A stretch of DNA of 64,000 nucleotides, taken from a bacterium (lineage in GTDB: Bacteria > Myxococcota_A > UBA9160 > UBA6930). The notes under the pieces were generated by a model. The model made no database searches. It was not told the origin of the DNA and saw nothing but the letters and a program-made list of their open reading frames with translations. The position numbers were made by a program, and so were the translations under genes. Of this stretch, positions 1 to 64,000 are shown one piece after another (within the stretch, counting starts at the first letter, position 1; each line of letters starts with the position of its first letter). The stretch spans positions 756-64,755 of the forward strand of contig JAAELW010000085.1 of NCBI GenBank assembly GCA_024226235.1, written 5' to 3'.

Positions 1-314
1 TCGGGAAGCGCGTATTCTTCGAAGCGGCAGACTTCGACCTCGACTGCCGGAAACGCTTTCAGTTGCTCGCTTGCGAGCGCGGCCAGCGCCGCTCCCGGTT
101 CGAGGCAGACCATCTGGTGGCCTCGCCGCGCGAAAGGAAGTGTCGCTTTGGCCGGCCCACAGCCGACCTCGAGGATCCGGCCTGGTTCGGAGAGGTCTGC
201 CAGTTGCAGCACGCGCTCCACCAGAGCCTGCGGGTAGCCCGGCCGGACCTCAGCGTAGAGCTCCGCCACATGATCAAATGTAGCGCCGCGCTGGCTCCGA
301 TCCCTGGGCTGCAT
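1..314 (-). CDS. class I SAM-dependent methyltransferase (5' part only, gene runs off the left edge)
   Basis: Absent from the ORF track because it is open at the edge. Manual translation from ATG at 314 gives MQPRDRSQRGATFDHVAELYAEVRPGYPQALVERVLQLADLSEPGRILEVGCGPAKATLPFARRGHQMVCLEPG, with AdoMet motif I (ILEVGCGPA). Confidence 0.6.
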   Translation of the reverse strand, partial: MQPRDRSQRGATFDHVAELYAEVRPGYPQALVERVLQLADLSEPGRILEVGCGPAKATLPFARRGHQMVCLEPGAALAALASEQLKAFPAVEVEVCRFEEYALP

Positions 315-367
315 CCGATCCCGTGGCTGCGTCCGATCCGTCTGTTCCACTCGGCTAGGATAGGCGG

Positions 368-1111
368 ATGGATGTGGCGGGGCGAACTGTCGTGATCACT
401 GGTGCGAGCAGGGGGCTTGGCGCGGGGCTGGCCGAGGCGATGCATGCCAAGGGGGTACGACTGGCGCTGTGCTCGCGCTCGGCGCCCATCCTTCAGGACG
501 GCCGGCACGTGCTGGCGGCCCAGCTGGACGTACGCGATGCCGCCGCCATCGGCCGCTTTGCAGGAGATGCCGCAGCGCGCTTCGGGCGCATCGACCTCTG
601 GATCAACAACGCCGGAGTTCTCGAACCCATTGCGCCGCTCCACGATGTCGACCTCGACCAGGCGCGCACACACGTGGAGATCAACCTGCTCGGTGTGCTG
701 GCCGGCAGTCAGGCCTTCGTACGGCACGTGCGGGGACGGGAAGGCGGCGGCGTGCTCGTCAACATTTCGTCGGGTGCGGCGCGCAAGCCCTATGCAGGCT
801 GGTCGGTCTACTGTGCCGCCAAGGCCGCGGTCGATCGCCTCACCGAGTGCATCGACCTCGAAGAGCGCGCTCATGGCCTGCGCGCGTTCTCGGTCGCACC
901 GGGCGTCGTCGATACCGAGATGCAAGCCTTGATCCGCAATACCCGCGAAGCCGACTTCCCCGATCTCCCGAGGTTCCTCGCAATGAAGCGCGATGGCCAC
1001 TTCAACACACCGACCTTCATCGCCGAGCGGCTTCTGGCGTTGGCCTTCGATGAGGCCAGCAACCGGAATGAAGTGCTGACGAGCCTGCCCAACGAATGGG
1101 AGGCCCGATGA
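368..1111 (+). CDS. short-chain dehydrogenase/reductase (SDR)
   Basis: 247 aa; VVITGASRGLG cofactor motif, NNAG, catalytic YCAAK. Confidence 0.9.
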   Translation: MDVAGRTVVITGASRGLGAGLAEAMHAKGVRLALCSRSAPILQDGRHVLAAQLDVRDAAAIGRFAGDAAARFGRIDLWINNAGVLEPIAPLHDVDLDQARTHVEINLLGVLAGSQAFVRHVRGREGGGVLVNISSGAARKPYAGWSVYCAAKAAVDRLTECIDLEERAHGLRAFSVAPGVVDTEMQALIRNTREADFPDLPRFLAMKRDGHFNTPTFIAERLLALAFDEASNRNEVLTSLPNEWEAR

Positions 1112-1160
1112 AGACCCACCGGATGACGCACAGGAACGTCCCCTCTGTTGCGGTTGGAGC

Positions 1161-1967
1161 TTGGGTGTCATCATGGGGGCTCGGGAGGACCACTTGGAAA
1201 CTCTGGTCGTCGACCGTACTGGCAATGGGATCGTGACCGTGACGCTGAATCGCCCGGAGAAGAAGAACGCCATCTCCATGCAGATGTGGGCGGAGCTCGG
1301 AGAGACGTTTCGGGAGGTCGCCGAGAGCAGGGACGACCGGGTGATGGTGCTGACGGGCGCCCCGGGTGCATTCTGTGCGGGTGCCGACCTGGCACCGGAC
1401 GGCGACGCAGAATGGCATCAGCTCGACCGCATGCAGTACTACGGATGGGTCGGGCTCGCGCTGCACGAAATTCCCAAGCCGGTGGTCGCCAAGGTGAACG
1501 GTGTCGCGGTGGGTGCCGGGCTGAACCTCGCGCTGGGCTGCGATCTGATCGTGGCCGGCGAGAGTGCGCGCTTCTCAGAGATCTTCGCACGGCGCGGCCT
1601 GGCCGTCGATCTGGGCGGTTCGTGGTTGCTTCCGCGGCTCGTCGGCCTGCACAAGGCCAAGGAGCTGGCACTGTTGGCAGAGATGCTCTCCGCGGAAGAG
1701 GCGGAGCGCATCGGCATCGTCAATCGGGTCGTGCCGGATGCGGAGCTCGACGCCTTCGTCGATGATTGGGCGACCCGGCTGGCCGAAGGCCCGCCGCTTG
1801 CCCTGCAGCTGACCAAGCGCATGCTCACCGGTGCCTTCAACGCGAGCCTGTCCGAAACCTTGCACGTGGAAGCGATGGCGCAGAGCGTGACGAGCACGTC
1901 GAAGGATACTCGCGAGGCAATGATCGCGTTCTTCGAGAAGCGCACGCCCGTATTCAAAGGCAAGTAG
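1161..1967 (+). CDS. enoyl-CoA hydratase/isomerase (crotonase family)
   Basis: 268 aa; VTLNRPEKKNAI, FCAGADL, GVAVGAG oxyanion-hole type motifs. Confidence 0.9.
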   Translation: MGVIMGAREDHLETLVVDRTGNGIVTVTLNRPEKKNAISMQMWAELGETFREVAESRDDRVMVLTGAPGAFCAGADLAPDGDAEWHQLDRMQYYGWVGLALHEIPKPVVAKVNGVAVGAGLNLALGCDLIVAGESARFSEIFARRGLAVDLGGSWLLPRLVGLHKAKELALLAEMLSAEEAERIGIVNRVVPDAELDAFVDDWATRLAEGPPLALQLTKRMLTGAFNASLSETLHVEAMAQSVTSTSKDTREAMIAFFEKRTPVFKGK

Positions 1968-1971
1968 CCGT

Positions 1972-2775
1972 TCAATCCCTCGTGGATTGCCGCCCGATGA
2001 GCCCACCGACCGAACGCACGAGCCAACGCGGGTAGAGCTGAACTGCGCTCGCCAGCAACCGATTGGGGAGCCCCGGCACGACGACGGCCCTGCCCTCCAT
2101 GCAGGCTTCATAGCCCTCGCGGGCCACGTCGCCCACCTCGGACAGGAAGAACCCCGGAATCATCGGGACCATCCCATGGTTGTCCAGGGAGCGTTCGTAC
2201 ATCGCGGTCTTCGTGATACCTGGGCAGAGTGCCGTCACCGTCACCCCACTTTCCTTCAACTCCTCGGAAAGCGACTCGGAGAGCGAGAGAACGAACGCCT
2301 TGCTGGCCGCGTAGAGAGCCATCGAGGGCACCGGCTGAAACGACGAGGTCGAAGCGACGTTGAGAATACGGCCGCTGTCGCGCCGAAGCATGCCGGGCAG
2401 CAGCAGCCGGGTCAGCGACGTCAGCACGACGACGTTCAGCTGCATCAAGCGCTCGTGCGATTCGATGTCGATCTCCGCAAAGTCGCCGAGTTCCATCAAC
2501 CCGGCGTTATTCACGAGCACGTCGACCGGTAGCCCCTCATCGTCCAGTTGCTCGACCAGGTTGGCCGGTGCGTTGGGCGCGAGCAGGTCCATCGGCAGCA
2601 CGTGGACGTGGGCGGCGTACTCCTTCTGGCACCGCTCGGCGAGCGCCTCGAGCTCCGCCTGTCGCCGTGCAACGACGATCAGATCGAATCCATTCCTGGC
2701 GAATACGTGGGCCAGCTCCAAGCCGATGCCGGCAGAGGCACCGGTAATCAGAGCGGATCCCTGAGCTCGCGACAT
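1972..2775 (-). CDS. short-chain dehydrogenase/reductase (SDR)
   Basis: 267 aa; ALITGASAGIG, NNAG, YAASKAF. Confidence 0.9.
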   Translation of the reverse strand: MSRAQGSALITGASAGIGLELAHVFARNGFDLIVVARRQAELEALAERCQKEYAAHVHVLPMDLLAPNAPANLVEQLDDEGLPVDVLVNNAGLMELGDFAEIDIESHERLMQLNVVVLTSLTRLLLPGMLRRDSGRILNVASTSSFQPVPSMALYAASKAFVLSLSESLSEELKESGVTVTALCPGITKTAMYERSLDNHGMVPMIPGFFLSEVGDVAREGYEACMEGRAVVVPGLPNRLLASAVQLYPRWLVRSVGGLIGRQSTRD

Positions 2776-2856
2776 GGCCAGACCTCGGATAGCGACGCGA
2801 CCAGTCTACCTCATCGAACAGGTCCCATGGCCCAGCCTCGCGTGGGCCCCGCCAGT

Positions 2857-2904
2857 TCGACCTCTATCGGTATCGACCTCTATCGGTATCGACCTCTATC
2901 GGTT
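2857..2904. repeat. 3 x 16-bp direct tandem repeat (TCGACCTCTATCGGTA, third copy ends in T)
   Basis: Read directly; lies in the divergent intergenic region between the SDR (minus) and the dehydrogenase (plus), ending 39 nt before ATG 2943. Confidence 0.9.
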
Positions 2905-2942
2905 TGGACCGCTACCGTTTCGGAACCAAAGAGGGAAACGAC

Positions 2943-3806
2943 ATGCGGGTACGCGTCGGCTACATCGGCCTTGGGGACATGGGAAAACCGATGGCGTCCC
3001 ATCTCGCTCCGGCGGGGTTCGAGACGACCGTTTGTGACCTCGATGAATCGAAGGTCCGGGAGCTGGTCGCCGGCGGCGCGAGAGCCGCGGCGGACCCCCG
3101 GGAAGCGGGCAAACACTCCGACGTGCTCTGCATCTGTGTTCCCACCGATGCACATGTGCGAACGGTACTCACCGGACCAGAAGGCGCGCTAGGCGGCATC
3201 CGGCCCGGCTCACTGATCGCGATCCACAGCACTGTTCTTCCCGAGACGATCGAAGAAATGGCGGCTGCCGCTGAACAGAAGAGCTGCACGCTGATCGATG
3301 CATGCGTGACGGGCGGCGCACATGCAGCCGCCGCAGCCGAGCTCACATTCCTGGTCGGCGGCGACGAAGCCTCCATCGAAAAGGTCCGGCCCGTGCTCGA
3401 TGCCAGTTCCAAGGCCATCGTACACGCCGGCCCACTCGGAAGCGGGGCCAAGCTCAAGCTCGCGGTCAATACGCTCACCTACATCCAGTGGGCCGCCGCT
3501 CGCGAGTCCTTCTTGTTGGCTCGGGCCGCCGGACTCGATCCGGACATCTTCATCGAAGCCGTGCGCTCGAATGGTCAGCTCACGGACTTGCAGCTTCGCT
3601 TTCTCGCACTGCACAGGATGCCTGACGAAGCCGCTTCGAGTGAGAAGTTCCAGGCTTTCAGCCGGCTACAGATGCATACCGCCGAAAAGGATCTCGCCCA
3701 CGCGCTGGCGCTGGCACACGAACACGGGTTGTCGATGCCGACCGCAGAGCTCGTCTCACAGGGCATGGCGCGAATATACCGAGTGAAGGATGAGGTCGAA
3801 CGTTAG
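2943..3806 (+). CDS. NAD(P)-dependent beta-hydroxyacid dehydrogenase (3-hydroxyisobutyrate / 6-phosphogluconate dehydrogenase-like)
   Basis: MRVRVGYIGLGDMGKPMA Rossmann start, GSGAKLKLAVN motif. Internal ATG at 2943 preferred (GAGGGAAA Shine-Dalgarno) over track start 2904, which lies in the repeat. Confidence 0.85.
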   Translation: MRVRVGYIGLGDMGKPMASHLAPAGFETTVCDLDESKVRELVAGGARAAADPREAGKHSDVLCICVPTDAHVRTVLTGPEGALGGIRPGSLIAIHSTVLPETIEEMAAAAEQKSCTLIDACVTGGAHAAAAAELTFLVGGDEASIEKVRPVLDASSKAIVHAGPLGSGAKLKLAVNTLTYIQWAAARESFLLARAAGLDPDIFIEAVRSNGQLTDLQLRFLALHRMPDEAASSEKFQAFSRLQMHTAEKDLAHALALAHEHGLSMPTAELVSQGMARIYRVKDEVER

Positions 3807-5101
3807 GCCCTGAGCATCCGACGCTGCTCGAAGGCGAAATCGGCACCACGGCTGATGCGCGCGAGTAGGAGTTCCGGTGGCTCGCCCCGGGGCTCCGACG
3901 CGGGATCGATGATCACATCCCAGGCCATGCTTGCCTGTTTGGGGCCTACCACCGGATGGCAGCGCGCTCGGGGATTCACCACGCCTGCGATTGCATCCAG
4001 GGCCGGATGGGGCTCGGGTCCAAGCCCCGCAAACCAGCAATACGGGTCTCCCTCCTGGAGGGCCGGACAATCACCGATTCGAAGCCGTGCTGATGCGGCT
4101 CCGGTCACTTCGACGTGGAAGTCGAGGTAGCTCCGCGGGTGGAAGTGCGGGTGCAGTTGAAAGACCTTCGCAATCGCGTCGATGCCGTCGCCGACGATTC
4201 CCATCTCGTGTCGAACCCGATGCGCGGCCAGCGCCGCCGCGCCGATCCATTGTCGGCGGCCCAGCGTGGCGGCGAGTTCGTCGCCCTTGCGCCCCGCCAC
4301 GTTCAGCATCAGGGCTCGCGCGAGCAGATGCGCCTGAACGCATGCCTCCTGGCAGACCGCGAGCAGGGCCCGATGCCCCAGATCCTCCAACTGGAACCCC
4401 GGATCGAACGGCCCCGAGTAGTCGTCCCAACCACCCGGCTCACCACCCGATTCGGGCAGCTGGATCGGGATGTTCGCGAGCTTCGTCGCCCGCATTGCGG
4501 GCAGGTTCGGGTGCTGCTCGTATGGCAGAGCCTCCTCTTCGATGAACACGGACCAACGGCAATGCGGGTAGCGCCCGGCGGGGCTTCGCGGCGGTCGATG
4601 AATCGGGCGGATCTTCATCCGTGGGTTCGTCGCAGCCGCGGTCGCATCGAAGGTCGGATCCTCGATGTCGTGACACATCTGCTTCACCAGTTTCTCACCG
4701 AACGGTTCGACATCCATCAACGCACCGCAATGCGCAAGCCAGAATTCGCCGTACTCCGAGCCGTCGAGGCGAAACTGGAAATCCATGAACTGGGGCGGTG
4801 CACCGATATCGAGCTGGAGGTTCTTGAATACCGTGCCTACGTCGCTCCCCTCGAAACCGAGCGCAGTCTGCATGCGCCGGGAGTAGATCGGACTGGCTCC
4901 CATCCATTCATCGATCGAAAGCTGGAGCTGGGCGTCCGGGCCGAGTAGCTGCATGGCCAACGGCAATCCGACCCGATCCTGCAGATGTCCGGCGAGCAGG
5001 TACTCCCGGCCGAGATGGCAGAGCGCCTGGCGAGAGAAATCCGCGAGTGTGACGTCCGGGTCGAAGGCCCCGGAGTAGTCCAGGAGCAGGCGCGGGGCCA
5101 A
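3803..5101 (-). CDS. hypothetical protein made of two homologous ~200-aa halves
   Basis: 432 aa; DYSGAFDPDVTLADF...NPRMKIRPI aligns with DYSGPFDPGFQLEDL...NPRARCHPV; no family recognised. Confidence 0.7.
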   Translation of the reverse strand: MAPRLLLDYSGAFDPDVTLADFSRQALCHLGREYLLAGHLQDRVGLPLAMQLLGPDAQLQLSIDEWMGASPIYSRRMQTALGFEGSDVGTVFKNLQLDIGAPPQFMDFQFRLDGSEYGEFWLAHCGALMDVEPFGEKLVKQMCHDIEDPTFDATAAATNPRMKIRPIHRPPRSPAGRYPHCRWSVFIEEEALPYEQHPNLPAMRATKLANIPIQLPESGGEPGGWDDYSGPFDPGFQLEDLGHRALLAVCQEACVQAHLLARALMLNVAGRKGDELAATLGRRQWIGAAALAAHRVRHEMGIVGDGIDAIAKVFQLHPHFHPRSYLDFHVEVTGAASARLRIGDCPALQEGDPYCWFAGLGPEPHPALDAIAGVVNPRARCHPVVGPKQASMAWDVIIDPASEPRGEPPELLLARISRGADFAFEQRRMLRA

Positions 5102-5104
5102 CGA

Positions 5105-5665
5105 TCAGGCCTCGCGATCCACGAGGGTCGAGAACCAGTCGAACTCATTGCGCCGGATCCATCCGGGCATCTTCGAGGCCTTCTTCATCCGCTCCAGCAT
5201 CGCGGGCGGGAGTTGGCCGTTCTTCGCCATCGCGCCGAATACGGTGCCTGCATTGATGTGGTCGAAGAAGTCCCGCTGCCAGCTCCATTGAAAGTCGCCC
5301 GCATAACGAAACCAGGAGCCGCCAGTGCCCTGGATCTCATAGGGGACGCCCTCCGGATCTTCGATCGGTGCAATCTGCCGCCAGATCCCGATGAACTCGC
5401 CTTTCCGGTCATCGATCAGGGTACGAACATAGGGATAGGTCCAATGCTCCAGACCTTCCATCTCGGTCCCGAACACCCAGTCGTGGATCTGCTCGCGACC
5501 CCGAGCGACGAACTCCCAATTCGGTCCATTGTTCCAGCTGTAGATCGCATCGTCCGCATAGAATCCGGACATCTTCGACCAGTCACCGGTCCGACCGGCC
5601 TGATCGTTGGCGGCCACCCAGCGGCGCACCATCTCTTCGATCTCTTCGCGCGGAAATGCGGGCAT
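5105..5665 (-). CDS. SnoaL-like / NTF2-fold protein
   Basis: 186 aa; N-terminal EEIEEMVRRWVAANDQ...DW..M.GFYADDAIY pattern typical of NTF2-like proteins; 3 nt from the downstream gene. Confidence 0.6.
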   Translation of the reverse strand: MPAFPREEIEEMVRRWVAANDQAGRTGDWSKMSGFYADDAIYSWNNGPNWEFVARGREQIHDWVFGTEMEGLEHWTYPYVRTLIDDRKGEFIGIWRQIAPIEDPEGVPYEIQGTGGSWFRYAGDFQWSWQRDFFDHINAGTVFGAMAKNGQLPPAMLERMKKASKMPGWIRRNEFDWFSTLVDREA

Positions 5666-5681
5666 GGGGAAACCTCGATAC

Positions 5682-7148
5682 TCAACGAGTGGGGAGCGCG
5701 ATGACTTTCGTTTCGAGGTGTTCCTCGAAACCCATCACACCATTCTCGCGGCCGAGGCCGCTCTGGCCGTAGCCACCGAAGGGCGTGCTGACGTGAAACC
5801 ACATTCCGCCGTTGACGGAAATCGTGCCGGTCCTGATGCGGCGCGCCACGGCCAGCGCCCGTTCGTCGTCACCTGAATAGACGGCGCCAGAGAGGCCATA
5901 GATCGAATCGTTGGCAATGCGAACCGCTTCGTCCTCGTCGTCGTAGGGGAGGACACAGCAGACCGGCCCGAAGATCTCCTGCCGGGCGATGGTCATCGCA
6001 GGCTCGACATCGACGAACAGGGTCGGCTCGACGAAGAAACCCTTCCGATCGGGTCTGCCACCTCCGACCAGGCAGCGGGCGCCTTCTTGCCTGCCTTGCT
6101 CGATGTAGCCGAGCACGCGCTCCTGCTGGCGCTTCGAAATCTGGGGACCCTGCAGGTTGGACGGATCGGTCGGATCGCCCCAGTTCCAGGCTTCGAATGC
6201 GGCCTTGATGATCTCGACCGCCTCTTCGTACCGGGAACGCGGCACGAGCCAACGGGTCGTGAGCGCACAGCCCTGCCCGCCATGAATGCATGTCATCGCG
6301 GCTCCGGGCAGGACGGCCTCGAGCTTCGCATCGTCCAACACGATCGAAGCGCTCTTGCCCCCGAGTTCGAGGAAGGCCTTCTTCACAGTGGCCGACGCGT
6401 TCTCCATCACCCGGCGCCCCGTCGCGGTCGAGCCGGTGAAGGTGACCAGATCGACACGCGGGTCGCCGGAGAGCACCTCGCCGGTGAGATGATCGGAGGA
6501 CGCGACGATGTTGACCACGCCCGGCGGAAGATCGGTCTTCTCGGCGATGATCTTCCCGATATGGGTCGCACTCCAAGGCGTATCGGGTGCGGGCTTCAGC
6601 ACGAGGCTGCAACCCGCTGCCAGCGACGGTCCGATCTTTGCGATGTTCAGATAGAGCGGGACGTTCCACGGGGTGATCGCACCCACGACCCCGATCGGCT
6701 CTCGGCGCAATCGGCGGCGGCTCTCTCGGCCCCCAAAAGGAATGGTCGCCATTTCCGTCTCGTACTCGTACGCCTCCGCCAGCTCCGCCCAGTACGCCAT
6801 CATTTCGATCGGCTCGTCCACGTGCATGAAGCCTGTCGCCGAAACGCAGGCGCCGGCCTCGTTCACGACGATCGAACGAAGCTGCTCTTTCTCCTCGACC
6901 AGTCCCTGATGGAGCTGCCGAAGACATCTGGCCCGAAAGGCCGCGTCCGTAGCCCAGTCGGTTTCGTCGAATGCGCGACGAGCGGCGGCCAATGCAGCCT
7001 GCATGTCGTCCCGGGTGCCATCGGGAGCGTTCCCGATCACGTCCTCGGTGGCAGGATTCAGATTCTCGAATCGTTTGCCATTCGAGGCCTCGACCCGCTC
7101 GCCGTCGATCAGGTTGCGGGTTTCGGGAGCAAGCGCTTCGAGTGCCAT
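5682..7148 (-). CDS. NAD(P)-dependent aldehyde dehydrogenase
   Basis: FLELGGKSA and GGQGCALTTR catalytic Glu/Cys motifs. Start moved to ATG 7148 (MALEALAPETRNLIDGE), 2 nt after the upstream SDR stop; the 613-aa track ORF is an over-extension. Confidence 0.9.
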   Translation of the reverse strand: MALEALAPETRNLIDGERVEASNGKRFENLNPATEDVIGNAPDGTRDDMQAALAAARRAFDETDWATDAAFRARCLRQLHQGLVEEKEQLRSIVVNEAGACVSATGFMHVDEPIEMMAYWAELAEAYEYETEMATIPFGGRESRRRLRREPIGVVGAITPWNVPLYLNIAKIGPSLAAGCSLVLKPAPDTPWSATHIGKIIAEKTDLPPGVVNIVASSDHLTGEVLSGDPRVDLVTFTGSTATGRRVMENASATVKKAFLELGGKSASIVLDDAKLEAVLPGAAMTCIHGGQGCALTTRWLVPRSRYEEAVEIIKAAFEAWNWGDPTDPSNLQGPQISKRQQERVLGYIEQGRQEGARCLVGGGRPDRKGFFVEPTLFVDVEPAMTIARQEIFGPVCCVLPYDDEDEAVRIANDSIYGLSGAVYSGDDERALAVARRIRTGTISVNGGMWFHVSTPFGGYGQSGLGRENGVMGFEEHLETKVIALPTR

Positions 7149-7150
7149 GG

Positions 7151-7909
7151 CTAGGCCCTGACGATCTGGCCGCCGTCGACGGCCAGGATCTGCCCGGTGA
7201 TCCAGGCTGCCGCGTCGGATAGCAGGAAGAGGCACGCGGAAGCCATGTCCCCTGGCTGGCCGAGTCTCGGCAATGCCAGCGAGGAAACCAACTGCTCCTT
7301 GAACGCCTCGGGAACCTGCTTCTGGAGCGCTGCCGTATCCGTCGGCCCCGGCGCAATCGCGTTCACGCGAATCCCCGCATGGCCCAGCTCCTTCGAGAGA
7401 CAGTGGGTCAGGCCGTTCATCCCGAACTTGGCGAGACCGTAATACCCGGCGCCCATCCAGGCGGCCGTCGATGACTGGTTGACGATGGATCCGCCTCCGC
7501 GCTCCTTCATGCTCCGATGGCATGCCCGCGTGCAGAGCAACGCACCGTCCATGTTCACGCCCATGAACTTCTTGTAGTAATCGAAATCGACGTTCAACAA
7601 AGATGCGAGTTCCATGTCTCCGAAGATGGCCGCGTTGTTGACGAGAAAGTCGATCCCGCCGAATTCGTGTACGACGCTCTCAGCCATCGCCTGGGTCGAG
7701 GCTTCGCTGCCTACGTCGACCTCCACGAAGATGGCGGCTCCGCCCGAGGAACGGATCTCCTCGGCAACGCGCTCCCCGTTCTGTTTCGCTATCTCGGCAA
7801 TCGCAACGCTCGCGCCCTCAGCAGCCAGCGCCTTCGCATAGCCCTCGCCGATCCCACCGCCAGCGCCGGTGACGATCGCAACCTTGCCCTCGATGCCCGG
7901 AAAGCTCAT
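7151..7909 (-). CDS. short-chain dehydrogenase/reductase (SDR, 3-oxoacyl-ACP reductase-like)
   Basis: MSFPGIEGKVAIVTGAGGGIG, NNAA, YGLAK; internal start 7909 chosen. Confidence 0.9.
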   Translation of the reverse strand: MSFPGIEGKVAIVTGAGGGIGEGYAKALAAEGASVAIAEIAKQNGERVAEEIRSSGGAAIFVEVDVGSEASTQAMAESVVHEFGGIDFLVNNAAIFGDMELASLLNVDFDYYKKFMGVNMDGALLCTRACHRSMKERGGGSIVNQSSTAAWMGAGYYGLAKFGMNGLTHCLSKELGHAGIRVNAIAPGPTDTAALQKQVPEAFKEQLVSSLALPRLGQPGDMASACLFLLSDAAAWITGQILAVDGGQIVRA

Positions 7910-7990
7910 GGGGTCTCCTCGACGATGAACCGCGACGATATGTGGCTTCCATCGCGATTGCAAAGAACCCCTCTCCCGGGAATCCGCTCC

Positions 7991-8482
7991 TCAGCCCACC
8001 TCAAGGCAGTGGTCGACCATCCGGTCGCCGTCGAAGATGAAGCGCCCGGCGAATGGCGTCCCGGCGAGAAGAAGTGGAAGCCAGATTTCGTCGTCTTCCC
8101 ACATCTCGTCGTAGGGGATCTCTGCCTGATCGAACCAGAGCGGTATGGCCTCGTCGGTTTCGGTGGGTTCGCCCACGTAGGCATCAGCCCGGAAGACATG
8201 GACGTGGATCGCGTAGCCGTCCAGGAACTGGAAGCGTCCCTCCCCGACCTTGAGCAGCTCCAGCGGAGTGATCAGGAGTTCTTCCTGGACCTCGCGCACG
8301 GCACATTGCTGGGGTGTCTCCCCCGGTTCGAGGCGCCCGCCCGGCCCATTGATCTTGCCAGCACCGAGGCCTCGTTTCTTGCGGATCAACAGCACTCGGC
8401 CTTCGGTCGCGACGAATACCAGTGTCGCGATGTCTGCGGCGACCCAGCTCGACCAGTCGATCTCGTCGGTGCGTTCCCACAC
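7991..8482 (-). CDS. NUDIX hydrolase
   Basis: 163 aa; Nudix box GPGGRLEPGETPQQCAVREVQEELLI. Confidence 0.85.
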   Translation of the reverse strand: MWERTDEIDWSSWVAADIATLVFVATEGRVLLIRKKRGLGAGKINGPGGRLEPGETPQQCAVREVQEELLITPLELLKVGEGRFQFLDGYAIHVHVFRADAYVGEPTETDEAIPLWFDQAEIPYDEMWEDDEIWLPLLLAGTPFAGRFIFDGDRMVDHCLEVG

Positions 8483-8489
8483 GGCTGGA

Positions 8490-9362
8490 TCAACGGCTCT
8501 TCGAAATCACTTTGTCACCGAAAGCCTCGATTGCATCGATCTTGTGTTGCAACGGCGTCCGGTCTTCCTCGTAGGCATTGCGGAAACCTACGATTGCGTC
8601 GGTCACCCCCTTGTCTTCGAGGCGCTTGATCCCATCCAGGGTGTAGGCATCCATCGAGATCACATGGATTTCAAAGGGCTCCCGTTCTCGACCATGCTCC
8701 AGACGCAGCTCCTGGATCCGCGCAATCGCGGCATCGAGACCGGAAGCCTCGCCACCGCCCGCGTGCATCCAACCATCTCCGCGAAGTGCTGCCCGCCTGA
8801 GCGCCGGATCCGCGTGCCCCCCGATCAGGATCGGAATCGGCTTCGTCGGCCCGGGGCATAGCTTGATCGGCTCGAACTCGAAATGTTCGCCATGGAATTC
8901 GAAGAAGTCGCCGGTCTGCAGCCCACGGAGAATGTCGATCGCTTCATCGAGGCGCTTGCCTCTACCCTTCCACGGAACGTCGAGAACACGGAAGTCATCG
9001 GGCCAGGGCGACAGGCCTACACCCAGACCGAGCCTGTTCTGTGTCAGGGTGGCGACCGAGATCGCCTGCTTGGCAGCCAGGACCGGATGCCGAATCGGCA
9101 GCTTCACGACGAAGGTGGTGAAGCGAAGGCGCTCCGTCACCGCACCGAGTGCCCCCATCAGCACGAACGGATCGATGAAGGGCTTGTCTTCGAGAAAGCT
9201 TCGATCGCCGTCCGGCGTGTAGGGGTACTTCGAATCCGATTCCTTCGGATAGAAGATGCTCTCGGGGACACAGAACGAATGGAAGCCGGCCGCTTCCGCG
9301 GCAACGGCGAGGCGAGCGTATTGGAGGGGATCGCACATCGACTCTGCGAACGTGAATTGCAA
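8490..9362 (-). CDS. luciferase-like monooxygenase family (LLM class, F420-dependent-type) oxidoreductase
   Basis: 290 aa; overall LLM pattern (AAGFHSFCVPES..., RLRFTTFVVKLPIRHP, GRGKRLDEAIDILRGL). Confidence 0.75.
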   Translation of the reverse strand: MQFTFAESMCDPLQYARLAVAAEAAGFHSFCVPESIFYPKESDSKYPYTPDGDRSFLEDKPFIDPFVLMGALGAVTERLRFTTFVVKLPIRHPVLAAKQAISVATLTQNRLGLGVGLSPWPDDFRVLDVPWKGRGKRLDEAIDILRGLQTGDFFEFHGEHFEFEPIKLCPGPTKPIPILIGGHADPALRRAALRGDGWMHAGGGEASGLDAAIARIQELRLEHGREREPFEIHVISMDAYTLDGIKRLEDKGVTDAIVGFRNAYEEDRTPLQHKIDAIEAFGDKVISKSR

Positions 9363-9401
9363 GGAACGGCTCCCTTCGAGGAGTGGTGGGGGGGGAGGGC
9401 C

Positions 9402-9833
9402 TCAATCTTCCGCCTGCCAGTACCTCTGCATCTCGACGTAGGTGAACGAGGCCGTCCAGGCGATCAACACGAGGCCCGTCAAGGCCTCGACCACACACAG
9501 GATGCGCAGAGGTCCGACGGGTACGAGATCTCCATAACCGAGCGAGGTATACGTGGTGACTGAGAAGTAGAACACGTCACGCGCACTCGAAATGGGCCCG
9601 TCGATCCCGCCAAGACCTGCTTCAACTAGCAACCCGATGCCCACCGCAAAGACGACGGCCTCAGTCAGATGGGCCATCACCGCAGCCAGGATGACCACCC
9701 CTACGCGAAAACGGCGGGGAAGCCGGCTTCTGGGGAGCCGGGCCGAGAGAAGGCGCAACACCTCGAAGTGTATGCCAATCGCCAGCAGGACGAGGGTGAT
9801 CGTAGCCGCGACGACGAACAGATTGGCCGTCAC
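9402..9833 (-). CDS. minimal two-TM potassium channel
   Basis: Selectivity filter TTYTSLGYGD flanked by two hydrophobic helices. GTG 9833 chosen because it forms a GTGA overlap with the HAD stop; track start 9905 would overlap HAD by 76 nt. Confidence 0.75.
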   Translation of the reverse strand: MTANLFVVAATITLVLLAIGIHFEVLRLLSARLPRSRLPRRFRVGVVILAAVMAHLTEAVVFAVGIGLLVEAGLGGIDGPISSARDVFYFSVTTYTSLGYGDLVPVGPLRILCVVEALTGLVLIAWTASFTYVEMQRYWQAED

Positions 9834-10585
9834 GAGCGGGCTACCTCGAATAGACCCGCCAGCTCCTGAAGATCGGCGAGCCGCAGACAATCCGTCTCGC
9901 CCCAATCATCGAATGGATCCAGCAGCGCGGTGTGGATACCGCATGCGCGCGCGCCGAGCACATCGGCATGATACAGATCACCGACGTGCAGGGTCGAGGC
10001 CGGGCGGGCATCGGCGCGCTCCAGCGCGGCATCGAAGATGCGCCGATCCGGCTTCTCGAAACCTATCAGATGCGAGTCGACCACCTCTTCGAAGTATCCC
10101 AACAGGTCGCAGTTCGCCAGAGCGCGCTCTACTGTTCCGTCCGAATTGCTGACCACGACGAGCCGAAGCTCCATCCCGCGCAGGCGCTCGAGAGCCTCGT
10201 GGGTTCCGGGCAGCACCCAGCACCAGAGGCGATCGGAAGCCCCGGGCTCGCGAACCACCGCGGCCACCTCGGCCGCCAGCTCTGCTGGAGCTGCCGGTGG
10301 CTGCTGCAGCGCATCGAGGGTGAACCTCAAATAGGTCGCGAAGCTGCCGTCCCCTTCCGTGCGCCGTTGTTCGTGTGCCCAGGCTGAAACCCGCGGCCGG
10401 GCAGCGGCCTCTGCACGGCGTAGATCACTGGGCGTGCAGGCAGCGCCGCGGGACGCAAGCTCGCTGGCCACGCGCTCGAAATCGATGGACAGCAGGGTGT
10501 TGCCCGCGTCGAGGAACAGCGTATCGATGTCGGAGAAGGGAACCCGAGAAGGCACGGGCGGAAGGTAGCCCGTAACGGGCGGCAA
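9830..10585 (-). CDS. HAD-superfamily hydrolase (subfamily IA-like)
   Basis: 251 aa; FLDAGNTLL motif I variant, VVSNSDG motif II, HVGDLYHADVLGA motif IV. Confidence 0.8.
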   Translation of the reverse strand: MPPVTGYLPPVPSRVPFSDIDTLFLDAGNTLLSIDFERVASELASRGAACTPSDLRRAEAAARPRVSAWAHEQRRTEGDGSFATYLRFTLDALQQPPAAPAELAAEVAAVVREPGASDRLWCWVLPGTHEALERLRGMELRLVVVSNSDGTVERALANCDLLGYFEEVVDSHLIGFEKPDRRIFDAALERADARPASTLHVGDLYHADVLGARACGIHTALLDPFDDWGETDCLRLADLQELAGLFEVARS

Positions 10586-10591
10586 CCGCCG

Positions 10592-11308
10592 CTACTCGGA
10601 GTCGGAACCGCCTCCAAACAGATCCGGTGTATTCCGCTCGGTGGGTTCCGAGGGCTCCGGACGATCCGGTCGCATCTGCTCCTCGGCAAAGTGAGCGACG
10701 GCATTGCGCACGGTTTCGAAGGTCTCAGCACGCTCTGCGGCCACGACCTCACGCCGGGCGCCGAATGCCATCAGCAGGCTCGCCGCGTCGTGGAGCCCGC
10801 GGTCGAGGCCCCTGGATGCAGCGCCTGCGAACTCCTCGAGCTGTGCGCGGCTCGGATTCGGCTCCTCGAGCTGGAATGCATCGTACACATAGCCGATGAT
10901 CCCGGTGAAGATGCGATCGGCGATGGCGGAGGTGGACGGATCGCTGGGCTCGCGAATCGACTCCAGGAAGGCCTCGCGGCCGGCCGCTTCGAGGCTCTTC
11001 TCTCCGAGCGAGAGCTCCTCCTCGATGCTGTCGAGAGTGCGAGTCGCAACCTCAGCGCGCGCGAGCGACTCGCGCGCAGCAAGTGAAATCTCGACCTGGA
11101 CTCCACGCTCCGGCTGAGCTTGCTGGGGCCGCTCTTGGGCTCGAGGCGTAGGTTCCTCGGCGACGCGGGCGACCGCATCTATGGGTTCAGGTCGAACAGG
11201 GCTGGTGGGGGGGAGATCCGGCATCCTTGCGGCTCCAACCCCAATGTCCGGGGGGGGTGCCCCCGGCCTTGGGGACTTGATTCCGTTTCGGCCTACCCCC
11301 CGTTCCAC
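10592..11308 (-). CDS. hypothetical protein (resembles DUF5610-type proteins); alternative start ATG 11224
   Basis: 238 aa; Pro/Glu-rich N-terminus then helical domain ADRIFTGIIGYVYDAF...GLDRGLHDAASLL; first gene downstream of flgE. Confidence 0.55.
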   Translation of the reverse strand: MERGVGRNGIKSPRPGAPPPDIGVGAARMPDLPPTSPVRPEPIDAVARVAEEPTPRAQERPQQAQPERGVQVEISLAARESLARAEVATRTLDSIEEELSLGEKSLEAAGREAFLESIREPSDPSTSAIADRIFTGIIGYVYDAFQLEEPNPSRAQLEEFAGAASRGLDRGLHDAASLLMAFGARREVVAAERAETFETVRNAVAHFAEEQMRPDRPEPSEPTERNTPDLFGGGSDSE

Positions 11309-11406
11309 TTGAGGCCGAATAGCTACATTCTGAATGAAATCACACGCGCAGACCCCGCAGGGACGAAACCCCGCGATACCTCAATAAGCCACCAAGTAGC
11401 AAGACG

Positions 11407-12705
11407 TTACTGGCCGAGTTGCACGACATTGGCCAGCAGCTCGTTGACCACCGAGACCGTCCGGGTGTTCGATTGGAAAGCCCGCTGGTTGATGATCAAC
11501 CGCACGAACTGATCCGCCAGGTCCACGTTCGACTGCTCGAAGTTGTTGGCCCGAATCGCACCGAACTGGCCGGTGCGCGCCTCACCAACCAGCGGCTGAC
11601 CCGAAGCACGCGTCTCGAGCAGGTTGTTGTTGCCGGTCGCAGCCATTCCTTCGACGCTCGGGAACTGGGCCAGCGCGACCTGCACGATGTTTCGCGTCTC
11701 ACCGTTCGAGAAGCTGCCGACCATCATTCCGTCCGTGTCGATGCTGACCGCCTGCAACGCGCCCGGCGCGAAACCGTCCTGGGTCCTCGAGTTGATCGCA
11801 GATTCAGCAGCGTACTGCGTGGTCGGCTCACCGGTTCCGACTCCGGCCACCGGACCATAATCGAAATTCACGGCCTGCGCCGCGGCTGCACCACCCGAGA
11901 AGTTGAACGTCACCGGATTGCCGGTCAAGGCCGTCAGATCACCCGTAGCGTCGAACGTAAGCGTACCACCACCCATCACCACGTAGGGATCGGTCGGGGC
12001 CGCGGGCGCAGTCGTCGTATCAGCCGGAGCGACTGCCGCAGTCCAATCCCAGGTGTTCGCGGCCACTGCCTTGCTGAAGAAGATCGTCGTCGAATGCCCG
12101 GTTCCAAGCGAGTCGAACAATGTGACGGTCTGCTGGAAGTCCGATGTGAGTTGGGCGTTGGCCGGGTCGAACGGGACAGTGGGAGTCGTGACCGCGGCAT
12201 CAAGGTTCAACGACATGTTGACCGTGCCCGAGACCTGAGGGGATGCGATACCCGGAATCAACCGGATGTCAGTCAATGCGCCCGTCGAGGTGCCGGTGGT
12301 CTGATCGACCGTGAAGCCCTGAACATTGAACCCCTCCTTGTCGACCAGGTAGCCCTGGTTGTCGAAACCGAACAGACCGGCCCGCGTGTAACGGCGGCCG
12401 CCCGTTGCGTCGTCCAGGATGAAGAAGCCCGAGCCCTCGATCGCCATGTCCGTAGACCGCTCGCTGGATTCGAAGCTGCCCTGGCTGTCGACCCGAATGA
12501 TCCGCGCGACTCGCGCGCCGGACCCCGTCTGCGAGAAGCTGCCGCCGGTTCCCATGGCCTGGCCCAGGATGTCCGAAAATTCGGCGCGCCGCTGCTTGAA
12601 GCCGGGCGTGTTGACGTTGGCGATATTCTCTCCGATCACGGAGATGGCGGTGGAGCTGGTCTCGAGACCGGTGACGCTGGAAAACAATGCATTGGAAAGT
12701 GACAT
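11407..12705 (-). CDS. flgE: flagellar hook protein FlgE
   Basis: 432 aa; MSLSNALFSSVTGL...IANVNTPGFK N-terminus and FVRLIINQRAFQSNTR C-terminus. Confidence 0.95.
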   Translation of the reverse strand: MSLSNALFSSVTGLETSSTAISVIGENIANVNTPGFKQRRAEFSDILGQAMGTGGSFSQTGSGARVARIIRVDSQGSFESSERSTDMAIEGSGFFILDDATGGRRYTRAGLFGFDNQGYLVDKEGFNVQGFTVDQTTGTSTGALTDIRLIPGIASPQVSGTVNMSLNLDAAVTTPTVPFDPANAQLTSDFQQTVTLFDSLGTGHSTTIFFSKAVAANTWDWTAAVAPADTTTAPAAPTDPYVVMGGGTLTFDATGDLTALTGNPVTFNFSGGAAAAQAVNFDYGPVAGVGTGEPTTQYAAESAINSRTQDGFAPGALQAVSIDTDGMMVGSFSNGETRNIVQVALAQFPSVEGMAATGNNNLLETRASGQPLVGEARTGQFGAIRANNFEQSNVDLADQFVRLIINQRAFQSNTRTVSVVNELLANVVQLGQ

Positions 12706-12717
12706 GGTGGTTGAACC

Positions 12718-12903
12718 TCAGCCTTGATGGGGGTTGGAAAACACGCCGTCGAACTCGTCCGAGTGAACGGCTTCCGCGCTGCGCCGCTGTTCGGAGACGG
12801 CTTCACGGAGAATCGAATGGAAAGGCGGTACCGGAGAGAGCCGCACCCAGCGGGCCAGACGGACCCGCATGCGTCCGAGCCAGGTGGTCGTGGGGCGCTT
12901 CAT
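12718..12903 (-). CDS. candidate small ORF (61 aa) between flgD and flgE
   Basis: ATG 12903 forms an ATGA overlap with the flgD stop. Its TGA lies inside the flgE Shine-Dalgarno (GGCTGAGG, 12 nt before ATG 12705). It fills an otherwise 194-nt gap; no recognisable family. Confidence 0.35.
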   Translation of the reverse strand: MKRPTTTWLGRMRVRLARWVRLSPVPPFHSILREAVSEQRRSAEAVHSDEFDGVFSNPHQG

Positions 12904-13541
12904 TCCCGTACCTCGCGTACGTCGGCCAGGTTGGCTTCGGCACGACCCAGGAAGAGCACACCATTTTGAATGGCTGTCCCGGTCACGCGGCTCTCGACCA
13001 ACGAACGGGCCTGCGCTCCCTCGATCTGATTGATGCGAATGGTGTAGAGCCCGGCGCCCGGCTGCTCACTGAAGTCGGTCCAGTCGAGCTCGGTGATGCC
13101 CGCGTTCTGGAGGCCCAGATCGTCGTTGCGTGCGGCAAGCATTCCATCCTCGTTGAAGAGCTCGACACTCCGCACGTCGGCGGGCTCCGATAGCTCGAAG
13201 GCCAGCTTGGGCAGCTCGCTGGCATTCGGGTCGATCTCGAACTGGCTCGCTTGAACCTGGACGGTCTTTCCGATCAATCCCACGGCGCCGAGTGTCTGGG
13301 CCTGAACCTGCACCGATGCGAGCTCGTCGATGGCCTCGCGCATTCCGAGAAGCTGCTCGAGGCTCGAGAACTGTGCGAGCTGGGCGGTGAACTCGGTACC
13401 GTCCTGCGGTTCGAGGGGATCCTGGTTTTCGAGCTGTGCAATCAGCATCGCCAGAAAATCCTCTTGGCCCAGCTCGGGTCGTTCCGAAGAACCCGTGATG
13501 TTCGAGGACGAGTTCGAAGTAATGACGTCAGTAGAGATCAT
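12900..13541 (-). CDS. flgD: flagellar hook capping/assembly protein FlgD
   Basis: MISTDV...LGQEDFLAMLIAQLENQDPLEPQDGTEFTAQLAQFSSLEQL; ATG 13541 preceded by GAAGGA; the track ORF is over-extended. Confidence 0.9.
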   Translation of the reverse strand: MISTDVITSNSSSNITGSSERPELGQEDFLAMLIAQLENQDPLEPQDGTEFTAQLAQFSSLEQLLGMREAIDELASVQVQAQTLGAVGLIGKTVQVQASQFEIDPNASELPKLAFELSEPADVRSVELFNEDGMLAARNDDLGLQNAGITELDWTDFSEQPGAGLYTIRINQIEGAQARSLVESRVTGTAIQNGVLFLGRAEANLADVREVRE

Positions 13542-13554
13542 GGTATTTCCTTCG

Positions 13555-14931
13555 TCAGGCCAGTAGATCGACGGCGGTGTGCATGTCGACGACGGGCGGG
13601 GGTAGTGCCGGATCCGCGGTGGGACCGCTTGCATCGTTCTCTGCAAGTTCCCCGGAGCCGGATGAATCGTCCGTTCCCTCGCGGTTCTGTCCGCCCGCAC
13701 GGGCCGAAGCGTCTTGCTGCGCCTGTGCGTTGGTCTGGGCCGAGTCGTCGTCGCGACTCATATCGGTCTGAAGCCCGCGAACATCGAACTGGTCGATATG
13801 CAGATCGCGGCCAGAGAGTGCATCGACAAGCAGGTCGCGACTCTGGACGGCGGCCAGCTGCGCAGCCGGCTCCTGGGCGCGAATCACGATGTCGACCGCT
13901 GAGCCGCGTACTTTCACCATCAGTTCCAGCTCACCGAGCTCCGGCGGGTGCAGGGAGATCCGTGCATTGCCCCCCTGACGAGCGGCTAGCCATTCGACGT
14001 GAACCGGCAATACCTCCTCCGGGGCTCCAGCCGCCGGAAGCGAAGTGGCCTGCGACGTACCCGCCGGTGTGGTCACTCCTGGAGTTCCGCCGATCGGTGC
14101 GAGCGGGACCGCGGGCGCCGGCGGGGGTGCGGGAGCCGGTCGAGCCTCGTCTCGCGCCTCGAGGGCGGCCGCGAACTCACTGCCGGCCGCGGTGGGCGGT
14201 GGCGCCTCGGGCTCGGCCAAGGGTGTCTGCGCACGCAGCGCTGCATCCTGCGCACCGGTTTCGGAATCCATCGCCGTTCCGCCGCCGCCAGTCGCCTTGA
14301 TCTGCAGGTTTGATGCAGCCTGTGCAGCCTCGGGAAGCGTGCGATCCGCCGATTCCGTCACCAGCGGTCGAGCAATGGGTAGCCCGGCAACCGCATCATC
14401 CACGACGGTGGGCTTTGTGAGCTCGATCGCAGCGGGTGCCATCCCCGTTTCGGGAAGTGGCTCGGCCAGGCTCGTCGGAGCCTGCGATGCGATCCCGGTC
14501 ACTGCTTCCGGCATACCTTCCGGCAATGTCTTGCGGATCCCCGCAGCGAGGCCCTCGACCAACGCGGACTCCCGAGCCGGTTGGTCCGCTTCCAGATCCG
14601 AGGCGACGGGCCGGAGCAGCTCCGTCGCCGGATCGGGCAGGTCATCATTCATCGTCTGCTGCGCGCTCAGTGCGATACTCTCGAGTAGTGTGAGCACACG
14701 AGCCTCGGGGGCGATTGGCGCGAGCACCGCCTCGGCAGCCAGGGCGGCTTCGGCTTGTTCCGTGCCATCCTCGGCCGCGGCATCGCCCTCCTCGCCCTGA
14801 GCCTGCTCTTTCTGAGGAACCGCCTGGGCAAGTACCTCTTCGAACTCCGCTCCTTCCCCGGATTGCTCGACCTGAGAAGCACCTGACGCGGGCAGGTCCA
14901 CGGGTTCACTCACGATGGCTTGGACGTTCAT
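13555..14931 (-). CDS. fliK: flagellar hook-length control protein FliK
   Basis: 458 aa; Ala/Pro/Glu-rich ruler region plus C-terminal LHPPELGELELMVKVRGSAVDIVIRA...QFDV domain. Confidence 0.85.
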   Translation of the reverse strand: MNVQAIVSEPVDLPASGASQVEQSGEGAEFEEVLAQAVPQKEQAQGEEGDAAAEDGTEQAEAALAAEAVLAPIAPEARVLTLLESIALSAQQTMNDDLPDPATELLRPVASDLEADQPARESALVEGLAAGIRKTLPEGMPEAVTGIASQAPTSLAEPLPETGMAPAAIELTKPTVVDDAVAGLPIARPLVTESADRTLPEAAQAASNLQIKATGGGGTAMDSETGAQDAALRAQTPLAEPEAPPPTAAGSEFAAALEARDEARPAPAPPPAPAVPLAPIGGTPGVTTPAGTSQATSLPAAGAPEEVLPVHVEWLAARQGGNARISLHPPELGELELMVKVRGSAVDIVIRAQEPAAQLAAVQSRDLLVDALSGRDLHIDQFDVRGLQTDMSRDDDSAQTNAQAQQDASARAGGQNREGTDDSSGSGELAENDASGPTADPALPPPVVDMHTAVDLLA

Positions 14932-14958
14932 TGTCTCCCCTTTTTCATGCCCTGGCTC

Positions 14959-15918
14959 TCACTGGGTGGAGGGCTTCGCGGGTTCCATTGCCAGCGGGTG
15001 CGCAACCCGACGGCTCATATCGAGAGCGCGCGTCACCGAGATGCGCGCCAGCACGGCAGCTGATTGCTTGTCCTTCATCTTCGCGACGATCTGGGTCGCG
15101 AGGCTCACGTCCAGCTCCTCCAGCAGGGACGCCGCCCGAGCTGGTTGAAGGGCTGAGTAGATCTTGGCGAGCTTTCGAACCGAATCGCCGTTATCGGCTT
15201 CCCAGGCTGCGATGCGCTCCTCGACCGTGCTCGCGATCTTCTCGAGCTCGACCAGCTGCTCGGCAATCGCTTGCTCCAGCTCGACGACAGCCTGCTCTCG
15301 CTCCGCTAGCTCCGCATCGCGTCGGTCGAGTTCCACCTGGCGGGTGCGAATCTCCGTCAGAAGCGTAGTCACGCCGTATTCGCTCTGGACCTTGGCGGGT
15401 TCTCCGTCCTGCTGGGCGACCGCTTCGAAAGGAACGACCCATGTTGCCGCGAATACGATGAACACCAACCAGCTCGCCAGGGGACGCGTTCCGAAGCGAC
15501 GCAATCCGGCTTCATCGAGCTGTCGCTGCTCCCGGCGAGCACGTTCGCGTTGCTCGCGTTGATGATGCAACGCTCTCATCCGCTCGAGCGCCTTGACTCG
15601 TTGACGCGCCTTCAGGACAGCATCACGACATACCGCAACCTGCTCTCGGGCGGTCGCGATCTCGGCCGTGGCTTCCAGGACCTCGTCGCCAAGCTGCGCA
15701 ATGCCGTCGGCGGCAATACGCAGCTCGCCCGAGTCGAGACCTCCCTGCAGGCGATCGCGCAAGATATCGCGCGCACGGTGAGCCCTCGCTCGTATTTCGT
15801 CCACCCGTTGAACGGCACGCGCCTCTGCACGCTCCGCCTGGACCAATTGAAAGGCCGCCTGATCGAGTTCGTGGCTTCGAACGCGCAGAACGGAACCGAG
15901 TCGGAAGCCCCGCCTCAT
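14959..15918 (-). CDS. fliJ: FliJ fused in frame to a TM + coiled-coil + MgtE_N-like (YlxF/FlbB/MotE-type) module
   Basis: Residues 1-138 are a FliJ-like coiled coil (ATGA overlap with the fliI stop). Residues ~145-165 are a TM helix (LASWLVFIVFAATWVV), followed by LAKIYSALQPARAASLLEELD...AKMKDKQSAAVLARI. No stop codon between; possible internal TTG at 15504. Confidence 0.8.
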   Translation of the reverse strand: MRRGFRLGSVLRVRSHELDQAAFQLVQAERAEARAVQRVDEIRARAHRARDILRDRLQGGLDSGELRIAADGIAQLGDEVLEATAEIATAREQVAVCRDAVLKARQRVKALERMRALHHQREQRERARREQRQLDEAGLRRFGTRPLASWLVFIVFAATWVVPFEAVAQQDGEPAKVQSEYGVTTLLTEIRTRQVELDRRDAELAEREQAVVELEQAIAEQLVELEKIASTVEERIAAWEADNGDSVRKLAKIYSALQPARAASLLEELDVSLATQIVAKMKDKQSAAVLARISVTRALDMSRRVAHPLAMEPAKPSTQ

Positions 15919-17297
15919 GCCATCCCCTCTGCAACGTTGGGCATCACGGCCGGCTCGGGCGGCGTCGCCAGAGCATCCGCCAGTGCCGTCTGGCTCGCCT
16001 CCAGGTCCGCCGCTTCCTCGCGCCCCTGCTTCAGGAAGCGCATCAGCGGCTCTCGCAGCCGCCTGGCCTCATCGATCGCCGGGTCACTCCCTTCGGCGTA
16101 GGCTCCAATCGAGATCAGATCCTCTGCATCCCGATAGGTCGCAAGCAATGCTCGAGCACGAGCCGCCTGGGCCATCATCTCCGGCGGAACCACATCGGGC
16201 ATCACCCGCGAGACACTGGCCAGCGGATCGATGGCCGGATGATGACCACGCTCGGCGAGATCTCGGGAGAGCACGACGTGGCCATCCAGCAGGGCCCGGG
16301 CCGAATCGGCGACCGGTTCCATCAGGTCATCGCCTTCGACGAGCACGGTATAGATGGCCGTGATCGATCCGCCCGCAGCGCCGGTTCCGGCACGCTCGAC
16401 TAGCTTGGGCAGCTCCGCCCAGACCGAGGGCGGATAGCCTCGAGTCGCAGGCGGTTCGCCGGCACCGAGCCCGATCTCGCGAAGCGCCGTGCAGAAACGC
16501 GTGAGCGAATCGAAGAGCAACAGAACGTGACGACCCTGGCTCCGCAACTCCTCGGCCAACGCCGTAGCCATCAGTGCGGCGCGCTTGCGCAGGAGCGGCG
16601 GTTCATCGCTGGTCGCCACCACGACCGTCGAGTGCTCGAGAGCACTCCCGAGGTCCCGCTCGACGAATTCCCGAACCTCACGCCCCCGCTCTCCGACCAA
16701 TCCCACGACGACCGCATCGGCTTGGGTGTAGCGAGCAATCTGTCCGAGGAGTGTCGACTTGCCGACCCCAGAACCCGCGAAGAGACCGATCCGAGCACCG
16801 CGCCCGACCGTGAGAAGCGCGTTCATCGTTCGCACGCCGAGGTCCAGCGGTGTATCGATGCGATCGCGGTCGAGTACGCGCTCAGGCTTTCGCTGGAGGC
16901 TCGCACCGCCACCCTGAGGCAGCGGTGCACCGCCATCGAGCGGACGGCCCAGACCATCGATCACGCGGCCGAGGCACCTCATTGCGGGAGGCGCCTTGAC
17001 ATGACTCGCGCGGAGCCGGAGCGGGGTCCCGGGTCCAACGCCACTGGCGTCCGAGAGTGCCATCAACACCGTGCGCCCCTCGCGGAAACCGACCACCTCT
17101 GCACCGAGCTTGTGGCCCCGGCTCGGTTCGAGCTCGCATAGCGATCCGATGCGTGCCGGCAGGCCTATCGCTTCGATGGAGGGGCCCACCACGCTAGTCA
17201 CACGACCTTGCAGCTCGGCACGGGGCATGCCAACCAGACGCTCCCGGCAGGCGAGGAAGAACTCCTGATGAACACTCGGCATTTCCGGCGCACTCAT
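15915..17297 (-). CDS. fliI: flagellum-specific ATPase FliI
   Basis: 460 aa; Walker A GSGVGKST, Walker B LLLFDSLTR. Confidence 0.95.
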   Translation of the reverse strand: MSAPEMPSVHQEFFLACRERLVGMPRAELQGRVTSVVGPSIEAIGLPARIGSLCELEPSRGHKLGAEVVGFREGRTVLMALSDASGVGPGTPLRLRASHVKAPPAMRCLGRVIDGLGRPLDGGAPLPQGGGASLQRKPERVLDRDRIDTPLDLGVRTMNALLTVGRGARIGLFAGSGVGKSTLLGQIARYTQADAVVVGLVGERGREVREFVERDLGSALEHSTVVVATSDEPPLLRKRAALMATALAEELRSQGRHVLLLFDSLTRFCTALREIGLGAGEPPATRGYPPSVWAELPKLVERAGTGAAGGSITAIYTVLVEGDDLMEPVADSARALLDGHVVLSRDLAERGHHPAIDPLASVSRVMPDVVPPEMMAQAARARALLATYRDAEDLISIGAYAEGSDPAIDEARRLREPLMRFLKQGREEAADLEASQTALADALATPPEPAVMPNVAEGMA

Positions 17298-17923
17298 CGG
17301 CTCTCACCGTTCGCTTCCAGAAGCTCTTCGCGGATTCGGGCCAGTGCCCGGTCGAGCTCGATCTCGAGCAGATTTTCCCCACCTTCGACACGAGCCTGGC
17401 CTGCCGCGAGTTCCTCGTCGGCTGCGAGCGTCGCGCCCCAATCCCCGGCCAGCCGCTCGAGAGACGGAGCTCCGCCGCTCCGTAGCACCTCGTAGTCAGA
17501 GGGCGAGAGATGCACCATGGGGGGAGCGTGCCCCTGCAATAGCTCGAGCGCATCAGCCAGCTGGGCTGCCAACGCATCCGGATCCGCTTGGATCTCCCGC
17601 GCGACCAGATGGCTGGCAATGGCGAGCGCCAGATCCACGATCGCGACACGCTGGCTACGCAAGCCATCGCGCTGGATCAACGCGAGCGATTCACCCGCAG
17701 TTGCCAGTGCATCGGCGGCGCTCCGAAGAAGGTTCACATCGTCCCAGGGCAGCTCAGCACTACCGGCCTGTCGGCCCTCTTCGAAGGCAGCTGCGAGTTG
17801 CTCCTCGAAGGAGGACGCAACCGCTGCCTCCCTGGAAATGAAGCCTCCATCCTCTCCGAAGAGCGGATCCGATTCGAAGGCGGACGGGCCTTCCAGAGAA
17901 TCTGCCCTAAACAAGGACGTCAT
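17294..17923 (-). CDS. fliH: flagellar assembly protein FliH
   Basis: Position between fliG and fliI, ATGA overlap with the fliI start, Glu/Ala-rich coiled coil; ATG 17923 preferred to track start 18007. Confidence 0.8.
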   Translation of the reverse strand: MTSLFRADSLEGPSAFESDPLFGEDGGFISREAAVASSFEEQLAAAFEEGRQAGSAELPWDDVNLLRSAADALATAGESLALIQRDGLRSQRVAIVDLALAIASHLVAREIQADPDALAAQLADALELLQGHAPPMVHLSPSDYEVLRSGGAPSLERLAGDWGATLAADEELAAGQARVEGGENLLEIELDRALARIREELLEANGESR

Positions 17924-18908
17924 CCGAGCCTCCGAGTTCGATCGACAGCCGGCCTTCGGCCTCGAGACGGCGGGCCACGTCCACGATCTGCTCCTGGACC
18001 GTTTCAACCTCTGCCAGCTTCATCGGACCGAGCAGGTCGATCTCTTCCTTGATCTGATCGACGGCCCGCGAAGAGAGGTTCGAGAAGATCTTCTCCTGCA
18101 TTTCCTCGGAAGCGGTCTTCATCGCCACGGCGAGATCTTCGGTCGAAACTTCACGCAGGAAGGTCTGGAAGCCGCGCTTGTCGATGTTCTGGAGATCCTC
18201 GAAGGTGAGCATGCGCTTGCGGATGTCGATGGCGACTTCCGAATCCCGCATGTCGATGCCATCCAGGATCGTCGTCCCTTCTTCCTTTGGAACCCGGTTC
18301 AGCATGTTGGCAGCCGCCTTGGTTCCGCCGGCACGGGTCGTAGAGACCTTCCGGCGCCGGAAGAGTTCCGCGACTCCGATTTCGAGGTCGGACATGATGT
18401 CCGTTGCCACGGGTTGCATGCTCGCCAGGCGCAACACCACTTCGGGTTGGATCGCATCGGGGAGACTGTTGATCACGATGGCCCCGCGATCGGCGGGAAT
18501 CTGGGAGAGGATCAACGCAATCGTCTGCGGATGTTCGTCCTGGATGCGATCACAGATGAATGTGGGTTGGTAGGAGCGCAATGTCCAGTCGATGCGCTGC
18601 TCATCCTGGCCGAGCTTCTCCAGGATCTCGGCCGCGCGCCCTTCACCGAGACCATTTTCCACGATCGCCATTGCCGTTTCCCGACCGCCGGTGATCGCGG
18701 TGTCCTGCTGGCCGATCGACTCCTGGAACTCACTCATCACGAGTTTCTGGATCCGCGGAGGAATCTTCTCCATGCGCGAAACCGCCGAAAGTGCCTTCTC
18801 GACCTCCTCGTCCGAAAGCTGCCCCAGGTAGTCCGTCACTTTGTCCTTGGGCATGGAAAGGATGACGATTCCGACCTTCTCGGCTCCTGTGAGAGTCTCG
18901 AATTCCAC
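17907..18908 (-). CDS. fliG: flagellar motor switch protein FliG
   Basis: 333 aa; LTGAEKVGIVILSM, MLTFEDL, C-terminal torque-helix region. Confidence 0.95.
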   Translation of the reverse strand: MEFETLTGAEKVGIVILSMPKDKVTDYLGQLSDEEVEKALSAVSRMEKIPPRIQKLVMSEFQESIGQQDTAITGGRETAMAIVENGLGEGRAAEILEKLGQDEQRIDWTLRSYQPTFICDRIQDEHPQTIALILSQIPADRGAIVINSLPDAIQPEVVLRLASMQPVATDIMSDLEIGVAELFRRRKVSTTRAGGTKAAANMLNRVPKEEGTTILDGIDMRDSEVAIDIRKRMLTFEDLQNIDKRGFQTFLREVSTEDLAVAMKTASEEMQEKIFSNLSSRAVDQIKEEIDLLGPMKLAEVETVQEQIVDVARRLEAEGRLSIELGGSDDVLV

Positions 18909-18911
18909 TCG

Positions 18912-20474
18912 TTATTCCTGGTTCAACCAGTTGCGAAGGGTCTGAACCCCTTCATCTGTCTGCACTGCTGCAATCGGTCCTTGATCGATCGCGCCCTCCG
19001 ATAGCTGCCCGGCCGCTCCCGATGCAGGAAGGGCTGCTGCGGCCTCCATGTCGGATACCCTGGCGGGGAGCGGAGTGGGCGCGGCGGTCTTGACCGTCTC
19101 CAGCACGGGCTGGATGACCAGACGAGCGAAGAGGAAGAGCGCCAGAACCACTGCGATCACTCGCACCACCATGCCGATCAGGAAGAGCACCTGCGGGGTC
19201 AAGAAGCCGTCTTCGGGAATCTCTGCTCCGGGCGTCCGGAATGGAGCACTGCTGACAGTGATCTGATCGCCGCGTTTCTCATCGAACCCGACCGCCTGAC
19301 GGGCCAGGTTCGTGAACAAGGAAATCGATTCATCATCCCAGGGAACGGGCTCACCGCCTTCTTCGATGGGCGGCTTGTCGGCGATCAGCACCGCGATCGA
19401 GAGCCGTTCGATCTCGCCCATCGGCTTGGTCTGGCGACTCACCTTCTTGTTGATCTCGAAGTTGATCGTCTCGGAGGACCGGTTCGAGTTGGATTTCGAA
19501 CCTCCACTGCCCCCGGCGGATGCGATGCCGGGCGTATTCGCGGCAACACCGGCCACCCCGCCCTCGCTGGGATTCCCCTCATTGGAAGTCTCACTGGTAC
19601 GTTGCTCACTGCGTGCGATCTGGGAATCGGGGTCGAAGATCTCTTCAGTCGTCTGCCGTTCGACGAAGTCCATGTCCGCGCGGACCCGGGCGATCACACC
19701 ACCAGGGCCGATCGTCTTGCTCAGGATCGCTTCGATGCGATGGGCGAGATCGGACTCCACTCGCTGTTGGTAGGCAGGCGCACCACCGGCGGGGAGTTCG
19801 CCACCGGCGATGTCCTCACCCTGGGTGGTGAGCAAGCGCCCGCTGCCATCGACAATCGTCACGTCGGACGGGTCGAGGGATTCGACGCTTGATGCAACCA
19901 GATGCACGATCGCCCGGACCTGGCCAGGCTCGAGCTGACGACCCGGGCGAAGTCGGGCGATGACCGCCGCCCGGGGCTTTCGCTCCGCAGACGCCAGCAC
20001 GCTCTTTCGTTCTGGAATGACGACCTGGACCCGGGCTCGCTCGACCGGCTCGAGTTGCTCGACACTTCGGGCGAGCTCTCCCTGCATCGCCCGCGTGTAG
20101 TTCACGCGATGGACGAAATCCGTCACACCGAAGGCCGGCTGATCGAAGAGCTCGAAGCCCGCCGAACCGCCATTCGGCAGCCCGCGACCTGCAGCGCGGA
20201 TGCGCGCTTCGTAGACCATCGGTGCAGGCACGAGAATGGTCGTGCCTCCCTCGTCGAGCTTGTACTCGATGCGCTCCTCGCGGAGAAGCTGCGCCACACG
20301 GGCGATCTCTTCCTCCGGAAGCCCGCGGTAGGCAGCCCGGTAGTCCGGTGTAGCGGCGCCGTAGGCAATCCACAGGAGAAAACCCAGGGAGCCGAAAGCC
20401 GTAGCCCCCAGCACGGCCTGGCGGCCGGACGGGAGCGCACGGATTCCTTCGATGAGATTCGTGAGCCAGTCCAT
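18912..20474 (-). CDS. fliF: flagellar M-ring protein FliF
   Basis: 520 aa; N-terminal TM, YEARIRAAGRGLP, RLSIAVLI, C-terminal TM. Confidence 0.95.
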   Translation of the reverse strand: MDWLTNLIEGIRALPSGRQAVLGATAFGSLGFLLWIAYGAATPDYRAAYRGLPEEEIARVAQLLREERIEYKLDEGGTTILVPAPMVYEARIRAAGRGLPNGGSAGFELFDQPAFGVTDFVHRVNYTRAMQGELARSVEQLEPVERARVQVVIPERKSVLASAERKPRAAVIARLRPGRQLEPGQVRAIVHLVASSVESLDPSDVTIVDGSGRLLTTQGEDIAGGELPAGGAPAYQQRVESDLAHRIEAILSKTIGPGGVIARVRADMDFVERQTTEEIFDPDSQIARSEQRTSETSNEGNPSEGGVAGVAANTPGIASAGGSGGSKSNSNRSSETINFEINKKVSRQTKPMGEIERLSIAVLIADKPPIEEGGEPVPWDDESISLFTNLARQAVGFDEKRGDQITVSSAPFRTPGAEIPEDGFLTPQVLFLIGMVVRVIAVVLALFLFARLVIQPVLETVKTAAPTPLPARVSDMEAAAALPASGAAGQLSEGAIDQGPIAAVQTDEGVQTLRNWLNQE

Positions 20475-20489
20475 ATCGACTTTGGTTTC

Positions 20490-20795
20490 CTAGAGCTGGA
20501 GCCTCATGATCTGCTGATACGATTCGAGCACGCGGTTTCGCAGCGAAACGACATGGCGAAGTGAAAGTTCGGCCTTTGAAAGGGCCATCATGGCCTCGAC
20601 GATGTCGCCTTTGCCTTCTGCGAGCTGACGTGCCTGGGTCTCGGCCTCGCCGAGCTCGCGGTTGGCCTCCTGGATCGCCGTCTTCACGTGCTCTGCGAAG
20701 GGGACACCCGTTCCGGACGGGGTCGGCTTCTGGCCGAGTGCGGCTCCGAGCGGCGGAGTCGAGAGTCTTGCGGCAGCGATCTGGCTGGAATTCAT
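20490..20795 (-). CDS. fliE: flagellar hook-basal body complex protein FliE
   Basis: 101 aa; FAEHVKTAI...VVSLRNRVLESYQQIMRLQL. Confidence 0.9.
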   Translation of the reverse strand: MNSSQIAAARLSTPPLGAALGQKPTPSGTGVPFAEHVKTAIQEANRELGEAETQARQLAEGKGDIVEAMMALSKAELSLRHVVSLRNRVLESYQQIMRLQL

Positions 20796-20806
20796 CGGGT
20801 GCCTCT

Positions 20807-21232
20807 CTAACCGCCAAGCTGCAAGGCTGCGCGAGCCATCTCACGGGCCTTGCGCAAGATCAACAGGTTGGCCTGGTACGAGCGACTTGCGGACATCATG
20901 TTGGAGAGTTCCTCGACGACGTTCACGCGCGGAAGTGCGACATAGCCCTCTGCGTTCGCATCGGGATGTCCCGGATCGAAGCGCGTGATGGCAGGCCTCT
21001 GATCGACCTCGATGCGCGAGACGTCGACCTTGCGGACTGCCCGGGAAAGCCGATCGGAAAACGGCCCTCCTACGCTGCTCGTCTGGAAAACTGGATCCCT
21101 GCGTCGGTAGGGGCCGCCCTCTGCCGTGCGGGTCGTCTGGGCGTTGGCCATGTTGGACGCGGTCGCAGCCATACGGGCGCGCTGAGCGAGTACGCCGGAA
21201 ACACCGATGTCAATGATTTCGGAAATCTTCAT
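20807..21232 (-). CDS. flgC: flagellar basal-body rod protein FlgC
   Basis: 141 aa; SNMANAQTTRT, PGHPDA, VNVVEELSNMMSASRSYQANL. Confidence 0.95.
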   Translation of the reverse strand: MKISEIIDIGVSGVLAQRARMAATASNMANAQTTRTAEGGPYRRRDPVFQTSSVGGPFSDRLSRAVRKVDVSRIEVDQRPAITRFDPGHPDANAEGYVALPRVNVVEELSNMMSASRSYQANLLILRKAREMARAALQLGG

Positions 21233-21269
21233 TCATGCGCCTTCGTGGGGAGAGTCAGCAACCGATTCA

Positions 21270-21662
21270 TCATCTGGCCTCGCCTGTGACCGCAATGCGC
21301 CGCAAGACCAGAAGTCTGGAGAGCACCGCCGCCTGGTCCTGGAAGGCCCCGGAGTTGCGATTGAGTGCGATCAGCTCGCTGTCGAGCTCAACCCCGTTAC
21401 CATCCGGCCGCGTGCCGCGAGGGCCACGAACGATCCGATAGTCGGCACTCGAGCCGGAGCCTCCGGTTCCGAGGTGCCGAGGGTCGGTTCGGTCGAGACG
21501 GGCTGAGGCGTCCGCGAGGGCCGATTCGAATTCGAGGTCCACCCGCCGGTAGCCAGGTGTATCCACGTTGGCGACGTTTCCAGCGAGTGCGGCCTGGCGT
21601 GCGAGCCGAAAGCGCATCGCGTCTTCCAGCAGCGGCATGGCTCCGATTTCCGGCCCGGGCAT
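21270..21662 (-). CDS. flgB: flagellar basal-body rod protein FlgB
   Basis: GNVANVDTPGYRR; ATG 21662 preceded by GGGAGGAAAGG; track ORF 21270..21785 is over-extended. Confidence 0.9.
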   Translation of the reverse strand: MPGPEIGAMPLLEDAMRFRLARQAALAGNVANVDTPGYRRVDLEFESALADASARLDRTDPRHLGTGGSGSSADYRIVRGPRGTRPDGNGVELDSELIALNRNSGAFQDQAAVLSRLLVLRRIAVTGEAR

Positions 21663-21705
21663 CCTTTCCTCCCGTCCCCACGCGGGGATCGTCGGAGGAG
21701 AGCTG

Positions 21706-21721
21706 TGCAAGGCGAATGCCA
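21706..21721 (-). promoter_or_regulatory. sigma54 (-24/-12) promoter of the flgB operon
   Basis: Minus-strand reading TGGCATTCGCCTTGCA (TGGCAY-N5-TTGC), 44 nt upstream of flgB ATG. Confidence 0.8.
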
Positions 21722-21792
21722 CTGGGAAATGACGCCTCCGACACGCAGCGGGCGTTTCGGACCGAAGCAGCCTCCCGTGTTGCACCGCTGCA

Positions 21793-21805
21793 TTTCAACC
21801 TGAAC
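21793..21805. promoter_or_regulatory. TTTCA-N3-TGAAC palindromic motif (candidate enhancer/UAS), copy 1
   Basis: ATTTCAACCTGAACGGCGG, about 80 bp upstream of the flgB sigma54 promoter; 17/19 nt identical to copy 2. Confidence 0.55.
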
Positions 21806-21843
21806 GGCGGAGGGGAAAATCCTGCCGCGTCTGCAGGCCGGAA

Positions 21844-23130
21844 TCAGGCGAGTTCGTACAGGCGGATCTTGTTGCGCAGGGTACGAACGCTGATTCCGAG
21901 CGCCTGGGAGGCCATGGTTCTGTTTCCGTCTGTGATTTCGAGCGAGCGGATCACCGCGGCGCGTTCCAGCTCGCGCAAGTTGAGCGAGCGCAATCTCGAA
22001 GACAGGGAATCCCCCGAGGCTCCACCGGATGAAACCAACCGGTCCAGGTCAATGGAACGCCCGGGGTAGAGCAGGGCGGCGCGACGCATCAGGTTCTCGA
22101 GCTCGCGGACGTTCCCACGAAACGGGCGGGTCGAGAGACTTGCAAGTGCGGAATCGCCGAGCTCTGCTTTCTCGGTTCCGGAGCTCTTGGCGAAGCGGTC
22201 CAGGAAGGAGTCGGCCAGGAGTGCGATGTCGCCGGGGCGCTCACGCAGCGGGGGAATCCGCAGACTGACGACATCGAGTCGATAGTAGAGGTCTGCGCGA
22301 AAACGACGAGCCGCTACTTCCCGATCCAGATCGCATTGCGTGGTCGCGACGACTCGTACGTCGAGCGCGTGCGATGTGCGGCCACCTAGCGGAATCACTT
22401 CTCGCTCCTGCAGTGCGCGTAGCAGCTTCGGCTGAAGATCGAGCCGCAGGTCTGCGACTTCGTCGAGCACCAATGTTCCACCATTGGCCGCAGCCAGCTG
22501 GCCGGACCGGGATTCGGTGGCGCCGGAAAACGCACCTTGGGCGTGCCCGAAGAGTTCGCTCTCCGCCAGCGCAGGCGTGAGACCTGCACAGCTCAGTACG
22601 ACGAAGGGTCCGCGTCGGCGGGTGCTCGCATCGTGAAGCCAGCGGGCAAGCAGCTCCTTTCCCGTTCCGGACTCTCCGACCAGACGAACCGTCGCTTCAC
22701 TCTTGGCAACTCGACGAAGTTGGTCCAGGACCGTACGCATGCGTGGATCTTGGGTCAAGAAGGTAGAATCCACTGGACCGTCGTTCTCTCTCCGCAAGAC
22801 CTGGGCCAAGGCCCGCTCCAGGGAGGACACGTCGAAGGGCATGCGCAGGTAGTCCGCCGCACCCACGCGGAATGCATCGACGACGAGGTCGACGCCGGGT
22901 TGCCCGCCCACCGCAACGACGCCGACGTCTGGCGCGACACGTCCGAGCTCTTCGACAAGGTGCAGGTCCGCGTGACAACTCACCTCGACGAGCGAGGCAT
23001 CGATATCGCCATCGGCTGCTCGTTCCAGAAGGACCGAATCGTCCGCTCCCTCTTCGGCCGCATAGCCGGCGGCGCGAACGACCGAGAGCACGTCCCGACG
23101 CAGACCTTCATCGCGCAACCGTGCGAGCAC
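21844..23130 (-). CDS. sigma54-dependent transcriptional activator (FleQ/FlrA-like) with degenerate receiver domain
   Basis: AAA+ core GESGTGKE, GAFSGA, C-terminal Fis-type HTH (ASQALGISVRTLRNKI). GTG 23130 lies 2 nt after the upstream stop. The N-terminal REC-like region lacks the acidic pocket, phospho-Asp and Lys. Confidence 0.9.
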   Translation of the reverse strand: MLARLRDEGLRRDVLSVVRAAGYAAEEGADDSVLLERAADGDIDASLVEVSCHADLHLVEELGRVAPDVGVVAVGGQPGVDLVVDAFRVGAADYLRMPFDVSSLERALAQVLRRENDGPVDSTFLTQDPRMRTVLDQLRRVAKSEATVRLVGESGTGKELLARWLHDASTRRRGPFVVLSCAGLTPALAESELFGHAQGAFSGATESRSGQLAAANGGTLVLDEVADLRLDLQPKLLRALQEREVIPLGGRTSHALDVRVVATTQCDLDREVAARRFRADLYYRLDVVSLRIPPLRERPGDIALLADSFLDRFAKSSGTEKAELGDSALASLSTRPFRGNVRELENLMRRAALLYPGRSIDLDRLVSSGGASGDSLSSRLRSLNLRELERAAVIRSLEITDGNRTMASQALGISVRTLRNKIRLYELA

Positions 23131-23132
23131 CC

Positions 23133-23717
23133 TCAATCCAGTTCTCCGGCTGGGATCCAGAACACGGCGCCATCCGCGGTAACCTCGGCTTCGGCGCCGC
23201 AAAGCAGTGCCAACGGTTGAAGGCGCTTCAAGATATCCGCTGCGTTCTGCGAACCCTCGCCTCTGGGCTGCCATCGGGCCTCGACGCCCCAGCAGCCATC
23301 ACCCGCCACAAGTCCCACTTCGAGAAGACCCGGCTGCGCCTGTTCTGCGGCCGCGCCGGTGAGAGCAATGACGGCCCGGCGCAACACGGCCGGATCCAGC
23401 GAGGGTGAATGCTTGGCGGCCACTTGCAGTTCGAGCCCGCGTGCTGCAAACACCGGACGCAACCGCTCGGTCAGTTCCTCGAGGACAGGTCCAGAGGGAC
23501 GCTCCCGCCCCGGGCTGGAAGGAGACAGCACGCGCAGCGCCAGCTCGAGCTGACGATCGATGGCCGCCACGGCTTCGTGGATGGATTGCGCAAGCTCCCC
23601 GGATCGGGGCGTTCGGTCTTCCCGATCGAGACGGCTGGCCGCGAGTTCGACGCGCGACAGAGGCGCACGGATGTCGAGAATCGCAGATGCCAACTCTGCG
23701 TCACGAGTCGCACTCAT
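23133..23717 (-). CDS. soluble histidine-kinase-like protein lacking the phospho-His and ATP-lid motifs
   Basis: 194 aa; H-box-like ILDIRAPLSRVELAASRL with Asp where His is expected. HATPase-like region (LRRAVIALTGAAAE, GLLEVGLVAGDG) has no N-box Asn or G-boxes. ATGA overlap with the upstream gene. Confidence 0.65.
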   Translation of the reverse strand: MSATRDAELASAILDIRAPLSRVELAASRLDREDRTPRSGELAQSIHEAVAAIDRQLELALRVLSPSSPGRERPSGPVLEELTERLRPVFAARGLELQVAAKHSPSLDPAVLRRAVIALTGAAAEQAQPGLLEVGLVAGDGCWGVEARWQPRGEGSQNAADILKRLQPLALLCGAEAEVTADGAVFWIPAGELD

Positions 23718-25861
23718 CGAAGAGCCTCTCCGCCTGGAAGGGCGGCGCGAGGCGACGATGAAAACTGCGATACACCCACCTCCTCTTGCAGATCGACGGC
23801 CCGCAGCTGGGCACTTGCCAATCGGCTCCAGAGCTCGGATGCGGCCTTCGATTCGGCGGCCTCTTCGTATGCTTGGCGTCGCTGTCGGCCTTCGGAGAGA
23901 CGCGCACGATGAAAACGCGCACGGGCACGCCTGGGACCATCGGGAAGCGCCTCGGCAGCGAGGCCGTAGTAGTAGTGGGCGCGCCTGGGTTCGCCTTCGG
24001 CGGCCAGCCGGTCGGCCAGGATCAGCGCGACACCCGCTCGAATGGAGACCTCGGCAACATCCGCCTGGGGGTCTGGCTCCAGTTGCCAACGCGACGTCTC
24101 GTCTTCGAGAAGAGTCCGAGCCTCCTGGCCGGCAGCCTGCTCGGCTACCAACTCCGCCAACCATCCAAGTGCTCGAAGGGGCGCGTCCGGGCGCCGCACG
24201 ATCGGCAGCAGGAGTTCGGCGGCTGCCTCCTTCCGACCCTCGCGTATCGCCAGCTCGGCCTCGAAGAGAGACCAGCTGTCACCGGCCAGGCCGCCCGCCG
24301 GAACATCCGCCGAACCACCTCCCCGTGTATGAGCTCGCAAAGCAGCGCGCACGGCGGGAAGATCTCCTGCACCCAATGAAGCCCGTGCGATCCGGAGCGT
24401 GAGCCGGGATGCGAGTTCGGGACCAAATGCCCGGGTCACCGCGCGATAGCTGGCCAACGCCGGCACCGACATGCCGAGCGCCAGATAGCAGTCGGCCAAT
24501 GCCACGAAGGGCTCGCTGACCCGGGCCTGGCGCAACAGCAGTTCGCGCCGGCCCCCCAGTCGACGTACGGTGGTCGGGCAATGGGATTCGACGGCTGCTA
24601 GAAGCGCAGCATCCAGGTCATCGCGATGGGTGGGTGCCAGCTCGTCATCCGGGTCGTCGTAGGCGAGCCGCGCATAGTCTTCCAATGCCTGGTCGACTTC
24701 ACCGGACTGCACATGCCGATGGAGGATCAATGCTCGGGCATGCAGTGAGAGGCCGCGTTCGGTGGAAATGGTGGCCTCGCGCAGCACTTCCATCCTGTCT
24801 GCCTCGGCGGCCTCCCCGAGCCCATGAGCCACGATCCGGAGCCCTGCGAGACGTCGGACATCCGGATCCGGATGCACATCGACGAGCCGCTCCAACGCCG
24901 TCAGTGCGTCCCCTCCGCGGCCGCGAGCCACCCACACATCCGCCTTGCGAATGGTCGCGAGACCGGTCGCAAGCTCATCGCCTTCGAGATCTGCAGCCCT
25001 GGAGATGTGAACCAGAGCGCGGCGCGAATCCCCCGCTCGAAGTGCGAACTCTGCGGCTACGCGTTCGAAGGCCCGCAAGTCCAGATCCCGGACGCGAGCC
25101 TCCTCGAAACGGGCGCGTAACCGCGTCCAGGCAGCTTTTGCGGGCAATTCCTTGTTCATCTCCGTAACCAGTCGCAGACGCGACGCCGTCGCCAGGCGCT
25201 CGACCGTTCCGCCGGCGAGGCTCTCGTAAAGGACGCGTGCCTCCTTTTTGCGACGAGAGAGGAGCATCGCCTCGGCCCGAAGGAACCGGGCAGCTTCGAC
25301 GCGGGCGATCGGGAGTTCTACTCCTTCTCCCTCTCGCAGCGCTCGCAGCGCCGATGCACTTGCTTCGGGGGCCTGGGCGTTATGGAGTTCCGCACGTCCG
25401 CGCTCCAGAAACCCACAAACCCGTGCTTCGCGGCTGCCGCCACGAGCCAGCGCATGGTCCAGGACGTGGATCGCATCCGCTCGGCGAATCCGCGTATCGG
25501 CGACCCTGGCACTGACGACCGCCAACCACAGGCGAAGATCCGTCGTGAGGCGTTCTCCCTCCTTGCGTCGTGCCTCCTCCGCGAGCTCGAGCACCCGGCG
25601 AGCCGCTGATTCACGATTCTCCAGCACGAAAGAAAGGACAGGCAGCAGTCCGGCCGGCGTCTCAGCCGGCAGGCAAGGTTCGAGGGCATCGAGCACGGGC
25701 AGCCAGGCCCGGCGAGTCGCAAAGATCCGGAACGGATCGGGCGGAACATCCACGGCTTCCGACGGCGGCATCTCCACCTCGGATTCGGCCAGACCTTCAC
25801 GGCCCGGAGCGACCAGCACCAGGATGACACCTACCAGGATAATCGGAATCCGGCGGTTCAC
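23714..25861 (-). CDS. membrane-anchored Ala/Arg/Leu-rich TPR-like repeat protein
   Basis: 715 aa from GTG 25861 (GTGA overlap with the PilZ stop); N-terminal TM RRIPIILVGVILVLVAPG; repeated helical-hairpin-like segments. Confidence 0.6.
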   Translation of the reverse strand: MNRRIPIILVGVILVLVAPGREGLAESEVEMPPSEAVDVPPDPFRIFATRRAWLPVLDALEPCLPAETPAGLLPVLSFVLENRESAARRVLELAEEARRKEGERLTTDLRLWLAVVSARVADTRIRRADAIHVLDHALARGGSREARVCGFLERGRAELHNAQAPEASASALRALREGEGVELPIARVEAARFLRAEAMLLSRRKKEARVLYESLAGGTVERLATASRLRLVTEMNKELPAKAAWTRLRARFEEARVRDLDLRAFERVAAEFALRAGDSRRALVHISRAADLEGDELATGLATIRKADVWVARGRGGDALTALERLVDVHPDPDVRRLAGLRIVAHGLGEAAEADRMEVLREATISTERGLSLHARALILHRHVQSGEVDQALEDYARLAYDDPDDELAPTHRDDLDAALLAAVESHCPTTVRRLGGRRELLLRQARVSEPFVALADCYLALGMSVPALASYRAVTRAFGPELASRLTLRIARASLGAGDLPAVRAALRAHTRGGGSADVPAGGLAGDSWSLFEAELAIREGRKEAAAELLLPIVRRPDAPLRALGWLAELVAEQAAGQEARTLLEDETSRWQLEPDPQADVAEVSIRAGVALILADRLAAEGEPRRAHYYYGLAAEALPDGPRRARARFHRARLSEGRQRRQAYEEAAESKAASELWSRLASAQLRAVDLQEEVGVSQFSSSPRAALPGGEALR

Positions 25862-26442
25862 TCCTCGCTCGCAACCCGTTGGCGAAGCTCCGAACGCTGG
25901 ATTTCGAGCACGTGAGCGATGATCGCATCGCGATCGCATTCGGCGATGACCGTGAAACCTGCCCCGATGGTCACCTGTTTTGCATCGACCTCGCATTCCG
26001 CGACTCGAGCAATGCAGCGCACCATGTGTTTGGGAATGCCGGGCAGGGTGACCTCGAGAAGCACGTCGGCCTCGATCGGTATCTCCTCGCAGACCGGAAG
26101 CTGGATCCCGGATCCGGAGATGGTCACTTCGAGAGCACCCTGTGCGGTCGTCCAGACATCGGCTTCCGTTTCGAAGCGTTCGAGCAGGAGGTCGAGCTTC
26201 CCCTCGATACGATCGAGCCATTCGGCGAGACCGGGATCGACTTTCGAAACCTCGGACGCCTCGCGAACCATGATGTCAGTAGACAGGCCCTCTAGCTCGG
26301 AATCCGCAATGCGCCGGCAACGTACCGGTAGAAAGGTGTGTACTCGGTAGTAGGAACGCTTGTCCGCACCGCGGGGCTGGGCTTTAGGAACGCTCAAGGG
26401 ACAATCCTCCAGACTTCTCGTACCGCTATCAGCAAATGGCAT
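25858..26442 (-). CDS. PilZ domain protein (putative c-di-GMP receptor)
   Basis: 194 aa; KRSYYRV (RRxxxR variant) and VTISGSGIQL ((D/N)xSxxG variant) separated by a helical insert. Confidence 0.7.
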   Translation of the reverse strand: MPFADSGTRSLEDCPLSVPKAQPRGADKRSYYRVHTFLPVRCRRIADSELEGLSTDIMVREASEVSKVDPGLAEWLDRIEGKLDLLLERFETEADVWTTAQGALEVTISGSGIQLPVCEEIPIEADVLLEVTLPGIPKHMVRCIARVAECEVDAKQVTIGAGFTVIAECDRDAIIAHVLEIQRSELRQRVASEE

Positions 26443-26606
26443 GCCAGGTCGGGACGCGTCAGGGGAACGCTTTGCGCACTCCGCGTTTCATCTTGCAAGC
26501 CTTTCCGTTTCAGCCGCAAGAAATTGAAGCTAGTTGGCGGAGAGTTACTTCCGTTCTGCCACTTCGTGTAAAGCTCTGGCAGGAATGCGCCGACGTGGGA
26601 TAAGTC

Positions 26607-27449
26607 ATGGCTCGAAGCTTCGAATCGATCAAGCGAGAACTCGAACGCCGCTACGACGCGGGCAAGATCGAGCTTCCCCCGTTGCCGGAAGTCGCTCAGC
26701 GGGTTCTGGAGACCGCATCCGATCCACTGACTGCCGCAACGGATCTCGCCACTCTCGTACACCGGGATCAGGGCCTGGCCGCTGAGGTCCTGAAGGGCGC
26801 CAACTCCGCGATGCAGGCGGGCCGGGTTGTCATCGTATCCCTGCAACAAGCCGTTGCGCGGCTCGGCATCGAGCGCGTGGTAGAGCTCGTGATCGCTGCC
26901 AGCATACGAGACGGCGTGTTCTCCGTACCTGGCTTCCAAGAAGAGCTCCGGCTGCTCTGGCGTCGCTCGCTAGGCACTGGCCTCTTTGCAAAAGAGGTGG
27001 CGCGTGTGCTTCGCGAAGACGTCGAAGCCGCCTTTCTCTCTGGACTCCTGCGTAGCGTCGGCACAGCCCTGTTGATCCGCGCCCTCGCCCGTCTTCGCCG
27101 TGCAGACGAACCCTCCATGCAGCCTGAAGATTTCCGGGAGCTGGACATCGCATTCCGCGTTCGACTGGGACTCGATGCGGCCTCGACCTGGGGGCTTCCT
27201 GACCATGTTCGCGATGCGATCGACTTCGACGAATCGACCGCACTGGAAGAGGGGAATGGGAACGCGCTGCTGATCTTGTTGGCCGAACGTCTCTTCGATC
27301 TGCTCGACACTGATGAAGCGAGCGAGGAGAAGGAGGAGGCACTTCGCAGTGATCCGATCCTCGACGAGTTGGGAGTCTACCCCGACGACCTGGATACGCT
27401 GTTCGGAAAGCGGGAGGAGATCCGGGATATGCTGGAGAGTGGCGGGTGA
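26607..27449 (+). CDS. HDOD domain protein
   Basis: 280 aa; LPPLPEVAQRVLETASDP...LATLVHRDQGLAAEVLKGANSA...SLQQAVARLG. Confidence 0.8.
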   Translation: MARSFESIKRELERRYDAGKIELPPLPEVAQRVLETASDPLTAATDLATLVHRDQGLAAEVLKGANSAMQAGRVVIVSLQQAVARLGIERVVELVIAASIRDGVFSVPGFQEELRLLWRRSLGTGLFAKEVARVLREDVEAAFLSGLLRSVGTALLIRALARLRRADEPSMQPEDFRELDIAFRVRLGLDAASTWGLPDHVRDAIDFDESTALEEGNGNALLILLAERLFDLLDTDEASEEKEEALRSDPILDELGVYPDDLDTLFGKREEIRDMLESGG

Positions 27450-28843
27450 CCAAGCGTACGAAAGTCGACCTTCTGGTTCTGGGCGGCGGGCCTGGCGGGC
27501 AGAAAGCAGCCATCGCTGCTGCGAAAGCGGGAAGACGGGTGATCCTCGTCGAATCGGGGCGGGATGTCGGCGGCGCCTGTGTCCACAAGGGAACCATCCC
27601 CAGCAAGGCGTTGCGTCAGCTCGCAGTCGAAGCTTGCGGCGACGACGACACGCTCGGAGATGCTGGCGAAGGGGAGAGGGCCATTCCCCTGGCCGAGATG
27701 AAGACCCGCGTCGATGCTGTGCGGGCTGGCCATAGCCGGTTCATGCGTGCTCAGCTCGAACGCAATGGGATCGGAATCGAGCGCGGTCGAGGCCGTTTCG
27801 AAACCGATCACGTGGTTTCGGTGACGACGCCGCGGGGCGCAGTCACGGAATTCGAAGCTGAACACATCATCATCGCCACTGGTTCGCGGCCTCGCGAACC
27901 CGACGGTTTTTCGATCAACCACGAGCATGTCCTCGATAGCGATTCGATCCTCTCGCTCAGCTACGTACCCGATAGCCTGGTCGTTCTGGGTGGTGGAGTG
28001 ATCGCGTGCGAATACGCTTCGATCTTCTTGACTCTGGGAAGTCAAGTGACGATCGTAGACCGTGCGCCGCGGCCATTGGCCTTTCTCGACCCGGATCTTT
28101 CCGCCGGCTACGTCGAAGCCTTCGAGCGCCGGGGTGGACGCTACGTCCCCGAAGCTCAGGCGACTGGAATCGAGTGGGACGGTTTCTCAAAAAACATGGT
28201 CGCCCTGGCGGATGGCAGCTTTTTCGAGGCCTCGAAGGTCCTTGTCGCCCTTGGCCGAGTCGGTTGTCTCCCCGAGCTGGCCCTCGAGCGGGCGGGCCTC
28301 GAGGCCAGTTCCCGCGGCCTGCTCGAGGTGGATCAGGATCTTCGGACTCGCGTGCCGCATATCTATGCGGTCGGCGACGTGATCGGACCACCGGCCTTGG
28401 CCACGACCGCGATGGAGCAAGGCCGCCGCGCTGCGACGCACGCCGTGGGTGGAAGCATAGCGGAAGGCGTATCCGCACTTCCGGTCGGTATCTACACGAT
28501 TCCCGACATGGCTACGGTCGGCCTTTCGGAATCCGAGGCTCGAGATCAGGGGTTCGAGGTTGCGGTCGGAAGAGCGCGCTTCGATGAACTCGCGCGAGCA
28601 CTCATCAACCACCGCACGGAAGGCTGGCTCAAGCTCGTTTCCGACCGCACGAACGGCCGTATTCTCGGCGTGCAGATCCTGGGCGAGAACGCAACGGATC
28701 TGATCCACGTCGGGCAGGTGGCCATCCACGCGGGTTGGAGTGCGGACGATTTCGTCGAGAACGCCTTCAACTTCCCGACCTTCACCGAGGCTTACCGCGT
28801 GGCCAGTCTCGCAGTGCTTGAGGAACTCACGCCTACTGGTTAG
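27446..28843 (+). CDS. sthA: soluble pyridine nucleotide transhydrogenase-like flavoprotein (SthA / Lpd family)
   Basis: 465 aa; GGGPGG FAD motif and GGACVHKGTIPSKALR (single Cys, Thr at the second Cys position as in SthA); GTGA overlap with the HDOD stop. Confidence 0.75.
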   Translation: MTKRTKVDLLVLGGGPGGQKAAIAAAKAGRRVILVESGRDVGGACVHKGTIPSKALRQLAVEACGDDDTLGDAGEGERAIPLAEMKTRVDAVRAGHSRFMRAQLERNGIGIERGRGRFETDHVVSVTTPRGAVTEFEAEHIIIATGSRPREPDGFSINHEHVLDSDSILSLSYVPDSLVVLGGGVIACEYASIFLTLGSQVTIVDRAPRPLAFLDPDLSAGYVEAFERRGGRYVPEAQATGIEWDGFSKNMVALADGSFFEASKVLVALGRVGCLPELALERAGLEASSRGLLEVDQDLRTRVPHIYAVGDVIGPPALATTAMEQGRRAATHAVGGSIAEGVSALPVGIYTIPDMATVGLSESEARDQGFEVAVGRARFDELARALINHRTEGWLKLVSDRTNGRILGVQILGENATDLIHVGQVAIHAGWSADDFVENAFNFPTFTEAYRVASLAVLEELTPTG

Positions 28844-28845
28844 GA

Positions 28846-28871
28846 GAGGGACCCTATCGAAGAGGTCCCTC
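28846..28871. terminator. hairpin between convergent sthA-like and GGDEF genes
   Basis: GAGGGACC-N10-GGTCCCTC, 8-bp perfect stem; no clear U-tract. Confidence 0.45.
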
Positions 28872-28873
28872 GC

Positions 28874-29998
28874 TCAACCCTCTTCATCCTGGGTGGGTTC
28901 CGAAGCTTCGGGAGCTATGGTGTCGATCGCGAGAGCGATTCGATCCCGCCCCAACTCCTTGGCCTGATAGAGTGCGCGATCCGCTCGATCGAACCAACTC
29001 CTGGCATTCTCACCTGGCTCGAGTCGCGCCGCACCGATCGAGACCGAAACCCGGATCGGCTCGTCCTCGCCCTCACAGGGGATGTCGAGTTCGCGGATCG
29101 CAAAGAGCAGCCTGTCGCCGATTCGGTTTGCCGTTTCGAGGCTGTCTTCGAGGATCACGGCCGAGAATTCGTCCCCACCGTAGCGGGCCAGGAAGTCGCC
29201 CTTGCGTCGGAAGGTGACGGACAGTCTCGCTGCTACCTGACGAAGCACGTCATCACCCGCCGCATGGCCGTAGCGATCGTTGACCCATTTGAAGTGGTCC
29301 ACATCGATCATGAACAGGATGGCGGGCTGCCGGAGCACCAGGCCCAGGCTGACCACACGTGAGACCTGCCGATCGAGGCCAGCGCGGTTGCAAACCTCTG
29401 TCAACGCATCGACCGAAAGTTGCTCCTTGACCTCCACGAGTTCACTCGCCATCTCGTTGACCTGGTCTGAGAGATCGTCGATCTGTCCCTGCTCTCGGAT
29501 CTTCCGACCTTCGATTCGACTCTGGATCAGTGAAATCGACGAGAGTGCCTCTCGCTTCAAGACCTCAGTGTCATTCGATTCGACGGCCCGGCGAAGATCG
29601 AGCATCTTGGCTGCGACTTCACCGTCCGCCTGGCGGTCCTCGGAGATCGCCTGACCGAGGCTCTGGATGAACTGCCAGATCACCTGACGAAGGTCGTCCA
29701 GGCTACGCGTGACGAAGTCGTACTCGGCCCTGCGATGCTCGCGAACGAAACGTCCGAGCCCATTCCAATCCTTCTGATTGGCGGGCGGCGTCGACGGATC
29801 GTCGAGACCCGGACGCGGTGACGCCAACACCGCATGACGGGCCCAGCCCTCGAAATCCTGTTGGATCTCTTCTTCGGAGCGCCCCGCAATTTCGATTGCC
29901 AACTCGCCCCAGGTGCGCAGCGCACCGGCGAGTGCATCGAGCACTGCGTCTTCGTCGTTTCCGGTCTTGGGCGAGCGCTTCTTCGAGGTCGGTGCCAC
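28874..29998 (-). CDS. diguanylate cyclase (GGDEF) with intact I-site
   Basis: GGDEF preceded by RKGD five residues upstream (RxxD I-site). GTG 29998 preferred (AAGGAGGT 4 nt upstream) over track start 30034. The N-terminal ~200 aa are helical and unrecognised. Confidence 0.9.
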   Translation of the reverse strand: MAPTSKKRSPKTGNDEDAVLDALAGALRTWGELAIEIAGRSEEEIQQDFEGWARHAVLASPRPGLDDPSTPPANQKDWNGLGRFVREHRRAEYDFVTRSLDDLRQVIWQFIQSLGQAISEDRQADGEVAAKMLDLRRAVESNDTEVLKREALSSISLIQSRIEGRKIREQGQIDDLSDQVNEMASELVEVKEQLSVDALTEVCNRAGLDRQVSRVVSLGLVLRQPAILFMIDVDHFKWVNDRYGHAAGDDVLRQVAARLSVTFRRKGDFLARYGGDEFSAVILEDSLETANRIGDRLLFAIRELDIPCEGEDEPIRVSVSIGAARLEPGENARSWFDRADRALYQAKELGRDRIALAIDTIAPEASEPTQDEEG

Positions 29999-30050
29999 AG
30001 GTACCTCCTTGGCACCTGTTTCGGCCGATTGCACGTCGCGGAAGATCGGG

Positions 30051-30076
30051 AAATCCCCCGATCTTCGGATCAGAAA
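30051..30076. promoter_or_regulatory. 10-bp perfect inverted repeat upstream of the GGDEF gene
   Basis: GAAGATCGGG-AAATCC-CCCGATCTTC, 53-78 nt upstream of GTG 29998. Confidence 0.5.
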
Positions 30077-30444
30077 TGCAGGGAAACCTCCGGAGGAGCG
30101 ATATCCCGTCGATCACGACCAGTCCGACGGCGGTCCAGAACCACGTCGATGGGCCTACCATCCTCCGAGACGGCGCCGAAGCTCGCATGCGAACCCACCT
30201 GCACGCCGTCGCCACGTCGAGCAGACGCCATCCCGAATTCGATGGACGTCCAGGCAACGCAAGCGAAACCTGCAAGGATGATCAGCTCCATGTAGGTGAG
30301 TGCCCCGCGACCCAAGAAAGGTGATGAGTCGATGATACACCCGATGTGAATCAGTGAAACCATCCAGGCCCGCGGGGAGCTGTTCAAGAACCGGAACACC
30401 AGAGACGATGTACATGCAGAGGGAGGGGCGGAGGAAGAAGAAGA

Positions 30445-30750
30445 ATGATCTCCAGTGCCACTTCGGCGGGCCTCGCTGGCTTCGAGGCCGCTTCCAAACG
30501 CATGGAAGCATCGGCTCACAACGTCGCCAACGTGAACACCCGGAACTTCCACCCCGTGGAAATCCAACAGGCCGTCGATGCATCTGAACGACCCCAGGCT
30601 GTATCGACCCGCTCCCCCGAAGCCCAGGAGGTGGATCTCGCCCGCGAGAGCGTGGAGCAGACCAAGGCGCTGGTCGGCGGGCAGGCCGCACTGAAGACCC
30701 TGGATGCCGAGCTGGAACTGAAAGGCTCCCTGCTGGACATCAAGGTCTAG
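30445..30750 (+). CDS. orphan mini rod-family protein (101 aa)
   Basis: N-terminal rod signature SAHNVANVNTRNF and C-terminal VDLARESVEQTKA...LKGSLLDI resembling FlgB/FlgC termini, with no central domain; purine-rich SD GGGAGGGGCGGAGGAAG. Confidence 0.65.
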   Translation: MISSATSAGLAGFEAASKRMEASAHNVANVNTRNFHPVEIQQAVDASERPQAVSTRSPEAQEVDLARESVEQTKALVGGQAALKTLDAELELKGSLLDIKV

Positions 30751-30791
30751 TCAGCGCGGGACCACCATCCGGAACGAGAAGAAGCGCGGCC

Positions 30792-31811
30792 TCACATCCG
30801 ACGAGCCGCCGCCACTGCCTTCTGGATCTCCCCCAGATCGTAAGGGCGCAGCACGAAGCCGCGAGCGCCGCTTCGAAGCGCACTCTCCACCATCCCGCGC
30901 GTCGCCTTTTCGTGGGCCAGTAGCGCAACGGTTCCGGACGTCTGTTCATTGTGTACCAGGTGCTCGACGAACTCGAGACCCGACCGGCCTCCCAGCTGCC
31001 AGGCCACGATCACGGCATCTGCTTCCTCGATCGATTCCAGACTGTCATCATCGAAATCGCTGGGATCGATGGCTTCGACTTCCTTGTCCTTCTCCTCACC
31101 CTCCTCTTCGATGCGATCCCGTTCCTCGCCATCCGAGTCGATGATGATGACGGATACCTCCTCCTCGGGAACCTCCTCCGCGTCCTCTCCCGAGGCTTGG
31201 TCGAGCAGCACCAGGAATGGAGTCGCATCGAAACCTTCGATGTCCAACTCCAGTTGGATGCACCACTGGGATCCGTCTCCAAGCCAGGACGTATCGCTCG
31301 AGGCGTCTTCCAGCGGTTGGGCTTCCTGAAGCTGGAGTGCACCGATTTCATGGGGTTCGAGCAGACGTGAGAGCACCGCGGAAGCGAGCTTCATGACCTC
31401 GCCGAAGCCCTCGGCGTGAGCGGCAAAATCTCCGCCGTCTCTGGCCTCGCTGACTGCCTCTCCTTCGAGGCCAGCCTGAAGAGCCCCGAGGCCAATGGCG
31501 TCCGGAACCGGACAGAGGATGTGTACGTTCAGCGGTTGATCGTCATCGCTGAGGAGCGCCTGATCGACAACCTCGTCCGGACACTCGAGCTCATCTGGCT
31601 CGACCGCACTCGCACCTTTGGCCGAAACCTCGGCTGCCGATCCGAGCAATGCGCTCAGATCCTTGGAGAAGGCCTTGGCAAATTGCTGGCCGACCTCGGA
31701 AAGGCCCGCCTCATCGAGATCGCCCCCGTCGCTATCGTCTTGGTTCTCTGCCTCTTCCTCTTCGATCTCTTCGGCTTCTTCCTCCGTTCCGTCGGTCTCT
31801 TCTTCGCTCAT
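30792..31811 (-). CDS. highly acidic protein with C-terminal degenerate receiver (REC)-like domain
   Basis: 339 aa; poly-Glu/Asp N-terminus and linker. C-terminus VSVIIIDSDGEE...DAVIVAWQLGGRSGLEFVEHL...VALLAH...GFVLRPYDL follows a REC layout but has Trp/Gln at the phospho-Asp position and Arg for Lys. 4-nt overlap with the upstream gene. Confidence 0.6.
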   Translation of the reverse strand: MSEEETDGTEEEAEEIEEEEAENQDDSDGGDLDEAGLSEVGQQFAKAFSKDLSALLGSAAEVSAKGASAVEPDELECPDEVVDQALLSDDDQPLNVHILCPVPDAIGLGALQAGLEGEAVSEARDGGDFAAHAEGFGEVMKLASAVLSRLLEPHEIGALQLQEAQPLEDASSDTSWLGDGSQWCIQLELDIEGFDATPFLVLLDQASGEDAEEVPEEEVSVIIIDSDGEERDRIEEEGEEKDKEVEAIDPSDFDDDSLESIEEADAVIVAWQLGGRSGLEFVEHLVHNEQTSGTVALLAHEKATRGMVESALRSGARGFVLRPYDLGEIQKAVAAARRM

Positions 31812-32146
31812 GCTCGCTTGCTCACGAAGCGCGACGTCTGCGGAGCTGTCTGCGCTGTGACGACTCGCCGGGCATGGTGGATCCGATCGAGTTCGTTGCG
31901 GATTCCCGAGAGCCGGGCTTGCACCTTCTGCTGCACCGTCTGATCGAGGGCCAGGACCTCTTCCACCAACCGTCGGGTGTCGGTGTCGATTCCATTCTTT
32001 GCCGCTTCCATGAACTCGTCGAAAGCAATCTTTCGCCTCTGAAGCGCTCCCTCCATGGCTTCCGGATCATCCCGCTCGGAAGCGTCCGCGAAATCCGAGG
32101 CCGCTTTCTTGAAAGCAGATGCCCTGGCTTCGAGCTCAGTGCTCAT
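31808..32146 (-). CDS. small helical protein in the fliT position (possible FliT-like chaperone)
   Basis: 112 aa; overlaps the fliS stop by 4 nt; predicted all-helical; no diagnostic motif. Confidence 0.5.
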   Translation of the reverse strand: MSTELEARASAFKKAASDFADASERDDPEAMEGALQRRKIAFDEFMEAAKNGIDTDTRRLVEEVLALDQTVQQKVQARLSGIRNELDRIHHARRVVTAQTAPQTSRFVSKRA

Positions 32147-32517
32147 GCCGCGCCCTTCTCGCCTCGACGAGCCAGCTCGGAGAACGCCTCCTCCAGCGTG
32201 TCCAGGACCTTGAGAGCATGGTCGATGGGCTCTCCCTCCTGTCGCAAGTTCGCTTCGGTCAGGCGCTCGATCACGAAATCGTAGAGCCGTTCCAGGTTTC
32301 CCGCGATCTCACCGCCGCGCTTGTGATCGAGGGAGCTACGCAGTTCACCAACGATGGCGACTGCCTTCGTGATCGAGCGTCCGCGTTCCGCGGGCGAACC
32401 GTCACCACCGAGTTGCTTTGCACGACGAGCGTGCCGGATGGCTCCCTGAAAGAGCTTTGCGACGAGCAACTCCGGCGTTGCTGTCGAAATGTCCATCTGC
32501 TGATAACGGTTTCCCAT
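32143..32517 (-). CDS. fliS: flagellin-specific chaperone FliS
   Basis: 124 aa; ATPELLVAKLFQGAIRH...ITKAVAIVGELRSSLD...GEIAGNLERLYDFV. Confidence 0.9.
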   Translation of the reverse strand: MGNRYQQMDISTATPELLVAKLFQGAIRHARRAKQLGGDGSPAERGRSITKAVAIVGELRSSLDHKRGGEIAGNLERLYDFVIERLTEANLRQEGEPIDHALKVLDTLEEAFSELARRGEKGAA

Positions 32518-32544
32518 CTCCCCTCCCGAGACGTTTGACTGCCT

Positions 32545-33963
32545 CTACGAATTGATGACCAGCAGGCTGCTCAACGAATTCCCCTGCCCTTGAAGTGCGG
32601 CGATCGAGGACTCGAGCCTTGCGAACTGGAGAACGAGCAACTCTTCTCTCTTCTCGAGGCGTTCCTCGAACCGTTCGATCTGGACATCGAAATTTGCGAT
32701 CCGTGTATCCAGGCTGCTGTCGATGTTCGCGAGGATGCCAGTTCCGCTCAGGACAAAATCGTCGATCGCCCGCGCCATGGCTGTCGCCATACCGTCGTCT
32801 GCGGCATCCCCGGTGCCCAGACCGGCAAGGAACTGGCGGACCGCAAAAGGGTCTTCATCGAGCTTCTGGGTCATCTCCGTCGCATCCAGACTGAGCCGGC
32901 CGTCCGTGCCGATCTCTATTCCGAACTCGCCAATCGATCGAATGGGGTTGTCCGTAAATGCGTAGGGATTCTCGCTACTGCCCTGAAGGGCTGTCTGAAG
33001 GGCGAATTGAATCCCACGTAAGGTCGGATTGCCGGAAAGCGGACCGGCCTGCTTGGTCTCTTCATCGAATTTGCTCTGTGCATTGATGAAATCGACGACT
33101 CCATTGTACGCGTCGACCAGAGTCTGGAATTTCTCTGTGAGCTTCTCGTCGTCCCGCTGGATGTCGAGCGTCACGGGGACACCCGGATCCGCGGCGTGGA
33201 GTTTCAGGCTCAGGCCTGGAATGGCATCGGTAATGTCATTGCCCGATCGATTGATCGTGATGTTTCCATAGACGGTGACCTGGGAGTCCTGCGCGGTCTG
33301 GTCGAGAGCCGAGTCGACGAACGGCGATGCTCCCGGACCCGAGATCGTCGTGGTCGCGCTCACATCGTTGGCCGCTCCGGTATTGTCCCCGGAAATGATG
33401 AGACGGTAGTTGGTGCCATCGAAGAGGATGTCGGCATTCACGTTGCCCTGGTTGTTGGCATCCGTGTTGATCGCATCCTTCAAGTCCCGGAGACTGGCGC
33501 CACTGGCGCCCACCGTGATGGCGATGTTGCTCGTCCCACCGTAATCGATCGTCAGGGTCTCACCGGAATTGGCGATCGTCGTGGTATCGGAGGAGAAGGC
33601 CGCCGAGAATCGCCTTCCTACCGTGGCGAGCTGATCCACCTGGACGTCGATGGTTCCGGGAGTCGCGTCGCCAGTGGCGGTGCCCGTCAGCACGGACTCT
33701 TTCGAGGATCCGACCTTGAACTCGAGCAGCTCCTCGTTGAGGGTCGCGCCCGTGAGCAGGCTGTTCTGGTTGTCGATGGCTGCGGAGGCATCACGCAGTG
33801 CCTGCAGCTTGGTGTTGAGATCCTTGAACAGCGACTTCTGACTCTGGACCTCGGCCTTGTTCCGCTCGACCAGATCGAGAGGGCGTCGCTCATACGCGAT
33901 GAACGCGGAGATCAATGCCTCCGTGTCGAGCCCTGATGAAAGGCCGCCAACTCGAATTCCCAT
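32545..33963 (-). CDS. fliD: flagellar filament capping protein FliD
   Basis: 472 aa; GLSSGLDTEALISAFIAYERRPL N-terminus and LVLQFARLESSIAALQ C-terminus. Confidence 0.9.
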   Translation of the reverse strand: MGIRVGGLSSGLDTEALISAFIAYERRPLDLVERNKAEVQSQKSLFKDLNTKLQALRDASAAIDNQNSLLTGATLNEELLEFKVGSSKESVLTGTATGDATPGTIDVQVDQLATVGRRFSAAFSSDTTTIANSGETLTIDYGGTSNIAITVGASGASLRDLKDAINTDANNQGNVNADILFDGTNYRLIISGDNTGAANDVSATTTISGPGASPFVDSALDQTAQDSQVTVYGNITINRSGNDITDAIPGLSLKLHAADPGVPVTLDIQRDDEKLTEKFQTLVDAYNGVVDFINAQSKFDEETKQAGPLSGNPTLRGIQFALQTALQGSSENPYAFTDNPIRSIGEFGIEIGTDGRLSLDATEMTQKLDEDPFAVRQFLAGLGTGDAADDGMATAMARAIDDFVLSGTGILANIDSSLDTRIANFDVQIERFEERLEKREELLVLQFARLESSIAALQGQGNSLSSLLVINS

Positions 33964-34040
33964 CTCGCGTCTCCTTCCTCATCTGGACGCGGGGCCCCGA
34001 AGGTGGGGATCGGACCCACCTATCGGGGCGAAAGAGGGGT

Positions 34041-34070
34041 GCGGGAAGCGGCCGCGTCGCCGCTTCCCGC
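34041..34070 (-). terminator. GC-rich hairpin terminator after flagellin
   Basis: GCGGGAAGCGGC-N6-GCCGCTTCCCGC (12-bp perfect stem) starting 12 nt after the flagellin stop, followed on the mRNA by ACCCCUCUUUCG. Confidence 0.6.
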
Positions 34071-34081
34071 GGAGGGAACTA

Positions 34082-34906
34082 CTACTGGAGCAAGGCCAAC
34101 GCGTTCTGCGTCGACACATTCGCCTGGGCGAGCACCGAGATACCAGCCTGTTGCAGAACCTGGTTCCGCGTCAAGATGGCGGTCTCCGATGCAATGTCGA
34201 CGTCCCGGATTCGAGACTCGGCAGCCGCTGTATTCTCGACCGAGACCGCGATCGAACGGATCGTGGACTCGAGACGATTTTGAGCGGTACCGAAACCGGC
34301 GCGCAGAGACGCGACGGTGCCGATGGCCGAGTCGATCAACGACAGGGCCGCCTGGGCGTTGGTCACCGTATCAATACCAGCTCCGCTGATACCGATTCCA
34401 GTCGATGTGGCGTTCACGCCAGTGACCGTGATCTGGTCATTGGTTGTGTTGTCCACGCCCACCTGGAAGGTGATGCTGGCCGCAGTACCGTCCAACAGCG
34501 AAGTGCCATTGAACTCGGTGACCTGGGCAATTCGTCCGATCTCGGACACCAGGTCGTTGAACTCGTTGTCCAGTGTCGTACGCTCGGCGGTCCCGAGGGT
34601 GCCGTTTGCCGATTGGATCGCGAGTTCGCGCAGGCGCGTCAGAATGCCACTCGACTCGTTGAGGGCACCTTCCGCGGTCTGCAGCAGCGAGATGCCGTCA
34701 TTGGCATTTCGCTGCGCCTGCTGAAGGCTCCGCACCTCTGCGCGGAACCGCTCGGAGATCGCCAGCCCGGCTGCATCATCGGACGCGCGGGTAATCCGCA
34801 AGCCCGAAGACAGTCGTTCCAGCGAACGCTGCAGGTTGTTGGTCGTATTTGACAGGTTTCGCTGCGCGTTAAGCGAAGCGATGTTCGTGTTGACTCGAAG
34901 ACCCAT
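34082..34906 (-). CDS. fliC: flagellin (short, 274 aa)
   Basis: MGLRVNTNIASLNAQRNLS...LSSGLRITRASDDAAGLAISE and C-terminal LAQANVSTQNALALLQ; ATG 34906 with GGAGGAAAG SD. Confidence 0.95.
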   Translation of the reverse strand: MGLRVNTNIASLNAQRNLSNTTNNLQRSLERLSSGLRITRASDDAAGLAISERFRAEVRSLQQAQRNANDGISLLQTAEGALNESSGILTRLRELAIQSANGTLGTAERTTLDNEFNDLVSEIGRIAQVTEFNGTSLLDGTAASITFQVGVDNTTNDQITVTGVNATSTGIGISGAGIDTVTNAQAALSLIDSAIGTVASLRAGFGTAQNRLESTIRSIAVSVENTAAAESRIRDVDIASETAILTRNQVLQQAGISVLAQANVSTQNALALLQ

Positions 34907-34935
34907 GGGGTTTTCTTTCCTCCGTGAACGGTCCT

Positions 34936-34958
34936 GGCTCACCTATCCTTGGTGAGCC
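34936..34958 (-). promoter_or_regulatory. 5'UTR hairpin presenting a GGA loop (candidate CsrA binding site 1)
   Basis: mRNA sense GGCUCACC-AAGGAUA-GGUGAGCC. Further GGA motifs at 34931..34935 (AGGAC) and in the SD 34916..34924 (CGGAGGAAA). Confidence 0.6.
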
Positions 34959-35079
34959 TTTGGTGATTTCCAGCTCATTCACTCGAATGAGTTGGCGGGG
35001 GGATACCACGCGCGCTCGCTCAGTCGGCATCCGATCCCGGCACATCCCCTTTCTCAACAGCCGGGGTCGCTCCTCTGGC

Positions 35080-35095
35080 TGCAAGGCGGGTGCCA
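35080..35095 (-). promoter_or_regulatory. sigma54 (-24/-12) promoter of flagellin
   Basis: Minus-strand reading TGGCACCCGCCTTGCA, about 175 nt upstream of ATG 34906. Confidence 0.8.
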
Positions 35096-35231
35096 GAAGC
35101 CCTGGATGAAAACCCCGAGGGCGTCTACGGGCTTCGCCGTCCGGCGACAGACACGCGGTCTTCCCTCGACCCATGCACGCATGCTGCATGTGTGTGATGC
35201 CCAGCACGCCTTCGGCCTGCGACGAGAAGCA

Positions 35232-35244
35232 TTTCAACTCGAAA
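35232..35244. promoter_or_regulatory. TTTCA-N3-CGAAA motif (candidate enhancer/UAS), copy 3
   Basis: ATTTCAACTCGAAAGG, about 140 bp upstream of the flagellin sigma54 promoter. Confidence 0.5.
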
Positions 35245-35325
35245 GGTTGGAACACAATTCGTCGTTCGCGAGCGACGAGGATGCGTGCCAGCACGGCATC
35301 GTTCTTGCGGGACTCCGATCCAGCG

Positions 35326-36462
35326 ATGGAAAGAGACTCCATGAAGGGAAAGGACGATCCGGTCTGCCATGTGACCGCAGAGCTCTGGCCGGAAGTGGTC
35401 GCGTGGCTCGATCGCGGACTTCGGCGCGATATCCAAGGAAGGCTCGAGGCTGAGTACCCGATTTCGCTGCGGCCTGAGAACGCCAGCTCCCAGATCCTGA
35501 TCTGCGACGACGGTCGGCCACTTTCCCATTCGATGTATCAGCACCTGGCCGCACGAATCGGCGATTTGAGGCTGAGGGTGGGGTTGATCGGCCTGGTCTA
35601 CACGGAAGAAGACGCGAGGGGTCGGGGCCTGGCGGGTCGTTGCGTACAGGCCTGCGTGGAAGAGCTTCGAAGCGAAGGTGCAGCCCTGGCCATTCTGTGG
35701 AGCGATCGGCATGCCTTCTACGAGCGATTGGGCTTCCACCCCGCCGGGAGAGAACGATTCCTGACCCTGGATATCGAGGTACTGGAGCGGGCGAGCGCGG
35801 GCGGGAAGTCCGCCATCCAGGTCGATGTCGGCATTCCAGAAGCCAGGGACTGGCCAGCAATCGAAGAGCTCTACGATGCGAGGAGTTTCCGAGCCGAACG
35901 CCGGGCCGGCGATCTCGTCCGGCTGGCTGCGGCGCCTGATGTGGACTTTCGAGTTGCTCGCCGTGCTGGCCGGCCGGTCGCCTATGCAGCGCTCGGTCGC
36001 GGAGATGACTTCGCGGAGGTCGTCCACGAATGGGCCGGTGAGCAAGCGGGCGTATTCGAATGCCTGGCAGCATTGCTTCGCGGGCGTTGTGCAGTAGGCC
36101 TGATGACGGGCCCGGAAGACGGAGCCCTGGTAGCGCGCCTGCGAGCAGCCGGAGCGGCCCAACATCAGGGCATCTTCGGATTGGTGCGCCTGCTCGACCC
36201 GCGCAGACTTTGGAAGAGCGTCCGGTCGGATGTTCCGGAACTCGAGGGGGTCGAGATGGCGTCAACGACGGGCGGGGTTCGCATTGCGGGAAGTGAAGGA
36301 GCCGTGGAAATCACCGAACGAGAGGCGCTTGCATTGCTGCTCGACGGAGCCATCCGTCCTGATCTCTGCGCACTGGCACCTGCGCTCTCACGGCAGGAAC
36401 GCGATGGCCTCGAAAAGCGCCGATCCCTTTCTCTCTATCTCTGGGGCTTCGATTCGATCTGA
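35326..36462 (+). CDS. GNAT-family N-acetyltransferase, long Eis-like architecture
   Basis: RGRGLAGRCVQACVEELRSEGAALAILWSD...FYERLGF acetyl-CoA motif plus a ~220-aa C-terminal extension. Start ATG 35326 or 35341. Only plus-strand gene inside the flagellar block; its 3' end overlaps fliW by 28 nt. Confidence 0.75.
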   Translation: MERDSMKGKDDPVCHVTAELWPEVVAWLDRGLRRDIQGRLEAEYPISLRPENASSQILICDDGRPLSHSMYQHLAARIGDLRLRVGLIGLVYTEEDARGRGLAGRCVQACVEELRSEGAALAILWSDRHAFYERLGFHPAGRERFLTLDIEVLERASAGGKSAIQVDVGIPEARDWPAIEELYDARSFRAERRAGDLVRLAAAPDVDFRVARRAGRPVAYAALGRGDDFAEVVHEWAGEQAGVFECLAALLRGRCAVGLMTGPEDGALVARLRAAGAAQHQGIFGLVRLLDPRRLWKSVRSDVPELEGVEMASTTGGVRIAGSEGAVEITEREALALLLDGAIRPDLCALAPALSRQERDGLEKRRSLSLYLWGFDSI

Positions 36463-36929
36463 GGCGTCACTGGAGCCTGCACCTCGTTCGGGGCAGGCGG
36501 ATCCGGCAGGGATTGCCGTGTCGAGTGGTGGCTCTGCTCCAGAATCACCTGTGCACCTCGGCCGGCTGTGCCATTCACCAGGAGAGGCGCTGCCAGGTTC
36601 AACGTGGTCCCGGACTCCCGAACAGTCGCGATCGCAAGCAACTCGATCCCATCGGGCTTCTGGGTCTCGACTGCATCGAGTTGGGAACGACTGAGCGTGG
36701 GTGAATAGTCGGGAAAGAACTGTTGGGGATTCGTGACGACGAAGGCCAGATCCGATCGATCCAGGCTGACGAGCCACAGGAAGGCCGAGTCCCTGTCATG
36801 TCTCAACAGAACGAAGCGCCTCGCATCGTCGAATCCGGGAAGACCATCGAATGCCAGTACCTGATCGGCCGGGATTTCGAGCCGCCCGAAACGCTGGTGA
36901 TCGATGACTACTTCGTCTGCTCCGCTCAC
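36435..36929 (-). CDS. fliW: flagellar assembly factor FliW
   Basis: 164 aa; [20 protein letters not shown]...FLWLVS...FVVTNP...NLAAPLLVN; GTGA overlap with the csrA stop. Confidence 0.9.
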
Positions 36930-37180
36930 TCACCCGCTCCTTCTGGTTTTTCACTGATTGCCGGTTCGGGCAACCAACGCTCCAGATCCTCGATACCGAC
37001 CGTCGACGCCTCCACATTGGCCGCGACGATCCGATCGAGAACTTCCTCCCGGTGCACCGCGACCCGGCCGGGTGCTTCGATCCCGATGCGCACCTGTCCC
37101 CCCGCCGAGCTGATCACTGTGATCCGGATTTCGGATCCGATTCGAACGCTCTCACCGACTCGCCGGGTCAGGACCAACAT
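36926..37180 (-). CDS. csrA: carbon storage regulator CsrA (long, FliW-partnered type)
   Basis: 84 aa; [15 protein letters not shown]...IRITVI...[15 protein letters not shown]. Confidence 0.95.
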
Positions 37181-37182
37181 GG

Positions 37183-38127
37183 CTAGCCGATGAAGTCCAG
37201 CAGCGTGCTTTGAATCAGCCGGGCGTTGGCCTGGAGTGACGCCTGCAGCGCAACTTCCTGGCTGGCCAGGTCGGAAAAGACCTGCAGGGAATCCGCATCC
37301 TGGGTATCCGACAATCGGGCCGTGAGATCGACGAAGCGGTCGTCGAGACGCTTCTCGAAGGTGTCGAGTTGTGTCAGGGAGGCACCGAAGTGGGTGCGTT
37401 CGACCGAGATCTGGCTCATTGCAGCATCGAGTCTCGGGATCGTGGAGTCGACCTGGGCGACGTTGTTCGTCGCAAGGCCGTCACGCAGATCCGCGAGCAG
37501 TTGGAAGATGTCTTCTCGGCCTCCATCTACGGAGCCGTCCCCGTCGGCATCGCCCATGAATACACGCTGCCCGTTCGCTGTGGCGCGCGTTCGCACGGCC
37601 TCGTCGATCTGGATCTCGATCTCGTTCCTATCGCCTGCAAAGGCTACGGTTGGAGACGATGGCGGTAGGTCGATGAATGGACCCGAAGCCACGAAAGGTG
37701 CGGTATCCGTCGTGTAGCCGCCGAACAATGCGCCGCCCGCGATCCGGGAATTGGCCTCGGCCAGCATGCTCGAGTGAAGGCTCTCGACCTCCTCAGCGAT
37801 CTGGGCTCGCGTCGCCGCATTCTGGGTCGCGTTCGCACCTTGAAGCGCCAGCTCCTTCGCCCGCACCAACAGGTCCGTGGCATTGGCGAGCGCATTCTCC
37901 CCGGAGGACAGCCGCGTTCGTGTCTGGTTGATGTTGCGCTGATACTGAGAGGTGGCCTCGAGACCTGATTTCAGGAGCATCGCGGCGGACGTGCCGACCG
38001 GATCATCGGAAGGCCGATTGATTCGCAGGCCGCTGGCAGCCTGTTCCTGGGTGCGGACGAGTCGGGCCCGCGCACGGTTCAAGTCATCGAGTGCCGAGCG
38101 GATGATCATCGACTGGGTTACACGCAT
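37183..38127 (-). CDS. flgL: flagellar hook-associated protein 3 FlgL
   Basis: 314 aa; MRVTQSM...[15 protein letters not shown] flagellin-like N-terminus; position after flgK. Confidence 0.9.
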
Positions 38128-38139
38128 CGCCGCCTCCGC

Positions 38140-39588
38140 CTAGAGTATGTTGACCAGGTCATCGAGCAGTCGCTGCACGACACCGATCACGCGGGAATTC
38201 GCCTGGAAAGCAGCTTGGAGCTTGATCAGATCGGTAACCTGTTCGTCGATCGAAACCCCAGAGACTTCCTCTCGGCGGTTCTCCAGGCTCTCGATGATCT
38301 TTTCCTGCTGAACCAACGCGGAAGTCATGCTCTGGGACTGCTGGCCGACGTCGACTGCCACCGCCACCGCATGTTCGATCACACTGCGGCTGGGGCCCGT
38401 TGCCGGTCCCGGCGGGTCTCCCGGGAGGAAGAGCGGCGTTTTTTGATCTCGCAGACCTGCCAGAGCCAAGGCGTTCTGGTTGTCGCCTGCAGCAGAGGTG
38501 AGCCCGGCCGCAATGTCGTCTGGATTGGTGAGAATGTTCGCTGCGATCGACAGGTCGCGCGCGGCGTCCTCAACAGCGGGGAGCGCAGTGAAGAAGTCGC
38601 CCGTCGCACCCGTGAGCCCTTGCCCGGCGTTGTGCACAGTATTCACACTGGTGGTCAGATTGTAGGCCACCGTATCCAGGGCTCGAATGGCTCCGGGGAG
38701 GATCGTATCGCGGGAACGGAGCTGCCCCCCTAGCTCCCCTGCGCCGATCTCGGCCGTGATGTCGCGGGTGCTCAATTGGTCGATCAGCTGGATTCGAGAG
38801 AAACCCGTGTTGAACGGATTGGTCGGGTCGGGAGCGAGGCCTAGCGACCTTGCTCGCCCCCCCTCGACCAGAGCGGCGCCACTGATCATGCTGACTGTGA
38901 CATTGCCATCCGAGTTTTCCAGATGGGTGACATCGAGAATTCCCGAAAGCTCGCGAAGCAACCCTTCTCGCTGGTCACGCAGGTCGTTGGCTGGGCTCGT
39001 GGTATTGATTTCTGCTCGAGCGATTTCGCCGTTCAGCGTGTTGATGCCGTCCAGGATGTCGTTCACCCGGGGCAAGGTCGCCTGGATTCCATCGTTGGTG
39101 GAGGCCATCAGATCCCGTAGTCGATCGTCGGTAGCGTGGATCGAATCGACGACTGCCTGAGAAGAAGCCACGAGTGCCGCGCGCTCGGCCGGCGCACCGG
39201 GGGAGGAGGATGTTGCAAGATCATCGAGCGCATCGTAGAACTGGCCGAGTGCTTCGGTGAGTCCACCCGTATCCTGCTCGTTCAGGATTTCCTCGACCAG
39301 GGTCAGCACTCCGGCCTGAGCGTCGACAGACGCCGTTTCGCCTCGTTGACGAATCAGTTGGGTCTGCACGAAGGGATCGGTGATCCGCTGAACGCCCAGA
39401 AAGAGCGAACCCGCGCCCAACAGGCCAACCGAGGTCTGGATCGGGTTGTCCGCGGCGTACAATGCCCGCTGCTGGGTGTAACCGGGCGTATTGGCGTTCG
39501 CGATGTTATGGCCGACAACGCGCACGCCGGCCTGGGTGACGAGCAACCCCTTCCGAGCAACGTCGAGCGCGCCGAAGATACCCGTCAT
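38140..39588 (-). CDS. flgK: flagellar hook-associated protein 1 FlgK
   Basis: 482 aa; GHNIANANTPGYTQQ and C-terminal LIKLQAAFQANSRVI. Confidence 0.95.
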   Translation of the reverse strand: MTGIFGALDVARKGLLVTQAGVRVVGHNIANANTPGYTQQRALYAADNPIQTSVGLLGAGSLFLGVQRITDPFVQTQLIRQRGETASVDAQAGVLTLVEEILNEQDTGGLTEALGQFYDALDDLATSSSPGAPAERAALVASSQAVVDSIHATDDRLRDLMASTNDGIQATLPRVNDILDGINTLNGEIARAEINTTSPANDLRDQREGLLRELSGILDVTHLENSDGNVTVSMISGAALVEGGRARSLGLAPDPTNPFNTGFSRIQLIDQLSTRDITAEIGAGELGGQLRSRDTILPGAIRALDTVAYNLTTSVNTVHNAGQGLTGATGDFFTALPAVEDAARDLSIAANILTNPDDIAAGLTSAAGDNQNALALAGLRDQKTPLFLPGDPPGPATGPSRSVIEHAVAVAVDVGQQSQSMTSALVQQEKIIESLENRREEVSGVSIDEQVTDLIKLQAAFQANSRVIGVVQRLLDDLVNIL

Positions 39589-39597
39589 GGCAACGCC

Positions 39598-40119
39598 CTA
39601 CACCGTCCGCCGAATGAGCTGACCCACCCCAGACCTGCCCGCGGAGCTGCCATCTGTGATTGATTCCGGCGCGTAGGTGACCTCGAAAGGCACGAGCCCT
39701 CCGAGCAGGCGCAGGGTTCCGCGCACCTGGGAGAGCGCATTGCCCGCAAGTACGTTGTTCGCGTCCATCAGCTCCCGAACCACACTGACCAACACGACGA
39801 GCCGGGTATGTGCCTCGCGCAATGCACGACCCTCAGGGCCGATCCTCTCACAGATCGTAGAGAGGCGCGGTCGCACTTCGTCGAAGCCCAGCTCGCGAGT
39901 CATCATTTCGCACAGGGACATTCTTGTCTCTTCGACCAAACGGCCTTCGTCCGCCAGCTCCTCTTTTCGTCTTGCAACGTCTTCCAGGCCTTCGGCGTCC
40001 AAAGTGACCATCAAACCATGCTCTTGCTGGAGCAAATCCCTGAGTTCGACGTAGAGCTTTTCCTCGGCATCGAGCACTGATGCCAGGCCAGTGATCCCGG
40101 CTTCCAGGTTTGAGGTCAC
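39598..40119 (-). CDS. flgN: FlgN-family flagellar chaperone
   Basis: 173 aa; LASVLDAEEKLYVELRDLLQQE pattern; position directly upstream of flgK. Confidence 0.75.
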   Translation of the reverse strand: MTSNLEAGITGLASVLDAEEKLYVELRDLLQQEHGLMVTLDAEGLEDVARRKEELADEGRLVEETRMSLCEMMTRELGFDEVRPRLSTICERIGPEGRALREAHTRLVVLVSVVRELMDANNVLAGNALSQVRGTLRLLGGLVPFEVTYAPESITDGSSAGRSGVGQLIRRTV

Positions 40120-40418
40120 TTGCCTTCCTCCGCTCCGGAACTCGCAACACCAAGCTCCCGTTCCACCGCCTCGGCAAGACCGAAGCTGCCTCCGCCCTCA
40201 CGGACGATCTGGTCGAGGAACATCTCATTCCACATACGTCCGGCCGAGCCTCCCGAGAGCATGCCCTCTTCGAGCAGAGGCTTGCTGGCTTGCTTCATCA
40301 TCTCACCGACCAGCAAAGCCTCGAATTCGCGAGCCACCTTCTGCAAAGCGCCGGCATCATTTCGCTCTGCGGCAGCTCCAAGGCTGCGCAATCCCTCGAG
40401 GCTTGCGGGGTCCATCAC
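40116..40418 (-). CDS. flgJ: rod-binding protein (FlgJ N-terminal domain only, no muramidase)
   Basis: 100 aa; REFEALLVGEMMKQASKP typical of the FlgJ rod-binding domain. Confidence 0.8.
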   Translation of the reverse strand: MMDPASLEGLRSLGAAAERNDAGALQKVAREFEALLVGEMMKQASKPLLEEGMLSGGSAGRMWNEMFLDQIVREGGGSFGLAEAVERELGVASSGAEEGK

Positions 40419-41509
40419 ATCACCTGGATTTCGGCTGAGAGGGCGCCTGCCGCCTTGATGGCCTGAAGGATCGAAATCAAGTCACGCGGTGTCACACCCA
40501 TCGCATTCAGACCGCGCACCAGCTCGTCGATCGTCACCGGTCCGTCGATCACCGTCAGCCGGGCATCCTCTTCTACCGCAGTGATCTCGTCGTTCACGAC
40601 CTCTGTGGTCTCACCCTCCGAGAATGGCAGCGGCTGGGATACATCGTTCCGGATCCGGATCGTCACGGAGAGCGAACCATGGGAGATCGCGACCTTGGAG
40701 ATGGAGACGTTCTGTCCCATCACCACCGTTCCAGTGCGCTCGTTCAGAACGACGCGTGCGGCCTGATCGGGGTCGACCTCGATCGACTCGACTGCCGCCA
40801 GGAACCCCACTACATCGGATCGATAGTGGGCCGGCACCTGCACCCGTACCGTCCCGGGGTCCGGGGCAATGGCAACATCCTCACCGAGCTCCCGGTTGAT
40901 GGACTTGGCAATCCGCCGAGCGGTAGTGAAATCCGCCTCCGCCAGGGCCACATCAAAGGCATCTTTGCGATCGATCTCGAAGCTGAGTTCGCGCTCGATG
41001 GTTGCACCGCCAGCAAGGCGGCCAACCGTCGTGTGGTTCTTGGACACGGACGAACCGCCTCCTCCGCCCGCAGAGAATCCCCCCACCGACACCGAACCCT
41101 GGGCAATGGCATAGACCTCGCCATCTGCACCGAAGAGCGGCGTCATGATCAGGGTGCCGCCTTCAAGACTGGTGGCATCACCGAGCGATGAAACCGTCGA
41201 ATCGATCCGCGAGCCCGTTCGGGCGAACGGCGGAAGCGAAGCCGTGACCACGACAGCCGCGACGTTCTTGACCTGGATCTGGTCTGCATCGACCCCGATT
41301 CCCATCCGGGCCAGAACGCTTGCGAGCGATCGAACCGTGAATTCGGTCCCGTTCTTGTCGCCGGTCCCTTTGAGCCCGACGACCAGACCATACCCGGTCA
41401 GCTGGTTGGCGCGGACGCCCCTGAAGGAAGCGATGTCCTTCAGGCGGACGGCTGATGCCGGTGCAGCCAGCACCACAAACAGGATCATCGCGATGAGTCG
41501 GTGGAACAT
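40415..41509 (-). CDS. flgI: flagellar P-ring protein FlgI
   Basis: Signal peptide MFHRLIAMILFVVLAAPASA then RLKDIASFRGVRANQLTGYGLVVGLKGTGD; ATG 41509 (TGATG overlap with the flgH stop) preferred over 41527. Confidence 0.95.
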   Translation of the reverse strand: MFHRLIAMILFVVLAAPASAVRLKDIASFRGVRANQLTGYGLVVGLKGTGDKNGTEFTVRSLASVLARMGIGVDADQIQVKNVAAVVVTASLPPFARTGSRIDSTVSSLGDATSLEGGTLIMTPLFGADGEVYAIAQGSVSVGGFSAGGGGGSSVSKNHTTVGRLAGGATIERELSFEIDRKDAFDVALAEADFTTARRIAKSINRELGEDVAIAPDPGTVRVQVPAHYRSDVVGFLAAVESIEVDPDQAARVVLNERTGTVVMGQNVSISKVAISHGSLSVTIRIRNDVSQPLPFSEGETTEVVNDEITAVEEDARLTVIDGPVTIDELVRGLNAMGVTPRDLISILQAIKAAGALSAEIQVM

Positions 41510-42279
41510 CAGAACGGGTAGACCCAATTGATCAGCCTCGAAATCAACGGCGGTCGCTGCTTGTCATCGATCACACCGATTCCGTCGTAAGTGAGCTTCG
41601 CATCGGCCAGAACCGAAGACGGCGCGGTGTTGTCGATGCTGATGTCTTCGCGGCGCAACAGGCCTTCGACAGTGATCCACTGCAGATCGTGGTTGACTGC
41701 GATCTGGCGCTGGCCGAATACATGGAAGACACCCCCGGGCAGGACGTCTACGACGCGGCACGTCACGATCGCGGTGAACTGGCCACTGCGAGCCGTCTGC
41801 CCGTCCCCATCGAACTCGCTCCCACCACTCCCGCTGATCACATTGACTTCCTCGCCCGCGGCAGCGGTCCCCCCCGCGCCGTCTATGCCGAGAGCCTTGA
41901 AGAGCTCACCTGCCCCTTCCTGGAGCAGCTGGGTGAACCCGATATCGGAAGTCAGACTGGCGTTGTAGGTCGTGGAATGGTCGAGTTCCGTACTGGCCGT
42001 GCCAGCCGCCGACGGGTTCTCCGCAACCAGCACGGTGACCAGATCCCCGATACCGCGGGCCTTCCGGTCGAAGTAGAGGAATGATCCGCCCGCCGTTCCG
42101 CCGCTCCAGATGGCCCCTTCAGTCGGAGGAGGCCCCGGGGCTCGTGGCGGAGCGGGGTAGCGACGAGGCATGGCGATGTCTCGCATCGCGGTCTCGACGC
42201 AGCCGAGCTGGGTCAGGGCCACCAGCAAGGCGATACCAAGGAACACCCGTCGTCTAGAACTCCACATGGATGGCTCCAT
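41509..42279 (-). CDS. flgH: flagellar L-ring lipoprotein FlgH
   Basis: Lipobox LTQLGC; GDLVTVLV...; start 42279 or 42267. Confidence 0.95.
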   Translation of the reverse strand: MEPSMWSSRRRVFLGIALLVALTQLGCVETAMRDIAMPRRYPAPPRAPGPPPTEGAIWSGGTAGGSFLYFDRKARGIGDLVTVLVAENPSAAGTASTELDHSTTYNASLTSDIGFTQLLQEGAGELFKALGIDGAGGTAAAGEEVNVISGSGGSEFDGDGQTARSGQFTAIVTCRVVDVLPGGVFHVFGQRQIAVNHDLQWITVEGLLRREDISIDNTAPSSVLADAKLTYDGIGVIDDKQRPPLISRLINWVYPF

Positions 42280-42964
42280 CTGCTTCGACGCGGCCTAGCA
42301 ATTCGCGTCTCGAGTCGGCGTTCACGACCCGGACCCATTCGCCCTCGCGCGCGTCCTTGCGCACCACACCTTTTCCTTCGATGAGCAACCTTCCGTGAGC
42401 GAGCCGCAGGCGTACCAGCTCACCGCGTTTCACCAGCGGAGGAATCTCGGCCCACGAGAGTTGCCAAAGAGCTCCCGGAACGACCCGGCGCCGCGCCCGC
42501 TTTCCGATCAATGCGGTCGGATCGTCGAGCCAGGCGCTTCCGAGGTCCGAAACGTCCCGATCCTCGAGCTTCAGATCCTCCGGTTGGATCAGCTGCCCCC
42601 GTTGAACCGGGGCCGCAGCAACGACCACGGGAACGTCTGCATGAACACGGGCATTGACGACGCCGCGTCGCAAGATGCGGCCGCTGGCGATCAGGGTCAC
42701 CGTCACCGGGACACGGCCCAGGCGCGGTGCCTTGGGATGGGATCGGACCTCGATGTCGACATCCGCCTTGGAAAGCCCGGGCACGAAGAAATCGAGCAGT
42801 GGCGGTACCTCGATGCTGCGGGTCGGCAACGGCGCGCGTTCCTCCAGATACGCGATGATCGCCTCTCGTAGGCCGTAGGGAGAGCTGGACGGCGTCGCTT
42901 CAGCCGCCCGGTACGGCGCACCAAGAAGAACGAGAACGATTCCCAGCGGCAGGAGTGTACGCAT
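42254..42964 (-). CDS. flgA: flagellar P-ring assembly chaperone FlgA
   Basis: 236 aa; signal peptide, SAF-like C-terminus (RGELVRLRLAHGRLLIEGKGVVRKDAREGEWVRV). Confidence 0.85.
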   Translation of the reverse strand: MRTLLPLGIVLVLLGAPYRAAEATPSSSPYGLREAIIAYLEERAPLPTRSIEVPPLLDFFVPGLSKADVDIEVRSHPKAPRLGRVPVTVTLIASGRILRRGVVNARVHADVPVVVAAAPVQRGQLIQPEDLKLEDRDVSDLGSAWLDDPTALIGKRARRRVVPGALWQLSWAEIPPLVKRGELVRLRLAHGRLLIEGKGVVRKDAREGEWVRVVNADSRRELLGRVEADGAIHVEF

Positions 42965-43743
42965 CAGATGTTCGCTGCAGTCTGGAGCATCTCGTCACCG
43001 GCCTGAATCACGCGGCTGTTCACTTCGAATGCGCGTTGAGCCAGGATCATCTTCACCAACTCTTCGGCCATGTTCACGTTCGACGATTCGAGAAACCCCT
43101 GGCCGATCGTGCCGAAGCCCGTGGACCCAGGTGTTCCGGTCTCTGCGTCGCCAGACGACTCGCTCGGAACGAACAGGTTGTTGCCCAGAGCGCGCATCCC
43201 AGAGGGATTCGCGAAGCGCGCAATTTCGAGCTGCCCGAGCTGCTGGGGTGCCGTTTGTCCCGCGATCAGCGCCGAAACGGTCCCATCTTGCAACACTGTC
43301 ACCTGAATGGCATCGATCGGAATCTGGATGTTGGGATCGAGAAGATTCCCCTGGTCGTTCACCAGGTTGCCGTCGGAATCCAGATGGAAAGAGCCGTCGC
43401 GGGTATAGAGGACCTGGCCACCGGTATCCGCGATCTGGAAGAGGCCATCGCCATCGATCGAGAGGTCGAAGTCTCGGCCCGTATTCGTTCGAGTGCCCTG
43501 TGAGAAGACCCGATTCATACCACCGAGCTTCACCCCGTGTCCCACCTGGGCTCCGGTCGGCAGTGTCGTGCCGTCTGCCGACTGGGCTCCCGGAGCTTGA
43601 AGGGTCTCATAGAAGAGATCCTGGAATTCGGCGCGACTCTTCTTGAAGCCGGTCGTGGAGACGTTCGCCAGGTTGTTGGCGATCGTGTCAATGCGGAGCT
43701 GCTGGGCGTCCATCCCGGTCGCCGCTGTGAACATTGCCCTCAT
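42964..43743 (-). CDS. flgG: flagellar distal rod protein FlgG
   Basis: 259 aa; TGMDAQQLRIDTIANNLANVSTTGFKKSRAEFQDL, C-terminal MILAQRAFEVNSRVI. Confidence 0.95.
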   Translation of the reverse strand: MRAMFTAATGMDAQQLRIDTIANNLANVSTTGFKKSRAEFQDLFYETLQAPGAQSADGTTLPTGAQVGHGVKLGGMNRVFSQGTRTNTGRDFDLSIDGDGLFQIADTGGQVLYTRDGSFHLDSDGNLVNDQGNLLDPNIQIPIDAIQVTVLQDGTVSALIAGQTAPQQLGQLEIARFANPSGMRALGNNLFVPSESSGDAETGTPGSTGFGTIGQGFLESSNVNMAEELVKMILAQRAFEVNSRVIQAGDEMLQTAANI

Positions 43744-44480
43744 TGTGAGAACTCCCGAATCAATTGGTCGGTTGCGCTGTCATCTGCTCGCATGACTTGC
43801 ATGCTGGCATCGAATTGGCGTTGCAGGATCATCATCGTGGCGAGTTCCTGAACGGCCTTGACGTTCGATCGCTCCACGGAACGAGGCAGCATGCGTACCG
43901 TTCCGACGGGAATTCCGACCGCTTCGGGTGGCGCACGGAAGAGGTTCGAACCCTCTTTCTGCAGCATCCGGGGATCGTCGAATTCCTCGACGCGTAGCCG
44001 GCCGAGTACATCGCCCTGGCTGTCCACGATCTCTCCACTGGCACGGATCTCGGCCTGGGTCGAGCCCACCTGGATCGGCCCGCCATCTCCCAGCACCGGG
44101 CGACCATCCAGGGTCGAGAGGGTTCCCGCGGCATCCACGATGAAGGAGCCGGCACGCGTGTATCGGATCCCAGCCGGGGTCTCGACCGCAAAGAAGCCGG
44201 GCCCATCGATCGCTGCATCGAGAGCTCGGCCCGTGCTGGCGATGACGCCCGTGCTTTGATCGCTGGTCACCCCGGCAAGTGCCACGAAGGATCGGGCTGG
44301 ACTGCCCGAAGCGAGACCGCCTTCCGTATCGCGAATCTGGGATTCGAGGGCAGCCTGGAACTGCGGCCGATCGGCCTTGTACCCGAGCGTATCCACGTTC
44401 GCGAGATTGTTCGCCGTGGATTCAAGCTGCTGGAAGCGAGCGATGGCTCCGGATGTCGAGACGTAGAGCTCGGTACCCAA
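43740..44480 (-). CDS. flgF: flagellar proximal rod protein FlgF
   Basis: 246 aa; TTG start with GGAGG SD; ANNLANVDTLGYKADR; MILQRQFDASMQVM. Confidence 0.9.
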   Translation of the reverse strand: MGTELYVSTSGAIARFQQLESTANNLANVDTLGYKADRPQFQAALESQIRDTEGGLASGSPARSFVALAGVTSDQSTGVIASTGRALDAAIDGPGFFAVETPAGIRYTRAGSFIVDAAGTLSTLDGRPVLGDGGPIQVGSTQAEIRASGEIVDSQGDVLGRLRVEEFDDPRMLQKEGSNLFRAPPEAVGIPVGTVRMLPRSVERSNVKAVQELATMMILQRQFDASMQVMRADDSATDQLIREFSQ

Positions 44481-44518
44481 CGTGGGCCTCCTCAGAAGGG
44501 AACACGGAGACCCGAAAG

Positions 44519-44534
44519 AGCAAGACCCATGCCA
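44519..44534 (-). promoter_or_regulatory. sigma54 (-24/-12) promoter of the flgF-to-fliW operon
   Basis: Minus-strand reading TGGCATGGGTCTTGCT, about 40 nt upstream of the flgF start. Confidence 0.8.
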
Positions 44535-44659
44535 CCTGAAGGTAGGAAGAACTTGCCGGGTGAAACGTCTCTAACCCCGGCTGAGCCCGTTTGGCGCACG
44601 CCAGGAGGTGAATGCAAGGCGCAAGCGGCAAGTTAGGCCCCCATCCCGTTTCACTCGGG

Positions 44660-44672
44660 TTTCAACCTGAAC
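44660..44672. promoter_or_regulatory. TTTCA-N3-TGAAC motif (candidate enhancer/UAS), copy 2
   Basis: GTTTCAACCTGAACGCCGG, about 130 bp upstream of the flgF sigma54 promoter; an extra TTTCA half-site at 44649..44653. Confidence 0.55.
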
Positions 44673-44680
44673 GCCGGGAA

Positions 44681-44965
44681 TCAGATTCGGATGTCGAGGC
44701 GACGACCGCGGATATCACGAACCGAATCGGATGCATCGTTCTTGTGAACGGCTTCGTCGTCGTGCCCCGCCTCGGCCCGGCGCGCCTCGGGTGAAAGCTC
44801 CAACTCCAGATCCGCTGTTCCGCCCTCATCGTCCCGAGCGCGACGGAATGCGTTTCGCCGGTGCTCATCGAATCGGCGCCGTTGTTGGTCGCGTTCGCCC
44901 GCCTCCCGGGCCTTGGTGACGGCCGGCGCAGGCGTTCTGGAGGTGATCGGATTGCTTTCCATCAC
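44681..44965 (-). CDS. hypothetical charged protein (94 aa)
   Basis: Last ORF of the fliL-to-flhG transcription unit, 25 nt after the HDOD gene; Arg/Asp/Glu-rich; no family recognised. Confidence 0.4.
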   Translation of the reverse strand: MMESNPITSRTPAPAVTKAREAGERDQQRRRFDEHRRNAFRRARDDEGGTADLELELSPEARRAEAGHDDEAVHKNDASDSVRDIRGRRLDIRI

Positions 44966-44990
44966 GGGCCTCCCGTGTGTCGAGTCGAAG

Positions 44991-45848
44991 TCAGGCTAGA
45001 AGGCTCTCCGCATTCTTCGCCTCTTCTTCGACAATTTCGAGGATGGGATCCATGTCGGCCATGCCGAGATCCAGATAGCTCCAGGCGGGAAGCTCCATCA
45101 CGTCGATGGCCTCGATCGCTTCGCGTCTCCCGTAGCCAAGCCGGCTGCAACAGCGTGTCGCCACGGCTGTCAGCGCAATCAATCGACCGGCCTCGGGCGG
45201 GCCGTCGGGATAGTCTGCCGGATCATGGTGGTGGTAGCAGATTGCATGAACCAGCCGTTCCGGCAGCTTCCACTTCTCACCGACCAGCGCACCCAGCTCC
45301 GCATGGTCGAAGCCGAACTCCTCGCGCTCGGCATCGCGAAAGGCAATTCCTTCATTGTAGGTCCGCATGATGATCTTGGAGTATTGCTCGCGGGCCGAGT
45401 TCGCAAGCGCGATCTTTCCGAGATCGTGGAGAAGCCCGGCGGTGAACGCCGATTCCCTGTCGACATCGATCGGCCCATAGGCCGACAGTCGTGCCGAGAC
45501 GGCACCGGCCAGGGTCGAATGCTCCCAGAGGAGCTTCTCGGACAGACCGAAGTTCGTGAAGACGTCGCGAAGTGACGCGGCCATCACCAGATTTTCGACG
45601 GTTCGAAAGCCGAGCAACGCAATCGCGTGGCGCAGGGTCTCGATACCGCGAGAGAACGCGTAGAGGGATGAGTTGGCCACCTTGAGAATCCGAACTGCGA
45701 GGGCGGGATCCGTTTCGATCACCTGGCGGAGATCATCTGCGCTGGTGTTGGGATCCGCGGTAGCGGTCATCACTTTGCTGGCAACAGACGGAATCCCGGG
45801 AAGATCTCCGACGACAGCTAGATACGGCTTGAGTCGATCGTTCATCAT
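44991..45848 (-). CDS. HDOD domain protein
   Basis: 285 aa; LPGIPSVASKVMTATADP...LRQVIETDPALAVRILKVANSSLY...TLRHAIALLG. Confidence 0.85.
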   Translation of the reverse strand: MMNDRLKPYLAVVGDLPGIPSVASKVMTATADPNTSADDLRQVIETDPALAVRILKVANSSLYAFSRGIETLRHAIALLGFRTVENLVMAASLRDVFTNFGLSEKLLWEHSTLAGAVSARLSAYGPIDVDRESAFTAGLLHDLGKIALANSAREQYSKIIMRTYNEGIAFRDAEREEFGFDHAELGALVGEKWKLPERLVHAICYHHHDPADYPDGPPEAGRLIALTAVATRCCSRLGYGRREAIEAIDVMELPAWSYLDLGMADMDPILEIVEEEAKNAESLLA

Positions 45849-45853
45849 TTCTC

Positions 45854-46660
45854 TCAGGATGTAGGGGAAGGCTGATTGATTGGGAGCATCGGACGCGCAC
45901 CGCGCTGCGCGGGGCCCCGGCGGGTGAGCAGGTATCTCGCCAACCGGCTGATCTCTTCGGACGAAGACGCACCGGGGAAAGCTTCGACGACGGCTTGCTG
46001 ACGAGTCACGGCTTCTGCAAGCCTCGCGTCCAGTGGTAGATAGCCGCGATACGGCGGGCTCTTGCCCAGAAAACGTTTGGCGACCCGCCCGAGACTCTCG
46101 TGGATCGCTCGCGCATCGATCTCACCGCGAGCCAGGTTGACCATCACCTCGACGGGCAGGGTCGGCGCCTCGCGATTCAGCACTTTCAGCGTCGCGTAGG
46201 CATCCGCCAGACTCGTCGGGTCCCGGGTCACGAGCAACAGGGCGAGATCACAAGCCGAAGCGAGTGTCACGACGGCCGGCCCGACTCCGGCACCTCCATC
46301 GACCAGCACCAGATCGAACCGTTCAGTGGCCTCGAAGAGCGGGATCAAGAGTCCCGCCAATGAAGCCGGACGGTAGGTCGGAAGATCCATCCTGCCAGAT
46401 GCTGCGGGCATCACCCGGATCCCACGAGGCCCAGCGATCAGTGCTTCATCGAAGCTGCAATTTCCGTCCAGCACATCGGCCACCGTCCGCAGTGGTGTCA
46501 GACCCAGCAGGACATCGATGTTCGCCAGGCCCAGGTCACCATCCACCACCAGCACCCGAGCGCCGAGTCCGGCCGCAGCAACCGCCACGTTCGCGACGAG
46601 ATTGGTCTTGCCGACCCCGCCTTTTCCACTGACCACTGAAACCAAAGCCCCTCTTGTCAC
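45854..46660 (-). CDS. flhG: MinD/ParA-type flagellar number regulator FlhG (FleN)
   Basis: 268 aa; deviant Walker A SGKGGVGKT; GTGA overlap with the flhF stop. Confidence 0.9.
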   Translation of the reverse strand: MTRGALVSVVSGKGGVGKTNLVANVAVAAAGLGARVLVVDGDLGLANIDVLLGLTPLRTVADVLDGNCSFDEALIAGPRGIRVMPAASGRMDLPTYRPASLAGLLIPLFEATERFDLVLVDGGAGVGPAVVTLASACDLALLLVTRDPTSLADAYATLKVLNREAPTLPVEVMVNLARGEIDARAIHESLGRVAKRFLGKSPPYRGYLPLDARLAEAVTRQQAVVEAFPGASSSEEISRLARYLLTRRGPAQRGARPMLPINQPSPTS

Positions 46661-47817
46661 GCGGCAGCTCCCAGCACGCCCTCGGCGAGCTCCGTCGGAT
46701 CTGGAACACGGAGATCTCCGGGTACTTTCTGACCGATGCCGAACCAGGAGAGCGGAGGTGCATCTTCGTCGAGAAGCAGATTCACGATATTCGTGAGACC
46801 GGAACTCTCGTCCGCCTTGGTCACGATCAGGCTGTCGGGCGTCAAGGGCCCGAATCGCGCAATCTGTGCGCGTAGATCCTGCTCCTTGGTCGTTGCAGAT
46901 ACCACGAGCTGGACGTGTACCTGATCTGGAAGTGCATTTCGAAGCGCCCGAAGCTCTGGAATGCAGTTCACGTCTCCCGGGCTGCGTCCGGCCGTATCGA
47001 TGAACATATGGCGCTTCGCGAACTGACGGGATCGTTCCGCCAGCGACTCGGGCGATACGGCCACGTCGAACGGCACCTCCAGGTCACGGGAAAAGCGACG
47101 CAACAACAGTTCAGCGCCATAACGATGGGCATCGGTCGTCACGACCGCCAGGTTGCGTTCGACCGCCCGGCGCAGGCCTGCCACCTTGGCCAGGCTCGTC
47201 GTCTTGCCGGCGCCCGTCGGCCCGACGACCATCGTGATCTTCGGATCATCGTCCCGATCCGGCTGGAAACGCGCCTCGAGGCGAGAGGCCAGGCTCATCA
47301 AGCACGCATCGTAGACGTCCTCTTTCGGAAAGGACTGGGCCTCTGCCGCCAAAGTGAAGGCGTGGCGGGGTTCGAGTCCGGCAGCCAGGAACGCATTCAG
47401 GTAGGGACGCGCACCCGTCATGTGGGGCCGCTTCAAATCGGCCACCATCTGGCGAAGCTCCGCGATCTCCACCGCAATCGTCAGAGGCTCGTCACCGCCG
47501 ACCGTCAACGCATCTACGGATCGGCGCACTGCCTTCACCTCGGATTCGATCGGATCGATCAACGTCCGGGCGATCTGGATTTCGCGCCATCCCCTGTCCT
47601 GGGAGGCGTTCTGGGGTGTCGTACCGTGAGCTTCCGCTGCGCGATGGTCTCGGTCCACCGCAGCCGTCACTTCGACGACGGGCTTCGCCAGCATGCCAAA
47701 GACACCTTCCCGACGAATCTGTCGGGTTTGAAGGATCAACGCCTCCGACCCCAACTCCTTTCGGACCTGGGCAATTGCCTCGGGCATCGTCGATGCTTCG
47801 TAGCGCTTGATATGCAT
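46657..47817 (-). CDS. flhF: SRP-type GTPase FlhF
   Basis: 386 aa; GPTGAGKTT, IDTAGRS, TKADES. Confidence 0.9.
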   Translation of the reverse strand: MHIKRYEASTMPEAIAQVRKELGSEALILQTRQIRREGVFGMLAKPVVEVTAAVDRDHRAAEAHGTTPQNASQDRGWREIQIARTLIDPIESEVKAVRRSVDALTVGGDEPLTIAVEIAELRQMVADLKRPHMTGARPYLNAFLAAGLEPRHAFTLAAEAQSFPKEDVYDACLMSLASRLEARFQPDRDDDPKITMVVGPTGAGKTTSLAKVAGLRRAVERNLAVVTTDAHRYGAELLLRRFSRDLEVPFDVAVSPESLAERSRQFAKRHMFIDTAGRSPGDVNCIPELRALRNALPDQVHVQLVVSATTKEQDLRAQIARFGPLTPDSLIVTKADESSGLTNIVNLLLDEDAPPLSWFGIGQKVPGDLRVPDPTELAEGVLGAAA

Positions 47818-47831
47818 GGGTCAGACTCCGT

Positions 47832-49922
47832 TCATGAAGGCAGGGGAGCGGCCTCAGCCAGCTGCACCTGCCCAGTCGCGACGATTCGCACGTCCGGCGG
47901 AAGCTCGTTATGGGACACCACCGCGATGCGTGGCTCGCTCCGACTGAGAAGCTGCCGCAGCGGGGAGCGGAGCTGCTGCGGAGAGAGCAGGACATGGCCG
48001 GTATCGCTCGAAGCCGGGAGCGCCTGAACCTGCGCCTCGACCCCGCGAACCAGCCGATCCAACGTGCTCGGATCCACTGCCAGGAATGAACCACCCTGCG
48101 AACGTTGCATCCCATGTTTCAGGGTCTGCTCCAGCCCGGGCTCGAGCGTGATCACCTTGAGGGTTCCTTCCGAATCGATGAACGGCCGGGTAATGGTCCG
48201 CCCCAGGCGTTCGCGCACGAGATCGGTGAGCAGGTCCGGGTCTTCGATCTTGCCCGCGTACTCGGCAAGCGTTTCCAGGATGGCACCGATGTCGCGAATC
48301 GAGACGCCTTCTTCGAGCAACTGGCGCAAGGTGTGATGCAAGGTGGAGATGCTCACCAGGCTCGGCACGATCTCTTCCACCACTTTCGGAGACTGACGGG
48401 AGAAGGCGTCGAGCAGTTCCATCACCTGCGAGCGGGTGAGAAGCTCCGGCGCGAACCGTCGAATCGTCTCGGCCAGGTGCGTCGCCAATGCGGAGGCCGA
48501 ATCGACGACCGCATAGCCGGCCGAGGTCGCCCGATCCTTGTCGCGATCCTGGATCCAGACAGCGGGCAGCCCGAATGCCGGATCCTTGGTGACGATGCCG
48601 GGAATCTCTGGAGCCCCCTCTCCAGGCTGGATCGCCAGCAGCCGACCGGGCGGAATCCGTGAGCGAGCCACCTGATTGCCGCGCACGAGGACGGCGTATT
48701 CGCCTGGCTCGAGTTGCAGGTTGTCGCGAATATGGATCAGCGGAATGACGAAACCGAGTTCGGTCGCCAACTGCTTGCGCATCGCCCGCACCCGTGGCAA
48801 CAGATCACCGCCCCGGTCCGGGTCTACCAGCGGAATCAGGCCATAACCGATTTCAAGCTCGAGATCATCGAGCGCAAGTGCTCCGCGCACTTCTTCCTCC
48901 TCTGAGACCTCGGGCTCGGCCGCTTGGAATTCAGGCTCGATCTGATCGGTCTTCTTCTGCATTTCGGTCACGGTCCGGGCGAAATACGCCGCACCCGCAG
49001 CCAACCCTGCGAACGGCAAAAACGGAAATCCGGGAATCAATGCAATGATGCCCAGCATGCCAGCCGCTCCATAGACGGCACGCGGCTGCGCCATGATCTG
49101 ATTGCCGAGCTCTGCTGACAACGTGTCACCAGCCGCAGCGCGGGTAACTACCATGCCTGCAGCGGTCGATACGATCAGGGCGGGAACCTGGCCGACCAGT
49201 CCATCTCCCACCGTGAGGAGCGTGTAGGTCTGGACCGCATCCATCACGCCCATCCCACCCTGAATGACACCTACTCCAAGGCCGCCCAGGATGTTGACTG
49301 CCATGATCACGAGACCGGCGATCGCGTCACCCTTCACGAACTTGCTGGCGCCATCCATCGCGCCATAGAAGTCTGCTTCTCGCTGGACGTCTTTTCGGCG
49401 CTGCTTCGCCTCCGCCTCGTCCAGGATGCCCTGGTTCAGATCCGCATCGATGGCCATCTGCTTGCCGGGCATCGCATCGAGAGTGAACCGCGCCGCAACC
49501 TCGGCGATACGGCCAGACCCCTTCGATATGACCACGAAATTGATCGTCACAAAGATCAGGAAGAGGATGATTCCGACCAGGTAGTTGCCACCTACCGCGA
49601 TGTCACCAAAAGCCTGGATCACGCGACCGGCCGCATCCGGGCCATCCGCTCCACCAATCAGGATCAACCGCGTACTTGCGACGTTCAGACCGAGACGGGC
49701 GAGCGTCACGATCAATAGCAGGGACGGAAAGACCGAGAAATCGAGCGGCCTCTCCACGTAGAGAGCCACCAACAGAATCAATAGCGAGATGGTGATCGAG
49801 AACGCGAAGAACAAGTCGAGGAGCGGCGGCGGGAGCGGTACCACCAATAGCGCCAGGATCCCGAGGAAGACCCCGCCCAACAGCACCTCGCTTCGCTGCA
49901 CCGTCACGAGGCGGCACCCCAT
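47832..49922 (-). CDS. flhA: flagellar export gate protein FlhA
   Basis: 696 aa; N-terminal TM region with FPSLLL and LNQGILDE..., C-terminal cytoplasmic domain. Confidence 0.95.
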   Translation of the reverse strand: MGCRLVTVQRSEVLLGGVFLGILALLVVPLPPPLLDLFFAFSITISLLILLVALYVERPLDFSVFPSLLLIVTLARLGLNVASTRLILIGGADGPDAAGRVIQAFGDIAVGGNYLVGIILFLIFVTINFVVISKGSGRIAEVAARFTLDAMPGKQMAIDADLNQGILDEAEAKQRRKDVQREADFYGAMDGASKFVKGDAIAGLVIMAVNILGGLGVGVIQGGMGVMDAVQTYTLLTVGDGLVGQVPALIVSTAAGMVVTRAAAGDTLSAELGNQIMAQPRAVYGAAGMLGIIALIPGFPFLPFAGLAAGAAYFARTVTEMQKKTDQIEPEFQAAEPEVSEEEEVRGALALDDLELEIGYGLIPLVDPDRGGDLLPRVRAMRKQLATELGFVIPLIHIRDNLQLEPGEYAVLVRGNQVARSRIPPGRLLAIQPGEGAPEIPGIVTKDPAFGLPAVWIQDRDKDRATSAGYAVVDSASALATHLAETIRRFAPELLTRSQVMELLDAFSRQSPKVVEEIVPSLVSISTLHHTLRQLLEEGVSIRDIGAILETLAEYAGKIEDPDLLTDLVRERLGRTITRPFIDSEGTLKVITLEPGLEQTLKHGMQRSQGGSFLAVDPSTLDRLVRGVEAQVQALPASSDTGHVLLSPQQLRSPLRQLLSRSEPRIAVVSHNELPPDVRIVATGQVQLAEAAPLPS

Positions 49923-50992
49923 GACACCGCTCTACGCGGATCCAACCGGTAGATGTAGGCCAGCACTTCTGCAACAGCCTGGAAGAGGTTGTCCGGAACC
50001 GGCTGCCCGACCTCCGTGGTCTGGTGGAGCATTCGCGCAAGCGGCGGATTTTCGACGATCGGAATGTCCGCATCCTCAGCGGCCTGCCGAATGCGTTTGG
50101 CGACATGGCCTCGGCCCTTGGCCACCACTTCGGGCGCTCCCATGATTTCGCGGTCGTAGCGGAGCGCTACGGCGTAGTGGGTCGGGTTCGTGAGGACCAC
50201 GTCCGCATCCGCAACGGCAGAGATCATCCGAGAGCGAGACAGCTCCCTCTGCATCTGACGGAAGCGGCTGCGTACGTGCGGGTTTCCCTCGCGTTGCTTC
50301 ACTTCTTCCCGAACCTCACGCTTGCTCATGCGAAGACGCTTCTCGTAGCGCCAGCGCTGGTAGAAGAGATCCGCAGCGGCCATCAGTGCCAGCACGGACA
50401 GGATGGCAATCGCCAGACGCCGGGAGAGCAGTCCGATGGTGGCGAGCCCGGGGCCGATGTCGGTGTCGGCAAGCCCGATCACCAAGTCCATCTCACCGCC
50501 GATCACCGACCAACCGACGGTTCCGACAATGCTCACCTTCAGGATCGCCTTCACGAGATCGAACAGCCGATCAGGGCTGAACATGCGCTTTGCGCCTTGA
50601 AGTGGACTCATCCGGTTGGCCTTGAACGCCAACGCCTCACTACTGAGCAGCGGACCGGTTTGAAGGACTTGTGAAGCCGTGCCAGCGGCAGCGAACAACA
50701 ACATGATGGGCAACACCGCAAGAGCCGGATGGCTCACATGACCCAATAGCAGCGAACGAAAGTCCGCGAGAGTCTCCGGCGGTGCCCCGATCGCACTCCA
50801 CGACGAGCGCGCCACATCGGACAGTGCGGTGACGACCCCGATTCCCAGTGACGAACCCAAGGCCAACATCGCGGCCGTGAGGATGACCACATGCTGAATC
50901 TCGCGACTCTGAGCCACTTCCCCCTTGTTGCGGGCTTCTTCGCGACGCTTTGGCGTCGCGGTTTCGGTCTTTTCTGCTTCTTCTTCGGCCAT
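49904..50992 (-). CDS. flhB: flagellar export switch protein FlhB
   Basis: 362 aa; TETATPKRREEARNKGEVAQSRE and NPTH autocleavage site (LTNPTHYAVAL). Confidence 0.95.
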   Translation of the reverse strand: MAEEEAEKTETATPKRREEARNKGEVAQSREIQHVVILTAAMLALGSSLGIGVVTALSDVARSSWSAIGAPPETLADFRSLLLGHVSHPALAVLPIMLLFAAAGTASQVLQTGPLLSSEALAFKANRMSPLQGAKRMFSPDRLFDLVKAILKVSIVGTVGWSVIGGEMDLVIGLADTDIGPGLATIGLLSRRLAIAILSVLALMAAADLFYQRWRYEKRLRMSKREVREEVKQREGNPHVRSRFRQMQRELSRSRMISAVADADVVLTNPTHYAVALRYDREIMGAPEVVAKGRGHVAKRIRQAAEDADIPIVENPPLARMLHQTTEVGQPVPDNLFQAVAEVLAYIYRLDPRRAVSWGAAS

Positions 50993-51763
50993 CTAGCGCA
51001 CTCCCAGCACGGCCTGGATGGCCTCGCCGGTGAAGTTCTGGATCGTCCGTGCCATCACATCCGTGAGCGGTCCCGCACCCAGGCCCAGGATCAACAGCGT
51101 CGTCGCTACATGCGCAGGAAGCTGCAGCGCCATCAGATTCAACTGGGGAATGGCTCGTCCCAGGATTCCCACTGCAACATTGGAAATGATCATCGCGGCC
51201 GTGACTGGAGCGGCGAGGTGGACGGCCACGCGAAAGATCACACCGCCGAGTTTGACGACGGATTCGAAAGCTTCGAGATGAAACGTCATCTGCCCGACTG
51301 GGAAGACGGAGAAAGAGAGTGCCAGGCCGCGGAGGACTTCGTGGTGACCATTGATCGCCAGGAAGATCAGTACACCGAAGATCTGGATCATCGATGTCAG
51401 AACGACCGACGACGAACCACTTGTTGGATCCAGCACGGTGGCAGCACCGAGGCCCCCCTGGATGGAAGCGAACTCGCCCATCAGTGCGAGGCCACTGAAC
51501 ACGAGGCCCGATGCAAATCCGAGCATCGCGCCGATCAGCACTTCCCGTGCAACCAGGCCCCACAGGCTCGCAGCATCCAGCAGGACGGGATCCGGTGCAG
51601 TTCCGAAGCGGGCACCCGCGGCCATCGCGACACCCATGGCCAGGCCCACCCGGACACGCATCGGTATCGACGAATGGCTGAAGAACGGCGCCGTCACGGT
51701 GAGCGCAATGAAGCGGACCATGACCAACCCGAAGGTCCAGGTTTCATCCAGCGGAAATGTCAC
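50993..51763 (-). CDS. fliR: flagellar export apparatus protein FliR
   Basis: 256 aa polytopic membrane protein in the fliQ-fliR-flhB position. Confidence 0.9.
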   Translation of the reverse strand: MTFPLDETWTFGLVMVRFIALTVTAPFFSHSSIPMRVRVGLAMGVAMAAGARFGTAPDPVLLDAASLWGLVAREVLIGAMLGFASGLVFSGLALMGEFASIQGGLGAATVLDPTSGSSSVVLTSMIQIFGVLIFLAINGHHEVLRGLALSFSVFPVGQMTFHLEAFESVVKLGGVIFRVAVHLAAPVTAAMIISNVAVGILGRAIPQLNLMALQLPAHVATTLLILGLGAGPLTDVMARTIQNFTGEAIQAVLGVR

Positions 51764-52029
51764 GGGCCGCCCGTCGCTACCTGACCCATCAGCCGGGTTC
51801 CGAAATCGACCAGACTGGACATCAACCAGGGAAACGTGAACGCAAAGACACCGAGTGTCAGTACGATCTTCGGCACGAATGAAAGGGTCTGCTCGTTGAT
51901 CTGGGTCGCAGCCTGGAAAATCGACACGGTCAAACCCGACAACAGGGCCGTCGCCAGAATCGGCGCTGAGAGCATCAATGCCATCCGGATCGTCTCCTGG
52001 AGGAGAGCGCTTACTTGTCCAACATCCAT
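51760..52029 (-). CDS. fliQ: flagellar export apparatus protein FliQ
   Basis: 89 aa; two TM helices; SIFQAATQINEQTLSFVPK. Confidence 0.95.
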   Translation of the reverse strand: MDVGQVSALLQETIRMALMLSAPILATALLSGLTVSIFQAATQINEQTLSFVPKIVLTLGVFAFTFPWLMSSLVDFGTRLMGQVATGGP

Positions 52030-52039
52030 GGGTACTCCT

Positions 52040-53113
52040 TCAGCGCAGCCCGCTGATCAGCGAGCCGAGCACGAGGTTCCAGCCATCCAACAACACGAAG
52101 AGCATCAGTTTGAACGGAAGCGAAATGACGATGGGCGGCAGGACGATCATTCCCATCGAAATCAACATCGAGGCGATCACGAGATCGACGACGAGGAAAG
52201 GCAGGTAGATCATGAAGCCGATTTCGAAGGCGGTTCGGAGTTCGCTCAGCATGTAGGATGGGAGCAAGGTCGTGAAGGGCACGTCGGCCAGGTCTTCGAC
52301 CTGATCCGTGCCGGAAATCTCGAGGAAGAGATTGAGGTCCGACTCCTGAGTCGATTGGAGGAGGAACTTCCGCACCGGGTCGATCGCCAGCTCAGCGGCT
52401 TGCGAAGCGTCGATTTCCTTGGCGACATAGGGCTCGTAGGCATCGACCCGGATTTGATCGCCCAGAGGAGCCATCACGAACATCGTCGTGAAGAGCGCAA
52501 GGCCCACGAGCACCTGGTTCGGGGGCAGATGCTGCACACCGATGGCCTGACGCAAGAAGGCCAGCACGATCACGATGCGAGTAAAACTCGTGGCCATCAA
52601 CAAGATGGACGGTGCAACACCGACCAGCGTGAAGAATGCAACCATCTCGAGAGTCGAATTCAGCTGCTCTGGGTCTTCGAGACCATCGATACTGATCGTG
52701 AGGCCACCTTCCGCAAATGCAGGATCGCCTGACAGGAATACGGTGATCAGCAACAGACCGAGTGACGCGCCCCCCTGGATGAGACGACGAATCGGATTCG
52801 GTAGAGCCGAGGTTTCCGGTTTGGCTTCCGGCTCGGGAGCCTGGCTCTCTGGCAGGTGATGAAGCATTGCCAGGCCGCTCTCACTCGAGCCCACGAGCAG
52901 GCGTTCGCCGGCGACTTCGACCACGTGCAAGCGCCTGCGTGAGCCGAGGGCGCACGTCTCGACCACGTGGAGCCCTCCCGGCTTTCCACCCGTACCCGCC
53001 AGTCCCGTCCACTGGAGCACCACGCGCAGCAACGCGAGACATCCCAGTACCACCAATAGCGCGGACCCTGTTTCGACCAACGCTTTCCCTCCTTGCGTCG
53101 GCACCTGGCTCAT
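52040..53113 (-). CDS. fliP: FliO-FliP in one reading frame
   Basis: Residues 1-~100 are FliO-like (TM, then LHVVETCALGSRRRLHVVEVAGERLLVG). Residues ~118-145 are a FliP-type signal peptide (IRRLIQGGASLGLLLITVFLSGDPAFA). A canonical FliP core follows (LLMATSFTRIVIVLAFLRQAIG). No stop and no convincing internal start/SD. Confidence 0.85.
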   Translation of the reverse strand: MSQVPTQGGKALVETGSALLVVLGCLALLRVVLQWTGLAGTGGKPGGLHVVETCALGSRRRLHVVEVAGERLLVGSSESGLAMLHHLPESQAPEPEAKPETSALPNPIRRLIQGGASLGLLLITVFLSGDPAFAEGGLTISIDGLEDPEQLNSTLEMVAFFTLVGVAPSILLMATSFTRIVIVLAFLRQAIGVQHLPPNQVLVGLALFTTMFVMAPLGDQIRVDAYEPYVAKEIDASQAAELAIDPVRKFLLQSTQESDLNLFLEISGTDQVEDLADVPFTTLLPSYMLSELRTAFEIGFMIYLPFLVVDLVIASMLISMGMIVLPPIVISLPFKLMLFVLLDGWNLVLGSLISGLR

Positions 53114-53415
53114 GAGCCAGGTGGTTCGACCAACATCTCCACAATGCGAACGGCGAGCCGATCTTCCTCGACAGTCACTTCACCTCGGGCCAACAGGCGT
53201 CCGTTGACGAGGACATCTGCCGGTTGCCCTGCGGCGCGATCGAGTTCGACCACCGAGCCCTTGCTGAATTGAAGGACCTCCCGCACGAGCATGGATGCGG
53301 AACCGACCTCGACCGTGACCCGCAGGGGGACATCGATCACGAGATCGAGAGAGCCGCTTCCTGTGGCAGCCACTGTGGCTTCTGCCACGGTCTCGTCCGG
53401 TTTTTCCTGCTCCAT
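53110..53415 (-). CDS. fliN: flagellar motor switch protein FliN
   Basis: 101 aa; IDVPLRVTVEVGSASMLVREVLQFSKGSVVELDR...NGRLLARGEVTV. Confidence 0.95.
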   Translation of the reverse strand: MEQEKPDETVAEATVAATGSGSLDLVIDVPLRVTVEVGSASMLVREVLQFSKGSVVELDRAAGQPADVLVNGRLLARGEVTVEEDRLAVRIVEMLVEPPGS

Positions 53416-53427
53416 TCCCGTCCGCTC

Positions 53428-54348
53428 CTAGAGGCTTTCGACCAGCTGAACGGCGAGCTGTGCACCAACCGCACCGCGCACCGCTACGTATTTCGGCTCC
53501 TCTTCGATCCGCACGAGGAGGCCTCGGCTATCACTTCGCTCCAGCGGGATCACGTCTCCAACCTGCAGCGCAGCCACGCGCCGAAGCGCCACTTCGGCGA
53601 ATCCGGCCTCGACGCGAACGCTGACAGGCATCTCCAGGACCTCGCGATGTATCCCCTGGGTAATTCCTGCTCGCTCGACATCATCGACCGGGGCTTCCGC
53701 CTCTTCTGCATCCGCCGCATACAGCCCGTAATCCACCAGAACTCGGAGCCGGCAGAGATCTCCCAACCCTTCGACATCGAAGCTGGCAAGGGCCCACTTC
53801 GATGAAGCCTGGGGCATGAATTCGGGTTCGAGAAGATCGACGACCCGGATCTCGACCGAACTGCGAGAGCTCCAGGCGGTCTCGAGGTGACGAACCAGCT
53901 CCGCGGCGGCGCGTCGCATGAATCGTTCCTCGATCCTGGTGAAGTGTCGCTCCGGGACCGTGATGACGGGGGTGCTCTCCTTCGCGCCGAATGCCAATGC
54001 CAGCCAGGCGAACAAGAAGGAGCGCCCCAGAAGCAGGTAGATACAGTGGCCACCCGGATCGAGGCGAAGCTCGATGACGCGGTCCACCGGAAGCAGCGTC
54101 GCGGTGAATTCACGCATCGCCAATTCGTCGACATCCAGCACTTTGAGTACGATGCTCCGCTGGTGAAGGGTCGACAGCGCCCGGGATTGGCTGTCTGCAA
54201 ATTCACCAAGGAGGCGGATGAGCGGCACGAGGCGCCCATTCGAGGTTTCGGGGAACGCATTCGCTGCCCCGGAACCTGCCCGCAGCTCGTCCAGAAGGGC
54301 GGCAAGCTCCTCCCGGCTGAGCAGTTCCTTGGTATCGGCTTCGCTCAT
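53428..54348 (-). CDS. fliM: flagellar motor switch protein FliM
   Basis: 306 aa; N-terminal LSREELAALL (CheY-P docking-type motif); middle and C-terminal FliM/FliN-like domains. Confidence 0.9.
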   Translation of the reverse strand: MSEADTKELLSREELAALLDELRAGSGAANAFPETSNGRLVPLIRLLGEFADSQSRALSTLHQRSIVLKVLDVDELAMREFTATLLPVDRVIELRLDPGGHCIYLLLGRSFLFAWLALAFGAKESTPVITVPERHFTRIEERFMRRAAAELVRHLETAWSSRSSVEIRVVDLLEPEFMPQASSKWALASFDVEGLGDLCRLRVLVDYGLYAADAEEAEAPVDDVERAGITQGIHREVLEMPVSVRVEAGFAEVALRRVAALQVGDVIPLERSDSRGLLVRIEEEPKYVAVRGAVGAQLAVQLVESL

Positions 54349-54351
54349 CGT

Positions 54352-54873
54352 CTATTGCACCACGAACTCGGTGAAGAGCACGGATTCGACTCGTCCACTC
54401 TTGAGCAGGGAATTCACCCGGTCACGTAGATCGTCTTTCAGCAACGCCTTGCCCTCGAAATCGCTGATGTCGGAGAGGCGCTTGCTCGAGAGCAACAGGA
54501 TGGTCGTATCGCGAACCTGGGCGACGCGGCTCTCGATCTCGAGTTTGCCCTCCGAGGTGTTCATCTCGAAGGCCACCTGCATCTTCAAATAGCGGGGATA
54601 GCCCTCGCCAGTGACGTTCACGACGAAAGGGTCGAGCGAAAAGACGCGCTCCTTGAATTCGACATCGGGTTCGATGGGCTCGGCGTCCTCGGCATCAGCC
54701 GTCTCGGACGCATCCGCGGGGGGCGACTCGTTGCCACCCAACATGAAGTAGGTGCCACCAGCGCCGAGACCCAGCGCGACCAGCGCAGCTGCCAGGATCA
54801 GCAACCAGGGCTTGCCGGCTTTCCCGCCGTCACCCTCTTCTTCGGTCGTGTCGTCGGTCTCTTCGTCTGCCAT
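54352..54873 (-). CDS. fliL: flagellar basal body-associated protein FliL
   Basis: 173 aa; single TM then FSLDPFVVNV...YLKMQVAFEM. Confidence 0.9.
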   Translation of the reverse strand: MADEETDDTTEEEGDGGKAGKPWLLILAAALVALGLGAGGTYFMLGGNESPPADASETADAEDAEPIEPDVEFKERVFSLDPFVVNVTGEGYPRYLKMQVAFEMNTSEGKLEIESRVAQVRDTTILLLSSKRLSDISDFEGKALLKDDLRDRVNSLLKSGRVESVLFTEFVVQ

Positions 54874-54898
54874 GGATCCTCCTTACCGCTGGGCCAGA

Positions 54899-56329
54899 TC
54901 AGCCGTTCAGCGGAAAGCGGCTGGTGCGCACACGGGCGTCACCCTCGATTCCGAACTCTTTCAGCCGTCGCCAGAGCGTGGTCGTGGATATCTGCAACAG
55001 CTCGGCCGCTCGCTTCCGATTCCAACCAACCTTGTCGAGCGTCTCCAGGATGTGGCGTCGTTCGACTCCGGGAAGACTCTGGATGCCGGTCTCGAGCACG
55101 AGGCGCTTCGGCTCACGAACGTGCAGCGGAAGATCATCCACCTCGATTCGACCGCTGCGGCTCAACGCGACGGCTCGTTCGATTGCGTTCTCGAGCTCGC
55201 GCACGTTTCCGGGCCAGTGGTAGCCTGCAAGCCGATCAAGGGCTGCATCATCGATCTCTTCGATGGGAAAATTCGCCTTGGTCGCCATTCGGGCCAGGAA
55301 GTGCCGCGCCAGCAGGGGAATGTCCTCGACCCGCTCGCGAAGCGCAGGAACGTGCACGGGGATGACTGCCAACCGGTAGTAGAGGTCTTCCCGGAAGCGG
55401 CCTTCGGCGACTTCGACTTCCAGATCCTTGTTGGTTGCGGTGACAAGGCGGACATCGACGTAGCGCGTTGCTTCGTCACCCACCGGCCGGATCTCACCGG
55501 TCTGAAGGAAACGCAACAGCTTCGCCTGCATCGAAAGCGGCATCTCGGCCACCTCATCCAGGAAGACCGTGCCCCGATCGGCATGCTCGAACAGACCTTT
55601 GCTGTTGGAAGTCGCTCCTGTGAAAGCTCCTCGACGGTGTCCAAAGAGCTCACTCTCGAGGAGTGTCTCGGGAAACGCTGCTGAGTTCACGGCAGAAAAC
55701 ACCCGGTCGCTTCGTCTGCTCGCTTCGTGAATCGCCCGCCCGATCAGCTCCTTCCCAGTTCCTGTCTCGCCGGTGATCAACGCCGTGCTGTCGGTTTCGG
55801 CGATCTTTCGGACCAGTTCGAGGAGCTCCCGCATGGCCAGGGATTCACCAATGATTCCGGGGAAACGACTTCTGAAACCAGTCGAGCTGGGCCGCGTCCG
55901 GTTGGGTCGGCATTCTTCGGTGACCTTGGGCAGCCGGTTGACGACCTCTTCGATGGCGTCGGCTTCCCACGGCTTTCCGAGGAAATAGGAGACGCCCGCC
56001 TGGTTGATCGCGAGTTGGGCAATGCGAGGATCCTCGAGGCCGGTGATCAGCACTCGACTGAGCTCGGGCCACATATTGCGAACCGTCGCCAGCAGATCCA
56101 CGCCGGACCCGTCCTCCAGCCGCTGATCAGCGATCACACCTTCGATGCGCTCGGACTGAAGCAGCTCCAGGGCTTGGGCCACGTCGCCGGCCTCGATCGG
56201 TCGGACGTCGAGACGCGTCAACGCCCGCCCAAGCGCGCGGCGCACCATCGGATCGTCGTCGACGACCAGCACAGTCGGCAGCGGCGCGTTCAGCTGCTGC
56301 CTGTCCTTTTCTTCCCACCGTCCGTTCAT
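54899..56329 (-). CDS. sigma54-dependent response regulator (FlrC/FleR-like, NtrC family) with canonical receiver
   Basis: REC VLVVDDDPMV...GVIADQRLEDGSG...FLGKPW; AAA+ GETGTGKE, GAFTGA; Fis HTH. ATG 56329 with GAGGTGG SD. Confidence 0.9.
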   Translation of the reverse strand: MNGRWEEKDRQQLNAPLPTVLVVDDDPMVRRALGRALTRLDVRPIEAGDVAQALELLQSERIEGVIADQRLEDGSGVDLLATVRNMWPELSRVLITGLEDPRIAQLAINQAGVSYFLGKPWEADAIEEVVNRLPKVTEECRPNRTRPSSTGFRSRFPGIIGESLAMRELLELVRKIAETDSTALITGETGTGKELIGRAIHEASRRSDRVFSAVNSAAFPETLLESELFGHRRGAFTGATSNSKGLFEHADRGTVFLDEVAEMPLSMQAKLLRFLQTGEIRPVGDEATRYVDVRLVTATNKDLEVEVAEGRFREDLYYRLAVIPVHVPALRERVEDIPLLARHFLARMATKANFPIEEIDDAALDRLAGYHWPGNVRELENAIERAVALSRSGRIEVDDLPLHVREPKRLVLETGIQSLPGVERRHILETLDKVGWNRKRAAELLQISTTTLWRRLKEFGIEGDARVRTSRFPLNG

Positions 56330-56559
56330 TTTGGAGCCACCTCGTTCGCGTCTCCGCGAATAACTGCCGGCGGGAGAGGGTGAGCCGGCTGCTGTCATGG
56401 GCTCATCGATCGGCGGAAGAACGGGCCACCTTGACGGTATTTTTGGACTTTTCCGTCGTGGCTGGATTTCGAGGCGCGGTGGTTGGGGGTCTACTGCCTC
56501 ATTTCAGCCGGTCGTTTCAGGTGTTTCAAGGAGAAAGGTCAGGCGGAAGATTCTTCCAC

Positions 56560-57309
56560 CTAACCGCCCGCTGCTTCCTGGCTGTGGAGGAATGTGAACT
56601 CCACGCGGCGGTTCTTCGCTCGGCCCTCAGCGTCTTCATTCGAGGCGATCGGCCGGGTGTCCGCGAACCCCGAAACGAGCAATCTGGCCGGGTCCACACG
56701 GGCCACATCCACGAGGAATTCGAGGGTGGCCACGGCGCGTGCGGTCGAGATCTGCCAGTTGCTGGTAGTCGATGAAGACGGTGAGGAATCCGTATGCCCC
56801 TCGATCGCGACTGTATCCGGCGTCCCGTTGATCAGACTGGCGATCTCCTGGAGAAACACCAGCGATTCGACCCGAAGCTCCGTCGAGCCGGACGTGAACA
56901 TCAGCTCTCCCGGCACGCGGATCACCACACCCCGAGGGGTTTCGTCGACCTCGATCAGGCGGTCCATGCGTTTGGCCGCGATACTCGCCTTGATTCGTTG
57001 GGCCATCTTCTTGATGTCGGAACGTTGGCGGGTCTGGATGTTGATCACGCTGATATGAGAGGACGTCGGGCGATCATTGAGACTGATCATGTCGTCGGCC
57101 AGGGCCTCGAACTTCCCCGCGATGATCGTCTGGACGCCGAACGCATCGCGCACCGAGCCACTGACTTCGGCAAACCGCTGTGCATCCATACTGGCGAACG
57201 AGAGCAACAGGATGAAGAAGGTGAGCAGTAGGCTCATCAAGTCGCCGAAGGTCGCCATCCACGCTGGTGCAGTGGGCTCCTCATAGGCATCTTCTTCTTC
57301 GTCGCTCAT
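56560..57309 (-). CDS. motB: flagellar stator protein MotB
   Basis: 249 aa; WMATFGDLMSLLLTFFILL plug/TM with the conserved Asp; OmpA-like C-terminus (GHTDS..., NRRVEF). Confidence 0.95.
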   Translation of the reverse strand: MSDEEEDAYEEPTAPAWMATFGDLMSLLLTFFILLLSFASMDAQRFAEVSGSVRDAFGVQTIIAGKFEALADDMISLNDRPTSSHISVINIQTRQRSDIKKMAQRIKASIAAKRMDRLIEVDETPRGVVIRVPGELMFTSGSTELRVESLVFLQEIASLINGTPDTVAIEGHTDSSPSSSTTSNWQISTARAVATLEFLVDVARVDPARLLVSGFADTRPIASNEDAEGRAKNRRVEFTFLHSQEAAGG

Positions 57310-58070
57310 TTCTCGGCAGCCTTGGCTGCCAACTCCTGGGGCGACAGGTAGGCGTCGAGCTTGGACTGGATGACCATCGAATTGTCACCCTTCAAGATGG
57401 ACTCGACTCCGATGATGGCGAGGGTCTTGTGGGCGACCTCGCTCTTGGTACGTGTCTCCAGCTTCGAAGCGACTGGTGCAAAAATCACGAATGCCAGAAT
57501 TGCGCCATATAGGGTGGTCAACAGAGCGACAGCCATCGCGGGGCCGATCGCCGCGGGATCCTCCATCGCCTGAAGCATCTGGACGAGGCCAATCAACGTG
57601 CCGATCATACCCATGGCCGGAGCCGTCGACGCCATGAACTTGAAGACGGCTTGGCCGCGAGCATGCCGGCTCTTCAACGTCTTGAGTTCACCTTCGAGGA
57701 TCCCGTTGATGATTTCCGGCGCGAGGCCATCGACGCCGAGCTGGACACCTCGCGCGAGGAACGGGTCCGGAATGTCCTCGCCTTCCAGAGAGACGAGCCC
57801 TTCCTTGCGAGCCTTTGCCGCCAGGTCGACCACTTTCTCGATCAACTCGGTCGCGGATACCGGCTTCTCGAAGAACGCCTGCAGGTAGACCTTTGCCGCC
57901 CCGACCACGAGACCCATCGATTCGTTGACCAGGGTCGCAGCGATCGTTCCGCCTACGACAATCAACAGGCCCGGTACGTTGACGAAGGCCATCAACGAGC
58001 CACCGAGCAACATCGCGCCGATGATTAGCGCGATGCCAAGTGCGAGCCCGATCAGCGTTGCAAGATCCAT
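57306..58070 (-). CDS. motA: flagellar stator protein MotA
   Basis: 254 aa; four TM helices; PAMGMIGTLIGLV, ALLTTLYG. Confidence 0.95.
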   Translation of the reverse strand: MDLATLIGLALGIALIIGAMLLGGSLMAFVNVPGLLIVVGGTIAATLVNESMGLVVGAAKVYLQAFFEKPVSATELIEKVVDLAAKARKEGLVSLEGEDIPDPFLARGVQLGVDGLAPEIINGILEGELKTLKSRHARGQAVFKFMASTAPAMGMIGTLIGLVQMLQAMEDPAAIGPAMAVALLTTLYGAILAFVIFAPVASKLETRTKSEVAHKTLAIIGVESILKGDNSMVIQSKLDAYLSPQELAAKAAEK

Positions 58071-58205
58071 CTCTACCCACCGGAGCGGAACTCACTCATT
58101 GAACCCATGCGCGGAGCCCGCTCCTGCTTCCGCGCCTCTTCGCCGCTATCGGAAGGCCCGAGGCACAGATCGATCCGCAAAAGCATGGAATCCGGTCTGG
58201 AGCAT

Positions 58206-58799
58206 CTACCCCAGTGCTTCGTTGGAACAGAGCGGTGCGACTCTTCCTCGAGTCTCTCCGAGCACGGGCGCGATCTCATACTCCAGGTAGTCGGCCACGC
58301 GAATCCAATCTTGCGCTTGCTGGGCATCCGCCAACGCATCCAGCCACGGCTGCACCTTGGCGGTGATCTCCTCGACCGAATTTGCTTCGGGACCGAGGTG
58401 CTGGGAAGCCGCCTGGAGCGTGAAGAGCAGAATCGACATCGCGTCGATCGTGTCGATGAAGCTGTCGTTCGCGACTTCCGGTCGATCCGTGCGCATCAGC
58501 TGTGCCGTCTTGAAGAGCGCCTCTCGAACGCGGTCCGCGTACTCTCCGGCGCTTGCCAGGCTCTGTCGGGCGACCTCGCACACTGAAGCGGTTTCGACAT
58601 CGACCCGCTCGCATTCGTCCAGCGAAACCCTCGACAAGTCATCGAGGTCTCCCGCGGGTACCTCCTGGCCGTCGAGCGACAACCGGACCACCACTCGGGG
58701 CTCGGCCTCCGGCCGATTCAGGTACGGGAGAAGCAGGCTTTCCACATCCGTATGGATTCCTTCGACTTCTGCCTCTTGGCCATCCTTGATCAGGCGCAT
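58206..58799 (-). CDS. hypothetical protein, first gene of the sigma54-driven motAB unit
   Basis: 197 aa from ATG 58799 (AAGGAGGT SD lies between the two candidate ATGs); acidic, N-terminal beta-rich and C-terminal helical; no family recognised. Confidence 0.65.
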   Translation of the reverse strand: MRLIKDGQEAEVEGIHTDVESLLLPYLNRPEAEPRVVVRLSLDGQEVPAGDLDDLSRVSLDECERVDVETASVCEVARQSLASAGEYADRVREALFKTAQLMRTDRPEVANDSFIDTIDAMSILLFTLQAASQHLGPEANSVEEITAKVQPWLDALADAQQAQDWIRVADYLEYEIAPVLGETRGRVAPLCSNEALG

Positions 58800-58856
58800 G
58801 GGACCTCCTTGTCGCATTGCGGCTGGTTGTTGCCTCTGTCGGTTGTTCCGGTTCGC

Positions 58857-58872
58857 TGCAAGTGGCGCGCCA
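58857..58872 (-). promoter_or_regulatory. sigma54 (-24/-12) promoter toward hypothetical-motA-motB
   Basis: Minus-strand reading TGGCGCGCCACTTGCA, 58 nt upstream of ATG 58799. Confidence 0.7.
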
Positions 58873-58888
58873 AGGCACGGGTCTTGCT
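58872..58888 (+). promoter_or_regulatory. sigma54-like (-24/-12) promoter toward the glycosylation genes
   Basis: Plus-strand AAGGCACGGGTCTTGCT; GG-N10-GC spacing correct; 13/16 nt identical to the flgF promoter TGGCATGGGTCTTGCT; about 105 nt upstream of ATG 58994. Confidence 0.65.
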
Positions 58889-58966
58889 CTCAGGTCCTGA
58901 TGCGGCCTTCTCTCGCCTGTTGGAGCGAGAAGAGGGTGGATCGGGTTCCCGATCGAAACCGCGACG

Positions 58967-58979
58967 TTTCAATCTGAAA
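58967..58979. promoter_or_regulatory. TTTCA-ATC-TGAAA perfect palindrome (candidate enhancer/UAS), copy 4
   Basis: GTTTCAATCTGAAAGCG, about 100 bp upstream of the motA-side sigma54 promoter and inside the leader of the plus-strand operon. Confidence 0.55.
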
Positions 58980-58993
58980 GCGAGACGGAAAGA

Positions 58994-59698
58994 ATGCGCA
59001 CCGGCGCTGAGCAAGCGGAAAAGCAGACGGATCTAGGACGGCGCTGGAACGATCTCCACGCGGAGCCACGTTACTGTCCCCGATACCCGGACGAAGCCGT
59101 CGTACGTTGGGCATTGACCTCGTTCCCTGGCCGTGCGCCTGGGGAAATGAGGGCCCTGGATCTGGGATGCGGGGCTGGACGTCACTCGGTCTTCCTCGCC
59201 AGCGAGGGGTTTCAGACCGTAGCCGCGGATCTGTCGAGAAAGGGGCTCGACGGGGCAGCACAGCGCGCCACTTCTGAAGGTCTCGAAATCGACACCCAGC
59301 TTGCGGCGATCGATCAGATCGACTTCCCCTCAGGCTATTTCGACGCGGTGCTCTGCTACAGCGTCTACTGCTATGCGCCAATCGACCAGATTGCCACTTC
59401 GATCGAGCGAGTCGCCGATGCACTGAAGCCGGGCGGGCGCTTTCTCTGCTGCACGCGGACGAATGCAGATTGGCGTAGGAGCTTTGGAAGACCGACAGGC
59501 TCCGATCGCTTCCTGATGGAAGCACTTTCGGGAACACCCGCCGAAGCAGAAGAGGGCCTCGAACTGACCTTTCTCGACGAGGCCTCGATCCGAAACCTCT
59601 TCAAGCCTTTCTCCCGGATCGAGTTGAACCGACGAAGTGTCACTCGGCAGGACGGGCAATTCGTCGATGACGACTGGCTGGTCGAGGCGGAGCGCTGA
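58994..59698 (+). CDS. class I SAM-dependent methyltransferase
   Basis: 234 aa; motif I ALDLGCGAGRHSVFLA; motif II/III spacing typical. Confidence 0.85.
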   Translation: MRTGAEQAEKQTDLGRRWNDLHAEPRYCPRYPDEAVVRWALTSFPGRAPGEMRALDLGCGAGRHSVFLASEGFQTVAADLSRKGLDGAAQRATSEGLEIDTQLAAIDQIDFPSGYFDAVLCYSVYCYAPIDQIATSIERVADALKPGGRFLCCTRTNADWRRSFGRPTGSDRFLMEALSGTPAEAEEGLELTFLDEASIRNLFKPFSRIELNRRSVTRQDGQFVDDDWLVEAER

Positions 59699-59699
59699 C

Positions 59700-60686
59700 G
59701 TGGACCCCCAGCGAGCACGACGAGCTCTCGTCCGGGTGGATGCAGATGCGTCCATCGGCCGAGGCCATGCCGTGCGTACGGCCGCATTGATCGATGCGCT
59801 TGCCTGGACTGAGCCTCCGATCGTCTCAGGCGAGGGTCCCGATCTTGGTTCCCTGTTTCCTGGCGCGCGAATCGAGCCTGCAGCCCGATTTGCAGAGCTC
59901 GCGGAGGAAGCTCGCGTCGTGATCATCGATCACCCGAATCCTCATGTGGCCGATCTGGAAATGCCAGCCCTGAAGGTGGTGATCGACGATTGCGGAGAAA
60001 TCGGCTCTGCCGACATCATCGTCGCCGGAAGCGGCCCTGCGTCTCGCCATGTCTACCCGAAACTCGGTGAGCAGGTGCTCCGCCTGTGTGGACCTCGCTA
60101 TGCGCTCTTGCGGGCAGCATTCACGAAGCCTCGGCAGGCGACGGCAGGCACAGCCGCACCGCGGTTGCTCCTCTTGGCCGGCTCCGGAACCCATGCTTCC
60201 GAATGGCTGCTCGGCTTGCTTGCGGATATCGAAGGTGAGCTTGACCGGGTGGCCCTGGATGTGGTGGTTGGCGCTTCCTTCGCCGACCCGGGGCTCCTGC
60301 AGGAGATCTGCAATGCCAATGGCCATTGGCTCGGCTGCAACCTTGCGGCTGACGCACTGGCCGAAAGGCTCTCCTCCGCATCGGTGGCTGTCGTCACCGG
60401 AGGCATGATCGTGCCCGAAACCCTGGCGTTGGGTGTCCCCTGTGTAGCCTTCCCGAACGAGCCGGAGCTGGTCGAGGAGATTGCGTGGCTCGACGGAGAG
60501 AATGCGCTCTGCGGACTCGACCCTTGCGGCAACCCAGCCGAAGCGTGGAACCATGTTCGGGAGCTCCTATCGGACGAAGAGCGAGCCGTGGCGCTGGCGA
60601 CTTCGGGCCGGCGTCTGTTCGATGGACAAGGGACCGCTCGGGTAGCGGCAGCCATCGAGGAACGGCTGGCAGGAGTGCCGCACTGA
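59700..60686 (+). CDS. PseG-like UDP-sugar hydrolase / GT28-type protein
   Basis: VRVDADASIGRGHAVRTAALIDAL N-terminus typical of PseG; GTG 59700 one nt after the methyltransferase stop. Confidence 0.65.
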   Translation: MDPQRARRALVRVDADASIGRGHAVRTAALIDALAWTEPPIVSGEGPDLGSLFPGARIEPAARFAELAEEARVVIIDHPNPHVADLEMPALKVVIDDCGEIGSADIIVAGSGPASRHVYPKLGEQVLRLCGPRYALLRAAFTKPRQATAGTAAPRLLLLAGSGTHASEWLLGLLADIEGELDRVALDVVVGASFADPGLLQEICNANGHWLGCNLAADALAERLSSASVAVVTGGMIVPETLALGVPCVAFPNEPELVEEIAWLDGENALCGLDPCGNPAEAWNHVRELLSDEERAVALATSGRRLFDGQGTARVAAAIEERLAGVPH

Positions 60687-61411
60687 TGCGCCTGGCCATC
60701 ATGCAGCCGACGTATCTGCCCTGGTCCGGCTACCTCGATCTGGCCGATCAGGTCGATGCATTCGTCTTCCTCGACGATGCGAGCTTCGCACATCGTAGTT
60801 GGCAGCAACGCAATCGCATCGTCGCGAACGGAGCCCTGCAGTGGCTCACGGTTCCCGTTCGGGTGAAGGGCCTGCGCGGACAAACGATCCAGGAAGTGGA
60901 AATCGCAAGGCCGGATTTCTGGCTCAAACACCTGCGTACGCTGGCACATGCCTATGCCAGGGCACCCTTCTTCGCACAATCGGCTCCTGGACTCGAAGCC
61001 GTCTTTTCGCGCCAGGGCGGTTGGACCGAACTCGCAGGCTTGAACCTGGCGCTGATCGAGTGGCTATTTGACGAGTTCGGTATCGCCGTCCCCACCCACC
61101 GATCCTCGCAGCTCAAGGCAGGGAGTCGACGCGGCGAGCGATTGGCCGCCATTTGCGAGGAACTCGGAGCAGACCACTATTTGTCGACTCCGGGGGCCGA
61201 GCCCTATTTGATGGAAGACCAGGAACCCTTCCTGAGCCGTGGGATTCGGGTGTCGATCCAGTCCTTCGAATTACCCCTCTACAGCCAGTGCTGCGAGAGC
61301 TTCGTCAGCCAGGCAAGCGCTGTGGATCTGCTCTTCAACGAAGGGCCGGAAGCCCTGTCCATCCTGCGGCGGGGGCGCCACGATGCGCGGCCCATCGGAG
61401 CGGCGAAGTGA
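60686..61411 (+). CDS. WbqC-family protein
   Basis: MRLAIMQPTYLPWSGYLDLADQVDAFVFLDDASF...WQQRNRI; TGATG overlap with the upstream stop; track ORF is over-extended. Confidence 0.75.
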   Translation: MRLAIMQPTYLPWSGYLDLADQVDAFVFLDDASFAHRSWQQRNRIVANGALQWLTVPVRVKGLRGQTIQEVEIARPDFWLKHLRTLAHAYARAPFFAQSAPGLEAVFSRQGGWTELAGLNLALIEWLFDEFGIAVPTHRSSQLKAGSRRGERLAAICEELGADHYLSTPGAEPYLMEDQEPFLSRGIRVSIQSFELPLYSQCCESFVSQASAVDLLFNEGPEALSILRRGRHDARPIGAAK

Positions 61412-62463
61412 ACGGTTTCAGACTCGCGGATCGTTTGATCGGAGACACTTCCCCTCCTTATGTGGTTGCGGAGCTCTCTGCGAATCACCTCGGGAAGCTA
61501 GACCGCGCACTTGCCATCGTGGACGCGGCCCAACGCGCTGGAGCCGACGCGATCAAGCTTCAGACCTACACGGCGGAGAGCATGACTCTCGACCTGGATG
61601 GGCCCGGATTCTCGATCGAGGAGGGTCCGTGGAGCGGCCGCAATCTTTTTGAATTGTACGCCGAGGCAGAGACTCCATCTTCTTGGCACTCCGAGCTGTT
61701 CGAACGAGGGCGTAGCCTGGGCCTCGCGGTATTCAGCTCACCCTTCGACCTGGCCGCAGTGGATTTCCTCGAAACCCTGGACGCACCTGCCTACAAGATC
61801 GCGTCATTCGAGCTTGGCGACCATGAACTGATCGCTCGTGCAGCAGCCACCGGGAAGCCGCTCATCCTTTCCACTGGCATGGCTCAGCTCGACGAGATCC
61901 GACGCGCCCTGGACGTGGCTCGAGCCAACGGTGCAACCGAGATCGCATTGCTTCACTGCGTGAGCGGCTACCCGACCCCACCCGAGGAGATGAATCTGCT
62001 CCGGGTGGCGACGCTGGCTTCTGAATTCGGAGTCGTCACGGGCTTGTCGGATCACAGTCTGACGGCGGCTGCCCCGGTTGCGGCGGTTGCGTTGGGCGCG
62101 CGCTTGATCGAGAAGCACATCACTCTTTCTCGTGCCGATGGTGGACCCGACGCGGGCTTCAGCCTGGAGCCCGACGAATTCGAGACGATGGTGCGGGATG
62201 TGAAGGCAGCATGGTCTGGCCTGGGGACGGGCCGCTGCGCGGAAGCTCCGTGCGAAGCCAGTAGCCGTATCTACAGGCGCTCATTGTATATCGTGCGCGA
62301 CATCGCCAAAGGCGAACGAATCAGCCGCGAGAGCGTACGGGCCATCCGGCCAGCACTCGGACTCGAGCCGCGTCACCTGGAGAGCGTGCTCGGCCGCTCG
62401 GCACTGCGCCAGTTGAAGCGCGGCGAACCGCTGACATGGGACCAACTGGAGGAACCGCATTGA
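61408..62463 (+). CDS. nonulosonic acid synthase (PseI/NeuB family)
   Basis: PYVVAELSANHLG, DAIKLQTY, AYKIASFE, STGM, GLSDHS, C-terminal SAF domain; GTGA overlap with the WbqC stop. Confidence 0.9.
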   Translation: MNGFRLADRLIGDTSPPYVVAELSANHLGKLDRALAIVDAAQRAGADAIKLQTYTAESMTLDLDGPGFSIEEGPWSGRNLFELYAEAETPSSWHSELFERGRSLGLAVFSSPFDLAAVDFLETLDAPAYKIASFELGDHELIARAAATGKPLILSTGMAQLDEIRRALDVARANGATEIALLHCVSGYPTPPEEMNLLRVATLASEFGVVTGLSDHSLTAAAPVAAVALGARLIEKHITLSRADGGPDAGFSLEPDEFETMVRDVKAAWSGLGTGRCAEAPCEASSRIYRRSLYIVRDIAKGERISRESVRAIRPALGLEPRHLESVLGRSALRQLKRGEPLTWDQLEEPH

Positions 62464-63200
62464 GCGGACCCATCGTGGCCGTGATCCAGGCGCGGGCTAC
62501 TTCGACCCGCCTGCCCGGAAAAGTCTGCTTGCCGCTGGCTGGTGAACCTCTTCTTTCCCGGGTGATCGAGCGGGTGGCACGTACCGACCGCGTCGATGAA
62601 ATCTGCGTCGCTATTCCGCAGGGTGTTGCGCAGAACCCAGTTGCCGATGTCGCAGCCTTGCATCCCGGTGTGCGATTGGTGCGCGGCCCAGAAGACGACG
62701 TGCTCGCGCGGACGATTCTCGCGGCCGAGGCAACACGGGCATCGGTCGTACTTCGCGTGACGTCCGACTGCCCGCTCTACGATCCCGCAATCGGAGCCTC
62801 TGTATTGGAGATGCGGGAACAGTTGGGAGTTTCACTCGCCTCGACGGCGCTCGAAAGCGGCTTTCCGATCGGTCTCGACGTCGAAGCCGTCGCAGCCGAT
62901 GCCCTGTTGCGGGCCCACCGTGAATCCCGAGACCCCTACGACCGGGAGCACGTCACAGCTTGGTTATGGCGAGGCTCTGGTCGTGGCCCTGTAGCATTCC
63001 TCGACCGGACTCCAGACCGACGTGCCTGGAGACTGGCCGTCGATACCGCGGACGACTACCGGCTCGTCTCCGCCCTATACGATGCGCTCTACGAACAGCA
63101 ACCGGAGTTCGACTTTGGCGCAATCGAGTGCTGGCTTTCGGCCCATCCGGAATGGCTCGGTTGGAACGAGCATGTACCCCAGACACCGTACCAATGGTGA
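62460..63200 (+). CDS. cytidylyltransferase-fold protein (SpsF/PseF-like)
   Basis: IVAVIQARATSTRLPGKVCLPLAGEPLL; TTG 62460 overlapping the synthase stop. Confidence 0.75.
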   Translation: MSGPIVAVIQARATSTRLPGKVCLPLAGEPLLSRVIERVARTDRVDEICVAIPQGVAQNPVADVAALHPGVRLVRGPEDDVLARTILAAEATRASVVLRVTSDCPLYDPAIGASVLEMREQLGVSLASTALESGFPIGLDVEAVAADALLRAHRESRDPYDREHVTAWLWRGSGRGPVAFLDRTPDRRAWRLAVDTADDYRLVSALYDALYEQQPEFDFGAIECWLSAHPEWLGWNEHVPQTPYQW

Positions 63201-63210
63201 GGAATATTCG

Positions 63211-64000
63211 ATGCGTCTGCTCTTCGTGAATCCCAATTTGCGTCCAGGCCACCCGACACGCTATTTGCCCGTGGGCCTGGCCTATGTGATGACTGCTGCC
63301 CGGGGGGCGGGCTACGACGTCGAGCTTCTGGACATCGGCCTTCACGACCAGAGTGACGACGAGACGAGTGAATTCCTGGCCCAGGATCGCTGGGACGCCA
63401 TTCTGACCGGATCGATCGTCACCCACTACAAATGGATGAAGACCTTCACACGGATGGCGCGACAAAATGCACCACGCGCAACGCAGATCGTCGGGAACTC
63501 CGTGGCAGGCTCCGTACCCGATCTATTCCTTCGCCATTCCGAGGCCGACGTCGTGGTCGTCGGCGAAGGCGAGTTGACCACGGTAGCCGTGCTTGATGCT
63601 CTTCGTACTGGAAATCCACTTCACGAAGTCGATGGAATCGTGATTCGCGGAGCGGACGGCGAGCTCATTCACACACCTCGTCGAAAGGCGGCACCAGTCG
63701 ACTCGTTCCCGATGCCGGACTGGGATCTCTTCGAAGTGGACCGCTATTTCGCCCAGACGGATGCACCCTCGGCCTGGGGCATCGACAAGGACCCGACGAC
63801 CTGGCGCACGATGCCCGTGGCCACGGCTCGTGGCTGTGTCTTCAAGTGCTCGTTCTGCCATATCGTCTACAAGCACGATCCCTATCGACATCGCTGCGCT
63901 GGGGGGATCCTCCAGGAGGTCCGCCGCAACATCGAACGCTACTCCGCAAACTACGTCAACTTCTGGGATGATCTGACCTTCTACAAGCTCTCCCAGGCCG
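63211..64000 (+). CDS. B12-binding-domain radical SAM enzyme (5' part, runs off the right edge)
   Basis: Absent from the ORF track (open at the edge). Manual translation MRLLFVNPNLRPGHPTRYLPVGLAYV...VVVGEGE...ARGCVFKCSFC (CX3CX2C); GGTGAGGAA SD. Confidence 0.8.
   Translation, partial: MRLLFVNPNLRPGHPTRYLPVGLAYVMTAARGAGYDVELLDIGLHDQSDDETSEFLAQDRWDAILTGSIVTHYKWMKTFTRMARQNAPRATQIVGNSVAGSVPDLFLRHSEADVVVVGEGELTTVAVLDALRTGNPLHEVDGIVIRGADGELIHTPRRKAAPVDSFPMPDWDLFEVDRYFAQTDAPSAWGIDKDPTTWRTMPVATARGCVFKCSFCHIVYKHDPYRHRCAGGILQEVRRNIERYSANYVNFWDDLTFYKLSQA

Follow-up and report, generated by a model that had tools for sequence, protein, structure and literature searches.

The four genes that precede flgB in the DNA analysed here (the window, 64,000 nucleotides) constitute one sigma-54-transcribed operon that is conserved among flagellated uncultured Myxococcota. 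The operon encodes, in order, a PilZ protein predicted to be of the tetramer type (tPilZ), a predicted periplasmic TPR-like protein, a stand-alone pseudo-histidine kinase, and a sigma-54 activator with a pseudo-receiver (Table 1). The best explanation as a whole, which is given an even chance, is that the last two are a former two-component pair now working by protein binding, with the tPilZ and the periplasmic TPR protein as accessories. The first-pass annotation of this DNA proposed that protein partners replace phosphorylation, and partner control of the activator is the best reading of a dead kinase beside a receiver without phosphorylation residues; its single assembly with a membrane-anchored TPR scaffold is very unlikely.

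Table 1. Features of the operon and of related sites in the window
Feature	Positions	Strand	Evidence and remarks
flgB, first gene of downstream flagellar operon	21270..21662	-	Flg_bb_rod; 88% identical in L001
Sigma-54 -24/-12 promoter of flgB-flgC-fliE-fliF... operon	21707..21721	-	TGGCATTCGCCTTGC; kept in 9/9 orthologous loci including interval
Upstream activator-site-like region of flgB	21740..21804	-	TTCAGGTTGAAAT at 21792-21804; inverted repeat arms 21740-21751 and 21785-21796
NtrC/FlbD-class sigma-54 activator, 430 aa, pseudo-receiver	21844..23136	-	TTG start overlaps pseudokinase stop (TTGA)
Stand-alone pseudo-histidine kinase, 194 aa, DHp and degenerate CA	23133..23717	-	AF2, Foldseek, profile alignment
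Predicted secreted periplasmic TPR-like protein, 715 aa	23714..25861	-	GTG start overlaps PilZ stop (GTGA)
Predicted tetramer-type PilZ (tPilZ), 179 aa	25858..26397	-	TTG start behind GGAGGA; RSYYR, TISGSG, EGKLD
Sigma-54 type -24/-12 promoter of four-gene operon	26432..26446	-	TGGCATGCCATTTGC; exact match; spans earlier-called PilZ ATG 26442
Upstream activator-site-like motifs of operon	26484..26519	-	TGAAACG at 26484-26490 and 26506-26512; TTGCGGCTGAAAC at 26507-26519
Second sigma-54 activator, motA-motB cluster	54899..56398	-	Response_reg 64.5 bits, Sigma54_activat 231.6 bits, HTH_8
DUF8042 gene homologue	58206..58817	-	tblastn E = 9e-38 to 1e-20

The four open reading frames are co-directional on the minus strand and overlapping. 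The PilZ stop and TPR start share GTGA (25858-25861), the TPR stop and pseudokinase start share ATGA (23714-23717), and the activator most likely begins at TTG 23136, giving a fourth NTGA-type overlap (TTGA) with the pseudokinase stop. This TTG is two codons 5' of the GTG called earlier (23130), produces the overlap type seen in orthologues, and is supported by the orthologous N-termini (MRV[LMV]ARLRD). Orthologues and NCBI gene calls place the start of the PilZ gene (25858-26397, 179 aa after correction) at TTG 26397, preceded by a GGAGGA Shine-Dalgarno sequence and 15 codons inside the earlier-called ATG 26442, which was rejected since it lies within an exact sigma-54 -24/-12 element (26432-26446). 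All of the overlaps described in the first-pass annotation are real once these two starts are corrected. No sigma-70-like promoter was found inside the four-gene unit, and its two terminator-like hairpins are weak and fewer than in shuffled sequences.

Junctions across the 11 related loci have the -4 spacing in 29 of 38 cases and overlap in 35 of 38. Within the same 20 kb, 14 further junctions join co-directional genes and 4 of them have this spacing, which is common in the genome; NTGA is the most frequent spacing in prokaryotes (PMC12548453). Because of this frequency, three consecutive -4 overlaps are only mildly unusual here, and coupling alone is no proof of a complex. The order tPilZ-TPR-pseudokinase-activator-flgBC, which had been set beforehand as a refutation test, is kept at every one of the 11 distinct loci (MAGs with a Myxococcota or Deltaproteobacteria label, all members metagenomic), and HMM and structure searches found the four earlier family calls essentially right. 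At all 11 loci the pseudokinase gene lies directly 5' of the activator gene, usually with an NTGA overlap, at pseudokinase identities down to ~30%. In most other lineages the cassette begins with the DUF8042 gene, which overlaps the next gene (the PilZ gene in L008, L010, L012, L015, and L016), while in the window a DUF8042 homologue lies upstream of motA-motB. GGDEF and HDOD genes are neighbours of the operon, and the nearby GGDEF gene is conserved in closer relatives. The operon could be a mere co-expression unit of four early flagellar genes that act independently, without direct functional interplay, in line with the frequency of -4 overlaps across the flagellar island and prokaryotes (PMC12548453) and with the shift of the DUF8042 gene between operons. 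This is very improbable, however, given an invariant order at 11 loci among proteins diverged to ~30% identity and a kinase fold adjoining a receiver, a hallmark of cognate pairs.

A sigma-54 promoter and a common upstream motif precede both flgB and the four-gene operon. The promoter of the operon is of the same type and in the same place in 10 orthologous loci, and counterparts of its upstream motif are present 5' of the operon in orthologous loci. The flgB promoter (21707-21721), which had been recognized from the start, lies 44 nt from the flgB ATG (21662). The "palindrome" reported beside it is an inverted-repeat region 5' of flgB with a palindrome-like element at ~21785-21804, and a related motif (TTTC-N4-TGAAAYG) occurs 5' of flgB in most orthologous loci. 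TTS-N4-TGAAAY occurs eight times in the window against 1.0 expected, with six of the eight upstream of flagellar operons, the pattern having been derived post hoc from the very sites counted.

The 194-aa protein appears to retain the fold of an AtoS/ZraS-class histidine kinase (DHp and catalytic domains) and to have lost kinase chemistry. The best Foldseek matches of its AF2 model (pLDDT 79.8) are the kinase cores of ZraS, CpxA, RetS, EnvZ, and DivL, with ZraS first. Leu14 occupies the acceptor-His position, and the N, G1, and G2 boxes and the ATP lid are absent from the protein. Profile alignment against ZraS and EnvZ likewise puts Leu in the His column, which bears out the original call of a His-less protein, and has the ATP-lid region deleted. 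The family to which it belongs, so far undescribed, consists of stand-alone proteins of ~200 aa and counts about 385 cluster representatives, with true kinases in its tail. Among 150 members of at most 260 aa, the His column contains Leu, Val, Ala, or Ile in 110, is gapped in 21, and contains His in 2; Pfam HATPase_c matches none of 89 members and HisKA matches 33 of 89. Closest to the family among true kinases are AtoS/ZraS-like proteins of ~380 aa with a PAS-HisKA-HATPase architecture, one of which is labelled FlrB by its source. Kinases of the AtoS/ZraS type are partners of NtrC-family activators, and this kinship and the first rank of ZraS were counted for an NtrC-family pairing.

The activator matches Sigma54_activat (201 bits), AAA_lid_14, and HTH_8, and Response_reg with just E = 0.014. 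Judged from its motifs (Walker A GESGTGK, GAFSGA, and Walker B LVLDE), it has a probably working AAA+ sigma-54 module and keeps its HTH. The receiver has lost its phosphorylation residues, in agreement with the earlier description of the activator as atypical: alignment with the canonical receiver of the second activator, where DD, D, T, and K are all present, gives DD to LR, acceptor D to E, T to G, and K to M. A kinase fold without kinase chemistry and a lost receiver quintet beside an intact AAA+ module were counted for binding-based control.

The second activator (54899-56398) is a possible partner of, or alternative to, the atypical one. GAFTGA and/or Walker motifs are lost in the activators of L007, L010, L012, L014, and L016 (about half of the related lineages); these lineages nonetheless retain the HTH, the pseudokinase, and the sigma-54 promoters. 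The ancestral role of the protein may be other than activation, because about half of the lineages would lack sigma-54 contact or ATP hydrolysis with the promoters kept. These losses, and the complete receiver of the second activator, would suit an arrangement in which the latter drives all sigma-54 flagellar promoters and the atypical protein and pseudokinase form an enhancer-site modulator (acting as repressor or anti-activator, or by hetero-oligomerisation like FleQ/FleT or HrpR/HrpS). Such an arrangement is nevertheless doubtful, since the AAA+ determinants are all intact in the window, closer relatives, L008, and L015 (GAFSGA, GVYTGA, or GAFTGA; Walker A and B). The four genes had been placed at the head of the flagellar regulon, but the operon is itself sigma-54 dependent, a second canonical activator is present, and GAFTGA is lost in about half of the lineages; the activator is at most a candidate master regulator.

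By analogy with NifL-NifA or FliX-FlbD, the pseudokinase most likely controls the activator by stoichiometric binding. The core of the operon would be a fossil two-component pair, and we infer that a dimer of the pseudokinase still binds the activator, through either the pseudo-receiver or the AAA+ domain, and sets its oligomeric state stoichiometrically, without phosphorylating it. Overlapping stop and start codons would hold the pseudokinase:activator ratio fixed, and from TTC-N4-TGAAAYG sites the activator would act on both the flgB sigma-54 promoter and, in autoregulation, that of its own operon. That the pseudokinase persists alongside activators without GAFTGA or Walker motifs suggests that the conserved partner surface is not the sigma-54 contact.

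The PilZ protein is predicted to be a tPilZ from its motifs and model. RxxxR (RSYYR) is intact, the second c-di-GMP motif (TISGSG) is partly kept with Thr at its D/N position, and a ~58-aa two-helix insert between beta1 and beta2 is accompanied by the interlock motif EGKLD. Orthologue comparison finds RxxxR and xxSxxG conserved and the interlock intact, with E-x-K-[LI]-D invariant. The window protein scores 20.1 bits with Pfam PilZ (cut-off 22.5) and the orthologues 22.8-44.6 bits; the Pfam tPilZ model is not reached by any of them (best 17 bits, L014). The AF2 model (pLDDT 62, only moderate confidence) has XCC6012 (3ph1/3rqa) and then MotI as best Foldseek matches. PA2989, a tPilZ with RxxxR and Ser replacing D/N, binds c-di-GMP (PMC11725899; 10.1101/814665). 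The window protein probably still binds c-di-GMP as well and would signal either to the stator, like FlgX or YcgR, or to the pseudokinase-activator pair. A tetrameric c-di-GMP sensor that binds the pseudokinase or the activator and shuts flagellar transcription, replacing FleQ-type direct binding and leaving the TPR protein as unrelated cargo, would fit the conserved motifs and the GGDEF gene kept nearby in closer relatives. It is an unlikely account, as FlgX, the only flagellar tPilZ of known function, serves the stator as a structural partner independently of c-di-GMP and binds no regulator (PMC11725899), the motor clutch MotI is the best structural match after tPilZ entries, and the position of the DUF8042 gene, a cassette head elsewhere, before motAB in the window points to a stator link. 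Because of the FlgX precedent, a motor role for the PilZ protein would be at least as likely as action on the activator.

TPR profile matches are weak in the window TPR protein and above cut-offs in its orthologues in L007 and L014. An N-terminal Sec-type signal peptide is present in 8 of 9 orthologues, four cysteines (C63, C149, C428, and C458) are invariant, and no further conserved hydrophobic segment occurs in orthologues (one borderline stretch in the window protein). The protein is predicted to be exported to the periplasm because of the cleavable signal peptide, the invariant cysteines, and the lack of a membrane anchor; a membrane-anchored cytoplasmic scaffold, as first suggested, was rejected on these features. 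A periplasmic protein would have no direct contact with the cytoplasmic PilZ protein, pseudokinase, or activator. Joint control of a flagellar master activator by c-di-GMP-bound PilZ, a membrane-anchored TPR scaffold, and the pseudokinase would accord with overlapping, syntenic genes at every locus, the conserved RxxxR, and the GGDEF and HDOD neighbours. It is very unlikely, however, given the predicted export of the TPR protein, the absence of a transmembrane segment in the PilZ protein, pseudokinase, or activator that could bridge the membrane, and the sigma-54 dependence of the operon itself beside a second activator. A single four-protein cytoplasmic complex is likewise unlikely because of this predicted export and because FlgX, itself a tPilZ, is known as a stator component. 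Rather, PilZ and TPR would be co-expressed accessories outside any such complex, and the TPR protein, secreted and held by disulfide bonds, would most likely serve the motor as a periplasmic scaffold.

Periplasmic TPR/SLR motor scaffolds include PflA/PflB (Campylobacter), FlcA (Borrelia), and MotX (Vibrio), which resemble the window protein as large secreted TPR-type proteins of flagellar loci. MotX depends on cysteines, as by comparison the window protein may. Unlike these, the window protein has a putative motor location and showed no sequence similarity to any solved structure in a profile search. XCC6012, PA2989, and FlgX have the same fold as the PilZ protein, including its two-helix insert and an interlock of the form [DENH]x[KR]h[DEN] (10.1101/814665), at very low sequence identity. 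FlgX of Campylobacter jejuni is likewise flagellar (PMC11725899), but FlgX and XCC6012 lack the c-di-GMP motifs, whereas the window protein, like PA2989, has RxxxR and the greater part of the second motif.

The pseudokinase-activator pair resembles FlgS-FlgR, FleS-FleR, and FlrB-FlrC in placing a soluble kinase-fold protein beside an NtrC-family flagellar activator, but lacks phosphotransfer chemistry (no His, ATP site, or Asp pocket). FleQ and FlrA are under the control of c-di-GMP and an antiactivator, and their cascade includes, at a lower level, another activator of the canonical two-component type (PMC3930126). The window resembles FleQ/FlrA with FleN (Pseudomonas, Vibrio) in its flagellar sigma-54 activator, whose N-domain cannot be phosphorylated, and it encodes flhF and flhG (fleN). 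The partner genes differ, no Pfam FleQ domain is listed among the matches of the window activator, and this activator is transcribed from a sigma-54 promoter, while fleQ depends on sigma-70 according to the title of a study cited in PMC3930126 (its ref. 100). FlbD of Caulobacter crescentus has a divergent receiver without some phosphorylation residues, is active unphosphorylated, and is controlled by FliX binding (PMC3096577). FlbD is the best NCBIfam model of the window activator, also a flagellar activator with a degenerate receiver, but the score (330 bits) is far under the cut-off (750), the partner has a kinase fold and is not FliX-like, and flbD ends the fliF operon while the window activator precedes flgB. 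NifL, although homologous to histidine kinases, has no kinase activity and inhibits the activator NifA by stoichiometric binding; nifL and nifA share a transcript and are coupled in translation (PMC12998190, PMC12548453). The window pair likewise couples a histidine kinase homologue predicted to be inactive to a sigma-54 activator, presumably with stoichiometric binding. It differs from this proteobacterial system in that NifL is large, with two PAS domains and a GHKL domain that binds nucleotide, and the pseudokinase is reduced to a 194-aa DHp and CA core in which no nucleotide site can be recognised; in place of the GAF domain of NifA the window activator has a degenerate receiver, and it would target flagellar genes.

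All four genes of the first-pass annotation are present, as consecutive open reading frames on the minus strand from 21844 to about 26400. They encode a PilZ protein of the tetramer type (tPilZ), a TPR protein, a 194-aa kinase-like protein that lacks the acceptor histidine (the pseudokinase) and a sigma-54 activator with a pseudo-receiver. Two of the gene overlaps were found as described: GTGA at 25858-25861 combines the PilZ stop with the TPR start codon GTG, and ATGA at 23714-23717 the TPR stop with the pseudokinase ATG. Two start codons had to be moved. The ATG proposed for the PilZ gene (26442) lies within an exact sigma-54 -24/-12 element (TGGCATGCCATTTGC, 26432-26446), and both orthologues and NCBI gene calls place the start 15 codons further in, at TTG 26397, with GGAGGA seven bases before it. 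An exact look-up of the 194-aa PilZ reading frame returned no match because the real gene encodes a 179-aa form. The GTG proposed for the activator (23130) gives way to TTG 23136, two codons upstream, which corresponds to the orthologues' N-terminus MRV[LMV]ARLRD and overlaps the pseudokinase TGA (TTGA). No sigma-70-like promoter was found inside the four-gene unit, and its two terminator-like hairpins are weak, shuffled sequences giving more. Gene calling by third-codon-position GC does not discriminate at 62% GC and was abandoned. Since overlaps of the NTGA type are the commonest prokaryotic gene spacing (PMC12548453) and are seen at 4 of 14 further co-directional junctions within the 20 kb around the cassette, coupling alone is weak evidence. 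Over 11 related loci, the cassette junctions are spaced at -4 in 29 of 38 cases and overlap in 35.

The first-pass annotation had made its call depend on conservation of gene order in relatives. The order tPilZ-TPR-pseudokinase-activator is found in 11 of 11 distinct loci on related metagenome-assembled contigs (L001, the window's own L002, L003, L004/5/6, L007, L008/9, L010/11, L012, L014, L015 and L016), a comparison drawn mainly from contigs that encode family proteins; called genes on a twelfth contig give the identical order. A scan of genome contigs with the close-family alignment gave two loci, and a metagenome scan gave two. Contig JAAEUC010000518 of GCA_024227775.1 is a match to the window, and across the loci the pseudokinases share as little as about 30% identity with that of the window. 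The genes flgB-flgC-fliE-fliF-fliG-fliH-fliI follow the cassette directly wherever the contig extends. In L001, from a 5.8-Mb relative, a YjbR-family gene (11859-12200) separates the activator gene from the flgB promoter region, and the upstream motif and sigma-54 promoter persist downstream of the insertion. The relatives are labelled Deltaproteobacteria bacterium or Myxococcota bacterium at NCBI, with one Spirochaetaceae, and none is from a cultured organism, which is the main limitation of the analysis. The exception, L007 (CAZETS010000027), carries the full cassette on a high-GC contig whose source genome has the label 'uncultured Spirochaetaceae'; mislabelling or contamination of the bin would explain this, as would presence of the cassette outside Myxococcota.

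The AlphaFold2 model of the pseudokinase (pLDDT 79.8) begins with a DHp helical hairpin and continues as an alpha/beta CA domain, and Foldseek matches it to the cores of ZraS, CpxA, RetS, EnvZ and DivL (E about 1e-8 to 3e-8); a profile search with the family recovers the same kinase chains. The H box, H-E-L-R-T-P-L in kinases, reads L-D-I-R-A-P-L in the window protein. Leu14 is invariant in the close family and is aligned opposite the acceptor histidine of ZraS and EnvZ. Among 150 listed members of up to 260 aa, the histidine column holds L, V, A or I in 110, a gap in 21 and histidine in 2, both of the latter at the weak tail of the family search. The ATP-lid region is deleted (a gap of 16-18 residues relative to ZraS and EnvZ), and the positions aligned with the N, G1 and G2 boxes hold no Asn, DxGxG or GxGxG. 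Pfam HisKA was matched by 33 of 89 family members and HATPase_c by none, and no Pfam or NCBIfam model was reached for the family itself. An exhaustive HMMER search returned 385 cluster representatives, 114 of them at E <= 1e-10; true kinases form a tail of this set. Stand-alone proteins of 190-225 aa make up nearly all hits, with a few longer true kinases at the weak end. A word-indexed search gave 138 bits or more for family members and no more than 60 bits for the hits that come next, which are true kinases. These nearest kinases resemble AtoS and ZraS, a class whose partners are NtrC-family activators. Every member examined occupies the same locus position. A chance reading frame in high-GC DNA was considered and rejected, given the large family, the confident fold and the conserved position; a truncated kinase was rejected because nearly all members measure 190-225 aa and the gene, flanked by overlapping neighbors, is complete. 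Together these stand-alone proteins of about 200 aa define a pseudo-histidine kinase family that lacks annotation.

The activator has likewise lost its phosphorylation chemistry. It matches Pfam Sigma54_activat (201 bits), the AAA lid and a Fis-type HTH_8 (32.7 bits), and the closest solved structures are those of NtrC4, ZraR, NifA, FlrC and FleQ. Walker A (GESGTGK), Walker B (LVLDE) and the GAFSGA loop, a T-to-S variant, are intact in the window. Compared with the canonical receiver of the second activator in the window, the DD pair is replaced by LR, the acceptor D by E, T by G and K by M; the full set (DD, D, T, K) is kept in no activator family member, and Pfam Response_reg reaches only E = 0.014. 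The best NCBIfam model is FlbD of Caulobacter (NF050807; 330.5 bits against an equivalog cut-off of 750), and the FleQ domain (PF06490) gave no match at E <= 0.1.

In some relatives the ATPase has decayed as well. The GAFTGA loop is intact in L008 and L015 and reads GAFSGA or GVYTGA in the window's clade; it is deleted in L007, L010, L012 and L014, with Walker A also degenerate in L010 and L012, while L016 has GAFVGA and a degenerate Walker B (LLAD). Several activators of this degenerate set have lost the Walker A lysine or the Walker B acidic pair. All of these loci keep the pseudokinase, the HTH (almost invariant throughout: GNRTxASxxLGISVRTLRNKI) and both sigma-54 promoters. The conserved core is therefore the pseudo-receiver, HTH and pseudokinase, without sigma-54 activation, and in the lineages with a degenerate activator another activator would have to fire the sigma-54 promoters.

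The window has four exact matches to TGGCA-N6-TTGC on the gene strand (see table), and those of flgB and the cassette are kept in every orthologous locus that covers the intervals. A candidate site of the type TTC-N4-TGAAAYG lies about 70-130 bp upstream of these two promoters, and related motifs stand at equivalent positions in other loci. The pattern TTS-N4-TGAAAY, drawn post hoc from the same sites on which it was counted, occurs 8 times in the window versus 1.0 expected, a count reached by none of 100 shuffles; 6 of the 8 are in flagellar promoter regions. The conserved "palindrome" reported earlier near flgB consists of this upstream motif and an imperfect inverted repeat (21740-21751/21785-21796). 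The flagellin and flgF elements have a TTC-N4-TGAAAY motif 100-135 bp upstream, and TGAAAYG-type motifs precede the second activator (interval 56500-56536). With its own sigma-54 promoter and upstream motif, the operon is likely to be autoregulated or controlled by the second activator.

Coordinates of the cassette, promoter elements and neighboring genes
Feature	Sequence	Position	Strand	Context
tPilZ gene	window	25858-26397	-	cassette
TPR gene	window	23714-25861	-	cassette
pseudokinase gene	window	23133-23717	-	cassette
atypical activator gene	window	21844-23136	-	cassette
sigma-54 -24/-12 element, exact match	window	21707-21721	-	upstream of flgB
sigma-54 -24/-12 element, exact match	window	26432-26446	-	upstream of cassette
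sigma-54 -24/-12 element, exact match	window	35081-35095	-	upstream of flagellin gene (34082-34942)
sigma-54 -24/-12 element, exact match	window	44520-44534	-	upstream of flgF (43740-44480)
FliJ fused to MgtE_N-like C-terminal domain, 319 aa	window	14959-15918	-	
HDOD protein and pyridine-nucleotide-disulfide oxidoreductase	window	26607-28843	+	4-nt overlap; divergent from cassette
GGDEF diguanylate cyclase	window	28874-30034	-	between fliS/fliT and cassette
339-aa protein, C-terminal receiver domain	window	30792-31811	-	between fliS/fliT and cassette
second HDOD gene	window	44991-45848		after flhG
second sigma-54 activator, fully canonical receiver (DD, D, T, K)	window	54899-56398	-	just downstream of motA-motB
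DUF8042 homologue	window	58206-58817	-	upstream of motA-motB
NeuB-like sialic/legionaminic acid synthase and cytidylyltransferase genes	window	61153-63200	+	flanking flagellar genes
DUF8042 gene (about 200 aa)	L008	6767-7375		first cassette gene
DUF8042 gene (about 200 aa)	L010	6881-7480		first cassette gene
DUF8042 gene (about 200 aa)	L012	6851-7450		first cassette gene
DUF8042 gene	L015	6801-7406		first cassette gene
DUF8042 gene	L016	6755-7381		first cassette gene

The window holds a complete flagellar island (flgE to flgB, fliD, flagellin, flgK/L, flgF-I, flhA/B/F/G, fliM-R and motAB). The window ORFs that were scanned showed no fliA (sigma-28) gene, and sigma-54 elements precede flagellin and flgF; thus, the late genes may also be sigma-54 dependent. 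The second activator has no adjacent histidine kinase gene. In five of the more distant loci a DUF8042 gene overlaps the front of the cassette as a fifth gene, the leading position that it holds in most lineages, and in the window's lineage it has moved to the front of motA-motB; its product has no NCBIfam match. A near-consensus sigma-54 element with one mismatch (58858-58872) precedes the window copy, and the motif TTCAGATTGAAAC lies further upstream (58966-58978). L001, L003 and L004, which are closer relatives, also have the HDOD-oxidoreductase pair, and the GGDEF cyclase and 339-aa receiver protein are both conserved in closer relatives. The FliJ and MgtE_N-like parts are separate genes in L008, L010, L015 and L016 (about 148 aa and 168-226 aa). 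The NeuB-like and cytidylyltransferase genes also flank flagellar genes in the upstream regions of L008, L015 and L016, and MptE/Maf-like genes do so in other loci, a neighborhood that suggests flagellin glycosylation.

The PilZ assignment scores 20.1 bits in the window, just below the Pfam cut-off of 22.5, and exceeds it in four orthologues (22.8-44.6 bits); NCBIfam gave no match. The AlphaFold2 model is of moderate confidence (pLDDT 62) with a clear six-stranded beta-barrel and a long C-terminal helix. Its top solved Foldseek match is the tetrameric PilZ protein XCC6012 (3ph1/3rqa), followed by the motor clutch MotI, and BcsA and Alg44 are also matched. Tetrameric PilZ proteins are recognized by two features, a two-helix insert that adds about 60 aa after beta1 and before beta2, and an interlock motif, [DENH]x[KR]h[DEN] (10.1101/814665; PMC11725899). 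The window protein has a two-helix insert of about 58 residues at this place (from the alignment and from the model, which defines the insert poorly) and an E-G-K-L-D motif, with E-x-K-[LI]-D invariant in 9 orthologues. The Pfam tPilZ model (PF16823) did not match the window protein and scored the L014 orthologue at 17 bits, below its cut-off of 25; the family is hard to detect from sequence (PMC11725899). The RxxxR motif is RSYYR in the window and is kept across all orthologues. The second c-di-GMP motif is T-I-S-G-S-G, with S and G conserved and Thr at the D/N position; D/N is retained only in L008 in the orthologue alignment. The tetrameric protein PA2989 also has RxxxR, carries Ser at the D/N position and binds c-di-GMP at 188 nM, whereas FlgX and XCC6012 lack the c-di-GMP motifs and do not bind it (PMC11725899; 10.1101/814665). 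The window protein differs from the latter two in keeping RxxxR and a partial second motif, and it most plausibly binds c-di-GMP. Its target could be either the stator or the pseudokinase-activator pair, the stator being suggested by the FlgX precedent, the structural match to MotI and the link of DUF8042 to motAB. The cassette adds a second flagellar context for PilZ proteins of the tetramer type, here with c-di-GMP motifs retained.

TPR matches in the window protein fall below the Pfam cut-offs; the orthologues of L007 (TPR_12 31.2, TPR_6 27.9) and L014 (TPR_19 28.9, TPR_6 28.7), which align over the full length, exceed them. An N-terminal signal peptide (positive, hydrophobic, AxA-type site) is predicted in 8 of 9 orthologues and is their only strongly hydrophobic stretch, the window protein having one further borderline stretch. 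These features contradict the membrane scaffold proposed by the first-pass annotation, and we conclude from them that the protein is probably exported and soluble in the periplasm. A lipoprotein was rejected, the lipobox cysteine being missing in most orthologues. Four cysteines are invariant in the orthologue alignment. NCBIfam gave no match, and a profile of 9 orthologues against solved structures found nothing better than E = 0.02, to generic TPR proteins only. PflA/PflB, FlcA and MotX are periplasmic flagellar scaffolds. The TPR protein resembles them in its predicted export, but the profile search gave no sequence support for this comparison. Its site of action would be the periplasm, and its simplest role that of a scaffold associated with the motor.

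Each component of the cassette is of a known kind: a PilZ protein of the tetramer type, a TPR protein, a kinase-like anti-activator and an activator with a pseudo-receiver. The pseudokinase family, the combination and the phyletic setting appear to be previously undescribed, and literature on pseudokinases and flagellar sigma-54 regulators yielded no description of the cassette. We know of no flagella in cultured myxobacteria and of no work on flagellar regulation in uncultured Myxococcota, for whose predicted flagella the cassette is the obvious candidate regulator. The pseudokinase-activator pair is best read as the first-pass annotation proposed, with protein partners in place of phosphorylation, though the membrane scaffold of that proposal did not hold. 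The pseudokinase would still dock on the activator and set its oligomerization stoichiometrically. It is improbable, in our judgment, that the cassette forms a trans-envelope, phosphorylation-free checkpoint, in which the TPR protein would report the periplasmic assembly of rod, rings or stator and the PilZ protein c-di-GMP, both converging via the motor on a pseudokinase that gates the pseudo-receiver activator, and in which the activator of half of the lineages would have decayed to a non-ATPase scaffold that binds the enhancer site and recruits a second activator. Were this so, the loci would preserve, as a fossil record, the steps by which a two-component system turned into a pure protein-interaction switch.

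Partner control of a sigma-54 activator has precedents. Across the loci, the two halves of a two-component system lack phosphotransfer chemistry yet are genetically locked together, and in some lineages the sigma-54 ATPase has decayed too. This natural series is useful for following how docking surfaces between kinase and receiver are put to new use as pure binding switches, a theme known from NifL and DivL. NifL, a homologue of kinases, has no kinase activity and sequesters NifA in a 2:2 complex, aided by stoichiometric, translationally coupled expression (PMC12998190, PMC12548453). In the pseudokinase-activator pair, too, a kinase homologue that lacks kinase chemistry is encoded beside a sigma-54 activator and coupled to it in translation, and NifL-NifA is the closest functional precedent of the pair; FliX-FlbD is a second precedent for a partner-controlled activator (PMC3096577).

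Follow-up and report, generated by a model that had tools for sequence, protein, structure and literature searches.

Copies of the dyad TTTCA-N3-TGAAA that recur in the gaps of a large flagellar gene cluster are, with a probability that we place at about 0.7, activator-bound upstream activating sequences (enhancers) of a lineage-specific flagellar sigma-54 regulon. The cluster lies in the window, by which we mean the whole 64-kb stretch of DNA that was analyzed, and most of its genes (Pfam and NCBIfam annotation) are on the minus strand. An initial annotation had read four copies of the palindrome as candidate enhancer sites, and that reading is supported as far as sequence analysis reaches. 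In the mechanism that we propose, a dimer of a cluster-encoded sigma-54 activator would bind each palindrome via its C-terminal Fis-type helix-turn-helix (HTH), neighboring half-sites would help the activator assemble into an active AAA+ ring, and DNA looping over 50-145 bp would bring this ring to the sigma-54 RNA polymerase at -24/-12, where ATP hydrolysis by the ring would open the promoter. One motif would in this way serve all seven sigma-54 promoters found in the cluster, each of which has a site within 47-144 bp, namely those of flgB, flgF, flagellin, DUF8042-motAB, the PilZ-activator 1 operon, the glycosylation operon and the GNAT gene.

Recurrence, conservation and phasing of the motif

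The window contains 6 matches to TTTCANNNTGAAA with at most one mismatch, against 0.66 expected and a count reached by none of 100 shuffles, and each of the six falls in a regulatory gap of the flagellar cluster. A stricter pattern chosen post hoc, TTTCAAYNYGAA, gives 4 matches where 0.03 are expected. The motif is therefore far above chance and confined to regulatory gaps, rather than occurring at similar frequency in random DNA. The four copies first reported have the positions and sequences given for them: those at 21793-21805 and 44660-44672 are both TTTCAACCTGAAC and identical over TTTCAACCTGAACG, that at 35232-35244 is TTTCAACTCGAAA, and that at 58967-58979 is TTTCAATCTGAAA, a perfect palindrome. 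Two further copies that had been described as weaker relatives are likewise present (26486-26498, and 56524-36 within a cluster of half-sites at 56500-56538), but the description "weaker" does not hold, because in the relatives R1 and R2 the conservation of both is close to that of the four main copies, as it also is in R3 and R6 for the first of them, upstream of the PilZ operon; the second, before the activator 2 gene, is weak in R6. The palindrome itself, a 5-3-5 dyad that fits an HTH dimer, also stands, but the unit that is conserved is larger and asymmetric. Read toward the promoter it is GTTYCA-N3-TGAAAC(G), in which the promoter-proximal half is the better kept and carries more of the information in the weight matrix, and the unit is often joined, 9-13 bp or about 21 bp from the palindrome, by one or two further half-sites like TGAAAC (at flgF, the PilZ operon, the activator 2 gene and flgB of R6). 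Sites, promoters and genes are collected in Table 1.

Table 1. Genes, sigma-54 promoters and motif sites discussed in the text
Feature	Position	Strand	Sequence	Remarks
flgB	21270-21659			Pfam/NCBIfam
Activator 1 gene	21844-23136	-		430 aa; degenerate receiver, sigma-54 AAA+, Fis-type HTH
Flagellin gene	34082-34942			Pfam/NCBIfam
GNAT acetyltransferase gene	35341-36462	+		Pfam; divergent from flagellin
flgF	43740-44480			Pfam/NCBIfam
Activator 2 gene	54899-56398	-		Longest ORF, 499 aa; receiver, sigma-54 AAA+, Fis-type HTH (NtrC type)
DUF8042 gene	58206-58799			Pfam/NCBIfam; with motA, motB
Methyltransferase/WbqC/NeuB/cytidylyltransferase operon	from 58994	+		Flagellin-glycosylation type
flgB promoter	21707-21721	-	TGGCATTCGCCTTGC	
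PilZ-TPR-195aa-activator 1 operon promoter	26432-26446	-	TGGCATGCCATTTGC	
Flagellin promoter	35081-35095	-	TGGCACCCGCCTTGC	
GNAT gene promoter	35295-35308	+	GGCATCGTTCTTGC	Reverse complement conserved in available relatives
flgF promoter	44520-44534	-	TGGCATGGGTCTTGC	
DUF8042-motA-motB promoter	58858-58872	-	TGGCGCGCCACTTGC	Conserved in R1, R2, R6
Glycosylation operon promoter	58874-58887	+	GGCACGGGTCTTGC	Reverse complement conserved in available relatives
Site 1	21791..21807	-	CCGTTCAGGTTGAAATG	Upstream of flgB; centre 79 bp upstream of -24 GG
Site 2, palindrome	44658-44674	-	GCGTTCAGGTTGAAACC	Upstream of flgF; 133 bp upstream of -24 GG
Site 2, direct extra half-site	44646-44654	-	GTGAAACGG	11 bp nearer promoter
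Site 3	35230..35246	-	CCTTTCGAGTTGAAATG	Gap between flagellin and divergent GNAT gene
Site 4	58965..58981 (core 58967-58979)	-	GCTTTCAGATTGAAACG	Toward DUF8042-motA-motB promoter; matrix score 24.5
Site 5	26484..26515	-	TTGCAAGATGAAACG	Upstream of PilZ-TPR-195aa-activator 1 operon; matrix score 24.2
Site 6 cluster	56500..56538	-	CCTTTCTCCTTGAAACACCTGAAACGACCGGCTGAAATG	Upstream of activator 2 gene; matrix score 14.4
Second conserved block beside site 4	58941-58960	-	GGTTTCGATCGGGAACCCGA	Invariant in window, R1, R2

Minus-strand -24/-12 elements were found by match to TGGC-N7-TTGC, and two promoters on the plus strand by a relaxed GG-N10-GC scan. Enhancers are expected about 70-200 bp from a -24/-12 (GG-N10-GC) promoter; five sites lie 47-144 bp upstream of one, the centre of the motif being 79 bp from the -24 GG at flgB, 144 bp at flagellin, 133 bp at flgF and 102 bp on the motA side, in keeping with the 80-140 bp originally given for these four, and 47 bp at the PilZ operon.

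Relatives were found through a graded series of homologues in a large protein database, and their contigs were then compared. They are R1 (GCA_024228115.1), R2 (a 5.8-Mb contig of ERZ25072999), R3 (a 27.6-kb Logan contig) and R6 (JGI Ga0172420_10000040), with activator 1 identities of 87, 77, 69 and 53%, and gene order is the same in all of them. No close relative was found among species-representative genomes, where the best FlhA match is 51% identical, and the nearest named homologues of the lineage are Myxococcota and Desulfobacterota metagenome-assembled genomes (MAGs). The motif is kept at each retrieved orthologous promoter for the five sigma-54-associated sites while the flanks diverge, so that the conservation asked of an enhancer upstream of orthologous flagellar promoters is seen in four relatives; the comparison omitted the R2 flagellin region, which falls in a gap between loci, the R3 flgB region, at a contig end, and the R3 motA-side region. 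The window, R1 and R2 are close, so part of this conservation is shared ancestry, and the strongest evidence from these alignments rests on R3 and R6. In a more distant Myxococcota MAG (L171; FliP 58%) the cluster is rearranged and neither a sigma-54 promoter nor the motif precedes motA, which limits the motif to the closer lineage.

Spacing is nearly constant for each promoter. Across four genomes the distances are 79, 79, 80 and 100 bp at flgB (GTTCAGGTTGAAAT, GTTCAGGCTGAAAC, GTTCAAGCTGAAAC and GTTCATCCTGAAAC), 102, 102, 102 and 123 bp on the motA side (TTTCAGATTGAAAC, TTTCAAATTGAAAC, TTTCAGATCGAAAC and TTTCAATTTGAAAC) and 144, 143, 145 and 131 bp at flagellin (TTTCGAGTTGAAA in the window, R1 and R6). 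Across five they are 133, 132, 133, 132 and 120 bp at flgF, where the palindrome is accompanied by a direct GTGAAACG 10-11 bp on, and 47, 47, 46, 46 and 59 bp at the PilZ operon (TTGCAAGATGAAAC; TTTCAGCCTGAAA in R6). In R6 the sites are shifted by 12-21 bp with helical phase kept, and the distances at different promoters are separated by close to whole turns of the helix. Taken modulo 10.5 bp, those of the window range over 5.0-7.5 and those of R6 over 4.5-7.5 (Rayleigh test, p = 0.037 and p = 0.039, respectively; pooling gives 0.002, an optimistic value since orthologous promoters do not count as independent). Fixed and phased spacing of this kind is the behavior expected of a looping enhancer.

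The specificity of the motif was assessed with a weight matrix built solely from the 17 sites of the relatives (four related metagenomic genomes), in scans that covered cluster DNA and background loci rather than whole genomes. The five sigma-54-associated sites are the top five matches in the window, with scores of 20.3-24.5, and each of the five scores better when read toward the flagellar promoter, a preference that is suggestive only. The next match scores 16.8 and lies within the flgN coding sequence (39963-39979); considered as an internal enhancer for flgK it was rejected as a chance match, with no conservation in R1 or R6 and no promoter following it, and its lack of conservation lets it serve as a negative control. 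Unrelated flagellar and activator loci totaling 1.9 Mb yielded 17 matches scoring at least 17, none with a sigma-54 promoter within 260 bp. A genome scan based on FlhA returned relatives of many phyla at no more than 51% identity, which served only as background since the strict motif is essentially absent from them, and a metagenome scan with the activator 1 alignment returned unrelated activators (31-43% identity), keyed on generic AAA+ peptides.

The individual regulatory gaps

Site 1 is conserved in R1, R2 and R6 and directly follows the stop codon of the upstream gene. Immediately past the activator 1 stop codon (21820-21843, minus strand), a hairpin, CCTGCAGACGCGGCAGG, with ATTTTCCCC behind it resembles a weak intrinsic terminator and separates activator 1 from the candidate flgB enhancer; a simple terminator scan did not call it. 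In R2, and only there, a YjbR gene (L082 11299-11640) is inserted between activator 1 and flgB. Despite this insertion the R2 motif keeps its distance of 80 bp to the flgB promoter and so stays with the promoter. At site 2 the palindrome and the direct half-site are both kept in R1, R2 and R3, with a perfect TTTCACCCTGAAA in R3, and R6 keeps the palindrome.

Site 3 lies between divergent genes and is upstream of the GNAT promoter too, with 57 bp from its centre to the GG; the GNAT transcript is predicted to start at about 35320 (+). Its TTTCGAGTTGAAA is identical in the window, R1 and R6, with TTCCAGGATGAAAC at the same distance in R3, and at the GNAT promoter CGCAAGA(A/T)CG(A/G)TGCCG is conserved in R1, R3 and R6. 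The GNAT protein may be a flagellin- or nonulosonic-acid-modifying enzyme that is co-regulated with flagellin.

At site 5 it is TTGCAAGATGAAACG that lies 47 bp upstream of the -24 GG, with CTGAAACGG 22 bp further upstream; the site is conserved in R1, R2 and R3, and in R6 it is a perfect TTTCAGCCTGAAA. The sigma-54-driven operon that follows encodes a PilZ-like protein, a TPR protein of 715-835 aa, a 195-aa protein without a recognized family and, last, activator 1. Genes for an HDOD protein, a GGDEF cyclase and a 339-aa protein carrying a receiver at its C terminus lie close to this operon, and the stretches 23133-26442 and 26607-30034 form a dense c-di-GMP-type signaling module within the flagellar regulon. 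Elsewhere the cluster encodes FlhA, FlhF, an FlhG-like ATPase, an HDOD protein, fliL, fliM and fliP.

Site 6 combines an imperfect palindrome with two direct half-sites and is conserved in R1 and R2. No sigma-54 promoter was found downstream of it, and a conserved sigma-28-like element is there instead, so that a protein bound at site 6 would also act at a non-sigma-54 promoter. The element lies in a conserved block just upstream of activator 2 (56407-56454), GGAAAAGTCCAAAAATACCGTCAAGGT-N13-GCCGATCG. This block persists even in R6 and looks like a sigma-28 (FliA) promoter (TCAA-N16-GCCGAT). By Pfam and NCBIfam annotation the 64-kb window contains no fliA gene, and an HDOD gene occupies the place where fliA usually follows flhF-flhG.

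Site 4 lies 15 bp before the ATG of the methyltransferase gene at 58994. It does lie, as first stated, in the leader of the divergent glycosylation operon, which has its own conserved sigma-54 promoter; no sigma-70-like promoter was seen in the gap. The two promoters there, with starts predicted at about 58848 (-) and 58899 (+), stand back to back, with abutting -24 elements, so that the footprints of two polymerases would overlap, which suggests mutually exclusive firing of motAB and the glycosylation operon. The site centre lies ~99 bp downstream of the GG of the plus-strand promoter, so site 4 would be placed to serve both, lying upstream of the minus-strand promoter and at ~+75 within the plus-strand leader. 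In the alignment of this gap across four genomes, the motif and the promoter elements are the only invariant blocks, the longest being AGAGCAAGACCC(G/A)TGCC, the reverse complement of the plus-strand promoter; within the site the columns TTTCA..T.GAAAC are invariant in the window, R1, R2 and R6, and the flanks diverge. If the two promoters do share one candidate enhancer, an unusual arrangement, motor and flagellin-glycosylation genes would be coupled.

Two other features lie in the same gap. An inverted repeat with an 11-bp stem (58906-58936) lies between the promoters and site 4, within the leader predicted for the glycosylation operon; R1 and R2 preserve its pairing through compensatory changes, with both sides altered in 6 pairs, and it has no U-tract. 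The second conserved block beside site 4 holds a further GTTTCG half-site and, in the window, a GATCGGG-AA-CCCGATC dyad; this block may be another protein-binding site or belong to the leader RNA.

Candidate binders and rival readings

If the sites are enhancers, a cognate activator might be expected nearby, and two AAA+/HTH_8 activators are encoded in the cluster, one of them beside site 1. For activator 1 the best named family is FlbD, with a score of 331 bits against a cut-off of 750 bits, which does not make it an FlbD equivalog; a database protein (P0001) is 100% identical to it over 430 aa, its real start lying 46 codons into a longer ORF. The real start of activator 2 is probably the ATG at 56329. 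The FleQ N-terminal domain was not detected in either protein. The HTH of both is nearest to the DNA-binding domain of Aquifex NtrC4, that of activator 1 is invariant in 24 homologues and that of activator 2 in four genomes. Given that both are nearest to NtrC4 and invariant in the motif-bearing genomes, the DNA-binding domains do not discriminate between the two as binder. Their recognition helices differ (SVRTLRNKIR versus TTTLWRRLKE), and with a single motif class this leaves one activator without a site.

Between the two we lean slightly to activator 1, a tentative choice at somewhat under even odds overall, as it is FlbD-like, is encoded beside site 1 and has the motif before its own operon, where it would amount to autoregulation. 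Against it, characterized FlbD relatives bind GGCA-N4/5-TGCC and not this motif (PMC3333781). The half-site cluster before its gene and the LuxO-like geometry of the sites keep activator 2 in play as the less probable binder of the two, at roughly three chances in ten overall. A bolder extension, that the whole flagellar program is run from one enhancer motif and sigma-54 alone, with site 4 feeding two mutually exclusive promoters, seems to us rather unlikely. If true, it would place the rod, hook-associated, flagellin, stator, flagellin-modification and activator operons under one motif, with no tiers of distinct activator boxes and no sigma-28 flagellin class.

The rival that survives best, improbable as we judge it, is that the motif is the operator of a regulator other than a sigma-54 activator, a repressor or co-regulator linked to c-di-GMP or to a checkpoint and encoded in or outside the cluster, which would tune every flagellar promoter, with the activators working from solution or from further, unrecognized sites. 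Site 6, which precedes a sigma-28-like and hence non-sigma-54 promoter, is consistent with such an operator, as is the PilZ site, whose distance of 47 bp to the -24 GG is short for an enhancer. Many c-di-GMP components (PilZ, GGDEF and two HDOD proteins) and uncharacterized proteins (DUF8042, the 339-aa protein with its C-terminal receiver, and proteins of 94 and 195 aa) are encoded in the cluster, and some flagellar activators work without DNA binding, Helicobacter FlgR being an example. However, no other protein with a recognizable DNA-binding domain was found in the cluster, and both activators keep intact, invariant HTH domains. The position of the sites also argues against an operator, since operators usually overlap the promoter, whereas positions of -70 to -170 from the start site combined with helical phasing are typical of enhancers.

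Much less probable is an architectural role, in which the motif would be an IHF/HU/Fis-like bending site that aids looping from another, unidentified enhancer. An IHF site is commonly found between the enhancer and a sigma-54 promoter, and the present sites have a higher A/T content than the window as a whole (62% G+C), but the motif is a specific dyad of high information content, and the IHF consensus WATCAANNNNTTR has no match in the window. Nor is there a second conserved motif further upstream that would be the true enhancer; at flgB the site directly after the upstream stop codon leaves no room for one.

Least credible of all is a hairpin acting in RNA, or what is left of a dispersed or miniature repeat, with no protein-binding role for the DNA: site 4 does lie in a predicted plus-strand leader where RNAalifold draws a 5-bp hairpin, and sites 1 and 2 follow upstream genes, but the stem has only 5 A/U-rich pairs around a 3-nt loop, the pairs are invariant and never covary (so that sequence and not pairing is conserved), the leader folds no better than shuffles (z = -1.6), no transcription is predicted through sites 3 and 5, which lie upstream of the promoters on either side, and a 13-17-bp element with unrelated flanks and a fixed distance to DNA promoter elements is unlike a repeat. 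Hairpin and terminator readings of the palindrome were accordingly rejected on the fold, covariation and terminator scans.

Comparison with known activator sites

Enhancers of flagellar sigma-54 activators are a well known kind of element, and the general picture of sigma-54 control is unchanged by the sites proposed here; the consensus is new. FlbD-like regulators have the largest flagellar sigma-54 regulons (PMC3333781, PMC4641369). The ftr sites of FlbD in Caulobacter are CCCGGCA-N5-TGCCGGG and the DVU1063 motif of Desulfovibrio is GGCA-N4-TGCC (PMC3333781), with DVU1063 sites downstream of the promoter at +40 to +70 (PMC4641369). The likeness to the present system lies in dyad enhancers common to many flagellar sigma-54 promoters, including those of hook, rod and flagellin genes, in an activator with an atypical receiver and in the placing of some sites downstream of the promoter (PMC4641369). 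The only matches to GGCA-N4/5-TGCC in the window, at 60668 and 36505, are outside regulatory regions, and the NtrC consensus is absent from the six regulatory regions.

The Pseudomonas FleQ box is GTCaNTAAATTGAC, from which the motif had already been said to differ, and FleQ, FlrA, FlbD and DVU1063 boxes are indeed all absent from the six regulatory regions. FleQ and FlrA resemble the proposed system in being master sigma-54 activators of flagellar genes, in their link to c-di-GMP signaling and in their use of dyads near promoters, sometimes in the leader. Their half-site (GTCA) and spacing (N6) are different, the FlrA box being GTCA-N6-TGGC and the DVU2894 box yGTCA-N6-TGACr (PMC4641369). GTCA-N6-TGAC has no match in the window, and GTCA-N6-TGGC has three, all in coding DNA away from promoters.

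In geometry the LuxO site TTGCAWWWTGCAA, an experimentally defined activator site, and the SypG enhancer TTCTCANNNTGMDWN, both 13-bp 5-3-5 dyads of Vibrionaceae (PMC10162802), match the present motif. Like it, they fit TTNCA-N3-TGNAA, lie upstream of sigma-54 promoters with several sites per promoter possible, and are bound by NtrC-family activators with a Fis-type HTH, the kind of activator encoded here. The LuxO box itself has no match in the window, even with an N3 spacer, nor has the SypG site in exact or relaxed form. The third base of the half-site is T/A here (TTTCA/TGAAA) and G/C in LuxO, and the spacer is G+C-rich, whereas that of LuxO is W3 (TTGCA-W3-TGCAA). The geometry is thus shared and one base per half-site differs, which makes the motif a LuxO-type form and not a LuxO box; the PilZ-operon site TTGCAAGATGAAA is literally half LuxO-like. 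The targets also differ, being flagellar, motor and glycosylation genes here and Qrr sRNAs or syp for LuxO and SypG, and the host belongs to a different phylum-level lineage from the Vibrionaceae. If the enhancer reading is correct, these sites would provide a precise cis-regulatory code for flagellar control in an uncultured lineage without characterized relatives and would extend the TTNCA-N3-TGNAA class of sigma-54 activator sites beyond LuxO and SypG of Vibrio.
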